This document shows positions 1-64,000 of a DNA stretch of 64,000 nucleotides, piece by piece (the first letter of the stretch is position 1; every line of letters begins with the position of its first letter). A model generated the notes under the pieces. It did not search any database. It had not been told where the DNA came from and saw nothing but the letters and a program-made list of their open reading frames with translations. The position numbers and the translations under genes were made by a program. Origin of the DNA: Squalus acanthias (Eukaryota); assembly GCA_030390025.1 (NCBI GenBank), contig CM059431.1, positions 145,826,001 to 145,890,000 of the forward strand, in the 5' to 3' direction.

Positions 1-298
1 TCTACCCACCAACTTAATCTCCTTCCACAACCCATGCACACTCTACCCTATCATGGACTCGACTCCACTAATTTAAACAACTTCCACAACCCATGGACAC
101 TCTGCCATATCATAGTCTCTACCCCACCGATTTAAACTCCTTTCCACAGCCCACTTACACTGTAACAGATCATGGACTCTGCTTCACCCATTTAGCCTCC
201 TTCCACATACCATGTACACTTTACCCTATCTCGGACTCTCGCCCACCCATTTAATCTCCTTCCACAGCCAATATATATTGTACCCTATCATGGGTCTG
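1..298. repeat. Degenerate ~59-bp tandem repeat (about 5 units, runs off the window start)
   Basis: Core TTCCAC recurs at about 23, 82, 142, 201 and 260, each followed by CCCAT..ACACT..CCCTATCATGGACTC-like sequence. Confidence 0.75.
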
Positions 299-859
299 GA
301 GCCTTTCTGGGTGTTGATCCCCAATGGAAGCCAGGAGGTCCTGTGGCCTATAGTCAGTCCCACAGTTGCAGACCTCTCAGGCACTTGTGTTTGCGCCCCA
401 CCTCCCTGATGCAAAGCCCTGCATCAGAGGTGATGTAAATGTAGCATGCTGATAACCCAACAAATTCAGGCACCCTGAGGCATAGTCAGATGCAGTGTAC
501 TTTGGGTGTGCTAGGCCTGGTCAAATGGCCTCGGTAACGGGGTGGGGGGTTGGGAAATTGAGGTATTTATTATTGTAGCGCCTTTATTATGTAGGGAAGC
601 ACAGTCAGCAAATCATGAAAATATGCATACAGGGTTCTTTTTGGCAGCCAGGTATCTGATACATACCCACAGAAACACAGACGTCCACATACACACTCAC
701 GTACACAAGCTCAGCACTGCACTTAAAAGTTTCCAAAAGCACTACTGAGAAACCCACACATGTAGAGTCTCTGTTGGCTTTATATGGAGTGCACACTCTC
801 CCCCTGTAGGTGTTTCACCAACTAAAGTCATTTGTACGTTTACTAGATGATGAGATTGA

Positions 860-3100
860 GGGAGTTGTGAGAGATAGCGAGGGTTTTAATGCAGGAGGAG
901 ATTACAGAGATAGGGAGGGTTGTAGGGGCTGGAGGAGGTTACAGAGATATGGAGGGTTGTCGGGTCTGGAGGAGGTTACAGAGATAGGGAGGGTTGTAGG
1001 GTCTGGAGGAGGTTACAGAGATAGGGAGGGTTGTAGGGGCTGGAGGAGGTTACAGAGATAGGGAGGGTTGCAGGGCTGGAGGAGGTTACAGAGATAGGGA
1101 GGGTTGTAGGGCTGGAGAAGGTTACAGAGATAGGGAGGGTTGTAGGGCTGGAGAAGGTTACAGAGATAGGGAGGGTTGTAGGGGCTGGAGGAGGTTCCAG
1201 AGATAGGGAGGGTTGTAGGGCTGGAGTTGGTTACAGAGATAGGGAGGGTTGTAGGGCTGGAGGTGGTTACAGAGATAGGGAGGGTTGTAGGGGCTGGAGG
1301 ATGTTACAGAGATAGGGACGGTTGTAGGGCTGGAGTTGGTTACAGAGATAGGGAGGGTTGTAGGGCTGGAGGTGGTTACAGATATAGGAATGGTTGTAGG
1401 GCAGGAGGAGTTTACACAGATAGGGAGGGTTGTAGGGCTGGAGTTGGTTACAGAGATAGGGAGGGTTGTAGGGCAGGAGGAGGTTACAGGGATAGGGAGA
1501 GTTGTAGGGCAGGAGGAGGTTACAGAGTTAGGGAGGGTTGTAGGGGCTGGAGAAGGTTACAGAGATAGGGAGGGTTGTAGGGCTGGAGGAGGTTACAGAG
1601 ATAGGGAGGGTTGTAGGGCTGGAGGTGGTTACAGAGATAGGAAGGGTTGTAGGGCAGGAGGAGGTTACAGAGATAGGGAGGGTTGTAGGGCTGGCGTTGG
1701 TTACAGAGATAGGGAGGGTTGTAGGGCAGGAGGAGGTTACAGGGATAGGGAGGGTTGTAGGGCAGGAGGAGGTTACAGAGTTAGGGAGGGTTGTAGGGGC
1801 TGGAGAAGGTTACAGAGATAGGGAGGGTTGTAGGGCTGGAGGAGGTTACAGAGATAGGGAGGGTTGTAGGGGCTGGAGGAGTTTACAGAGATAGGGAGGG
1901 TTGTAAAGGCTGGAGGAGGTTACAGAGATAGGGAGGGTTTTAGGGCTGGAGTTGGTTACAGAGATAGGGAGGGTTGTAGGGCTGGATAAGGTTACAGAGA
2001 TAGGGAGGGTTGTAGGGGCTGGAGGATGTTACAGAGATAGGGACGGTTGTAGAGCTGGAGTTGGTTACAGAGATAGGGAGGGTTGTAGGGTTGGAGGTGG
2101 TTACAGAGATAGGAAGGGTTGTAGGGCAGGAGGAGGTTACAGAGATAGGGAGGGTTGTAGGGCTGGATAGAGATTACAGAGATAGGGAGGGTTGTAGGGC
2201 TGGAGGTGGTTACAGAGATAGGAAGGGTTGTAGGGCAGCAGGAGGTTACAGAGATAGGGAGGGTTGTAGGGCTGGCGTTGGTTACAGAGATAGGGAGGGT
2301 TGTAGGGCAGGAGGAGGTTACAGAGATAGGGAGGGTTGTAGGGCTTGCGTTGGTTACAGAGATAGGGAGGGTTGTAGGGGCTGGAGGAGGTTACAGAGAA
2401 AGGGAGAGTTGTAGGGGCTGGAGGAGGTTACAGAGATAGGGAGGGTTGTAGGGGCTGGAGGAAGTTACAGAGATAGGGAGTGTTGTAGGGCTGGAGTTGG
2501 TTACAGAGATAGGGAGGGTTGTAGGGCTGGAGGTGGTTACAGCGATAGGGAGGGTTGTAGGGGCTGGAGGAGGTTACAGAGATAGGGAGGGTTGTAGGGG
2601 CTGGAGGAGGTTACAGAGATAGGGAGGGTTGTAGGGGCTGGAGGAGGTTACAGAGATAGGGAGTGTTGTAGGGCTGGAGTTGGTTACAGAGATAGGGAGG
2701 GTTGTAGGGCTGGAGTTGGTTACAGAGATAGGGAGGGTTGTAGGGCTGGAGTTGGTTACAGAGATAGGGAGGGTTGTAGGGCAGGAGGAGGTTACAGGAA
2801 TAGCGAGTGTTTGTAGTTATGGATGAGGTTACAGGGATAGGGAGGGTTGTAGGGCAGGAGGAGTTTACAGAGATAGGGAGGGTTGCAGAGCAGGAGGAGG
2901 TTACTGAGATATGGAGGGTTGTAGGGCAGGAGAAGTTTACAGGGATAGGGACGGTTGTAGGGCTGGATGAGGTTAGATGGATAGGGAGGGTTGTAGAGCA
3001 GGAGGAGGTTACAGGGATAGGGAGGGTTGCAGGGCTGGAGGAGATTACAAAGATAACGAGGGTTTTAGGGCAGGAGGAGGTTAGAGATAGGAAGTTGTTG
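860..3100. repeat. 36/37-bp G-rich minisatellite derived from L2 LINE ORF2
   Basis: Unit GGGCTGGAGGAGGTTACAGAGATAGGGAGGGTTGTA(G), about 60 copies. The minus strand reads PYLCNLLQPYNP, contiguous with the adjacent L2 fragment. Confidence 0.95.
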
Positions 3101-3390
3101 AGGGCTGAGCAGGGATTTGAAAACATGGATGAGAATTCTAAAATTGAAGTGTTCACGGACCAGGAGCCAGTGCAGGTCAGCAAGCACAGGATGGGGTGAT
3201 GGGTGAACGGACTTGGTGTGAGTTGGGATACGGGCCAGCAGAGTTTTAGATGAGTTGAAGTTTACGGAGGGTTGAAGATGGGAGGCTGGACAGGAGAGCG
3301 TCGGAATAGTCGAGACTGGAGGAGACGAAGAGCATGAATGAGGGTTTCAGCAGCAGATGGAGTGAAGCAGGGCCGGAGACGGGCGATGTC
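3101..3390 (-). mobile_element. L2-clade LINE fragment (ORF2 C-terminal region), decayed
   Basis: Minus strand gives IARLRPC..SAAETLIHA / LDYS.ALL..LPSSTLRKLQLI / VLADLHWL, typical of the L2 ORF2 C-terminus, with frameshifts. Confidence 0.85.
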
Positions 3391-3744
3391 GCACTATCTC
3401 GAAGCAACTACTTGGAGACGCAGGCAACCTCCAGCTTCAGTCCTACCCGACCTTTACTGTCACAGCACCGTGAACTTTAGACATTGTGGTTGCCCATGTT
3501 ACGATAACAGTGAAAGAATCCATTCGCTCATGGCACAACTTACAAGGAAATGTCTGACACAGGGTTAATTGGGCAATAAAGTGGGATTGAACCGATTACC
3601 AGCTCAAAGTCCTCTCAGAGCACCCTTGAAGGGCAGAGCAGGAATAATAAGAGCTTGCCGGCATCCTGGCTTATTGAATACTTCCATCATCGAGATATGC
3701 TTGCTGCAAAAATGATCAGAGTACATTGAAAGGAATAGGTAAAC

Positions 3745-4225
3745 AAGGACAGGAGGAGGCCATTCAGCCCCTCAAGCCTGTTACACGGGAACAGGGGGCG
3801 GCCATTCAACCCCACGAGCCTGTAACACAGGAACAGGAGGAGGCCATTCAGCCCCTCGAGCCTGTTACACAGAAACAGGAGGAGGCCATTCAGCCCCTCG
3901 AGCCTGTTACACAGGAACAGGAGGAGGCCATTCAGCCCCTCGAGCCTGTTACCCGTGAAAAGGAGGAAGCCGTTCAGCCCCTCGAGCCTGTTGCACAGGA
4001 ACAGGAGGAGGCCATTCAGCCCATCGAACCTTTTACCATAGGAACTGGAGGAGGCCATTCAGCCCCTCGAGCTTGCTACACAGGAACAGGAGGAGGCTAT
4101 TTAGTCCCTCGAGTCTGTTACATAGCAACAGGAGGCCATTCAGTTTCTCCAGCCTGTTCCATCAATTCAGTTAGAACACGGCTGATCTGTATCTTAATTC
4201 CATCCATCGCCTTGGTTCGGTAACT
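3745..4225 (-). repeat. 42-bp minisatellite made from a CR1-type 3' terminus, plus adjacent CR1 3' UTR remnant
   Basis: Unit GAGGCCATTCAGCCCCTCGAGCCTGTTACACAGGAACAGGAG, about 10 copies. 4160-4225 is reverse-complementary to the CR1 3' end seen at 14130-14195. Confidence 0.85.
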
Positions 4226-4479
4226 TGCAATTTCGATGTGGGGGGTGGGAGTTGGGAGGTTGGGTGATTTAGGTTAGGGCTGGCCCGACTAGGGGCTTTC
4301 AGGTATTTTCTAAAGGGAATAGGGGAGCGACAGTAAGTCGAAACACTCTATCCCATCCCTCGACATTCTGTGGGCTATCCCCTGCCCACACATTGTTGAC
4401 CGATATTTCACCCCTCCTCCCACATCATTCATTCAGGTCTGTCTCAGCCCATAACTCCCCCAGAGATCTCCACTTCTCC

Positions 4480-5510
4480 CATTAATCCCCCACATCTCGC
4501 TCCACCACCAGCTTGCTCCCCAACTTCCCAACTCCCCTCCTTCCCATGCTCACTCAATCCCCCTCCCTTCAACCCACTTCCTCTCCCCAACCTCACTCAC
4601 ACCGCCCCACCCGCTCACCCAGCCCCTCCCCCACCTCCCAACCCCTCACCCTCCCTCCCTCCCATTGTTCACTCCCCCTCCCTTATTCCCGCCATCTACC
4701 CTCCCCCACAAAACACTCTCTCCTACTCATCCCCTCCCCCACTCATCCCCCTCCTCCAGTCATCCCTCAGCCCCTCACCCGTATACCCAACTGCTCCAAC
4801 CTCACTCCCACTCACTCCCCGCCTCCCTCACTCCCCCTCCCTCACTCCCGCCATCCCCCTCCCCACTCATCTTCCTCCCCCACTCATTCCCCTCCCCCAT
4901 TCATCCCTCCCCCACTCATGCCCCTCCCCCACTCATTCCTCAGCCCCTCCCCGTACAAACAACGGCCCCACCCTCACTCCCACTCACTCCCTGCGCCCCC
5001 GCCTCCCTCACTCCCCCTCCTTCTCTCATCCTCCCTCACTGCCACTACCTCCCGGCCTCCCTCACTCTCCCTCCTTCTCTCGTACTCCAACACTCCAACT
5101 CCCTCGCTCCCACTCATTTACCCATCCTCCCTCGCTCCCACTCCCTCCCCTCCTCCCTCACTCCCCTCCTTCACTCGTTCTTCCTTACTCCCACTCCCTT
5201 GCTGCCTCCCTCACTCACATTCTATCCCCACCACCCTCAGTCTCCTTCCTTCACTTGTCCTCCCTCAAACCAACTCCCTCCACAACTCCCTCTCCACTCC
5301 CACTCCCTCCCCCTTCCTCACTCCCCCCCTCATTTATCCTCCCTCACTCCAACTCCCTCCCCACTCCCTCACACCCACTCATTTACTCATCCTCCCTCAC
5401 ACCTACACCCTCCCCGCCTCCCTCAATTCACCTCCGTCACTCCCATTCTTTCACTCCCCTCCCTCCTATCCCCTCTCTCACTCCACCAGACCACTCCCCA
5501 TCCCACCCTG
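4480..5510. repeat. C-rich low-complexity tract (CCCTCACTC-like)
   Basis: Almost G-free plus strand. The Pro/Ser/His ORFs here are compositional. Confidence 0.9.
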
Positions 5511-5934
5511 ACAGCTGAGAGATGGGCCGGGATTCCTTCACTTGAGAGGAGTGTGGGGAAAAAGGAATAAAATTCATACCTTTCATCGATCGATTCTTAA
5601 AAAGGTTCTCCCCCAATAGAGAAATGTAAGTTGTTGCTCGAGCGGCCAACAAATTCTCGTTGTTGTTAAGTAAACACGGCCTCGGGTCAAGCAGAGTGCA
5701 ATCGCTGCATTGTTGTGCTGGTCAGTTTTAGGATGCGGCGCGGGAACACAAAGAATTTTAAGATTGCTTTGCACGTCTAACAATGTGTGAAGTCTAGACG
5801 GTGATGTCTGGCTGCACTAGTTGTTCGATCCTGCAATCTGTTTAATAAAATATATATAATATAGGGTATAACCGAGATAGGTTAATTCATACAAGTGTCA
5901 GCAGTAGCAATCCATCCTCGCCTGTGCTGACCTC

Positions 5935-6155
5935 ACATGCGGTGTGGTACTGAGCCCCACGCACAGCGCAGGAAAGGCCCAGGCTCCATCCCCGGACTGA
6001 GGTGAAAAGCCAGCCAAGGTTTCTGGTCCTGAGCACCGTCCAGGGCCTCCTGCTGGGATGTTTGTGTGAGTGGAGGTCGGTTGAGGATGGGTTCGAGCAC
6101 GTTTCCAGCAGTAAAGCCTCCTGTCAGCACGCTCTAGGCTCGTCTGTGAATGAAT
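5935..6155 (+). mobile_element. Possible degraded tRNA-derived SINE relic
   Basis: GTGTGGTACTGAGCC...GGAAAGGCCCAGGCTCCATCCCCGG resembles a decayed B-box (GGTTCGATCCC) SINE head. Family not securely identified. Confidence 0.35.
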
Positions 6156-7433
6156 CCATAGAATATTTCAGCACAGAAGGAGGCCATTCGGCCCAGCGTG
6201 CCTGTGCTGGCTCTTTGAAATAGTTATCCAATTAGTCCCACTACACCGCTCTTTCCCCCATAGACTTGCAATTTTTTCCTCTTCAATTATTTATCCAATT
6301 CCCTTTTGAAAGTTCCTTTTGAATCTGCTTCCACCGCCCTTTTGCCAGATCACAACAACTCGCTGCATAAAAAAATCTCCTCATCTCCCCCTCTCGTTCT
6401 TTCACCAATTGTATTCAATCTGTGTCCTCTGGTTACCGACCGTCCTGCCAGGGAAAGCAGTTTCTCCCTATCTACTCTATCAAAATCCCTCATGATTTTA
6501 AACAGCTCTATTAAGTACCATCTTATCTGCTCTAAGGAGACATTAGCGTATCCAGCCTCCCCATGTAACTGAAGTCCCTCGTCCCTGGTACCATGCTGGT
6601 CAATCCCCCCTTAACATTCTCTGCCCTAAGAGGAACAATCCCATCTTCTCTAAGCGTTTCCATCTATCTGAAGGACATCTTCCCTGGTACCATTCTAGTA
6701 AATCGCCCTTTAACCTTCTCTGCTCTGAGGAGAACAATCCCAGCTTCTCCAGTCCCTCCAGATAACTGAAGTCCCGCGTCCCTGGTACAATTCTGGTAAA
6801 TGTCCCCTTAACCTTCTCTGCTCTAACGAGAACAATCCAAGCACTCCAGACCCTCCAGGTAACTGAAGACCCTCGTCACTGCTACCATTCTGTTCAATCA
6901 CGCCTTAATCATCTCTACTCTAAGGAGAACAATCCCTGCTTCTCTATGTCTTTCCACATAACTGAAGTCCCACATCCATGGTACAATTCTGGTCAATCTC
7001 CCCTTAACCTTCTCTGCTCTAAGGAGAACAATCCCAGCTTCTCCAGTCTGTCCACGTAACTGTAATCCCTTGTCCCTTGTACCATTCTGATCAATCTCCC
7101 TTTAACCTTCTCTGCTCTAAGGAGAACAATCCATGCACTCAAGTCTCTCCAGGTAACTGAATTCCTTCTTCCCTGATACAATTCTGGTAAATCTCCCCTT
7201 AACCTTCTCTGCTCTAACGAGACCAATCCAAGCACCCCAGACCCTCGAGGTAACTGAAGACCCTCGTTCCTACTACCATTCTGTTCAATCTCTCCTTAAG
7301 TATCTCTGCTCTAAGGAGAAAAATCCCAGCTTCTCCAGTCTCTCCATGTAACTGAAGTCCCTCGTCACTGGTACCATTCTGACCCATCTCCCCTAAACCT
7401 TCTCTGCTCTAAGAAGAACAATCCCAGATTCTC

Positions 7434-7551
7434 ATACAATAGCAAAATACTGTGGATGCTGGAAATCCGAAATAACAACAGAAAACGCTGGAAAAACGCA
7501 GCAGGCCAGGCAGCATCCGTAAAGAGAGAAACAGAGTTAACGTTTCAGGTG
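7434..7551. mobile_element. ~118-bp retroelement fragment (possibly a Penelope-like terminal piece) with 14-bp TSD
   Basis: Flanked by AATCCCAGATTCTC (7420-7433) and AATCACAGATTCTC (7552-7565). The family guess comes from memory of a common shark repeat (GCAAAATACTG.GGATGCTGGAAAT...GAGAAACAGAGTTAACGTTTCAGGT). Confidence 0.55.
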
Positions 7552-7586
7552 AATCACAGATTCTCGATGCCTCTGCATGTAACTGA

Positions 7587-8619
7587 TTATGGTGATTGAA
7601 GGTCAATCATGACAGCCCCAGGACATCGCTGCAGGAGTTCCTCAGGGCAGTGTCCTAGGCCCAACCATCTTCAGCTGCTTCATCAATGACCTTCCCTCCA
7701 ACATAATGTCAGCAATGGGGATGTTCGCTGATGACTGCACATTTTTCAGTGAAATTCACAACTCCTTAGATAATGAAGTAATCCATGCCCGCATGCAACA
7801 AGCCCTGGAGGAGGTTCAGGCTTGGTCTGATAAGTCGCAGGTAACATTCGCGCCACAGAAGTGCCAGGCAATGACTATCTCCAACAAGCGAGAGTCAAAC
7901 CACCTCCCCTTGACATTGAATAGCATTACCGAAGCCGAATCCCCCAGTATCAACATCCTGGGGGTCACCATTAAACATAAATTTAACTGGATCAGCCACA
8001 TAAATACTCTGGCAACAAGAGCAGGTCAGAGGCTGGGTATTCTGCGGCGACTGGCTCACCTCCTGACTCCCCAAAATCTTTCCACCATCTACAAGGCACA
8101 AGTAAGGAGTGTGATGGAATATTCTCCACTTGCCTGGATGAGTGCAGCTCCAACAACACTCTAGAAGCTCGATACCATCCAGGACAAAGCAGCCCGCTTG
8201 ATTGACACCCCATCCACCACCTTAAACATTCACTCCCTCCACCTCCACGTGGCTGCAGTGAGTAACATCTATAAGATGCACTGCAGCAACTCGCCAAGGC
8301 TTCTTCGGCAGCACCTCCCAAACCGGCGACCTCTTCTACCTAAAAAGGACGAGGGCAGCAGACGCATGGGAACACCACCACCTCCAAGTTACCCTCCAAG
8401 TCACACACCATCCCACTTAGAAGTATATTGCCGATCCTTCATCGTCGCTGGGTCAAAATCCTGGAACTCCCTACATAACAGCCATGTGGGAGTACCTTCA
8501 CCACACGGACTGCAGCGGTTCAAGAAGGAGGCTCACCACCACCTTCTGAAGGGCAATTAGGGATGGGCAATAAATGCTCCCCTTGCCAGCAATGCTCACA
8601 TCCCATAAACGAATAAAAA
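7587..8619 (+). mobile_element. 5'-truncated CR1/L2-group LINE (RT C-terminus plus 3' tail)
   Basis: GVPQGSVLGP and MFADD motifs, YKAQVRSVMEY, in-frame stop at 8162-8164, A-rich 3' end at about 8612-8619. TSD TAACTGA at 7580-7586 and 8620-8626. Confidence 0.9.
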
Positions 8620-9720
8620 TAACTGAAAGCCATCGTCACTCTTCCATTCTAGTAAATCAACCCTTAATCTTCTCTGCTCTAAGGCGAACAATCTCAGCTT
8701 CTTCAGGGTCTCCACATAACTGAGGTCCCGTGTCCTTCGTACGATGCTGTTCCATCTCCCCTTAACCTAAGTAGAACAATCCCAGCTTCTCTAAGTCTCT
8801 CCAAGTAACTGAAATCCCTCGTCCCTGCTACCATTCTGTTCAATCTCCCCGTAAACTTCTCTGCTCTAAGGAGAACACACACAACTTCTCTTAGCCTCCT
8901 CATTTAACAGAAGTCCCGCGTCCCTCGTTTCATGCTGGTCATTGTCTGCTTAACCTTTTCCGCTCTAAGGACAACAATCCCAGTTTCTCTAAGCCTCCCC
9001 ATGTAAATGAAGGATATCTTCCCTGGTACCATACTGGCGAATCTCCCCTTAACCTTCGCTGCTCTAAGAAGAACAATCCCAGTTTCTCTAAGCCTCCCCA
9101 TGCAAATGAAGGATATCTTCCCTGGTACCATTCTGGTCAATCTCCCCATAACCTTATCTGCTCTAAGTAGAACAGTCCCAGCTTGTTCAAGACTCTCCAT
9201 GTAACTGAAGTCCCTCGTCGCTGGTACAATTCTGGTCAATCTCCCCTTAACTTTCTCTGCTCTAAGGAGAACAAACCCAACGTCAAAAATCTCTCCATGT
9301 AACTGAAGTCCATCGACCATGATACCATTCTGGTCAATCTTCCCATAACCTTCTCTGCTCTCAGGAGAACAATCAAAGCTTCTCCAGTGTCTCCATATAA
9401 CTGAAGTACTTCATCCCTGCTACCAATCTGGTCAATTTCCGCTTAATCTTCTCTGCTCTAAGGAGAACAATCCCAGCTTCTCAAGTCTCTCCATATAACT
9501 GAAGTACTTCGTCCCTGCTACCATTCTGGTCAATCTCCCTTTAATCTTCTCTGATATAAGGAGAACAATCCCAGCTTCACTAAGTCCCTCCACGTAACAG
9601 AAGTCCCTCGTTCCTGTTAAATTCTGGTCAATCTCCTCTTAACCTCTCTGCTCTAAGGAGAACAATCCCTGTTTCTCCAATCTCTCCATGTAACTGAAGG
9701 CCCTCATCCCTGGTACAGTT

Positions 9721-12572
9721 CATAGAGTCATAGAGCCATAGAGTTATACAGCACCGAAAGAGGCCCTTCGGCCCATCGTGTCCACGCCGGCCATCAAGCC
9801 CTGTCTATTCTAATCACATTTTCCAGCACTTGGTCCGTAGCCTTGTATGCTATGGCGTTTCAAGTGCTCATCTAAATGCTTCTTGAATGTTATGAGGGTT
9901 CCTGCCTCTGCCACCCTTTCAGGCAGTGAGTTCCAGATTCCAACCACCCTCTGGGTGAAAACGTTTTTCCTCAAATCCCCTCTAAACCTCCTGCCCCTTA
10001 CCTTGAAACTATACCCCCTGGTTATTGAACCCTCTACTAAGGGGAAAAGTTCCTTTCTATCTACCCTATCTATGCCCCTCATAATTGTGTACACCTCAAT
10101 CAGGTCCCCCCTCAGCCTTCTCTGCTCTAAGGAAAACAACCCAAGCCTGTCCAGTCTCTCTTCATAGCTGAAGCGCTGCAGCCCAGGTAACATCCTGGTG
10201 AGTCTCTTCTGCACCCTCTCCAATGCAATCACATCCTTCCTATAGTGTGGCGACCAGAACTGCACACAGTATTCCAGCTGTGGCCTAACTAGCGTTTTGT
10301 ACAGCTCCATCATAACCTCCCTGCTCTTATATTCTATGCCTCGGCTAATGAAGGCAAGTATCCCATATGCCTTTTTAACCACCTTATCGACCTGTCCTGA
10401 TGCCTTCAGGAATCTACGTGCATGCACACCAAGGTCGCTCTGATCCTTTGTCCTTCCTAGGGTCCTACCATTCATTGTGTATTCCCTTGCCTTGTTAGTC
10501 CTCCCAAAATGCATCACCTCACACTTTTCAGGGTTAAATTCCATTGGCCACTGTTCTGCCCATCTAACCAACCCATCTATATCATCCTGTAGCCTGAGGC
10601 TTCACTCCTCGCTTTTTACCACTCCACCAATTTTCGTTTCATCTGAGAACTTACTGATCATACCTCCTATATTCATATCTAAATCATTAATGTACACTAC
10701 AAACAGCAAAGGACCCAGCACCGATCCCTGTGGTACACCACTGGACACAGGCTTCCAGTCACAAAAACAACCTTTGACCATCACCCTCTGCCTCCTGCCA
10801 CTAATCCAATTTTGATCCAATGTGCCAAATTGCCCTGGGTCCCATGGGCTCTTACCTTCTTGACCAGTCTCCCATGCGGGACTTTGTCAAAAGCCTTACT
10901 GAAGTCCATGTCGACCACATCAACTGTACTACCCTTATCCACACACCTAGTCACCCCCTCGAAAAATTAAATCAAATTAGTCAGACATGTTCTCCCCCTG
11001 ACAAAGCCATGCTAACTATCCTTGATTAATACTTGCCTCTCCAAGTGGAGACTAATTCTGTTCCTCAGAAATGGTTCCAATAATTTCCCTACCACTGATG
11101 TTAGGCTCACTGGCCTGTAATTCCCTGGTTTATCCCCACTACCCTTCTTGAATAATGGTACTACGTTAGCTGTTCTCCAGTCCTCTGGCACCTCCCCTGT
11201 GGCCAGAGAGGTTCTGAAAATTTGTGTCAGAGCCCGTGCAATCTCCTCCCTTGCCTCACACAGCAGCCTAGGATACATCTCGTCTGGGCCTGGGGATTTA
11301 TCCACATTTGATCCCGCTAAAACCGCTAGTACCTCCTCCCTCTCAATATTAATTTGTTCAAGTATATCACAATCCCCCTGCCTGATTTCTATGCCTACAT
11401 CTTCCTTCTCCATAGTGAACACAGATGCAAAATATTCATTGAAAACACTATCTACATCTTCTGGCTCTACACAGAGATTGCCACTTTGATTCCTAATGAT
11501 CACTAGTCTTTCCCTGGTTATCCTCTTGCCCTTAATATACTTATAAAACACCTTGGGATTTTCCTTTATTTTGCCCACCAGTGTTATTTCATGCCCTCAC
11601 TTCGCTCTCATAATTTCTTTTTTAAGTACCCCCCTGCACTTTCTATACTCCTCTAGGGCTTCCACTGTTTTTAGTTCTTTGTATCTGCCAAAAGCCTCCA
11701 TTTTTTTCTAATCCATTCTCGTATATCCCTTGACATCCAGTGTTACCTCGGCTTGTTGGTCCCACCCTTGAACTTTACGGGAACATGTTGCCGTTGTACT
11801 CTCTCTATTTCCTTTCTGAAAGACTCCCACTGCTCTGATGTGGATTTTCCTACAAGTAGCTGATCCCAGTCTACTTTGGCCAGATTCTGCCTTATCATAT
11901 TAAAATCGGCCTTTCCCCAATTTAGAACCTTTATTTCCGGTCCACCTTTGTCCTTTTCCATGACTGCCTTAAATCTCACCGAATTATGGTCACTGTCACC
12001 AAAATGCTCTCCTATTGACACTTCTACCATTTGCCCGGATCCATTCCCTGGAATTAGGTCCAGTACCGCCCCATCTTTTGTAGGACTTTCTACATGCTGG
12101 CTCAAAAAGCTCTCCTGGATGCACTTTAAGAATTCCGCACCCTCTAAGCCTTTCACACTCTGACTATCCCAGTTAATATTGGGGAATTTGAAATCCCCTA
12201 CTATTATTACCCTATTATTTCTACACTTCTCTGAGATTTGCCTACATATCTGTTCCTCTATCTCCCCCTGACTGTTTGGAGACCTATAGTACACTCCCAG
12301 CAAAGTGCTTGCCCCCTTTTTGTTTTTAAGTTCTACCCATATGGCCTCATTAGAGGAACCTGCTAAGATATCATCCCTTCTTACAGCAGTAATTGACTCC
12401 TTGATTAATATTGCGACATCCCCTCCTCTTTTACACCCCCCTCTGTCTCGCCTGAAAATTTTATACCCCGGAATATTGAGCTGCCAGTCCTGCCCCTCCC
12501 TCAACCATGTCTCTGTGATAGCAACAATATCATACTCCCATGTGTTCATCAACACCTTCAATTCATCTGCCT
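9721..12572 (-). mobile_element. Younger 5'-truncated CR1 LINE with (ACTCTATG)n-type tail
   Basis: Tail CATAGAGTCATAGAGCCATAGAGT at 9721. TSD TACAGTT(C) at 9714-9720 and 12573-12579. Confidence 0.95.
9810..12561 (-). pseudogene. CR1 ORF2 (APE endonuclease plus reverse transcriptase), disrupted
   Basis: DIVAITETW, VGDF.FPNINW, GDSDHN (APE); KSPGPD, NYRPVSLTS, GVPQGSVLGP, KFSDET (degenerate FADD), LVRPQLEYCVQFW. Split over four ORFs by stops and frameshifts. Confidence 0.93.
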
Positions 12573-12594
12573 TACAGTTCTAGTCAATCTACCT

Positions 12595-12625
12595 TAAACA
12601 CTAACCCTAACACTAACCCTAACCC
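12595..12625. repeat. Short (TAACCC)n telomere-like tract
   Basis: TAAACAC-TAACCC-TAACAC-TAACCC-TAACCC replaces part of a 98-bp unit. Confidence 0.6.
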
Positions 12626-13669
12626 AGCTCTAAGGAGAACAATCCCAGCTTCTCCAGTTTCTCCACATAACTTAAACCCTCATCCCTGGTAAATTCTGGT
12701 CAATCTCCCCTTAACCTTCACTGCTCTAAGGAGATAAATCACAACTTCTCCAGTCTCTGCATGTAACTGAAGTCCATTGTCCCTGATACCATTCTGCTCA
12801 AACTCCCTTTAAACATCTCTGCTCTAAGGAGAACAATCCCATCTCTTCTAAGCCTCTCCATGTAACTGAAGTCCCTCCTCCCTCGTACCATTCGGGACAA
12901 TCTCCCCTTAACCTTCTCTGCTCTAAGAAAAACAATCCCAGCATCTCTAATCCTCTACATGTAACTGAAGGACATCGTACTTAGTACAATTCTTGTCAAT
13001 CTCCCCGTAAACTTCGCTGCTCTAAGGAGAACAATCTTGCTTCTCCTGTCTCTCCATGGAACTGTCGCTTGCCCCGATACAATCCTGGTCAATCTGCCCA
13101 TAACCATCTCTGCGCTAAGGAGAACAATCCCAACATCTGCAGACTCTCAAGGTAAGTGAATGATCTCCTCTCTGGTATCATTCTGGTCAATGTGCCCTTA
13201 ACCTTCTCTGCTCTAAGGAGAACCATCCCAACTTCTTCAGTCTCGCCACATAACTGAAGTCTCTCGTCCCTGGTACCATTCTGGTCAATCTCCCCTTAAC
13301 CTTCTCTGCTCTAAGGAGAACAATCCCAGCTTTTCTAAGTCTCTTCACTTACCTGAAGTCCCTTTTCCGCGGTACCATTCTATTGAATCTCCTCTGCACT
13401 CTCTCAGCGAAAGGGATACGTGTTGCGGAGGGGGTGCAGCAGGAGGAGTGAAACTGGCAGAGAGAGAGAGAGAGATCAGATGGACGATGGGGAATAGATA
13501 CCGGTGCTGGGTCCAATAAAAGGTCTCCTTGCTGCAGGTGTTCGAAGACGGTGCTCTGAAGACGGAGCTTGGAGCAGGTGAGATTGGAGCTCGAGCTCGA
13601 ACCCTCCATATTCAGCAAATCTCCTAACAGCTACCTGTAAGAAGAAATACAGTTAGACAACATCCAATG

Positions 13670-14195
13670 GTAGAAGTCATGCTACAGCTAGACAAAGCCC
13701 TGGTGAGACCACACCTGCAGTACTGTGAGCAGTTCTGGGCACCACACCTCAGCAAGGAGATATTGGCCTTGGACGGAGTACAGCGTTGGCTTACCAGTAT
13801 TATAACTGGACTCCAAGGGTAAATTTACGAGGAGAGATTACACAAATTAGGGTTGTATTCCCTGGAATTTAGAAGGTTAAGGGATGATCTGATCGAAGTT
13901 TTCAAGATATTAAGGAGAACAGTTAGGTTAGACAGAGAGAAACTATTTCTGCTGGTTGGGAAGTCTAGCCTAAAAATCAGAGCCAGGCCTTTCAGGAATG
14001 AAGTTTGTAAACACTTCTACATGCAAAGGGTGGCTGAAGTTTGGAACTGTCGTACACAAGTGGCAATTGATGCCAGATCAATTGTTAAATTTAAATCTGA
14101 GTTTGATAGATTTTTGTGAACCAAAGGTAATAAGGGATATGGGGACAAAGGCGGGTGTATGGAGTTAGGTCACAGATCAGCCATGATCTCATTGA
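13670..14195 (+). mobile_element. CR1 LINE 3' fragment
   Basis: LVRPHLQYCEQFWAPH, YSLEFRRLRDDLIEVFKIL, followed by the CR1 3' UTR (GATCAGCCATGATCTCATTGAATG). Confidence 0.9.
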
Positions 14196-14415
14196 ATGTC
14201 CAGTCGCTGCGTATGTTCAAGGCAGAGATCGATAGATTTTCGGATACGAAGGGAACCAAGGGATGTGGGGATAGGGCAGGAAAGTGGAGTTGAGGTAGAA
14301 GACCCAGCCCTCTGGGGTAGAGAATTCCAAAGATTCACATCTGTCAGAGTGTTGAAATTTCTGCTCATCTCAGCCCTATGGGACTACACCTTATTTCTAG
14401 ATTCTTCATCCCCCT
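14196..14415. mobile_element. Two short CR1 3' fragments in opposite orientations
   Basis: TTCAAGGCAGAGATCGATAGATT...GGAGTTGAGG on the plus strand, then CTCTGGGGTAGAGAATTCCAAAGATTCAC (minus-strand CR1). Confidence 0.6.
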
Positions 14416-14419
14416 CGAT

Positions 14420-16452
14420 ATTAGGACAGGTGACGAAAAGCTTGGTCAAAGAGGTAAGGAGCTTCTTAAAAGGAGGAGAGAGAGAGAAGCAGCGAGATTT
14501 CGGGATAAATTCTAGAGATTAGGGCTGAGGCAGCTGAAGGCACAGCTTCCAATGGCTGAGCGATTAATATCGGAGATGTGCAAGATGCCAGAATTGGAGG
14601 AGAGCAGAGATCTCGGAGGGTTGTAGGTCTGCAGGTTACAGAGACAGGGAGGGTTGTAGGGCAGGAAGAGGGTAAAGACATAGGGAAGGTTGTAAGGGCT
14701 GGAGGACGTTACAGAGATAGGGAGGGTTGTAGGTCTGGAGGAGGTTACAGAGATAGGGAGGGTTGTAGGTCTGGAGGGGTTTACAGAGATAGGGAAGGTT
14801 GTAAGGGCTGGAGGGGTTTACAGAGATAGGGAAGGCTGTAGGGCTAGAGAGGTTTAGAGAGATAGGGAGGGTTGTGGGGACTGGAGGAGGTTACAGAGAT
14901 AGGGAGGGTTGTAGGTCTGGAGAAGGTTACAGAGTTAGGGAGGGTTGGAGTGCTGGAGGATGTGACAGAGATAGGGAGGGTTGTAGGGACTGGAGGAAGT
15001 TACAGATATTGGGAGGGTTATAGGGCTGGAGGAGGTTGCATTGATAGGGAGGGTTTTAGGGATAAAGTAGGTTACAGAGATAGGGAGTGTTGTAGGGCAG
15101 GAGGAGGTTACACAGATAGGGAGGGTTGTAGGGCTGGAGGAGGTTACAGAGATAGGATGGGTTGTAGGGGCTGGAGGAGGTTAGAGCTAGGGAGTGTTGT
15201 AGGGCTGGAGGAGGTTACAGGGATAGGGACGTTGTAGGGCTGGAGAGGTTACAGGGATAGGGAGGGTTGTAGGGCTAAAGGAGGTTGCAGAGATAGGGAG
15301 GGTTTAGGGATAAAGGAGTTTACAAAGATTGGGAGGGTTGTAGGGCAGGAGGTTACAGGGATAGGGTTGGTTGTAGGGCTGGAGGAGGTTAGAGCTCGGG
15401 AGGGTTGTAGGGCTGCAGGAGGTTACAGGGATCAGGAGGGTTGTAGGGCTGGAGGAGCTGAGAGAGATAGGGAGGGTGGTAGGGCAGGAGGAGATTACAG
15501 AAATATGGAGGTTATAGGGCAGCAGGAGGTTACAGGGATAGGGAGGGTTGTAGGGCTGGAGGAGATTACAGAGAGAGGGAGTTATCTGGGGCTGGAGGAG
15601 TTTACAGGGATAGTGAGGGTTGTAGGACTGGAGGAGATTACAGAGATCTGGAGGGTTGTAGGGCAGCAGGAGGTTACAGAGATAGGGAGGGTTGTAGGGC
15701 AGCAGGAGGTTACAGAGAATTGCAGATATGTAGGGGCTGGAGAGTGTTACTGAGATAGGGAGGGTTTACGGGGCTGTAGGATGTTACAGGGATAGGGAGG
15801 GTTGTCGGGCTGGTGGAGATTACACAGATAGGGAGGATTGTAGGGCTGGAAGATGTTACAGAGATAGGGAGAGTTGTAGGAGCTGGAGGAAGTTACAGAG
15901 ATAGGGAGGGTTGTAGAGCTGGAGGAGTTTACAGAGAATTGGAGATATGTAGTGGCTGGAGGTGGTTTGTGATAGGGAGCGTTTTAGGGGCTGGAGGAGG
16001 TTACAGGGACAGGGACGGTTGTAGGGCTGGAGAAGGTTACAGGGATAGGGAGGGTTGTAGAGCAGGAGGAGGTTACAGGGATAGGGAGGGTAGCAGGGCT
16101 GGAGGAGATTACAGGGATAGCGAGGGTTTTAGGGCTGGAGGAGGTTAGAGATAGGAAGTTGTTGAGGGCTGTGGAGGGATTTGAAAACATGATGAGAATT
16201 CTAAAATTGAAGTGTTCACGGACCAGGAGCCAGTGCAGGTCAGCAAGCACAGGATGGGGTGATGGGTGAACGGACTTGGTGTGAGTTGGGCTACGGGCCA
16301 GCAGAGTTTTAGATGAGTTGAAGTTTACGGAGGGTTGAAGATGGGAGGCTGGACAGGAGAGCGTCGGAATAGTCGAGACTGGAGGAGACGAAGAGCATGA
16401 ATGAGGGTTTCAGCAGCAGATGGAGTGAAGCAGGGTCGGAGACGGGCGATGT
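14420..16452 (-). mobile_element. L2 LINE 3' fragment with internal minisatellite expansion
   Basis: LADLHWL..HFNFRILI on one side (16160-16450) and the L2 continuation YNPPRSL.SSNSG.L plus 3' UTR on the other (14420-14625). Confidence 0.88.
14615..16160. repeat. 36/37-bp L2-derived minisatellite, degenerate copy
   Basis: Same unit as 860-3100 but visibly more mutated. Confidence 0.92.
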
Positions 16453-17560
16453 CGCACTATCTCGAAGCAACTACTTGGAGACGCAGGCAACCTCCAGCTT
16501 CAGTCCTACCCGACCTTTACTGTCACAGCACCGTGAACTTTAGACATTGTGGTTGCCCATGTTACGATAACAGTGAAAGAATCCATTGTCTCTCATGGTA
16601 TAACTTACAAGGAAATGTCTGACAAAGGGTTAATTGGGCAATAAAGTGGGATTGAACCGATTACCAGCTCAAAGTCCTCTCAGAGCACCCTTGAAGGACA
16701 GAGCAGGAATGATAAGAGCTTGCCGGCATCCTGGCTTATTCAACACTTCCATCGTCGAGATATGCTTGCTGCAAAAATGGTCAGAGTACATTGAAAGGAA
16801 TCGGTAAACAAGAACAGGAGGAGGCCATTCAGCCCCTCGAGCCTCTTACCCGGGAACAGGAGAAGGCCATTCAGCCCCTCGAGCCTGTTACCCGGGTACA
16901 GGAGGAGGCCCATTCAGCCCCTCGAGCCTGTTCCACAGGAACAGGAGGAGGCCATTCAGCCCCTCAAGTCTGTTCCACAGGAACAGGAGGAGGCTATTCA
17001 GCCCCTCAAGCCTGTTCCACAGGAACAGGAGGAGGCCATTCAGCCCCTCAAGCATGTTACACGGGAACTAGAGGACGAAGCCATTCAGCCTCTCGAGCCT
17101 GTTACATGGGAACAGGAGGAGGCCTTTCAGCCCTTTGAGTCTGTTCCGTCAATTCAGTTAGAACACGTCTGATCTGTATCTTAACTCCATCCATCGGCCT
17201 TGGTTCCGTAACTTACGATTCCGGTCTTGCGGGTGGGAGGTGGGAGGTCGGGGGTTTTGGTTAGGGCCGACCCAGATAGGGGATTTCAGGCATTTTCTTC
17301 AGGGAATAGGGGAGCGACCCTAAGTCGAAACACTCTATCACGTCCCTCGACATTCCGTGGGCTATCCCCTGCCCACACATTGTTGACTAATATTTCAACC
17401 CTCCTCCCACATCAATCATTCACGTCTGCCTCAGCCCATAACTCCCCCAGAGATCTCCACTCCTCCCATTAATCCCCCACATCTCGCTCCACCACCGGCT
17501 TGCTACCCAACACTCCAATTATCCCCCACCCCATCTTCACTCAAACCCCCTCCCTCCACC
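15990..17560 (+). repeat. Second copy of local duplication (paralogue of about 2920-4570)
   Basis: ORF pairs 3338/16401, 3726/16791 and 4513/17500. Same order: L2 piece, unique spacer, 42-bp repeat, C-rich tract. Confidence 0.92.
16810..17212 (-). repeat. 42-bp CR1-tail minisatellite, second copy (about 8 units)
   Basis: Same unit as 3745-4160. Confidence 0.85.
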
Positions 17561-18252
17561 TCGCTCCCCCTCCCCAACCTCACTCACCCTGCCCCACCCG
17601 CACACCCAGCACCTCCCCAACCTCACACCCCCTCCCTCACTCTCTTCCCCTTGTTCACTCCCCCTCCATCACAGCCGCCACCACCCTCCCCCACTCAACA
17701 CCCTCCCACACTCATTCCCTTCATTCAGCCCCTGCCCCATACTCACAATTGCCCCAACCTCATTCCCACTCCCTCCACAGCTCCCTCACACACTCTCCTC
17801 CACTCATCGTCCCTCACTCCCACACCCTCCGATCCTCCCTCACTCTCCACCCCCCATTCTCCCCCTCACCTCCCCCAAGCACACTCCTCCCCTCCATTCC
17901 CATCCCCCCATCTCCCTTACACCTGTCTCCTCTCCCCCCCTCTCTCTCCCCTTCTCTCCCCCTCCTTCTCTCCCCCTGCCCCATAATCCTCGGCTCACAA
18001 TCCATGTCTCTCTCTTCTCTCCCCCTTCCACACCACCCTCCCACTCTCCCTTTCCTTTCTCCTCTATCACACAATCACCCACTCCCCTCTCTCTCACCTC
18101 TCTCTTTCCCCTCCCTCTCTCCCCTGCCACTCCCCTGCCCCTGTCACCCATGTGTTTGCCCCTCACTCTCCAACTCTCTCTATATCACTCCCCTGACTCT
18201 CTCTAACACCCTCTCTCAATCTCCCTCTCTCTCACTCTCCCTTTCTCTCTCA
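17470..18252. repeat. C/CT-rich low-complexity tract
   Basis: Pyrimidine-rich plus strand directly abutting the satellite. Confidence 0.9.
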
Positions 18253-21200
18253 CAATTTCTGGAAAATGGAGAGTGAGAGTGTGAGGTCCACAGTTTGATC
18301 AATTACTGGAACACGGAGAGTGAGAGTGTGAGGGACACAGTGTGTAAATTACTGGAACACGGAGAGTGAGAGTATGAGGGACACAGTGTGTGGAATTACT
18401 GGAACACGGAGAGTGAGTGTGAGGGGCACATTGTGTTCAAGTACTGGAACACGGAGAGTGAGAATGTGAGGGCCATTATGTGTACAATTACTGAACACAG
18501 GAGAGTGAGTGTGAGGGACACAGTGTGTAAAATTACGGGAACACGGAAAGTGAGAGTGTGGGGCACACAGAGTGTAAATTCATGGAGCACGGAGTTGAGA
18601 GTGTGAGGGACACAGTGAGGTAATCAGTGGAACACGGAGAGTGAGAGTGTGAGGGACACAGTATGTCCAATTACTGGAACACGGAGAGTGAGAGTGTCAG
18701 GGACACAGTGTGTGCAATTACTGGAACACGGAGAGTGAGAGTGTCAGGGACACAGTGTGTGCAATTACTGGAACACGGAGAGTGTCAGGGACACAATGTG
18801 TACAATTACTGGAACACGGAGAGTGAGAGTGTCAGGGACACCGTGTGTACAATTACTGGAACATGGAGAGTGAGAGTGCGAGGGACACAGTTAGTGTAAA
18901 ATTACTGGAACACGGAGAGTTATAGTGTGAGGTACACATAGAGTTCAATTACTGGAACACGGAGAGTGAGAGTGTGAGGGACACAGAGTGTTCAATTACT
19001 GGAACATGGAGAGTGAGAGTGTGAAGGACAGAGAGTGTGCAATTACTGGAACAAGGAGAGTGAGAGTGTGAGGGACACAGAGTGTGAAATTACTGGAACA
19101 AGGAGAGTGAGAGTGTGAGGGACACAGAGTGTTCAAATACTGGAACACGGAGAGTGAGAGTGTGAGGGACACTGTGAAATTACTGGAACACGGAGATTGA
19201 GAGTGTGAGGGACACAGTGTGTGGAATTACTGGAACACGGAGAGTGAGAGTGTGAGGGACACAGAGTGTTCAATTACTGGATCACGGAGAGTGAGAATGT
19301 GAGGGACACAGTGTGTGGAATTACTGGATCACGGAGAGTGAGAGTGCTTGGGACACAGAGTACAATTGCTGGAACACAGAGAGTGAGAGTGTGAGGGACA
19401 CAGAGTGTACAAATACTGGAACATGGAGAGTGAGAGTGCGAGGGACACAGAGTGTACAATTGCTGGAACACGGAGAGTGAGAGTGTAAGGGACACAGAGT
19501 GTACAATTACTGGAACACGGAGAGTGAGAGCGTGAGGGACACAGAGTGTACAATTAATGGAACACGGAGAGTGAGAGTGTGAGGGACACTGTGTGTAAAA
19601 TTACTGGAACAAGGAGGATGAGAGTGTGAGGGACACAGAGTGTACAAATACTGGAACATGGAGAGTGAGAGTGCGAGGGACACAGAGTGTACAATTGCTG
19701 GAACACGGAGAGTGAGAGTGTGAGGGACACAGAGTGTACAATTACTGGAACACGGAGAGTGAGAGTGTGAGGGACACAGTGTGTGGAATTACTGGAACAA
19801 GGAGAGTGAGAGTGTGAGGGACACAGAGTGTACAATTACTGGAACACGGAGAGTAAGAGTGTCAGGGACAGAGAGTGTGCAATTACTGCAACACGGAGAG
19901 TGAGAGTGTGAGGGCCACAGAGTGTACAATTACTGGAACACGGAGAGTGTCAGGGACACAGAGTGTGCAATTACTGGAACACGGAGAGTGTCAGGGACAC
20001 AATGTGTGCAATTACTGGAACACGGAGAGTGAGAGTGTCAGGGACACAGTAGTAACAATTACTGGAACACGGAGAGTGAGAGTGTCAGGGACACAGTTGT
20101 AACAATTACTGGAACACGGAGAGTGAGAGTGTCAGGGAGACAGTGGTAACAATTACTGGAACAAGGAGAGTGAGAGTGTGAGGGACACAGATTGTACAAT
20201 TGCTGGAACACAGAGAGTGAGAGTGTGAGGGACACAGAGTGTACAAATACTGGAACATGGAGAGTGAGAGTGCGAGGGACACAGAGTGTACAATTGCTGG
20301 AACACGGAGAGTGAGAGTGTGAGGGACACAGAGTGTACAATTACTGGAACACGGAGAGTGAGAGTGTGAGGGACACAGAGTGTACAATTAATGGAACACG
20401 GAGAGTGAGAGTGTGAGGGACACAGTGTGTGGAATTACTGGAACAAGGAGGTTGAGAGTGTGAGGAACACAGAGTGTACTATTACTGGAACACGGAGAGT
20501 GAGAGTGTCAGGGACAGAGAGTGTGCAATTACTGGAACACGGAGAGTGAGTGTGTGAGGGCCACAGAGTGTACAATTACTGGAACACGGAGAGTGAGAGT
20601 GTGAGGGACACAGTGTGTAACAATTACTGGAACATGGAGAGTGAGAGTGTCAGGGACACAGTGTGTCCAATTACTGGAACACGGAGAGTGTCAGGGACAC
20701 CGTGTGTACAATTACTGGAACACGGAGAGTGAGAGTGCGAGGGACACAGTTAGTGAAAAATTACTGGAACACGGAGAGTTATAGTGTGAGGTACACATAG
20801 AGTACAATTACTGGAACATGGAGAGTGAGTGTGTGAGGGACACAGAATGTACAATTACTGGATCACGGAGAGTGAGAGTGTGAGGGACACAGAGTGTACA
20901 ATTACTGGAACACGGAGAGTGAGAGTGTGAGGGACACCGTATGTACAATTACTGGAACACGGAGAGTGAGAGTATGAGGGACACAGAATGTACAATTACT
21001 GGAACACGGAGAGTGAGAGTGTGAGGGACACTGAAATTACTGGAACACGGAGAGTGAGAGTGTGAGGGACACAGTGTGTGGAATTACTGGATCACGGAGA
21101 GTGAGAGTGTGAGGAACACAGAGTGTTAATTATTGGATCAGGGAGAGGAGAGTGTGAGGGACACAGAGTGTTCAATTACTGGATCACAGAGAGTGAGAGT

Positions 21201-24200
21201 GTGAGGGACATAGTGTGTGGAATTACTGGATCACGGAGAGTGAGAGTGTGAGGGAAACAGAGTGTATAATTACAGGATTACGGAGAGTGAGAGTGCGAGG
21301 GAAACAGAGTGTGAAATTACTGGAACAAGGAGAGTGAGAGTGTGAGGGACACAGAGTGTTCAATTACTGGATCACGGAGAGTGAGAATGTGAGGGACACA
21401 GTGTGTGGAATTACTGGATCACGGAGAGTGAGAGTGCTTGGGACACAGAGTACAATTGCTGGAACACAGAGAGTGAGAGTGTGAGGGACACAGAGTGTAC
21501 AAATACTGGAACATGGAGAGTGAGAGTGCGAGGGACACTGAGTGTACAATTGCTGGAACACGGAGAGTGAGAGTGTAAGGGACACAGAGTGTATAATTAC
21601 AGGATTACGGAGAGTGAGAGTGCGAGGGAAACAGAGTGTGAAATTACTGGAACAAGGAGAGTGAGAGTGTGAGGGACACAGAGTGTTCAATTACTGGATC
21701 ACGGAGAGTGAGAATGTGAGGGACACAGTGTGTGGAATTACTGGATCACGGAGAGTGAGAGTGCTTGGGACACAGAGTACAATTGCTGGAACACAGAGAG
21801 TGAGAGTGTGAGGGACACAGAGTGTACAAATACTGGAACATGGAGAGTGAGAGTGCGAGGGACACAGAGTGTACAATTGCTGGAACACGGAGAGTGAGAG
21901 TGTAAGGGACACAGAGTGTACAATTACTGGAACACGGAGAGTGCGAGCGTGAGGGACACAGAGTGTACAATTAATGGAACACGGAGAGTGAGAGTGTGAG
22001 GGACACAGTGTGTGGAATTACTGGAACAAGGAGGATGAGAGTGTGAGGGACACAGAGTGTACAAATACTGGAACATGGAGAGTGAGAGTGCGAGGGACAC
22101 AGAGTGTACAATTGCTGGAACACGGAGAGTGAGAGTGTGAGGGACACAGAATGTACAATTACTGGAACACGGAGAGTGAGAGTGTGAGGGACACAGTGTG
22201 TGGAATTACTGGAACAAGGAGAGTGAGAGTGTGAGGGACACAGAGTGTACAATTACTGGAACACGGAGAGTGAGAGTGTCAGGGACAGAGAGTGTGCAAT
22301 TACTGCAACACGGAGAGTGAGAGTGTGAGGGCCACAGAGTGTACAATTACTGGAACACGGAGAGTGTCAGGGACACAGAGTGTGCAATTACTGGAACACG
22401 GAGAGTGTCAGGGACACAATGTGTGCAATTACTGGAACACGGAGAGTGAGAGTGTCAGGGACACAGTAGTAACAATTACTGGAACACGGAGAGTGAGAGT
22501 GTCAGGGACACAGTGGTAACAATTACTGGAACACGGAGAGTGAGAGTGTCAGGGACACAGTGGTAACAATTACTGGAACAAGGAGAGTGAGAGTGTGAGG
22601 GACACAGATTGTACAATTGCTGGAACACAGAGAGTGAGAGTGTGAGGGACACAGAGTGTACAAATACTGGAACATGGAGAGTGAGAGTGCGAGGGACACA
22701 GAGTGTACAATTGCTGGAACACGGAGAGTGAGAGTGTCAGGGACACAGAGTGTACAATTAATGGAACACGGAGAGTGAGAGTGTCAGGGACAGAGAGTGT
22801 GCAATTACTGCAACACGGAGAGTGAGAGTGTGAGGGCCACAGAGTGTACAATTACTGGAACACGGAGAGTGTCAGGGACACAGAGTGTGCAATTACTGGA
22901 ACACGGAGAGTGTCAGGGACACAATGTGTGCAATTACTGGAACACGGAGAGTGAGAGTGTCAGGGACACAGTAGTAACAATTACTGGAACACGGAGAGTG
23001 AGAGTGTCAGGGACACAGTTGTAACAATTACTGGAACACGGAGAGTGAGAGTGTCAGGGAGACAGTGGTAACAATTACTGGAACAAGGAGAGTGAGAGTG
23101 TGAGGGACACAGATTGTACAATTGCTGGAACACAGAGAGTGAGAGTGTGAGGGACACAGAGTGTACAAATACTGGAACATGGAGAGTGAGAGTGCGAGGG
23201 ACACAGAGTGTACAATTGCTGGAACACGGAGAGTGAGAGTGTGAGGGACACAGAGTGTACAATTACTGGAACACGGAGAGTGAGAGTGTGAGGGACACAG
23301 AGTGTACAATTAATGGAACACGGAGAGTGAGAGTGTGAGGGACACAGTGTGTGGAATTACTGGAACAAGGAGGTTGAGAGTGTGAGGAACACAGAGTGTA
23401 CTATTACTGGAACACGGAGAGTGAGAGTGTCAGGGACAGAGAGTGTGCAATTACTGGAACACGGAGAGTGAGTGTGTGAGGGCCACAGAGTGTACAATTA
23501 CTGGAACACGGAGAGTGAGAGTGTGAGGGACACAGTGTGTAACAATTACTGGAACATGGAGAGTGAGAGTGTCAGGGACACAGTGTGTCCAATTACTGGA
23601 ACACGGAGAGTGTCAGGGACACCGTGTGTACAATTACTGGAACACGGAGAGTGAGAGTGCGAGGGACACAGTTAGTGAAAAATTACTGGAACACGGAGAG
23701 TTATAGTGTGAGGTACACATAGAGTACAATTACTGGAACATGGAGAGTGAGTGTGTGAGGGACACAGAATGTACAATTACTGGATCACGGAGAGTGAGAG
23801 TGTGAGGGACACAGAGTGTACAATTACTGGAACACGGAGAGTGAGAGTGTGAGGGACACCGTATGTACAATTACTGGAACACGGAGAGTGAGAGTATGAG
23901 GGACACAGAATGTACAATTACTGGAACACGGAGAGTGAGAGTGTGAGGGACACTGAAATTACTGGAACACGGAGAGTGAGAGTGTGAGGGACACAGTGTG
24001 TGGAATTACTGGATCACGGAGAGTGAGAGTGTGAGGAACACAGAGTGTTAATTATTGGATCAGGGAGAGGAGAGTGTGAGGGACACAGAGTGTTCAATTA
24101 CTGGATCACAGAGAGTGAGAGTGTGAGGGACATAGTGTGTGGAATTACTGGATCACGGAGAGTGAGAGTGTGAGGGAAACAGAGTGTATAATTACAGGAT

Positions 24201-27200
24201 TACGGAGAGTGAGAGTGCGAGGGAAACAGAGTGTGAAATTACTGGAACAAGGAGAGTGAGAGTGTGAGGGACACAGAGTGTTCAATTACTGGATCACGGA
24301 GAGTGAGAATGTGAGGGACACAGTGTGTGGAATTACTGGATCACGGAGAGTGAGAGTGCTTGGGACACAGAGTACAATTGCTGGAACACAGAGAGTGAGA
24401 GTGTGAGGGACACAGAGTGTACAAATACTGGAACATGGAGAGTGAGAGTGCGAGGGACACTGAGTGTACAATTGCTGGAACACGGAGAGTGAGAGTGTAA
24501 GGGACACAGAGTGTATAATTACAGGATTACGGAGAGTGAGAGTGCGAGGGAAACAGAGTGTGAAATTACTGGAACAAGGAGAGTGAGAGTGTGAGGGACA
24601 CAGAGTGTTCAATTACTGGATCACGGAGAGTGAGAATGTGAGGGACACAGTGTGTGGAATTACTGGATCACGGAGAGTGAGAGTGCTTGGGACACAGAGT
24701 ACAATTGCTGGAACACAGAGAGTGAGAGTGTGAGGGACACAGAGTGTACAAATACTGGAACATGGAGAGTGAGAGTGCGAGGGACACAGAGTGTACAATT
24801 GCTGGAACACGGAGAGTGAGAGTGTAAGGGACACAGAGTGTACAATTACTGGAACACGGAGAGTGCGAGCGTGAGGGACACAGAGTGTACAATTAATGGA
24901 ACACGGAGAGTGAGAGTGTGAGGGACACAGTGTGTGGAATTACTGGAACAAGGAGGATGAGAGTGTGAGGGACACAGAGTGTACAAATACTGGAACATGG
25001 AGAGTGAGAGTGCGAGGGACACAGAGTGTACAATTGCTGGAACACGGAGAGTGAGAGTGTGAGGGACACAGAGTGTACAATTACTGGAACACGGAGAGTG
25101 AGAGTGTGAGGGACACAGTGTGTGGAATTACTGGAACAAGGAGAGTGAGAGTGTGAGGGACACAGAGTGTACAATTACTGGAACACGGAGAGTGAGAGTG
25201 TCAGGGACAGAGAGTGTGCAATTACTGCAACACGGAGAGTGAGAGTGTGAGGGCCACAGAGTGTACAATTACTGGAACACGGAGAGTGTCAGGGACACAG
25301 AGTGTGCAATTACTGGAACACGGAGAGTGTCAGGGACACAATGTGTGCAATTACTGGAACACGGAGAGTGAGAGTGTCAGGGACACAGTAGTAACAATTA
25401 CTGGAACACGGAGAGTGAGAGTGTCAGGGACACAGTGGTAACAATTACTGGAACACGGAGAGTGAGAGTGTCAGGGACACAGTGGTAACAATTACTGGAA
25501 CAAGGAGAGTGAGAGTGTGAGGGACACAGATTGTACAATTGCTGGAACACAGAGAGTGAGAGTGTGAGGGACACAGAGTGTACAAATACTGGAACATGGA
25601 GAGTGAGAGTGCGAGGGACACAGAGTGTACAATTGCTGGAACACGGAGAGTGAGAGTGTCAGGGACACAGAGTGTACAATTAATGGAACACGGAGAGTGA
25701 GAGTGTGAGGGACACAGTGTGTGGAATTACTGGAACAAGGAGAGTGAGAGTGTGAGGAACACAGAGTGTACAATTACGGGAACACAAAGAGTGAGAGTGT
25801 CAGGGACAGAGAGTGTGCAATTACTGGAACACGGAGAGTGAGTGTGTGAGGGCCACAGAGTGTACAATTACTGGAACACGGAGAGTGAGAGTGTGAGGGA
25901 CACAGTGTGTAACAATTACTGGAACATGGAGAGTGAGAGTGTCAGGGACACAGTGTGTCCAATTACTGGAACACGGAGAGTGTCAGGGACACCGTGTGTA
26001 CAATTACTGGAACACGGAGAGTGAGAGTGCGAGGGACACAGTTAGTGTAAAATTACTGGGACACGGAGAGTTATAGTGTGAGGTACACATAGAGTACAAT
26101 TACTGGAACATGGAGAGTGAGTGTGTGAGGGACACAGAATGTACAATTACTGGATCACGGAGAGTGAGAGTGTGAGGGACACAGAGTGTACAATTAATGG
26201 AACACGGAGAGTGAGAGTGTGAGGGACACAGTGTGTGGAATTACTGGAACAAGGAGGTTGAGAGTGTGAGGAACACAGAGTGTACTATTACTGGAACACG
26301 GAGAGTGAGAGTGTCAGGGACAGAGAGTGTGCAATTACTGGAACACGGAGAGTGAGTGTGTGAGGGCCACAGAGTGTACAATTACTGGAACACGGAGAGT
26401 GAGAGTGTGAGGGACACAGTGTGTAACAATTACTGGAACATGGAGAGTGAGAGTGTCAGGGACACAGTGTGTCCAATTACTGGAACACGGAGAGTGTCAG
26501 GGACACCGTGTGTACAATTACTGGAACACGGAGAGTGAGAGTGCGAGGGACACAGTTAGTGAAAAATTACTGGAACACGGAGAGTTATAGTGTGAGGTAC
26601 ACATAGAGTACAATTACTGGAACATGGAGAGTGAGTGTGTGAGGGACACAGAATGTACAATTACTGGATCACGGAGAGTGAGAGTGTGAGGGACACAGAG
26701 TGTACAATTACTGGAACACGGAGAGTGAGAGTGTGAGGGACACCGTATGTACAATTACTGGAACACGGAGAGTGAGAGTATGAGGGACACAGAATGTACA
26801 ATTACTGGAACACGGAGAGTGAGAGTGTGAGGGACACTGAAATTACTGGAACACGGAGAGTGAGAGTGTGAGGGACACAGTGTGTGGAATTACTGGATCA
26901 CGGAGAGTGAGAGTGTGAGGAACACAGAGTGTTAATTATTGGATCAGGGAGAGGAGAGTGTGAGGGACACAGAGTGTTCAATTACTGGATCACAGAGAGT
27001 GAGAGTGTGAGGGACATAGTGTGTGGAATTACTGGATCACGGAGAGTGAGAGTGTGAGGGAAACAGAGTGTATAATTACAGGATTACGGAGAGTGAGAGT
27101 GCGAGGGAAACAGAGTGTGAAATTACTGGAACAAGGAGAGTGAGAGTGTGAGGGACACAGAGTGTTCAATTACTGGATCACGGAGAGTGAGAATGTGAGG

Positions 27201-30200
27201 GACACAGTGTGTGGAATTACTGGATCACGGAGAGTGAGAGTGCTTGGGACACAGAGTACAATTGCTGGAACACAGAGAGTGAGAGTGTGAGGGACACAGA
27301 GTGTACAAATACTGGAACATGGAGAGTGAGAGTGCGAGGGACACTGAGTGTACAATTGCTGGAACACGGAGAGTGAGAGTGTAAGGGACACAGAGTGTAT
27401 AATTACAGGATTACGGAGAGTGAGAGTGCGAGGGAAACAGAGTGTGAAATTACTGGAACAAGGAGAGTGAGAGTGTGAGGGACACAGAGTGTTCAATTAC
27501 TGGATCACGGAGAGTGAGAATGTGAGGGACACAGTGTGTGGAATTACTGGATCACGGAGAGTGAGAGTGCTTGGGACACAGAGTACAATTGCTGGAACAC
27601 AGAGAGTGAGAGTGTGAGGGACACAGAGTGTACAAATACTGGAACATGGAGAGTGAGAGTGCGAGGGACACAGAGTGTACAATTGCTGGAACACGGAGAG
27701 TGAGAGTGTAAGGGACACAGAGTGTACAATTACTGGAACACGGAGAGTGCGAGCGTGAGGGACACAGAGTGTACAATTAATGGAACACGGAGAGTGAGAG
27801 TGTGAGGGACACAGTGTGTGGAATTACTGGAACAAGGAGGATGAGAGTGTGAGGGACACAGAGTGTACAAATACTGGAACATGGAGAGTGAGAGTGCGAG
27901 GGACACAGAGTGTACAATTGCTGGAACACGGAGAGTGAGAGTGTGAGGGACACAGAGTGTACAATTACTGGAACACGGAGAGTGAGAGTGTGAGGGACAC
28001 AGTGTGTGGAATTACTGGAACAAGGAGAGTGAGAGTGTGAGGGACACAGAGTGTACAATTACTGGAACACGGAGAGTGAGAGTGTCAGGGACAGAGAGTG
28101 TGCAATTACTGCAACACGGAGAGTGAGAGTGTGAGGGCCACAGAGTGTACAATTACTGGAACACTGAGAGTGTCAGGGACACAGAGTGTGCAATTACTGG
28201 AACACGGAGAGTGTCAGGGACACAATGTGTGCAATTACTGGAACACGGAGAGTGAGAGTGTCAGGGACACAGTAGTAACAATTACTGGAACACGGAGAGT
28301 GAGAGTGTCAGGGACACAGTGGTAACAATTACTGGAACACGGAGAGTGAGAGTGTCAGGGACACAGTGGTAACAATTACTGGAACAAGGAGAGTGAGAGT
28401 GTGAGGGACACAGATTGTACAATTGCTGGAACACAGAGAGTGAGACTGTGAGGGACACAGAGTGTACAAATACTGGAACATGGAGAGTGAGAGTGCGAGG
28501 GACACAGAGTGTACAATTGCTGGAACACGGAGAGTGAGAGTGTCAGGGACACAGAGTGTACAATTAATGGAACACGGAGAGTGAGAGTGTGAGGGACACA
28601 GTGTGTGGAATTACTGGAACAAGGAGAGTGAGAGTGTGAGGAACACAGAGTGTACAATTACTGGAACACAAAGAGTGAGAGTGTCAGGGACAGAGAGTGT
28701 GCAATTACTGGAACACGGAGAGTGAGTGTGTGAGGGCCACAGAGTGTACAATTACTGGAACACGGAGAGTGAGAGTGTGAGGGACACAGTGTGTAACAAT
28801 TACTGGAACATGGAGAGTGAGAGTGTCAGGGACACAGTGTGTCCAATTACTGGAACACGGAGAGTGTCAGGGACACCGTGTGTACAATTACTGGAACACG
28901 GAGAGTGAGAGTGCGAGGGACACAGTTAGTGTAAAATTACTGGGACACGGAGAGTTATAGTGTGAGGTACACATAGAGTACAATTACTGGAACATGGAGA
29001 GTGAGTGTGTGAGGGACACAGAATGTACAATTACTGGATCACGGAGAGTGAGAGTGTGAGGGACACAGAGTGTACAATTACTGGAACATGGAGAGTGAGA
29101 GTGTGAGGGACACCGTATGTACAATTACTGGAACACGGAGAGTGAGAGTATGAGGAACACAGAATGTACAATTACTGGAACACGGAGAGTGAGAGTGTGA
29201 GGGACACTGAAATTACTGGAACACGGAGAGTGAGAGTGTGAGGGACACAGTGTGTGGAATTACTGGATCACGGAGAGTGAGAGTGTGAGGAACACAGAGT
29301 GTTAATTATTGGATCAGGGAGAGGAGAGTGTGAGGGACACAGAGTGTTCAATTACTGGATCACGGAGAGTGAGAGTGTGAGGGACATAGTGTGTGGAATT
29401 ACTGGATCACGGAGAGTGAGAGTGTGAGGGAAACAGAGTGTATAATTACAGGATTACGGAGAGTGAGAGTGCGAGGGAAACAGAGTGTGAAATTACTGGA
29501 ACAAGGAGAGTGAGAGTGTGAGGGACACAGAGTGTTCAATTACTGGAACACGGAGAGTGAGAGTGTGAGGGACACTGTGAAATTACTGGAACACGGAGAG
29601 TGAGAGTGTGAGGGACACAGTGTGTGGAATTACTGGAACACGGAGAGTGAGAGTGTGAGGAACACAGAGTGTTAATTATTGGATCACGGAGAGTGAGAGT
29701 GTGAGGGACACAGAGTGTTCAATTACTGGATCACTGAGAGTGAGAGTGTGAGGGAAACAGTGTGTGGAATTACTGGAACACGGAGAGTGAGAGTATGAGG
29801 GAAACAGAGTGTATAATTACTGGATCACGGAGAGTGAGAGTGCGAGGGACACAGAGTGTACAATTACTGGAACACGGAGAGTTAGAGTGTGAGGGACACA
29901 GAGTACAATTGCTGGAACACAGAGATTGAAAGTGTGAGGGACACAGAGTGTACAATTACTGGAACATGGAGAGTGAGAGTGCGAGGGACACAGAGTGTAA
30001 AATTGCTGGAACACGGAGAGTGAGAGTGTGAGGGACATAGAGTGTACAATTACTGGAACACGGAGAGTGAGAGTCTCAGGGACACAGAGTGTACAATTAC
30101 TGAAACACGGAGAGTGAGAGTGTGAGGGACACAGTGTGTGGAATTACTGGAACACGGAGAGTGAGAGTGTGAGGGACACAGAATGTACAATTACTGGAAC

Positions 30201-32368
30201 ACGGAGAGTGAGAGTGTCAGGGACAGAGAGTGTGCAATTACTGCAACACGGAGAGTGAGTGTGTGAGGGCCACAGAGAGTACAATTACTGGAACACGGAG
30301 AGTGAGAGTGTGAGGGACACAGAGTGTACAATTACTGGAACACGGAGAGTGAGAGTGTGAGGGACACAGTGTGTAACAATTACTGGAACACGGCGAGTGA
30401 GAGTGTGAGGGACACAGTATGTCCAATTACTGGAACACGGAGAGTGAGAGTGTCAGGGACACAGTGTGTGCAATTACTGGAACACGGAGAGTGAGAGTGT
30501 CAGGGACACAGTGTGTGCAATTACTGGAACACGGAGAGTGTCAGGGACACAATGTGTACAATTACTGGAACATGGAGAGTGAGAGTGCGAGGGACACAGT
30601 TAGTGTAAAATTACTGGAACACGGAGAGTTATAGTGTGAGGTACACATAGAGTACAATTACTGGAACACGGAGAGTGAGAGTGTGAGGGACACAGAGTGT
30701 TCAATTACTGGAACATGGAGAGTGAGAGTGTGAAGGACAGAGAGTGTGCAATTACTGGAACATGGAGAGTGAGAGTGTGAGGGACACAGAGTGTGAAATT
30801 ACTGGAACAATGAGAGTGAGAGTGTGAGGGACACAGAGTGTTCAAATACTGGAACACGGAGAGTGAGAGTGTGAGGGACACTGTGAAATTACTGGAACAC
30901 GGAGATTGAGAGTGTGAGGGACACAGTGTGTGGAATTACTGGAACACGGAGAGTGAGAGTGTGAGGGACACAGAGTGTTCAATTACTGGATCACGGAGAG
31001 TGAGAATGTGAGGGACACAGTGTGTGGAATTACTGGATCACGGAGAGTGAGAGTGCTTGGGACACAGAGTACAATTGCTGGAACACAGAGAGTGAGAGTG
31101 TGAGGGACACAGAGTGTACAAATACTGGAACATGGAGAGTGAGAGTGCGAGGGACACAGAGTGTACAATTGCTGGAACACGGAGAGTGAGAGTGTAAGGG
31201 ACACAGAGTGTACAATTACTGGAACACGGAGAGTGAGAGTGTGAGGGACACAGAGTGTACAATGAATGGAACACGGAGAGTGAGAGTGTGAGGGACACAG
31301 TGTGTGGAATTACTGGAACAAGGAGGATGAGAGTGTGAGGGACACAGAGTGTACAAATACTGGAACATGGAGAGTGAGAGTGCGAGGGACACAGAGTGTA
31401 CAATTGCTGGAACACGGAGAGTGAGAGTGTGAGGGACACAGAGTGTACAATTACTGGAACACGGAGAGTGAGAGTGTGAGGGACACAGAGTGTACAATTA
31501 CTGGAACACGGAGAGTGAGAGTGTGAGGGACACAGTGTGTGGAATTACTGGAACAAGGAGAGTGAGAGTGTGAGGGACACAGAATGTACAATTACTGGAA
31601 CACGGAGAGTGTCAGGGACACAATGTGTGCAATTACTGGAACACGGAGAGTGAGAGGGTCAGGGACACAGTAGTAACAATTACTGGAACACGGAGAGTGA
31701 GAGTCTCAGGGACACAGAATGTACAATTACTGAAACACGGAGAGTGAGAGTGTGAGGGACACAGTGTGTGGAATTACTGGAACACGGAGAGTGAGAGTGT
31801 GAGGGACACAGAATGTACAATTACTGGAACACGGAGAGTGAGAGTGTCAGGGACAGAGAGTGTGCAATTACTGCAACACGGAGAGTGAGTGTGTAAGGGC
31901 CACAGAGAGTACAATTACTGGAACACGGAGAGTGAGAGTGTGAGGGACACAGTGTGTAAATTACTGGAACACGGAGAGTGAGAGTATGAGGGACACAGTG
32001 TGTACAATTACTGGAACACGAAGAGTGAGTGTGAGGGGCACATTGTGTTCAAGTACTGGAATACGGAGAATGAGAATGTGAGGGCCATTATGTGTACAAT
32101 TACTGGAACACAGAGAGTGAGTGTGAGGGACACAGTGTGTAAAATTAGGGGAACACGGAAAGTGAGAGTGTGGGGCACACAGTGAGTTAATTCATGGAAC
32201 ACGGAGTTGAGAGTGCGAGGGACACAGTGAGGTAATCAGTGGAACACGGAGAGTGAGAGTGTGAGGTACACAGTGTGTTCAATTACTGGAACACAGAGAG
32301 TCATAGTGTGAGGGACACAGTTTGTAAAATTACTGGAAGAGGGAAAGTGAGAATGTGAGAGACACAGT

Positions 32369-33077
32369 GGGCTGGATTTTGATACTGGGGCGGGTTGGGG
32401 TCGTGTTATCCACCCGACTGTTATTGGATGTGGGAGATTGATGCAATTTTCACCTATTGGGCAATTGAGTTCCAGCATGTGGGAACCCATGAACCAATTA
32501 GTGGTTTCAGTCTGAAAGTCGCCTCTGATGATGTCATCATTGCTGCTGCATTGAAGGTCAGAGACTGCCTGGCCTTTGCTGTGAGAGGACCTGGATGCAA
32601 AATGAGCAGCAGAGAGAGAGAGAGAGAGAGAGAATTTTACATACAGGTCCTCTCCCAGCAAAGGCCAGGCAGTCTCTGAAGACTTTCAATGCAGCAGCAT
32701 CAGAGGCGACTTTCAGACCTAGTACTACTACCTTCACATCTCCGTTGTAATAGTAGCTGATAGTGAGCTATCCAAATGTGTTCCCACCAGGTTTCACAAT
32801 CGTGGTTCAGAACAGGCGTGCTTCATGCAGATCAAGGGTTAAAATCACAAAGGCCTTTCAAAATGGCATTATAGAGTCAATTTAGTGCTTGTTAAGGGCC
32901 TTAACAGCCTATCCCGCCTCTTAAAGGCGGGATGGAGTCGGGGCCAGCAGACATGATTTAATGAAAATTCCGTGGAGGCGGGATGGAGGCGGACTTGTGC
33001 CTGCAGGCCAGTTTTCGCAATATTAACCCCCCACAAGCCTCCAAACCGGCCTCCACGGGTCAATGAAAATCCAGCCC
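32369..33077. mobile_element. Non-autonomous Harbinger-like MITE 1 (709 bp)
   Basis: Perfect 12-bp TIR GGGCTGGATTTT/AAAATCCAGCCC, 3-bp TSD AGT, no coding capacity. Confidence 0.9.
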
Positions 33078-33268
33078 AGTGTGTTCAATTACTAGAACAG
33101 GGAGAGTGAGAGTGTGAGGGACACAGTGTGTAGAATTACTGGAACACGAAGACTGAGAGTGTGAGGGAAACAGAGTGTATAATTACTGGAACATGGAGAC
33201 TGAGAGTGTGAGGGACACAGAGTGTATAATTTCTGGAACACGGAGAGTGAGAGTGTGAGGGAAACAGT

Positions 33269-34055
33269 GGGCTGGATTTTGAATGACCCATGGAGTCGGG
33301 TTTGGAGGCGTGTGGGGGGTTAAATTTGCGGGGTCGGGGTTTCCGACCCCATCCCGACTCCACGCAATTTTGACAAAATCAGTCGCGGGGTTCCCGACTC
33401 TGTCCCGCCTCCAAGAGGCGGGAGAGGCCATTAAAGCCCTTAACAAGCTCGAAATTGGCTCTGTAATGCCATTTTGAAACGTTTTAGCTAGTTTAACCCT
33501 TTTCTGACGTGAAGTACGCCTGATGTGAAACACTCCAGTGAAACCTGGCGGGAGCACAAGTGGATAGCTGACTATCGGCTGCAGGTCCACTATTACAACG
33601 GAGATATGATGAAGGTAGTAGTAGTATTAGGTCTGAAAGTCGCCTCTGATGCTGCTGCATTGAATGTCTTCAGAGACTGCCTAGGAGGACTTGGTTGCAA
33701 AAAAAAGTATCTGTCTCTCTGTCTCTCTGTCTCTCTCTCTCTCTCTGTCTCTCTCTCTCTCTGTCTCTCTCTCTCTCACACATTTTTGCATCCAGGTCCA
33801 CTCACATCAAAAGCAAGTCAGGCAGGTCCTCTCTCATCAACACTCTCTGAGACTAGGCAGTCAGCAATGATGACATCATCAGAGGCGACTTTCAGACTGA
33901 AAACACTAATTAGTTCATGGGTTCCCACATGCTCTAACTCAATAGCCCAATTAAGTGAAAATTGCATCAGGCATCCACATTAATCAGGAGTCGGGGGGGA
34001 AACACGAAATACGGATTACATGACCCCAACCCGACCCCAAGACAAAATCCAGCCC
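33269..34055. mobile_element. Non-autonomous Harbinger-like MITE 2 (787 bp), inverted relative to MITE 1
   Basis: Same 12-bp TIR, TSD AGT. Internally homologous to the reverse complement of MITE 1 but clearly diverged. Confidence 0.9.
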
Positions 34056-35463
34056 AGTGTGTTCAATTACTGGAAAACGGAGACTGGGAGTGGGTGTGTG
34101 AGAGACACAGTGTGTTAAATTACTGGAACACGGAGAGTGAGAGTGTGAGGGACACAGAGTGTGCAATTACTGGAACAAGAAGAGTGAGAGTGTGAGGGAT
34201 ACAGTGTGTTCAATTACTGGAACACGGAGAGTGAGAGTGTGAGGGACACAGTGTGTTCAATTACTGGAACACGGAGTGTGAGAGTGTGAGGAACACAGTG
34301 TGTGTAATTACTGAAACAAGTAAAGTGATAGTGTGAGGGACACAGAGTGTACAATGACTGGAACACGGAGATTGAGAGTATGTGGGAGACAGGCTGTACA
34401 ATTACTGGAACATGGAGAGTGAGAGTGCGAGGGACACAGTGTGTTAAATTACTGGAACACGGAGAGTGAGAGTGTGAGGGACACAGTGTGCAAAAATTAC
34501 AGGGACACGGAGAGTGTCAGGGACAGAGAGTGTGCAATTACTGGAACATGGAGAGTGAGAGTGTGTGGGACACAGTGTGTACAATTACTTGAACACGGAG
34601 AGTGAGAGTGTGAGGGACACAGTGTGTAGAATTACTGGAATACGGAGAGTGAGAGTGTGAGGGACAGTGTGTGGAATTACTGGAACACGGAGAATGAGAG
34701 TGCGAGGGACACAGAGTGTCCAATTACAGTAACACGGAGAGTGAGAGTGTGAGGGACACAGAGTGTAGAAATACTGGAACATGGAGAGTGAGCGTGTGAG
34801 GGACACAGAGAGTACAATTGCTGGAACACAGAGAGTGAGAGTGTGAGGGACACAGAGCGTAAAATTACTGGAACATGGAGAGTGAGAGTGCGAGGGACAC
34901 AGAGTGTGCAATTACTGGAACACGGAGAGTAAGAGTGTGAGGGACACAGAGGGGTAAAAATTCACTTGGTTGCGCCTCCCGTTAGCGCCTTAAGAGGGCG
35001 CTAATGGGGCGTTTAGCCGCTAACGCCCGGGCGCAGCGATGTTTGCGCCGCTCGAGAACTTAACTTGAGATTGTGCGGCGGCGCTAAAACTTACCGCTGC
35101 GACCACCTGCGCGCGCAGATTGTGACGTAATTCCATGGTGCAATGCCCTTGGGGCGCCCCGGTGTGGAAATTGAGTGGCGCCCCCTGCCTTACCGCCTGG
35201 CGCTTCCAACGACCCGAAGACTGGAACTCTATCAATCGGTGTGGGGCTGGGGGGGTGGGGGGCGCTATTTAAAGGGGGCCTCTTCCTGTCTTTTTCTGTG
35301 GTCGACATTTATGCACCACTCGTTCTGAGAGCGAGAGAGAGATTCGGAGAGAGAGAGAGACTTCTACATTGACTCAACGCTTTGTGAGGTAGTTTTGCCT
35401 ATTCATCCTAACTTTGTTGCTACTTTAGTTGCTGTACCTCATTACTTTTCTGGCAAAGAGAAT

Positions 35464-36624
35464 ATGGGGGCTGCAATGATTGGGGGCGTCGTCCTGCTCC
35501 AGCTGAATCGGAGGATACCAAGACGCAGACAGAGAGTGGCAATGATGGCCAGACGGAGGAGGGCCATCAGGCGCATGTACAGGAGAGCTTACCCTCCCAG
35601 GGTATATCGTGAACAGCTCTCCTAAATCCATATGTCCGAGGAGCTGTGTTTGCAAAGGCTGCGATTCAGCAAGGAGGTGGTCACTGAGCTCTGCCACCTG
35701 CTGCAGCCAGATCTGCAGCCTCAGCTGAGGTCCAGGACGTCTCTGTCGGTGGCAGTGAAGGTCACAGTAGCTTTGAACTTCTACGCCACTGGCTCATTCC
35801 AAGCTCCTGTTGGGGACCTCGCCAATATCTCCCAGTTTGCGGTGCATCGCTGCATCCGGCAGGTCACCAATGCCCTCTTCAGAAGGAGATGAGACTTCAT
35901 CTCTTTCCCTATGACCCCAGACAAGCAGCGTGACCGTGCTCTGGGCTTTGCGAGGGTAGCGGGCTTCCCCATGGTGCAGGGCGCCATTGACTGCACGCAT
36001 GTGGCTTTGCGTGCTCCGCGAGAGAATGCAGAGGAATTCAGGAACAGAAAGGGGTTCCATTCCTTGAATGTGCAGTTGGTCTGTGACCACAGACAGGTGA
36101 TACTCGCTGTCAATGCCCACTATCCGGGCAGCTGCCACGATGCTTTCATCCTGCACCAGACTACTGTGGCAGAAGTTTTCGAGGCACCGCATCAGCCAGT
36201 TGGTTGGCTTCTGGGGGACAAGGGGTACGCATTGAGCACCTGGCTGATGACACCGCTCCGTATGCCAAACACCCCTGCTGAGCTGCGGTACAATGAAAGC
36301 CATCAAGCAACCAGGAACATTATTCAGCGCACAATCGGCGTGCTGAAACAACGGTTCCGCTGTCTGGACCATTCCGGAGGAGCCCTGCAGTACTCGCCTG
36401 AGCAAGTTTCGAACTTCGTAGTCGTGTGCTGCATGTTGCACAACATGGCAATCCTCAGGACCCAGCCAATGCCACCAGGCCTTGTAGCACCACCAGAGGA
36501 GGAGGAGGAAGAGGAGGAAGAGGACGAGGACGATGATCATCAGCAGCACCAAGGCAGGAGGGCGGCCCACAATGGTCAAACTGCAAGGGCCGTCCGTCAA
36601 CGACTAATAGCAAGCCGCTTCTAG
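35464..36624 (+). pseudogene. Harbinger (HARBI1-like) DDE transposase, about 386 codons, two in-frame stops
   Basis: One frame across three ORFs with stops at 35623-35625 and 35890-35892. Motifs ALNFYATGSFQ, GAIDCTHV, NRKGFHSLNVQLVCD, PGSCHDAFIL, LLGDKGY, YNESH..TRNIIQRTIGVLKQRFRCL. Confidence 0.95.
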
Positions 36625-36918
36625 GGCCCCTGCCATTGCTACAAACATTAATCAACCCAGCACGCAACCCCTAAGCCGGCCAAGGCACCAATAATTCCAA
36701 CCACCAGCCATGTATATTTTGAATACAGAAACTTATTTATTTTACAAACTCTGTGTGTGTCAATTCCTCATGACAAACTCATAGAAATAAACACAAAAAA
36801 ACAGTCAATAACATAACTGGTTCTCACAACCTGGAGATAATGTCCAAAACACTAAACAAAAGTTGGACCATGAACCTCGGCCTTTAATAAAAAAATGACC
36901 AGCATTTTGTCACACCTC

Positions 36919-38853
36919 CTACTTTTTGCCCTTCGAGGGTGATCTCCTTCCCTTGCGCACTTCCCCCCTTCTAACCCTACTGCTCCTCCGTAATGGGACC
37001 TCAGTGGCTGCAGCAAGGCTGGTGGAAGGCTGCTGCTCGTCAGACCCTGACACTGCAGATGCCCCTGAAGGACGGCCTCGACCACTTCTGGGCCTGGAGG
37101 GCCCTGCTGCAGACTGCACCAACTCTGCATGGGCGGCAGCAGTCTGTCCTACAGGCGGTGGCAAGTGCAGTGGAGAAGTGACAGTGTTGGCAGCAGGAAT
37201 GCTGTCATCGTGAGAGAGGCCAGCAATTCCCTGCTCGCCCGACACACTGGCACTCCCACGGGGCAGCACTTCAGCATCCGGAGCAATCTGCCGGAGAACA
37301 GATTGCTGGCCTGCTGCGGTGCGGTGACAGCCCCGGGGACATGTGCACGAACCATCGAGATTGGCAGCAGTCTGTGCTCGCGTGGCCTCCATCTGAGTCT
37401 GTATGAGAGCAATCAGAGGTGGGATCACGGCAGCCAGTGACTGAATTGCAGCACTAAGCATTAGTGTGGCATCCGCCTGTGCTACAGCGAAGTGCTCCAC
37501 ACTCCTTGCCAGTGACTCAATGCATTCGGGCACCCTTCCCACTGCACCCATGAGCTCAGTGTGCATGCCCACCGCCTGGGTGTTCATTTCTGCAATCAGC
37601 CGCTCCTCCTCTGCGTCCATTGCAGTAGGAGTGTCTGGCATACTCTCCCTCTGGGGAGAAGGCCCCCGTTATTCCCTACCCCCCCCCCCCATGGCGTTGC
37701 TGCAGCCCGCTGGGTCCTGGAGCTTCACCATCATCAGCCCCTTCCCCCCTGCTCCCCTCCGGGGAAGGCGTGTTCCCAGTGTGGGCATGGGCTTCCTCGG
37801 GAGAGGGTGGCACTGATGCTCTGGCTTCCTCTTCCTCCTCAGCTGCAGCATCACTCCCAGTGGCAGCTTCAGGGCCCGTCTCCTCAGCTGGTGAATCACC
37901 ATCTGAAAGCAGGGAGGTACAAGAGTGGCTTTAGCGTGAGGACAGGGTGGCAGTAAGGGAGGAATAAGTGCAGCGAGTTAGCAAGTTGGATTGAAAGTGT
38001 CAAAGGCTGGTGTTGTGAGGGACAAGTGGAAGGACAGAGGACAAAAAGGTGATGACCTTACCATTGCTGTTCACAACGGGGTCGGCGTCTCCAGTGGCGA
38101 CGGGACCGATCACCCGGCTTGCCACAATCCTGTGGACGCGCTCCTCCAGAACGCTGAGGGGTTGCAGCTGAAGCCGCCCTCCACCTGTCCGTTGCTGCTG
38201 TCTCCTATTATGAGCCAGCTTGGCCTGCAAGAAAAAGGACAGCATCTGAGTAAATATACAGCCATGGTCTTGCCTGATGTGCCTCCCATAGGTGAATAGC
38301 CCTTACAATATACAGCCATGGTCTTGCCTGATGTGCCTCCCATAGGTGAATAGCCCTTACAATGTACAGCCATGGTCTTGCCTGATGTGCCTCCCATAGG
38401 TGAATAGCCCTTACAATATACAGCCATGGTCTTGCCTGATGTACCTCCCATAGGTGAATAGCCCTTACTGTATGCAAAGTGTGGAATGTGCGTGTATGTT
38501 TGATGAAAGGGCCATAGGTGTTGGATGAGTGTTGTGCATTGGGGTTTTAAGACCCTCTGGCCATAGAGTGAGGTTGAGATGGAGGGATGGAGAGGTATTG
38601 AGAAAAAGCCACTCACCCTGACGACCCGAGTGAGGTTGTTGAACTTTTTGCGGCATTGAGTATGGATCCTGGGCACCATGCTCCTGGAGGAGACGCTCTG
38701 AGCCACCTCCCTCCACACTCTTCTGAACTCGCGTGGCAAAGGCCTCCTGCCACTCTCAGGGAACAGCATACATCGTCTGCGCTCCACTGCATCAACCAGA
38801 GCATCCAAGGCCCGCTCGGTGAAGCGATGAGCGCGTTCTCTCACCCTCTCCAT
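36919..38853 (-). pseudogene. Harbinger Myb/SANT-like (trihelix) DNA-binding protein, 3 exons, disrupted
   Basis: Exon 1 38853-38617 (RAHRFTERALDALV...VWREVA...QCRKKFNNL, donor GTGAGT). Exon 2 38224-38062 (AKLAHNRRQQQRTGGG, donor GTAAGG). Exon 3 from 37902, broken at the G12 run and TAA near 37669-37690, continuing into ORF 37641-36919. Confidence 0.85.
38254..38468. repeat. 54-bp tandem repeat x4 inside Myb intron 1
   Basis: TATACAGCCATGGTCTTGCCTGATGTGCCTCCCATAGGTGAATAGCCCTTACAA, near-perfect copies. Confidence 0.95.
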
Positions 38854-41800
38854 GCTTGGCAGCAAAATGGATTACAGGTCTCTCCAGGCGGAGATTCAAG
38901 GCTGCAATGAGCAGGGTGTGGCTGGGGAGCAAGTGCCCCCCCCCCCGCTTTAAGAAGTGTCCGGCGCCAGTGTGTCTGTGTTCCCTCGCTAACTGGCAGC
39001 AGCTGCGCTGCGCTCGCGCGCTGAGTTAGCGCCTCACTCCTTGGCCTTTGCACCTTAAGAGAGGTGTGCAGCGCCTGCTTTAGCGCTCCACTCACCTCCC
39101 GGGGCGGTAAAAGTGAAGTTTCCTGTCAGTACCGATAATTAGCGAAAGGCGCTAATATTTGCGTCCGGACGATATTTGCGCCCCAAATGGGGCGCGACCT
39201 AATTTCTACCCCAGAGTGTACAATTACTGGAACACGGCGAGTGAGACTGTGAGGGACACAGAGTGTACAATTACTGGAATACGGAGAGTGAGAGTGTGAG
39301 GGACACAGAGTGTCTAATTACTGGAACATAGAGAGTGAGAGTGCGAGGGACACAGAGTGTACAATTGCTGGAACACGGAGAGTAAGAGTGTGAGGGACAC
39401 AGAGTGTTCAATTACTGGAACACGGAGAGTGAGAGTGTGAGGGACACAGAGTGTGTAATTACTGAAACAAGTAAAGTGATAGTGTGAGGGACACAGAGTG
39501 TACAATGACTGGAACACGGAGATTGAGAGTGTGTGGGAGACAGGATGTACAATTACTGGAACATGGAGAGTGAGAGTGCGAGGGACATGGTGTTAAATTA
39601 CTGGAACACGGAGAGTGAGAGTGTGAGGGACACAGTTCGTGTAAAATTACTGGAACACGGAGAGTGAGAGTGTGAGGGTCACAGTGTGTACAATTACTGG
39701 AAAACGGAAAGTGAGAGTGTGAGGGAGACAGAGTGTTTAATTACTGGAAAACGGAAAGTGAGAGTATGAGGGAAACAGAGTGTATAATTACTGGATCACG
39801 GAGAGTGAGAGTGCGAGGGACACAGAGTGTACAATTACTGGAACACGGAGAGTGAGAGTCTGAGGGACACAGAGTGTACAATTACTGGAACACGGAGAGT
39901 GAGAGTGTGAGGGACACAGTGTGTGGAATTACTGGAACACGGAGAGTGAGAGTGTGAGGGACACAGAATGTACAATTACTGAAACACGGAGAGTGAGAGT
40001 GTCAGGGACAGAGAGTGTGCGATTACTGGAACACGGAGAGTGAGAGTGTGAGGGCCACAGAGAGTACAATTACTGGAACACGGAGAGTGAGAGTGTGAGG
40101 GACACAGAGTGTACAATTACTGGAACACGGAGAGTGAGAGTGTGAGGGACACAGTGTGTAACAATTAGTGGAACACGGCGAGTGAGAGGGTGAGGGACAC
40201 AGTATGTCCAATTAATGGAACACAGAGAGTGAGAGGGTCAGGTACACCGTGTGTACAATTACTGGAACACGGAGAGTGAGAGTGCGAGGGACACAGTTAG
40301 TGTAAAATTACAGGAACACGGAGAGTTATAGTGTGAGGTACACATAGAGTACAATTACTGGAACACGGAGAGTGAGAGTGTGAAGGACACAGAATGTACA
40401 ATTACTGGAATACGGAGAGTGAGAGTGAGAGGGACACAGAATGTACAATTACTGGAACACGGAGAGTGAGAGTGTGAGGGACACAGAGTGTACAATTACT
40501 GGAACACGGAGAGTGAGAGTGTGAGGGACACAGAGTGTACAATTACTGGAACACGGAGAGTGAGAGTGTGAGGGACACCGTATGTACAATTACTGGAACA
40601 CGGAGAGTGAGAGAGTGAGGGACACAGAATGTACAATTAATGGAACATGGAGAGTGAGAGTGCGAGGGACACAGTGCGTTAAATTACTGGAACACGGAGA
40701 GTGAGAGTGTGAGGGACACAGTTTGTGCAATTACTGGAACACGGAGAGTGTCAGGGACAGAGAGTGTGCAATTACTGGAACATGGAGAACGAGAGTGTGA
40801 GGGACACAGAGTGTGAAATTACTGGAACAAGGAGAGTGAGAGTGTGAGGGACACAGAGTGTTCAATTACTGGAACACGGAGAGTGAGAGTGTGAGGGACA
40901 CTGTGAAATTACTGGAACACGGAGAGTGAGAGTGTGAGGGACACAGTGTGTGGAATTACTGGATCACGGAGAGTGAGAGTGTGAGGAACACAGAGTGTTA
41001 ATTATTGGATCAGGGAGAGGAAAGTGTGAGGGACACAGAGTGTTCAATTACTGGATCACGGAGAGTGAGAGTGTGAGGGACACAGTGTGTGGAATTACTG
41101 GATCACGGAGAGTGAGAGTGTGAGGGAAACAGAGTGTATAATTACAGGATTACGGAGAGTGAGAGTGCGAGGGAAACAGAGTGTGAAATTACTGGAACAA
41201 GGAGAGTGAGAGTGTGAGGGACACAGAGTGTTCAATTACTGGAACACGGAGAGTGAGAGTGTGAGGGACACGGTGAAATTACTGGAACACGGAGAGTGAG
41301 AGTGTGAGGGACACAGTGTGTGGAATTACTGGAACACGGAGAGTGAGAGTGTGAGGAACACAGAGTGTTAATTATTGGATCACGGAGAGTGAGAGTGTGA
41401 GGGACACAGAGTGTTCAATTACTGGATCACTGAGAGTGAGAGTGTGAGGGAAACAGCGTGTGGAATTACTGGAACACGGAGAGTGAGAGTATGAGGGAAA
41501 CAGAGTGTATAATTACTGGATCACGGAGAGTGAGAGTGCGAGGGACACAGAGTGTACAATTACTGGAACACGGAGAGTTAGAGTGTGAGGGACACAGAGT
41601 ACAATTGCTGGAACACAGAGATTGAAAGTGTGAGGGACACAGAGTGTACAATTACTGGAACATGGAGAGTGAGAGTGCGAGGGACACAGAGTGTAAAATT
41701 GCTGGAACACGGAGAGTGAGAGTGTGAGGGACATAGAGTGTACAATTACTGGAACACGGAGAGTGAGAGTCTCAGGGACACAGAGTGTACAATTACTGCA

Positions 41801-44800
41801 ACACGGAGAGTGAGAGTGTCAGGGACAGAGAGTGTGCAATTACTGCAACACGGAGAGTGAGTGTGTGAGGGCCACAGAGAGTACAATTACTGGAACACGG
41901 AGAGTGAGAGTGTGAGGGACACAGAGTGTACAATTACTGGAGCACGGAGAGTGAGAGTGTGAGGGACACAGTGTGTAACAATTACTGGAACACGGCGAGT
42001 GAGAGTGTGAGGGACACAGTATGTCCAATTACTGGAACACGGAGAGTGAGAGTGTCAGGGACACAGTGTGTGCAATTACTGGAACACGGAGAGTGAGAGT
42101 GTCAGGGACACAGTGTGTGCAATTACTGGAACACGGAGAGTGTCAGGGACACCATGTGTACAATTACTGGAACACGGAGAGTGAGAGTGTCAGGGACACC
42201 GTGTGTACAATTACTGGAACATGGAGAGTGAGAGTGCGAGGGACACAGTTAGTGTAAAATTACTGGAACACGGAGAGTTATAGTGTGACGTACACATAGA
42301 GTACAATTACTGGAACACGGAGAGTGAGAGTGTGAGGGACACAGAGTGTTCAATTACTGGAACATGGAGAGTGAGAGTGTGAAGGACAGAGAGTGTGCAA
42401 TTACTGGAACAAGGAGAGTGAGAGTGTGAGGGACACAGAGTGTGAAATTACTGGAACAAGGAGAGTGAGAGTGTGAGGGACACAGAGTGTTCAAATACTG
42501 GAACACGGAGAGTGAGAGTGTGAGGGACACTGTGAAATTACTGGAACACGGAGATTGAGAGTGTGAGGGACACAGTGTGTGGAATTACTGGAACACGGAG
42601 AGTGAGAGTGCTTGGGACACAGAGTGCAATTGCTGGAACACAGAGAGTGAGAGTGTGAGGGACACAGAGTGTACAAATACTGGAACATGGAGAGTGAGAG
42701 TGCGAGGGACACAGAGTGTACAATTGCTGGAACACGGAGAGTGAGAGTGTAAGGGACACAGAGTGTACAATTACTGGAACACGGAGAGTGAGAGCGTGAG
42801 GGACACAGAGTGTACAATTAATGGAACACGGAGAGTGAGAGTGTGAGGGACACAGTGTGTGGAATTACTGGAACAAGGAGGATGAGAGTGTGAGGGACAC
42901 AGAGTGTACAAATACTGGAACATGGAGAGTGAGAGTGCGAGGGACACAGAGTGTACAATTGCTGGAACACGGAGAGTGAGAGTGTGAGGGACACAGAGTG
43001 TACAATTACTGGAACACGGAGAGTGAGAGTGTGAGGGACACAGTGTGTGGAATTACTGGAACAAGGAGAGTGAGAGTGTGAGGGACACAGAGTGTACAAT
43101 TACTGGAACACGGAGAGTGAGAGTGTCAGGGACAGAGAGTGTGCAATTACTGCAACACGGAGAGTGAGAGTGTGAGGGCCACAGAGTGTACAATTACTGG
43201 AACACGGAGAGTGTCAGGGACACAGAGTGTGCAATTACTGGAACACGGAGAGTGTCAGGGACACAATGTGTGCAATTACTGGAACACGGAGAGTGAGAGT
43301 GTCAGGGACACAGTAGTAACAATTACTGGAACACGGAGAGTGAGAGTGTCAGGGACACAGTTGTAACAATTACTGGAACACGGAGAGTGAGAGTGTCAGG
43401 GACACAGTGGTAACAATTACTGGAACAAGGAGAGTGAGAGTGTGAGGGACACAGATCGTACAATTGCTGGAACACAGAGAGTGAGAGTGTGAGGGACACA
43501 GAGTGTACAAATACTGGAACATGGAGAGTGAGAGTGCGAGGGACACAGAGTGTACAATTGCTGGAACACGGAGAGTGAGAGTGTGAGGGACACAGAGTGT
43601 ACAATTACTGGAACACGGAGAGTGAGAGTGTGAGGGACACAGAGTGTACAATTAATGGAACACGGAGAGTGAGAGTGTGAGGGACACAGTGTGTGGAATT
43701 ACTGGAACAAGGAGGTTGAGAGTGTGAGGAACACAGAGTGTACAATTACTGGAACACGGAGAGTGAGAGTGTCAGGGACAGAGAGTGTGCAATTACTGGA
43801 ACACGGAGAGTGAGTGTGTGAGGGCCACAGAGTGTACAATTACTGGAACACGGAGAGTGAGAGTGTGAGGGACACAGTGTGTAACAATTACTGGAACATG
43901 GAGAGTGAGAGTGTCAGGGACACAGTGTGTCCAATTACTGGAACACGGAGAGTGTCAGGGACACCGTGTGTACAATTACTGGAACACGGAGAGTGAGAGT
44001 GCGAGGGACACAGTTAGTGTAAAATTACTGGAACACGGAGAGTTATAGTGTGAGGTACACATAGAGTACAATTACTGGAACATGGAGAGTGAGTGTGTGA
44101 GGGACACAGAATGTACAATTACTGGATCACGGAGAGTGAGAGTGTGAGGGACACAGAGTGTACAATTACTGGAACACGGAGAGTGAGAGTGTGAGGGACA
44201 CCGTATGTACAATTACTGGAACACGGAGAGTGAGAGTATGAGGGACACAGAATGTACAATTACTGGAACACGGAGAGTGAGAGTGTGAGGGACACTGAAA
44301 TTACTGGAACACGGAGAGTGAGAGTGTGAGGGACACAGTGTGTGGAATTACTGGATCACGGAGAGTGAGAGTGTGAGGAACACAGAGTGTTAATTATTGG
44401 ATCAGGGAGAGGAGAGTGTGAGGGACACAGAGTGTTCAATTACTGGATCACGGAGAGTGAGAGTGTGAGGGACATAGTGTGTGGAATTACTGGATCACGG
44501 AGAGTGAGAGTGTGAGGGAAACAGAGTGTATAATTACAGGATTACGGAGAGTGAGAGTGCGAGGGAAACAGAGTGTGAAATTACTGGAACAAGGAGAGTG
44601 AGAGTGTGAGGGACACAGAGTGTTCAATTACTGGATCACGGAGAGTGAGAATGTGAGGGACACAGTGTGTGGAATTACTGGATCACGGAGAGTGAGAGTG
44701 CTTGGGACACAGAGTACAATTGCTGGAACACAGAGAGTGAGAGTGTGAGGGACACAGAGTGTACAAATACTGGAACATGGAGAGTGAGAGTGCGAGGGAC

Positions 44801-47800
44801 ACAGAGTGTACAATTGCTGGAACACGGAGAGTGAGAGTGTAAGGGACACAGAGTGTATAATTACAGGATTACGGAGAGTGAGAGTGCGAGGGAAACAGAG
44901 TGTGAAATTACTGGAACAAGGAGAGTGAGAGTGTGAGGGACACAGAGTGTTCAATTACTGGATCACGGAGAGTGAGAATGTGAGGGACACAGTGTGTGGA
45001 ATTACTGGATCACGGAGAGTGAGAGTGCTTGGGACACAGAGTACAATTGCTGGAACACAGAGAGTGAGAGTGTGAGGGACACAGAGTGTACAAATACTGG
45101 AACATGGAGAGTGAGAGTGCGAGGGACACAGAGTGTACAATTGCTGGAACACGGAGAGTGAGAGTGTAAGGGACACAGAGTGTACAATTACTGGAACACG
45201 GAGAGTGCGAGCGTGAGGGACACAGAGTGTACAATTAATGGAACACGGAGAGTGAGAGTGTGAGGGACACAGTGTGTGGAATTACTGGAACAAGGAGGAT
45301 GAGAGTGTGAGGGACACAGAGTGTACAAATACTGGAACATGGAGAGTGAGAGTGCGAGGGACACAGAGTGTACAATTGCTGGAACACGGAGAGTGTCAGG
45401 GACACAATGTGTGCAATTACTGGAACACGGAGAGTGAGAGTGTCAGGGACACAGTAGTAACAATTACTGGAACACGGAGAGTGAGAGAGTCAGGGACACA
45501 GTTGTAACAATTACTGGAACACGGAGAGTGAGAGTGTCAGGGACACAGTGGTAACAATTACTGGAACAAGGAGAGTGAGAGTGTGAGGGACACAGATTGT
45601 ACAATTGCTGGAACACAGAGAGTGAGAGTGTGAGGGACACAGAGTGTACAAATACTGGAACATGGAGAGTGAGAGTGCGAGGGACACAGAGTGTACAATT
45701 GCTGGAACACGGAGAGTGAGAGTGTGAGGGACACAGAGTGTACAATTACTGGAACACGGAGAGTGAGAGTGTGAGGGACACAGAGTGTACAATTAATGGA
45801 ACACGGAGAGTGAGAGTGTGAGGGACACACTGTGTGGAATTACTGGACCAAGGAGGTTGAGAGTGTGAGGAACACAGAGTGTACAATTACTGGAACACGG
45901 AGAGTGAGAGTGTCAGGGACAGAGAGTGTGCAATTACTGGAACACGGAGAGTGAGTGTGTGAGGGCCACAGAGTGTACAATTACTGGAACACGGAGAGTG
46001 AGAGTGTGAGGGACACAGTGTGTAACAATTACTGGAACATGGAGAGTGAGAGTGTCAGGGACACAGTGTGTCCAATTACTGGAACACGGAGAGTGTCAGG
46101 GACACCGTGTGTACAATTACTGGAACACGGAGAGTGAGAGTGTGAGGTACACATAGAGTACAATTACTGGAACATGGAGAGTGAGTGTGTGAGGGACACA
46201 GAATGTACAATTACTGGATCACGGAGAGTGAGAGTGTGAGGGACACAGAGTGTACAATTACTGGAACACGGAGAGTGAGAGTGTGAGGGACACCGTATGT
46301 ACAATTACTGGAACACGGAGAGTGAGAGTATGAGGGACACAGAATGTACAATTACTGGAACACGGAGAGTGAGAGTGTGAGGGACACTGAAATTACTGGA
46401 ACACGGAGAGTGAGAGTGTGAGGGACACAGTGTGTGGAATTACTGGATCACGGAGAGTGAGAGTGTGAGGAACACAGAGTGTTCAATTACTGGATCACGG
46501 AGAGTGAGAGTGTGAGGGACATAGTGTGTGGAATTACTGGATCACGGAGAGTGAGAGTGTGAGGGAAACAGAGTGTATAATTACAGGATTACGGAGAGTG
46601 AGAGTGCGAGGGAAACAGAGTGTGAAATTACTGGAACAAGGAGAGTGAGAGTGTGAGGGACACAGAGTGTTCAATTACTGGATCACGGAGAGTGAGAATG
46701 TGAGGGACACAGTGTGTGGAATTACTGGATCACGGAGAGTGAGAGTGCTTGGGACACAGAGTACAATTGCTGGAACACAGAGAGTGAGAGTGTGAGGGAC
46801 ACAGAGTGTACAAATACTGGAACATGGAGAGTGAGAGTGCGAGGGAAACAGAGTGTACAATTGCTGGAACACGGAGAGTGAGAGTGTAAGGGACACAGAG
46901 TGTATAATTACAGGATTACGGAGAGTGAGAGTGCGAGGGAAACAGAGTGTGAAATTACTGGAACAAGGAGAGTGAGAGTGTGAGGGACACAGAGTGTTCA
47001 GTTACTGGATCACGGAGAGTGAGAATGTGAGGGACACAGTGTGTGGAATTACTGGATCACGGAGAGTGAGAGTGCTTGGGACACAGAGTACAATTGCTGG
47101 AACACAGAGAGTGAGAGTGTGAGGGACACAGAGTGTACAAATACTGGAACATGGAGAGTGAGAGTGCGAGGGACACAGAGTGTACAATTGCTGGAACACG
47201 GAGAGTGAGAGTGTAAGGGACACAGAGTGTACAATTACTGGAACACGGAGAGTGCGAGCGTGAGGGACACAGAGTGTACAATTAATGGAACACGGAGAGT
47301 GAGAGTGTGAGGGACACAGTGTGTGGAATTACTGGAACAAGGAGGATGAGAGTGTGAGGGACACAGAGTGTACAAATACTGGAACATGGAGAGTGAGAGT
47401 GCGAGGGACACAGAGTGTACAATTGCTGGAACACGGAGAGTGAGAGTGTGAGGGACACAGAGTGTATAATTACAGGATTACGGAGAGTGAGAGTGCGAGG
47501 GAAACAGAGTGTGAAATTACTGGAACAAGGAGAGTGAGAGTGTGAGGGACACAGAGTGTTCAATTACTGGAACACGGAGAGTGAGAGTGTGAGGGACACG
47601 GTGAAATTACTGGAACACGGAGAGTGAGAGTGTGAGGGACACAGTGTGTGGAATTACTGGAACACGGAGAGTGAGAGTGTGAGGAACACAGAGTGTTAAT
47701 TATTGGATCACGGAGAGTGAGAGTGTGAGGGACACAGAGTGTTCAATTACTGGATCACTGAGAGTGAGAGTGTGAGGGAAACAGCGTGTGGAATTACTGG

Positions 47801-50800
47801 AACACGGAGAGTGAGAGTATGAGGGAAACAGAGTGTATAATTACTGGATCACGGAGAGTGAGAGTGCGAGGGACACAGAGTGTACAATTACTGGAACACG
47901 GAGAGTTAGAGTGTGAGGGACACAGAGTACAATTGCTGGAACACAGAGATTGAAAGTGTGAGGTACACAGAGTGTACAATTACTGGAACATGGAGAGTGA
48001 GAGTGCGAGGGACACAGAGTGTAAAATTGCTGGAACACGGAGAGTGAGAGTGTGAGGGACATAGAGTGTACAATTACTGGAACACGGAGAGTGAGAGTCT
48101 CAGGGACACAGAGTGTACAATTACTGGAACACGGAGAGTGAGAGTGTGAGGGACACAGTGTGTGGAATTACTGGAACACGGAGAGTGAGAGTGTGAGGGA
48201 CACAGAATGTACAATTACTGGAACACGGAGAGTGAGAGTGTCAGGGACAGAGAGTGTGCAATCACTGCAACACGGAGAGTGAGTGTGTGAGGGCCACAGA
48301 GAGTACAATTACTGGAACACGGAGAGGGAGAGTGTGAGGGACACAGAGTGTACAATTACTGGAGCACGGAGAGTGAGAGTGTGAGGGACACAGTGTGTAA
48401 CAATTACTGGAACACGGCGAGTGAGAGTGTGAGGGACACAGTATGTCCAATTACTGGAACACGGAGAGTGAGAGTGTCAGGGACACAGTGTGTGCAATTA
48501 CTGGAACACGGAGAGTGAGAGTGTCAGGGACACAGTGTGTGCAATTACTGGAACACGGAGAGTGTCAGGGACACAATGTGTACAATTACTGGAACACGGA
48601 GAGTGAGAGTGTCAGGGACACCGTGTGTACAATTACTGGAACATGGAGAGTGAGAGTGCGAGGGACACAGTTAGTGTAAAATTACTGGAACACGGAGAGT
48701 TATAGTGTGAGGTACACATAGAGTTCAATTACTGGAACACGGAGAGTGAGAGTGTGAGGGACACAGAGTGTTCAATTACTGGAACGTGGAGAGTGAGAGT
48801 GTGAAGGACAGAGAGTGTGCAATTACTGGAACAAGGAGAGTGAGAGTGTGAGGGACACAGAGTGTGAAATTACTGGAACAAGGAGAGTGAGAGTGTGAGG
48901 GACACAGAGTGTTCAAATACTGGAACACGGAGAGTGAGAGTGTGAGGGACACTGTGAAATTACTGGAACACGGAGATTGAGAGTGTGAGGGACACAGTGT
49001 GTGGAATTACTGGAACACGGAGAGTGAGAGTGTGAGGGACACAGAGTGTTCAATTACTGGATCACGGAGAGTGAGAATGTGAGGGACACAGTGTGTGGAA
49101 TTACTGGATCACGGAGAGTGAGAGTGCTTGGGACACAGAGTACAATTGCTGGAACACAGAGAGTGAGAGTGTGAGGGACACAGAGTGTACAAATACTGGA
49201 ACATGGAGAGTGAGAGTGCGAGGGACACAGAGTGTACAATTGCTGGAACACGGAGAGTGAGAGTGTAAGGGACACAGAGTGTACAATTACTGGAACACGG
49301 AGAGTGAGAGCGTGAGGGACACAGAGTGTACAATTAATGGAACACGGAGAGTGAGAGTGTGAGGGACACTGTGTGTGAAATTACTGGAACAAGGAGGATG
49401 AGAGTGTGAGGGACACAGAGTGTACAAATACTGGAACATGGAGAGTGAGAGTGCGAGGGACACAGAGTGTACAATTGCTGGAACACGGAGAGTGAGAGTG
49501 TGAGGGACACAGAGTGTACAATTACTGGAACACGGAGAGTGAGAGTGTGAGGGACACAGTGTGTGGAATTACTGGAACAAGGAGAGTGAGAGTGTGAGGG
49601 ACACAGAGTGTACAATTACTGGAACACGGAGAGTAAGAGTGTCAGGGACAGAGAGTGTGCAATTACTGCAACACGGAGAGTGAGAGTGTGAGGGCCACAG
49701 AGTGTACAATTACTGGAACACGGAGAGTGTCAGGGACACAGAGTGTGCAATTACTGGAACACGGAGAGTGTCAGGGACACAATGTGTGCAATTACTGGAA
49801 CACGGAGAGTGAGAGTGTCAGGGACACAGTAGTAACAATTACTGGAACACGGAGAGTGAGAGTGTCAGGGACACAGTTGTAACAATTACTGGAACACGGA
49901 GAGTGAGAGTGTCAGGGAGACAGTGGTAACAATTACTGGAACAAGGAGAGTGAGAGTGTGAGGGACACAGATTGTACAATTGCTGGAACACAGAGAGTGA
50001 GAGTGTGAGGGACACAGAGTGTACAAATACTGGAACATGGAGAGTGAGAGTGCGAGGGACACAGAGTGTACAATTGCTGGAACACGGAGAGTGAGAGTGT
50101 GAGGGACACAGAGTGTACAATTACTGGAACACGGAGAGTGAGAGTGTGAGGGACACAGAGTGTACAATTAATGGAACACGGAGAGTGAGAGTGTGAGGGA
50201 CACAGTGTGTGGAATTACTGGAACAAGGAGGTTGAGAGTGTGAGGAACACAGAGTGTACTATTACTGGAACACGGAGAGTGAGAGTGTCAGGGACAGAGA
50301 GTGTGCAATTACTGGAACACGGAGAGTGAGTGTGTGAGGGCCACAGAGTGTACAATTACTGGAACACGGAGAGTGAGAGTGTGAGGGACACAGTGTGTAA
50401 CAATTACTGGAACATGGAGAGTGAGAGTGTCAGGGACACAGTGTGTCCAATTACTGGAACACGGAGAGTGTCAGGGACACCGTGTGTACAATTACTGGAA
50501 CACGGAGAGTGAGAGTGCGAGGGACACAGTTAGTGAAAAATTACTGGAACACGGAGAGTTATAGTGTGAGGTACACATAGAGTACAATTACTGGAACATG
50601 GAGAGTGAGTGTGTGAGGGACACAGAATGTACAATTACTGGATCACGGAGAGTGAGAGTGTGAGGGACACAGAGTGTACAATTACTGGAACACGGAGAGT
50701 GAGAGTGTGAGGGACACCGTATGTACAATTACTGGAACACGGAGAGTGAGAGTATGAGGGACACAGAATGTACAATTACTGGAACACGGAGAGTGAGAGT

Positions 50801-53800
50801 GTGAGGGACACTGAAATTACTGGAACACGGAGAGTGAGAGTGTGAGGGACACAGTGTGTGGAATTACTGGATCACGGAGAGTGAGAGTGTGAGGAACACA
50901 GAGTGTTAATTATTGGATCAGGGAGAGGAGAGTGTGAGGGACACAGAGTGTTCAATTACTGGATCACAGAGAGTGAGAGTGTGAGGGACATAGTGTGTGG
51001 AATTACTGGATCACGGAGAGTGAGAGTGTGAGGGAAACAGAGTGTATAATTACAGGATTACGGAGAGTGAGAGTGCGAGGGAAACAGAGTGTGAAATTAC
51101 TGGAACAAGGAGAGTGAGAGTGTGAGGGACACAGAGTGTTCAATTACTGGATCACGGAGAGTGAGAATGTGAGGGACACAGTGTGTGGAATTACTGGATC
51201 ACGGAGAGTGAGAGTGCTTGGGACACAGAGTACAATTGCTGGAACACAGAGAGTGAGAGTGTGAGGGACACAGAGTGTACAAATACTGGAACATGGAGAG
51301 TGAGAGTGCGAGGGACACTGAGTGTACAATTGCTGGAACACGGAGAGTGAGAGTGTAAGGGACACAGAGTGTATAATTACAGGATTACGGAGAGTGAGAG
51401 TGCGAGGGAAACAGAGTGTGAAATTACTGGAACAAGGAGAGTGAGAGTGTGAGGGACACAGAGTGTTCAATTACTGGATCACGGAGAGTGAGAATGTGAG
51501 GGACACAGTGTGTGGAATTACTGGATCACGGAGAGTGAGAGTGCTTGGGACACAGAGTACAATTGCTGGAACACAGAGAGTGAGAGTGTGAGGGACACAG
51601 AGTGTACAAATACTGGAACATGGAGAGTGAGAGTGCGAGGGACACAGAGTGTACAATTGCTGGAACACGGAGAGTGAGAGTGTAAGGGACACAGAGTGTA
51701 CAATTACTGGAACACGGAGAGTGCGAGCGTGAGGGACACAGAGTGTACAATTAATGGAACACGGAGAGTGAGAGTGTGAGGGACACAGTGTGTGGAATTA
51801 CTGGAACAAGGAGGATGAGAGTGTGAGGGACACAGAGTGTACAAATACTGGAACATGGAGAGTGAGAGTGCGAGGGACACAGAGTGTACAATTGCTGGAA
51901 CACGGAGAGTGAGAGTGTGAGGGACACAGAGTGTACAATTACTGGAACACGGAGAGTGAGAGTGTGAGGGACACAGTGTGTGGAATTACTGGAACAAGGA
52001 GAGTGAGAGTGTGAGGGACACAGAGTGTACAATTACTGGAACACGGAGAGTGAGAGTGTCAGGGACAGAGAGTGTGCAATTACTGCAACACGGAGAGTGA
52101 GAGTGTGAGGGCCACAGAGTGTACAATTACTGGAACACGGAGAGTGTCAGGGACACAGAGTGTGCAATTACTGTAACACGGAGAGTGTCAGGGACACAAT
52201 GTGTGCAATTACTGGAACACGGAGAGTGAGAGTGTCAGGGACACAGTAGTAACAATTACTGGAACACGGAGAGTGAGAGTGTCAGGGACACAGTGGTAAC
52301 AATTACTGGAACACGGAGAGTGAGAGTGTCAGGGACACAGTGGTAACAATTACTGGAACAAGGAGAGTGAGAGTGTGAGGGACACAGATTGTACAATTGC
52401 TGGAACACAGAGAGTGAGAGTGTGAGGGACACAGAGTGTACAAATACTGGAACATGGAGAGTGAGAGTGCGAGGGACACAGAGTGTACAATTGCTGGAAC
52501 ACGGAGAGTGAGAGTGTCAGGGACACAGAGTGTACAATTAATGGAACACGGAGAGTGAGAGTGTCAGGGACAGAGAGTGTGCAATTACTGCAACACGGAG
52601 AGTGAGAGTGTGAGGGCCACAGAGTGTACAATTACTGGAACACGGAGAGTGTCAGGGACACAGAGTGTGCAATTACTGGAACACGGAGAGTGTCAGGGAC
52701 ACAATGTGTGCAATTACTGGAACACGGAGAGTGAGAGTGTCAGGGACACAGTAGTAACAATTACTGGAACACGGAGAGTGAGAGTGTCAGGGACACAGTT
52801 GTAACAATTACTGGAACACGGAGAGTGAGAGTGTCAGGGAGACAGTGGTAACAATTACTGGAACAAGGAGAGTGAGAGTGTGAGGGACACAGATTGTACA
52901 ATTGCTGGAACACAGAGAGTGAGAGTGTGAGGGACACAGAGTGTACAAATACTGGAACATGGAGAGTGAGAGTGCGAGGGACACAGAGTGTACAATTGCT
53001 GGAACACGGAGAGTGAGAGTGTGAGGGACACAGAGTGTACAATTACTGGAACACGGAGAGTGAGAGTGTGAGGGACACAGAGTGTACAATTAATGGAACA
53101 CGGAGAGTGAGAGTGTGAGGGACACAGTGTGTGGAATTACTGGAACAAGGAGGTTGAGAGTGTGAGGAACACAGAGTGTACTATTACTGGAACACGGAGA
53201 GTGAGAGTGTCAGGGACAGAGAGTGTGCAATTACTGGAACACGGAGAGTGAGTGTGTGAGGGCCACAGAGTGTACAATTACTGGAACACGGAGAGTGAGA
53301 GTGTGAGGGACACAGTGTGTAACAATTACTGGAACATGGAGAGTGAGAGTGTCAGGGACACAGTGTGTCCAATTACTGGAACACGGAGAGTGTCAGGGAC
53401 ACCGTGTGTACAATTACTGGAACACGGAGAGTGAGAGTGCGAGGGACACAGTTAGTGAAAAATTACTGGAACACGGAGAGTTATAGTGTGAGGTACACAT
53501 AGAGTACAATTACTGGAACATGGAGAGTGAGTGTGTGAGGGACACAGAATGTACAATTACTGGATCACGGAGAGTGAGAGTGTGAGGGACACAGAGTGTA
53601 CAATTACTGGAACACGGAGAGTGAGAGTGTGAGGGACACCGTATGTACAATTACTGGAACACGGAGAGTGAGAGTATGAGGGACACAGAATGTACAATTA
53701 CTGGAACACGGAGAGTGAGAGTGTGAGGGACACTGAAATTACTGGAACACGGAGAGTGAGAGTGTGAGGGACACAGTGTGTGGAATTACTGGATCACGGA

Positions 53801-56800
53801 GAGTGAGAGTGTGAGGAACACAGAGTGTTAATTATTGGATCAGGGAGAGGAGAGTGTGAGGGACACAGAGTGTTCAATTACTGGATCACAGAGAGTGAGA
53901 GTGTGAGGGACATAGTGTGTGGAATTACTGGATCACGGAGAGTGAGAGTGTGAGGGAAACAGAGTGTATAATTACAGGATTACGGAGAGTGAGAGTGCGA
54001 GGGAAACAGAGTGTGAAATTACTGGAACAAGGAGAGTGAGAGTGTGAGGGACACAGAGTGTTCAATTACTGGATCACGGAGAGTGAGAATGTGAGGGACA
54101 CAGTGTGTGGAATTACTGGATCACGGAGAGTGAGAGTGCTTGGGACACAGAGTACAATTGCTGGAACACAGAGAGTGAGAGTGTGAGGGACACAGAGTGT
54201 ACAAATACTGGAACATGGAGAGTGAGAGTGCGAGGGACACTGAGTGTACAATTGCTGGAACACGGAGAGTGAGAGTGTAAGGGACACAGAGTGTATAATT
54301 ACAGGATTACGGAGAGTGAGAGTGCGAGGGAAACAGAGTGTGAAATTACTGGAACAAGGAGAGTGAGAGTGTGAGGGACACAGAGTGTTCAATTACTGGA
54401 TCACGGAGAGTGAGAATGTGAGGGACACAGTGTGTGGAATTACTGGATCACGGAGAGTGAGAGTGCTTGGGACACAGAGTACAATTGCTGGAACACAGAG
54501 AGTGAGAGTGTGAGGGACACAGAGTGTACAAATACTGGAACATGGAGAGTGAGAGTGCGAGGGACACAGAGTGTACAATTGCTGGAACACGGAGAGTGAG
54601 AGTGTAAGGGACACAGAGTGTACAATTACTGGAACACGGAGAGTGCGAGCGTGAGGGACACAGAGTGTACAATTAATGGAACACGGAGAGTGAGAGTGTG
54701 AGGGACACAGTGTGTGGAATTACTGGAACAAGGAGGATGAGAGTGTGAGGGACACAGAGTGTACAAATACTGGAACATGGAGAGTGAGAGTGCGAGGGAC
54801 ACAGAGTGTACAATTGCTGGAACACGGAGAGTGAGAGTGTGAGGGACACAGAGTGTACAATTACTGGAACACGGAGAGTGAGAGTGTGAGGGACACAGTG
54901 TGTGGAATTACTGGAACAAGGAGAGTGAGAGTGTGAGGGACACAGAGTGTACAATTACTGGAACACGGAGAGTGAGAGTGTCAGGGACAGAGAGTGTGCA
55001 ATTACTGCAACACGGAGAGTGAGAGTGTGAGGGCCACAGAGTGTACAATTACTGGAACACGGAGAGTGTCAGGGACACAGAGTGTGCAATTACTGGAACA
55101 CGGAGAGTGTCAGGGACACAATGTGTGCAATTACTGGAACACGGAGAGTGAGAGTGTCAGGGACACAGTAGTAACAATTACTGGAACACGGAGAGTGAGA
55201 GTGTCAGGGACACAGTGGTAACAATTACTGGAACACGGAGAGTGAGAGTGTCAGGGACACAGTGGTAACAATTACTGGAACAAGGAGAGTGAGAGTGTGA
55301 GGGACACAGATTGTACAATTGCTGGAACACAGAGAGTGAGAGTGTGAGGGACACAGAGTGTACAAATACTGGAACATGGAGAGTGAGAGTGCGAGGGACA
55401 CAGAGTGTACAATTGCTGGAACACGGAGAGTGAGAGTGTCAGGGACACAGAGTGTACAATTAATGGAACACGGAGAGTGAGAGTGTGAGGGACACAGTGT
55501 GTGGAATTACTGGAACAAGGAGAGTGAGAGTGTGAGGAACACAGAGTGTACAATTACGGGAACACAAAGAGTGAGAGTGTCAGGGACAGAGAGTGTGCAA
55601 TTACTGGAACACGGAGAGTGAGTGTGTGAGGGCCACAGAGTGTACAATTACTGGAACACGGAGAGTGAGAGTGTGAGGGACACAGTGTGTAACAATTACT
55701 GGAACATGGAGAGTGAGAGTGTCAGGGACACAGTGTGTCCAATTACTGGAACACGGAGAGTGTCAGGGACACCGTGTGTACAATTACTGGAACACGGAGA
55801 GTGAGAGTGCGAGGGACACAGTTAGTGTAAAATTACTGGGACACGGAGAGTTATAGTGTGAGGTACACATAGAGTACAATTACTGGAACATGGAGAGTGA
55901 GTGTGTGAGGGACACAGAATGTACAATTACTGGATCACGGAGAGTGAGAGTGTGAGGGACACAGAGTGTACAATTAATGGAACACGGAGAGTGAGAGTGT
56001 GAGGGACACAGTGTGTGGAATTACTGGAACAAGGAGGTTGAGAGTGTGAGGAACACAGAGTGTACTATTACTGGAACACGGAGAGTGAGAGTGTCAGGGA
56101 CAGAGAGTGTGCAATTACTGGAACACGGAGAGTGAGTGTGTGAGGGCCACAGAGTGTACAATTACTGGAACACGGAGAGTGAGAGTGTGAGGGACACAGT
56201 GTGTAACAATTACTGGAACATGGAGAGTGAGAGTGTCAGGGACACAGTGTGTCCAATTACTGGAACACGGAGAGTGTCAGGGACACCGTGTGTACAATTA
56301 CTGGAACACGGAGAGTGAGAGTGCGAGGGACACAGTTAGTGAAAAATTACTGGAACACGGAGAGTTATAGTGTGAGGTACACATAGAGTACAATTACTGG
56401 AACATGGAGAGTGAGTGTGTGAGGGACACAGAATGTACAATTACTGGATCACGGAGAGTGAGAGTGTGAGGGACACAGAGTGTACAATTACTGGAACACG
56501 GAGAGTGAGAGTGTGAGGGACACCGTATGTACAATTACTGGAACACGGAGAGTGAGAGTATGAGGGACACAGAATGTACAATTACTGGAACACGGAGAGT
56601 GAGAGTGTGAGGGACACTGAAATTACTGGAACACGGAGAGTGAGAGTGTGAGGGACACAGTGTGTGGAATTACTGGATCACGGAGAGTGAGAGTGTGAGG
56701 AACACAGAGTGTTAATTATTGGATCAGGGAGAGGAGAGTGTGAGGGACACAGAGTGTTCAATTACTGGATCACAGAGAGTGAGAGTGTGAGGGACATAGT

Positions 56801-59800
56801 GTGTGGAATTACTGGATCACGGAGAGTGAGAGTGTGAGGGAAACAGAGTGTATAATTACAGGATTACGGAGAGTGAGAGTGCGAGGGAAACAGAGTGTGA
56901 AATTACTGGAACAAGGAGAGTGAGAGTGTGAGGGACACAGAGTGTTCAATTACTGGATCACGGAGAGTGAGAATGTGAGGGACACAGTGTGTGGAATTAC
57001 TGGATCACGGAGAGTGAGAGTGCTTGGGACACAGAGTACAATTGCTGGAACACAGAGAGTGAGAGTGTGAGGGACACAGAGTGTACAAATACTGGAACAT
57101 GGAGAGTGAGAGTGCGAGGGACACTGAGTGTACAATTGCTGGAACACGGAGAGTGAGAGTGTAAGGGACACAGAGTGTATAATTACAGGATTACGGAGAG
57201 TGAGAGTGCGAGGGAAACAGAGTGTGAAATTACTGGAACAAGGAGAGTGAGAGTGTGAGGGACACAGAGTGTTCAATTACTGGATCACGGAGAGTGAGAA
57301 TGTGAGGGACACAGTGTGTGGAATTACTGGATCACGGAGAGTGAGAGTGCTTGGGACACAGAGTACAATTGCTGGAACACAGAGAGTGAGAGTGTGAGGG
57401 ACACAGAGTGTACAAATACTGGAACATGGAGAGTGAGAGTGCGAGGGACACAGAGTGTACAATTGCTGGAACACGGAGAGTGAGAGTGTAAGGGACACAG
57501 AGTGTACAATTACTGGAACACGGAGAGTGCGAGCGTGAGGGACACAGAGTGTACAATTAATGGAACACGGAGAGTGAGAGTGTGAGGGACACAGTGTGTG
57601 GAATTACTGGAACAAGGAGGATGAGAGTGTGAGGGACACAGAGTGTACAAATACTGGAACATGGAGAGTGAGAGTGCGAGGGACACAGAGTGTACAATTG
57701 CTGGAACACGGAGAGTGAGAGTGTGAGGGACACAGAGTGTACAATTACTGGAACACGGAGAGTGAGAGTGTGAGGGACACAGTGTGTGGAATTACTGGAA
57801 CAAGGAGAGTGAGAGTGTGAGGGACACAGAGTGTACAATTACTGGAACACGGAGAGTGAGAGTGTCAGGGACAGAGAGTGTGCAATTACTGCAACACGGA
57901 GAGTGAGAGTGTGAGGGCCACAGAGTGTACAATTACTGGAACACTGAGAGTGTCAGGGACACAGAGTGTGCAATTACTGGAACACGGAGAGTGTCAGGGA
58001 CACAATGTGTGCAATTACTGGAACACGGAGAGTGAGAGTGTCAGGGACACAGTAGTAACAATTACTGGAACACGGAGAGTGAGAGTGTCAGGGACACAGT
58101 GGTAACAATTACTGGAACACGGAGAGTGAGAGTGTCAGGGACACAGTGGTAACAATTACTGGAACAAGGAGAGTGAGAGTGTGAGGGACACAGATTGTAC
58201 AATTGCTGGAACACAGAGAGTGAGACTGTGAGGGACACAGAGTGTACAAATACTGGAACATGGAGAGTGAGAGTGCGAGGGACACAGAGTGTACAATTGC
58301 TGGAACACGGAGAGTGAGAGTGTCAGGGACACAGAGTGTACAATTAATGGAACACGGAGAGTGAGAGTGTGAGGGACACAGTGTGTGGAATTACTGGAAC
58401 AAGGAGAGTGAGAGTGTGAGGAACACAGAGTGTACAATTACTGGAACACAAAGAGTGAGAGTGTCAGGGACAGAGAGTGTGCAATTACTGGAACACGGAG
58501 AGTGAGTGTGTGAGGGCCACAGAGTGTACAATTACTGGAACACGGAGAGTGAGAGTGTGAGGGACACAGTGTGTAACAATTACTGGAACATGGAGAGTGA
58601 GAGTGTCAGGGACACAGTGTGTCCAATTACTGGAACACGGAGAGTGTCAGGGACACCGTGTGTACAATTACTGGAACACGGAGAGTGAGAGTGCGAGGGA
58701 CACAGTTAGTGTAAAATTACTGGGACACGGAGAGTTATAGTGTGAGGTACACATAGAGTACAATTACTGGAACATGGAGAGTGAGTGTGTGAGGGACACA
58801 GAATGTACAATTACTGGATCACGGAGAGTGAGAGTGTGAGGGACACAGAGTGTACAATTACTGGAACATGGAGAGTGAGAGTGTGAGGGACACCGTATGT
58901 ACAATTACTGGAACACGGAGAGTGAGAGTATGAGGAACACAGAATGTACAATTACTGGAACACGGAGAGTGAGAGTGTGAGGGACACTGAAATTACTGGA
59001 ACACGGAGAGTGAGAGTGTGAGGGACACAGTGTGTGGAATTACTGGATCACGGAGAGTGAGAGTGTGAGGAACACAGAGTGTTAATTATTGGATCAGGGA
59101 GAGGAGAGTGTGAGGGACACAGAGTGTTCAATTACTGGATCACGGAGAGTGAGAGTGTGAGGGACATAGTGTGTGGAATTACTGGATCACGGAGAGTGAG
59201 AGTGTGAGGGAAACAGAGTGTATAATTACAGGATTACGGAGAGTGAGAGTGCGAGGGAAACAGAGTGTGAAATTACTGGAACAAGGAGAGTGAGAGTGTG
59301 AGGGACACAGAGTGTTCAATTACTGGAACACGGAGAGTGAGAGTGTGAGGGACACTGTGAAATTACTGGAACACGGAGAGTGAGAGTGTGAGGGACACAG
59401 TGTGTGGAATTACTGGAACACGGAGAGTGAGAGTGTGAGGAACACAGAGTGTTAATTATTGGATCACGGAGAGTGAGAGTGTGAGGGACACAGAGTGTTC
59501 AATTACTGGATCACTGAGAGTGAGAGTGTGAGGGAAACAGTGTGTGGAATTACTGGAACACGGAGAGTGAGAGTATGAGGGAAACAGAGTGTATAATTAC
59601 TGGATCACGGAGAGTGAGAGTGCGAGGGACACAGAGTGTACAATTACTGGAACACGGAGAGTTAGAGTGTGAGGGACACAGAGTACAATTGCTGGAACAC
59701 AGAGATTGAAAGTGTGAGGGACACAGAGTGTACAATTACTGGAACATGGAGAGTGAGAGTGCGAGGGACACAGAGTGTAAAATTGCTGGAACACGGAGAG

Positions 59801-62148
59801 TGAGAGTGTGAGGGACATAGAGTGTACAATTACTGGAACACGGAGAGTGAGAGTCTCAGGGACACAGAGTGTACAATTACTGAAACACGGAGAGTGAGAG
59901 TGTGAGGGACACAGTGTGTGGAATTACTGGAACACGGAGAGTGAGAGTGTGAGGGACACAGAATGTACAATTACTGGAACACGGAGAGTGAGAGTGTCAG
60001 GGACAGAGAGTGTGCAATTACTGCAACACGGAGAGTGAGTGTGTGAGGGCCACAGAGAGTACAATTACTGGAACACGGAGAGTGAGAGTGTGAGGGACAC
60101 AGAGTGTACAATTACTGGAACACGGAGAGTGAGAGTGTGAGGGACACAGTGTGTAACAATTACTGGAACACGGCGAGTGAGAGTGTGAGGGACACAGTAT
60201 GTCCAATTACTGGAACACGGAGAGTGAGAGTGTCAGGGACACAGTGTGTGCAATTACTGGAACACGGAGAGTGAGAGTGTCAGGGACACAGTGTGTGCAA
60301 TTACTGGAACACGGAGAGTGTCAGGGACACAATGTGTACAATTACTGGAACATGGAGAGTGAGAGTGCGAGGGACACAGTTAGTGTAAAATTACTGGAAC
60401 ACGGAGAGTTATAGTGTGAGGTACACATAGAGTACAATTACTGGAACACGGAGAGTGAGAGTGTGAGGGACACAGAGTGTTCAATTACTGGAACATGGAG
60501 AGTGAGAGTGTGAAGGACAGAGAGTGTGCAATTACTGGAACATGGAGAGTGAGAGTGTGAGGGACACAGAGTGTGAAATTACTGGAACAATGAGAGTGAG
60601 AGTGTGAGGGACACAGAGTGTTCAAATACTGGAACACGGAGAGTGAGAGTGTGAGGGACACTGTGAAATTACTGGAACACGGAGATTGAGAGTGTGAGGG
60701 ACACAGTGTGTGGAATTACTGGAACACGGAGAGTGAGAGTGTGAGGGACACAGAGTGTTCAATTACTGGATCACGGAGAGTGAGAATGTGAGGGACACAG
60801 TGTGTGGAATTACTGGATCACGGAGAGTGAGAGTGCTTGGGACACAGAGTACAATTGCTGGAACACAGAGAGTGAGAGTGTGAGGGACACAGAGTGTACA
60901 AATACTGGAACATGGAGAGTGAGAGTGCGAGGGACACAGAGTGTACAATTGCTGGAACACGGAGAGTGAGAGTGTAAGGGACACAGAGTGTACAATTACT
61001 GGAACACGGAGAGTGAGAGTGTGAGGGACACAGAGTGTACAATGAATGGAACACGGAGAGTGAGAGTGTGAGGGACACAGTGTGTGGAATTACTGGAACA
61101 AGGAGGATGAGAGTGTGAGGGACACAGAGTGTACAAATACTGGAACATGGAGAGTGAGAGTGCGAGGGACACAGAGTGTACAATTGCTGGAACACGGAGA
61201 GTGAGAGTGTGAGGGACACAGAGTGTACAATTACTGGAACACGGAGAGTGAGAGTGTGAGGGACACAGAGTGTACAATTACTGGAACACGGAGAGTGAGA
61301 GTGTGAGGGACACAGTGTGTGGAATTACTGGAACAAGGAGAGTGAGAGTGTGAGGGACACAGAATGTACAATTACTGGAACACGGAGAGTGTCAGGGACA
61401 CAATGTGTGCAATTACTGGAACACGGAGAGTGAGAGGGTCAGGGACACAGTAGTAACAATTACTGGAACACGGAGAGTGAGAGTCTCAGGGACACAGAAT
61501 GTACAATTACTGAAACACGGAGAGTGAGAGTGTGAGGGACACAGTGTGTGGAATTACTGGAACACGGAGAGTGAGAGTGTGAGGGACACAGAATGTACAA
61601 TTACTGGAACACGGAGAGTGAGAGTGTCAGGGACAGAGAGTGTGCAATTACTGCAACACGGAGAGTGAGTGTGTAAGGGCCACAGAGAGTACAATTACTG
61701 GAACACGGAGAGTGAGAGTGTGAGGGACACAGTGTGTAAATTACTGGAACACGGAGAGTGAGAGTATGAGGGACACAGTGTGTACAATTACTGGAACACG
61801 AAGAGTGAGTGTGAGGGGCACATTGTGTTCAAGTACTGGAATACGGAGAATGAGAATGTGAGGGCCATTATGTGTACAATTACTGGAACACAGAGAGTGA
61901 GTGTGAGGGACACAGTGTGTAAAATTAGGGGAACACGGAAAGTGAGAGTGTGGGGCACACAGTGAGTTAATTCATGGAACACGGAGTTGAGAGTGCGAGG
62001 GACACAGTGAGGTAATCAGTGGAACACGGAGAGTGAGAGTGTGAGGTACACAGTGTGTTCAATTACTGGAACACAGAGAGTCATAGTGTGAGGGACACAG
62101 TTTGTAAAATTACTGGAAGAGGGAAAGTGAGAATGTGAGAGACACAGT

Positions 62149-62857
62149 GGGCTGGATTTTGATACTGGGGCGGGTTGGGGTCGTGTTATCCACCCGACTG
62201 TTATTGGATGTGGGAGATTGATGCAATTTTCACCTATTGGGCAATTGAGTTCCAGCATGTGGGAACCCATGAACCAATTAGTGGTTTCAGTCTGAAAGTC
62301 GCCTCTGATGATGTCATCATTGCTGCTGCATTGAAGGTCAGAGACTGCCTGGCCTTTGCTGTGAGAGGACCTGGATGCAAAATGAGCAGCAGAGAGAGAG
62401 AGAGAGAGAGAGAATTTTACATACAGGTCCTCTCCCAGCAAAGGCCAGGCAGTCTCTGAAGACTTTCAATGCAGCAGCATCAGAGGCGACTTTCAGACCT
62501 AGTACTACTACCTTCACATCTCCGTTGTAATAGTAGCTGATAGTGAGCTATCCAAATGTGTTCCCACCAGGTTTCACAATCGTGGTTCAGAACAGGCGTG
62601 CTTCATGCAGATCAAGGGTTAAAATCACAAAGGCCTTTCAAAATGGCATTATAGAGTCAATTTAGTGCTTGTTAAGGGCCTTAACAGCCTATCCCGCCTC
62701 TTAAAGGCGGGATGGAGTCGGGGCCAGCAGACATGATTTAATGAAAATTCCGTGGAGGCGGGATGGAGGCGGACTTGTGCCTGCAGGCCAGTTTTCGCAA
62801 TATTAACCCCCCACAAGCCTCCAAACCGGCCTCCACGGGTCAATGAAAATCCAGCCC
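62149..62857. mobile_element. MITE 1, duplicated copy
   Basis: Same TIR, TSD and flanks as 32369-33077. Confidence 0.92.
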
Positions 62858-63048
62858 AGTGTGTTCAATTACTAGAACAGGGAGAGTGAGAGTGTGAGGG
62901 ACACAGTGTGTAGAATTACTGGAACACGAAGACTGAGAGTGTGAGGGAAACAGAGTGTATAATTACTGGAACATGGAGACTGAGAGTGTGAGGGACACAG
63001 AGTGTATAATTACTGGAACACGGAGAGTGAGAGTGTGAGGGAAACAGT

Positions 63049-63835
63049 GGGCTGGATTTTGAATGACCCATGGAGTCGGGTTTGGAGGCGTGTGGGGGGT
63101 TAAATTTGCGGGGTCGGGGTTTCCGACCCCATCCCGACTCCACGCAATTTTGACAAAATCAGTCGCGGGGTTCCCGACTCTGTCCCGCCTCCAAGAGGCG
63201 GGAGAGGCCATTAAAGCCCTTAACAAGCTCGAAATTGGCTCTGTAATGCCATTTTGAAACGTTTTAGCTAGTTTAACCCTTTTCTGACGTGAAGTACGCC
63301 TGATGTGAAACACTCCAGTGAAACCTGGCGGGAGCACAAGTGGACAGCTGACTATCGGCTGCAGGTCCACTATTACAACGGAGATATGATGAAGGTAGTA
63401 GTAGTATTAGGTCTGAAAGTCGCCTCTGATGCTGCTGCATTGAATGTCTTCAGAGACTGCCTAGGAGGACTTGGTTGCAAAAAAAAGTATCTGTCTCTCT
63501 GTCTCTCTGTCTCTCTCTCTCTCTCTGTCTCTCTCTCTCTCTGTCTCTCTCTCTCTCACACATTTTTGCATCCAGGTCCACTCACATCAAAAGCAAGCCA
63601 GGCAGGTCCTCTCTCATCAACAGTATCTGAGACTAGGCAGTCAGCAATGATGACATCATCAGAGGCGACTTTCAGACTGAAAACACTAATTAGTTCATGG
63701 GTTCCCACATGCTCTAACTCAATAGCCCAATTAAGTGAAAATTGCATCAGGCATCCACATTAATCAGGAGTCGGGGGGGAAACACGAAATACGGATTACA
63801 CGACCCCAACCCGACCCCAAGACAAAATCCAGCCC
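63049..63835. mobile_element. MITE 2, duplicated copy
   Basis: Same TIR, TSD and flanks as 33269-34055, with a few substitutions. Confidence 0.92.
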
Positions 63836-64000
63836 AGTGTGTTCAATTACTGGAAAACGGAGACTGGGAGTGGGTGTGTGAGAGACACAGTGTGTTAAAT
63901 TACTGGAACACGGAGAGTGAGAGTGTGAGGGACACAGAGTGTGCAATTACTGGAACAAGAAGAGTGAGAGTGTGAGGGACACAGTGTGTTCAATTACTGG

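Follow-up and report, generated by a model that had tools for sequence, protein, structure and literature searches.

A palindromic target preference as the probable cause of same-base Harbinger insertions in a dogfish satellite

Three independent PIF/Harbinger insertions occupy the same base of a 47-bp satellite monomer in the dogfish Squalus acanthias, in all probability (roughly 0.88) because the insertion machinery prefers a 15-bp palindrome genome-wide, to which each monomer presents one principal near-match. Four direct observations carry this reading: a flank preference common to three element families, the position of its best match at monomer bases 41-43, the large number of elements, and how little they use the satellite. 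The shared phase most likely arises where a motif-bearing repeat meets the extended target preference already known for PIF/Harbinger elements, with nothing special about the satellite as a landing pad.

Results

Three insertions at bases 41-43 of the monomer

The window (the whole stretch of 64,000 nucleotides analysed) contains the following features.

18252-64000, plus strand: 47-bp satellite array, running beyond the window to ~115,970; the whole array is 98 kb long, with ~1,850 monomers
32369-33077, no strand assigned: MITE 1, 709 bp, non-coding, of an abundant Harbinger-type family, TIR GGGCTGGATTTT
32366-32368 (left) and 33078-33080 (right), plus strand: MITE 1 TSD, AGT, monomer bases 41-43
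33269-34055, no strand assigned: MITE 2, 787 bp, same TIR as MITE 1, 73% identical to it, in opposite orientation
33266-33268 (left) and 34056-34058 (right), plus strand: MITE 2 TSD, AGT, monomer bases 41-43
34951-39212, plus strand: long element, two-gene PIF/Harbinger, 4,262 bp, TIR GGGGTARAAATT
34948-34950 (left) and 39213-39215 (right), plus strand: long element TSD, AGA, monomer bases 41-43
35464-36624, plus strand: DDE_Tnp_4 (PF13359) transposase gene, 386 codons, with stops at 35623 and 35890
36919-38853, minus strand: Myb/SANT partner gene, first exon from 38853, last open frame 37668-36919

All three elements, with their termini and TSDs, were confirmed where the sequence-only reading had placed them, and each has short TIRs and a 3-bp TSD. 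The rebuilt empty sites are GAGACAC[AGT]GTGTTC for MITE 1, GGGAAAC[AGT]GTGTTC for MITE 2 and GGGACAC[AGA]GTGTAC for the long element, which puts 3/3 insertions at bases 41-43 of the 47-bp consensus, a fixed position within the unit. The proposal that the TSD forms the centre of an ACAC-NNN-GTGT quasi-palindrome holds for the position of the TSD and fails for the left half-site of MITE 2, which reads AAAC. As had been claimed, two TIR families and both MITE orientations are involved, the TIR of the long element differing from that of the MITEs.

The array, with 353 distinct monomers among its ~1,850, is composed of recent higher-order duplications of 1-3.6 kb. A census by exact 40-mer search, which diverged arrays can escape, found two paralogous arrays of 117 and 294 monomers (411 in total), giving ~2,260 monomers with the main array.

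Family assignment and coding capacity

As in PIF/Harbinger (PHIS) elements, the long element encodes a DDE transposase of the DDE_Tnp_4/HARBI1 type, matching the PF13359 profile with E=2.9e-38 on the window fragment and E=2.7e-39 on an uninterrupted 386-aa copy (locus L063), and a second gene in which Myb_DNA-bind_5 (PF13873) matches 38853-38602 on the minus strand (E=2.6e-8). The label 'autonomous' does not suit this copy, which is dead, with in-frame stops at transposase codons 54 and 143; the 386-aa frame is kept in 16 of 23 full-length copies of the family elsewhere. The family is young, with 1.1% substitutions between the satellite copy and its nearest relative. A perfect 3-bp TSD flanks 56 of the 78 non-local copies with both ends, and these TSDs do not follow the 5'-TWA-3' of the PIF/Harbinger group as narrowly defined by Han et al. 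2015, TAA or TTA accounting for 7 of the 56, ATA for 16, AAA for 15 and AAT for 6.

The TIR of MITE 1 and MITE 2 is shared with a coding Harbinger element, L273, which identifies both as Harbinger-derived MITEs. L273 is 4,256 bp long with GGGCTGGATTTT-type TIRs, has ends 69-73% like the MITEs, and matches DDE_Tnp_4 (E=3e-35) and Myb (E=8e-16). Another candidate coding partner, a 5.8-kb TIR pair (L257), turned out to be a MITE enlarged by a GA microsatellite. The MITEs were probably mobilised by L273 or a similar partner bearing the MITE TIR, not by the adjoining long element. Harbinger3_DR and mPing both need the two proteins to transpose, and the Myb protein binds the ends (PMC2836001); by analogy with these elements, the dogfish transposase and Myb pair may select the palindrome and duplicate its central 3 bp.

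Target preference and insertion phase

Flanks of 56-61 non-satellite copies revealed a 15-bp palindromic preference, AGACWC-WWW-GWGTCT, common to all three families, with information limited to positions -7 to +7. The matrix derives from a non-random sample, the best-scoring 30 matches per family plus 17 from the start of contig C1. Among the 56 TSD-perfect copies, A at -5 and T at +5 reach 89%, C at -2 and G at +2 reach 70%, and the TSD centre is A or T in 94%; the shape of the matrix is alike across 18 MITE-1, 22 MITE-2 and 16 long-family sites. The palindrome persists when re-used repeat sites are collapsed to 61 clusters, is symmetric even before symmetrising, and is loose, at ~8 bits. It matches the ACAC-nnn-GTGT that a genome-wide flank logo had been expected to yield, but the centre, given earlier as NNN, is in fact A/T-rich. 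A point against the motif reading is that all three satellite TSDs are centred on G, whereas G or C is central in only 3 of 45 ordinary sites; because the target centre is A/T-rich, the satellite's AGA/AGT core ranks as a second choice. In leave-one-out scoring against ordinary sites, the three satellite sites stand at the 92nd, 49th and 49th percentiles.

Within the monomer, the best match to the matrix is the hit base, at bases 41-43, in agreement with the proposal that a favoured Harbinger target is built into the monomer. Phase 41 carries 0.68 of the matrix weight in the consensus, 0.74 in real monomers and 0.61 with the de-duplicated matrix. Because 61-74% of the monomer's target weight thus lies on one base, the probability that three insertions share a phase is 0.24-0.41 under the measured preference. 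We substituted this null for the uniform phase behind an earlier estimate of (1/47)^2, which is correct as arithmetic and valid for uniform phase only. The case can serve as a worked control: same-base insertions in repeats call for a flank-matrix test rather than an assumption of uniform phase.

Independence of the insertions

Part of the array is present twice in the window.

48419-64000, plus strand: duplicate of 18639-34640 at an offset of +29,780 bp, in the assembly either a real duplication or two haplotypes assembled
62149-62857 and 63049-63835, inside this duplicate: second copies of MITE 1 and MITE 2

The second copy of the long element lies just past the window edge. This second insertion block is a duplication and so adds no insertion events; the original block would have been duplicated once, passively, 29.8 kb downstream. 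Array duplication does, then, carry insertions along, as the copies at 62149, at 63049 and past the window attest, and one could imagine the three elements themselves to be a single insertion copied with the array and then diverged or replaced. We consider that extremely improbable and reject array copying as the source of anything but the second block. The MITEs are inverted relative to each other while the satellite strand stays the same, and they differ by 27%, as against 4-5% from their relatives elsewhere (4.2% substitutions for MITE 1 and 4.4% for MITE 2); the long element, with different TIRs, matches neither of them internally, and the host monomers differ. With 73% identity, opposite orientation and closer relatives elsewhere for each, MITE 1 and MITE 2 are independent events, and the claim of three independent insertions is upheld by orientation, MITE divergence, differing TIRs and differing host monomers.

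Use of the satellite compared with CR1 LINEs

Exact termini number 72,543 and 35,565 genome-wide (controls 113 and 1,623), ~108,000 together. Eight of the first 30 GGGCTGGATTTT matches share an identical context, another repeat, so the raw end count inflates the number of elements, which we place at ~31,000-54,000, with ~31,000 having both ends exact. None of 84 non-local copies lies in this satellite, and the two paralogous arrays of 117 and 294 monomers contain no insertions. A genome-wide junction pattern (TSD ends at phases 18-48), which is not exhaustive and missed one known junction through a variant base, gave 63 matches, 5 of them in this array; in the remaining 58 the spacer, judged from the matched letters only, is unlike the monomer. 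Occupancy is 3 events in ~2,260 monomers, or 0.13-0.27% per monomer. As order-of-magnitude values from a rough matrix, the expected insertions are 0.7-1.3 at uniform density over 86 kb, 6-16 when the motif is applied to every monomer, and 1.2-3.1 when it is applied to the 353 distinct ones, compared with the 3 observed.

Two CR1 retrotransposon positions provide a comparison. At site 1, 793 filled and 1,261 empty copies give a raw occupancy of 39%, which is too high because the filled pattern fixes the left flank only; GTGTC forms the right flank in 8 of 17 resolved copies, for a like-for-like occupancy of ~23%; the matrix predicts 12-29%. The occupants, resolved in 17 of 20 retrieved copies, are a wide variety of elements inserted either way round. 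Site 2 has raw counts of 637 filled and 6,112 empty, far above the predicted 0.05-0.14%, which means that site use depends on more than base preferences acting independently. Raw occupancy over the two positions is 9-39%, against 0.13-0.27% per satellite monomer. Insertions following the same target preference break up a large fraction of CR1 LINE copies, at two set positions within the reverse transcriptase gene. Our limited search, from which absence from print does not follow, found no literature on Harbinger targeting satellites or CR1.

Alternative explanations for the array

Target-specific elements of multicopy repeats insert at a fixed position in the repeated unit. The dogfish insertions do so in 3/3 cases, for which the general motif accounts, and the families are neither confined to nor enriched in the satellite, with 0/84 non-local copies there in place of most copies or a clear excess. 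The idea that several Harbinger families home in on the satellite as a dedicated landing pad or safe haven draws on three independent hits by two TIR families at one base, on a target weight per base 8-13 times that of ordinary DNA (13.0 versus 1.0-1.7) and on an insertion block doubled passively by array duplication. We find it largely refuted and regard it as very unlikely: satellite junctions matched by the non-exhaustive pattern are confined to this one array, the 411 paralogous monomers are empty, only 3 of at least 31,000 elements lie in the satellite, fewer than the 6-16 that the motif predicts over all monomers, and the long copy that did land there is dead whereas most full-length copies elsewhere keep their frame. 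The satellite is most likely an ordinary target, used far less than the two CR1 positions.

The close spacing of the insertions is a separate matter from their phase.

31679-39800, plus strand: least-homogenised array segment, containing all three insertions within 24 monomers

There, 76% of the monomers in the 50-monomer window occur no more than twice, against an array median of 12%, and the two windows at the insertion blocks show the least homogenisation in the array (0.76 and 0.72 low-copy monomers; next 0.30). Clustering within 24 monomers has a probability of ~0.001 over 1,215 non-duplicated monomers and ~0.013 over the 353 distinct ones. It would probably reflect an old, unamplified part of the array, the remainder having been copied later from insertion-free units, although this cause is suggested by correlation and not by a dated history. 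Compatible with the target preference as the best explanation of phase, but doubtful in our view, is a more active role for the elements, in which the motif sets the phase and the first MITE pinned the array, halting homogenisation for ~25 monomers or opening chromatin, so that an island outlasting turnover gathered further motif-directed insertions. The low homogenisation around both insertion blocks, and the spacing of two MITEs of similar age 4 monomers apart with a younger long element 19 monomers further on, speak for it, but an old core predating amplification of the rest yields an identical pattern, the low-copy stretch runs on for ~10 monomers on the upstream side of MITE 1 and, past the long element, for 12 monomers downstream, and there are only three events on a single haplotype. 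Were pinning to be true, the base would be set by the preferred sequence and the neighbourhood by halted turnover or open chromatin.

Comparison with known systems

Plant PIF/Harbinger elements have been described as having an extended target preference of 9 bp, vertebrate ones of 15 bp (PMC2836001). The closest likeness is to zebrafish Harbinger3_DR and Harbinger3N_DR, with two genes (DDE transposase and Myb-like protein), a 3-bp TSD and a 15-bp palindromic target (PMC3016246, PMC2836001). As given there, the Harbinger3_DR target, AAACACCWGGTCTTT, agrees with the dogfish motif in its outer frame (A at -5, C at -2, G at +2, T at +5), and the dogfish matrix rates it at 9.7 bits. Its core is CWG, whereas the dogfish core is A/T-rich and variable (most commonly ATA, AAA, TAA and AAT); the dogfish also differs in its loose preference (~8 bits) and a copy number in the tens of thousands. 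Maize PIF/mPIF and rice mPing/Ping/Pong, as described, similarly pair an autonomous element with abundant Tourist-like MITEs sharing its TIRs, and their target preference reaches past an A/T-rich 3-bp TSD (PMC2836001, PMC5172404), but over 9 bp rather than 15, and the dogfish TSD is WWW, not strictly TTA/TAA.

Within PHIS, the PIF/Harbinger group as characterised by Han et al. 2015 (PMC4482050) likewise has two ORFs, a length of ~4.1-4.3 kb, a 3-bp A/T-rich TSD and short TIRs beginning with G. The C and G that flank the dogfish TSD are reminiscent of the NuwaII group described in the same source. The dogfish TSD is not strictly TWA, CWG or TNA, and placement among PIF/Harbinger, NuwaI and NuwaII is tentative. 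Microsatellites have been termed 'landing pads' for transposable elements (PMC12477314). Many copies of its transposase are naturally uninterrupted and its 15-bp target has an A/T core, so the dogfish family may lend itself to assays without prior reconstruction.

One monomer base carries three Harbinger-type insertions

The window spans positions 145826001–145890000 of C7 in the 3.71-Gb Squalus acanthias assembly (G000). Its 47-bp satellite runs from window position 18252 to about 115,970 (98 kb; 1,848 monomers, 353 distinct) and is interrupted by three elements, each with a perfect TSD:

32369–33077, MITE 1, TSD AGT
33269–34055, MITE 2, TSD AGT
34951–39212, long element (4,262 bp), TSD AGA

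Excising the elements in silico restored an intact 47-mer host monomer at each site, with all three TSDs at consensus bases 41–43 (phase 41), in line with the shared base noted in the sequence-only reading. MITE 1 and MITE 2 lie in opposite orientations with 73% identity, and the nearest relatives elsewhere of MITE 1, MITE 2 and the long element differ by 4.2%, 4.4% and 1.1% substitutions, respectively; the three are independent insertion events.

The long element carries two genes, a plus-strand one for a DDE_Tnp_4 transposase and a minus-strand one for a Myb/SANT protein, a layout described as PIF/Harbinger anatomy (PMC4482050). With transposase stops at codons 54 and 143, the window copy, earlier called autonomous, is dead. 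The 386-aa transposase frame is retained in 16 of 23 full-length family copies elsewhere and is supported by Pfam at locus L063. Between the Myb gene exons lies a 54-bp tandem repeat (window 38253–38468; 4 copies, 98% matches), whose copy number seemingly varies across the family (element lengths 4,135–4,325). The MITEs share their TIR with L273, a separate 4,256-bp coding Harbinger of a kind that is their likely partner. One MITE (L257; G000:C1:6285290–6291137) has reached 5.8 kb because its internal GA run has grown into a GA microsatellite of roughly 5 kb.

Exact termini of the two TIR types number 72,543 and 35,565 genome-wide, compared with 113 and 1,623 for controls. Inward pairs made up 30/100 and 25/100 of the first ends listed for each type, which extrapolates to ~31,000 elements exact at both ends; an upper guide of 54,000 comes from halving the total end count.

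An extended target probably favours the shared phase

We built a target matrix from 84 loci outside the window array, of which 78 were two-ended and 56 had a perfect TSD; the remaining 28 were excluded. The flank logo anticipated by the sequence-only reading emerged as the palindrome AGACWC-WWW-GWGTCT, with signal within −7 to +7 only and the same shape in all three families (18, 22 and 16 sites). The motif persisted (about 8 bits), and was symmetric before symmetrising, when we included 17 paired elements sampled in genome order and collapsed repeat sites used more than once, giving 73 sites in 61 clusters. Such an extended target is a known PIF/Harbinger trait, given as 15 bp in vertebrates and 9 bp in plants (PMC2836001). 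The preferred target of Harbinger3_DR is AAACACCWGGTCTTT (PMC3016246); the shark families share its outer frame, but their core is A/T-rich rather than CWG.

A perfect 3-bp TSD was missing in 22 of the 78 two-ended copies. In some copies (L065, L078, L022 and L026) the 3-bp flanks do not form a direct TSD but are reverse complements or centre-swapped versions of each other, with pairs such as TAT/ATA, TTT/AAA and TGT/AGT.

Scored position by position, the monomers give phase 41 a share of 0.68, 0.74 or 0.61 of the weight according to which matrix and monomers are used, confirming that the monomer embeds a preferred Harbinger target. Because so much weight falls on this phase, the probability of three insertions sharing one phase is 0.24–0.41, compared with 0.00045 for uniform phase; the proposed (1/47)^2 holds for a uniform-phase null only. 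The same-base pattern is real and its cause ordinary. The satellite sites score unexceptionally (92nd, 49th and 49th percentiles); their G-centred TSDs are uncommon, as 3 of 45 other sites have a central G or C.

Re-used sites in a LINE

Two positions in a LINE whose frame matches RVT_1, and which we take to be CR1 from the sequence type of its ORF2, are also re-used by the same families. Site 1, the base just after the FADDTK motif of ORF2, is filled by Harbinger-type elements in 793 copies and empty in 1,261 (39% raw; examples, L258–L277 filled and L251–L256 empty). Among 20 fetched filled copies, 17 were resolved, with many different elements and families in both orientations. Like-for-like occupancy is about 23%, and a matrix built without these sites predicts 12–29%. 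Site 2, where the frame reads RGIEYKSKEV, is filled in 637 copies and empty in 6,112 (L009, L039, L042 and L068, for example). This usage far exceeds the predicted 0.05–0.14%; part of the surplus comes from right-flank variants, but the matrix is evidently not complete. Per-site use of the satellite is tens of times below that of either LINE site.

About 18 of 63 junction-pattern matches have TTACTGGAATCTATCATCAGAGAC as a common flank, which marks another re-used site, in a dispersed repeat (L120, L122–L126, L128 and L133, for example). A few bases past the right TSD, in a LINE-tail-like repeat, the copies at L063 and L055 are followed by another Harbinger terminus, so that one short repeat carries tandem insertions.

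No insertion excess in the satellite

The sequence-only reading had cast the array as a landing pad or safe haven. Exact 40-mer monomer matches, a census that diverged arrays lacking that 40-mer would escape, numbered 323 genome-wide: 269 in the C7 array and 13 and 41 in two arrays on C3485. These paralogous arrays (90938–96098, plus strand, L236; 191213–204185, minus strand, L246–L247) are inverted relative to each other and share the 3′ but not the 5′ flank of the C7 array. Their 117 and 294 monomers contained no interruption in the 200 kb fetched of the contig's 267 kb. None of the 84 non-local copies had satellite in its flanks, and genome-wide junction-pattern matches fell in satellite at the C7 array only (5 of 63). 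Across about 2,260 satellite monomers there are therefore 3 events, present as 6 copies, an occupancy of 0.13–0.27%. Expectation is 0.7–1.3 insertions at uniform density and, weighted by motif, 6–16 over all monomers or 1.2–3.1 over distinct monomers. No excess is seen, and the landing-pad proposal is not borne out.

Clustering and array history

The insertion-bearing monomers are numbers 302, 306 and 325 of 1,848, a clustering with P of about 0.001 under uniform placement across the non-duplicated array. The array consists mostly of recent 1–3.6-kb duplications plus a single 29.8-kb duplication, and monomers occurring at most twice make up 37 of 48 near the insertions versus 221 of 1,741 in the rest. 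The simplest reading is that the insertions mark an old core long exposed to insertion, the remaining array having been amplified later from insertion-free units, although insertions that themselves arrested local turnover would look the same.

The 29.8-kb duplication pairs 18639–34640 with 48419–64420 and continues beyond the window. Identity between the blocks is 99.9–100% as far as MITE 1 and about 99.4% over MITE 2 and the long element, with divergence stepping from 0–0.06% before the end of MITE 1 to about 0.6% after it; in the second block, 11 monomers are also tandemly duplicated in the stretch from MITE 2 to the long element. The duplicate may have arisen by genuine unequal crossover, or the assembly may have joined two haplotypes. 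Directly upstream of the satellite, a minisatellite series (870–17145; 36-bp, 42-bp, C-rich and 98-bp units) is present twice, about 13 kb apart.
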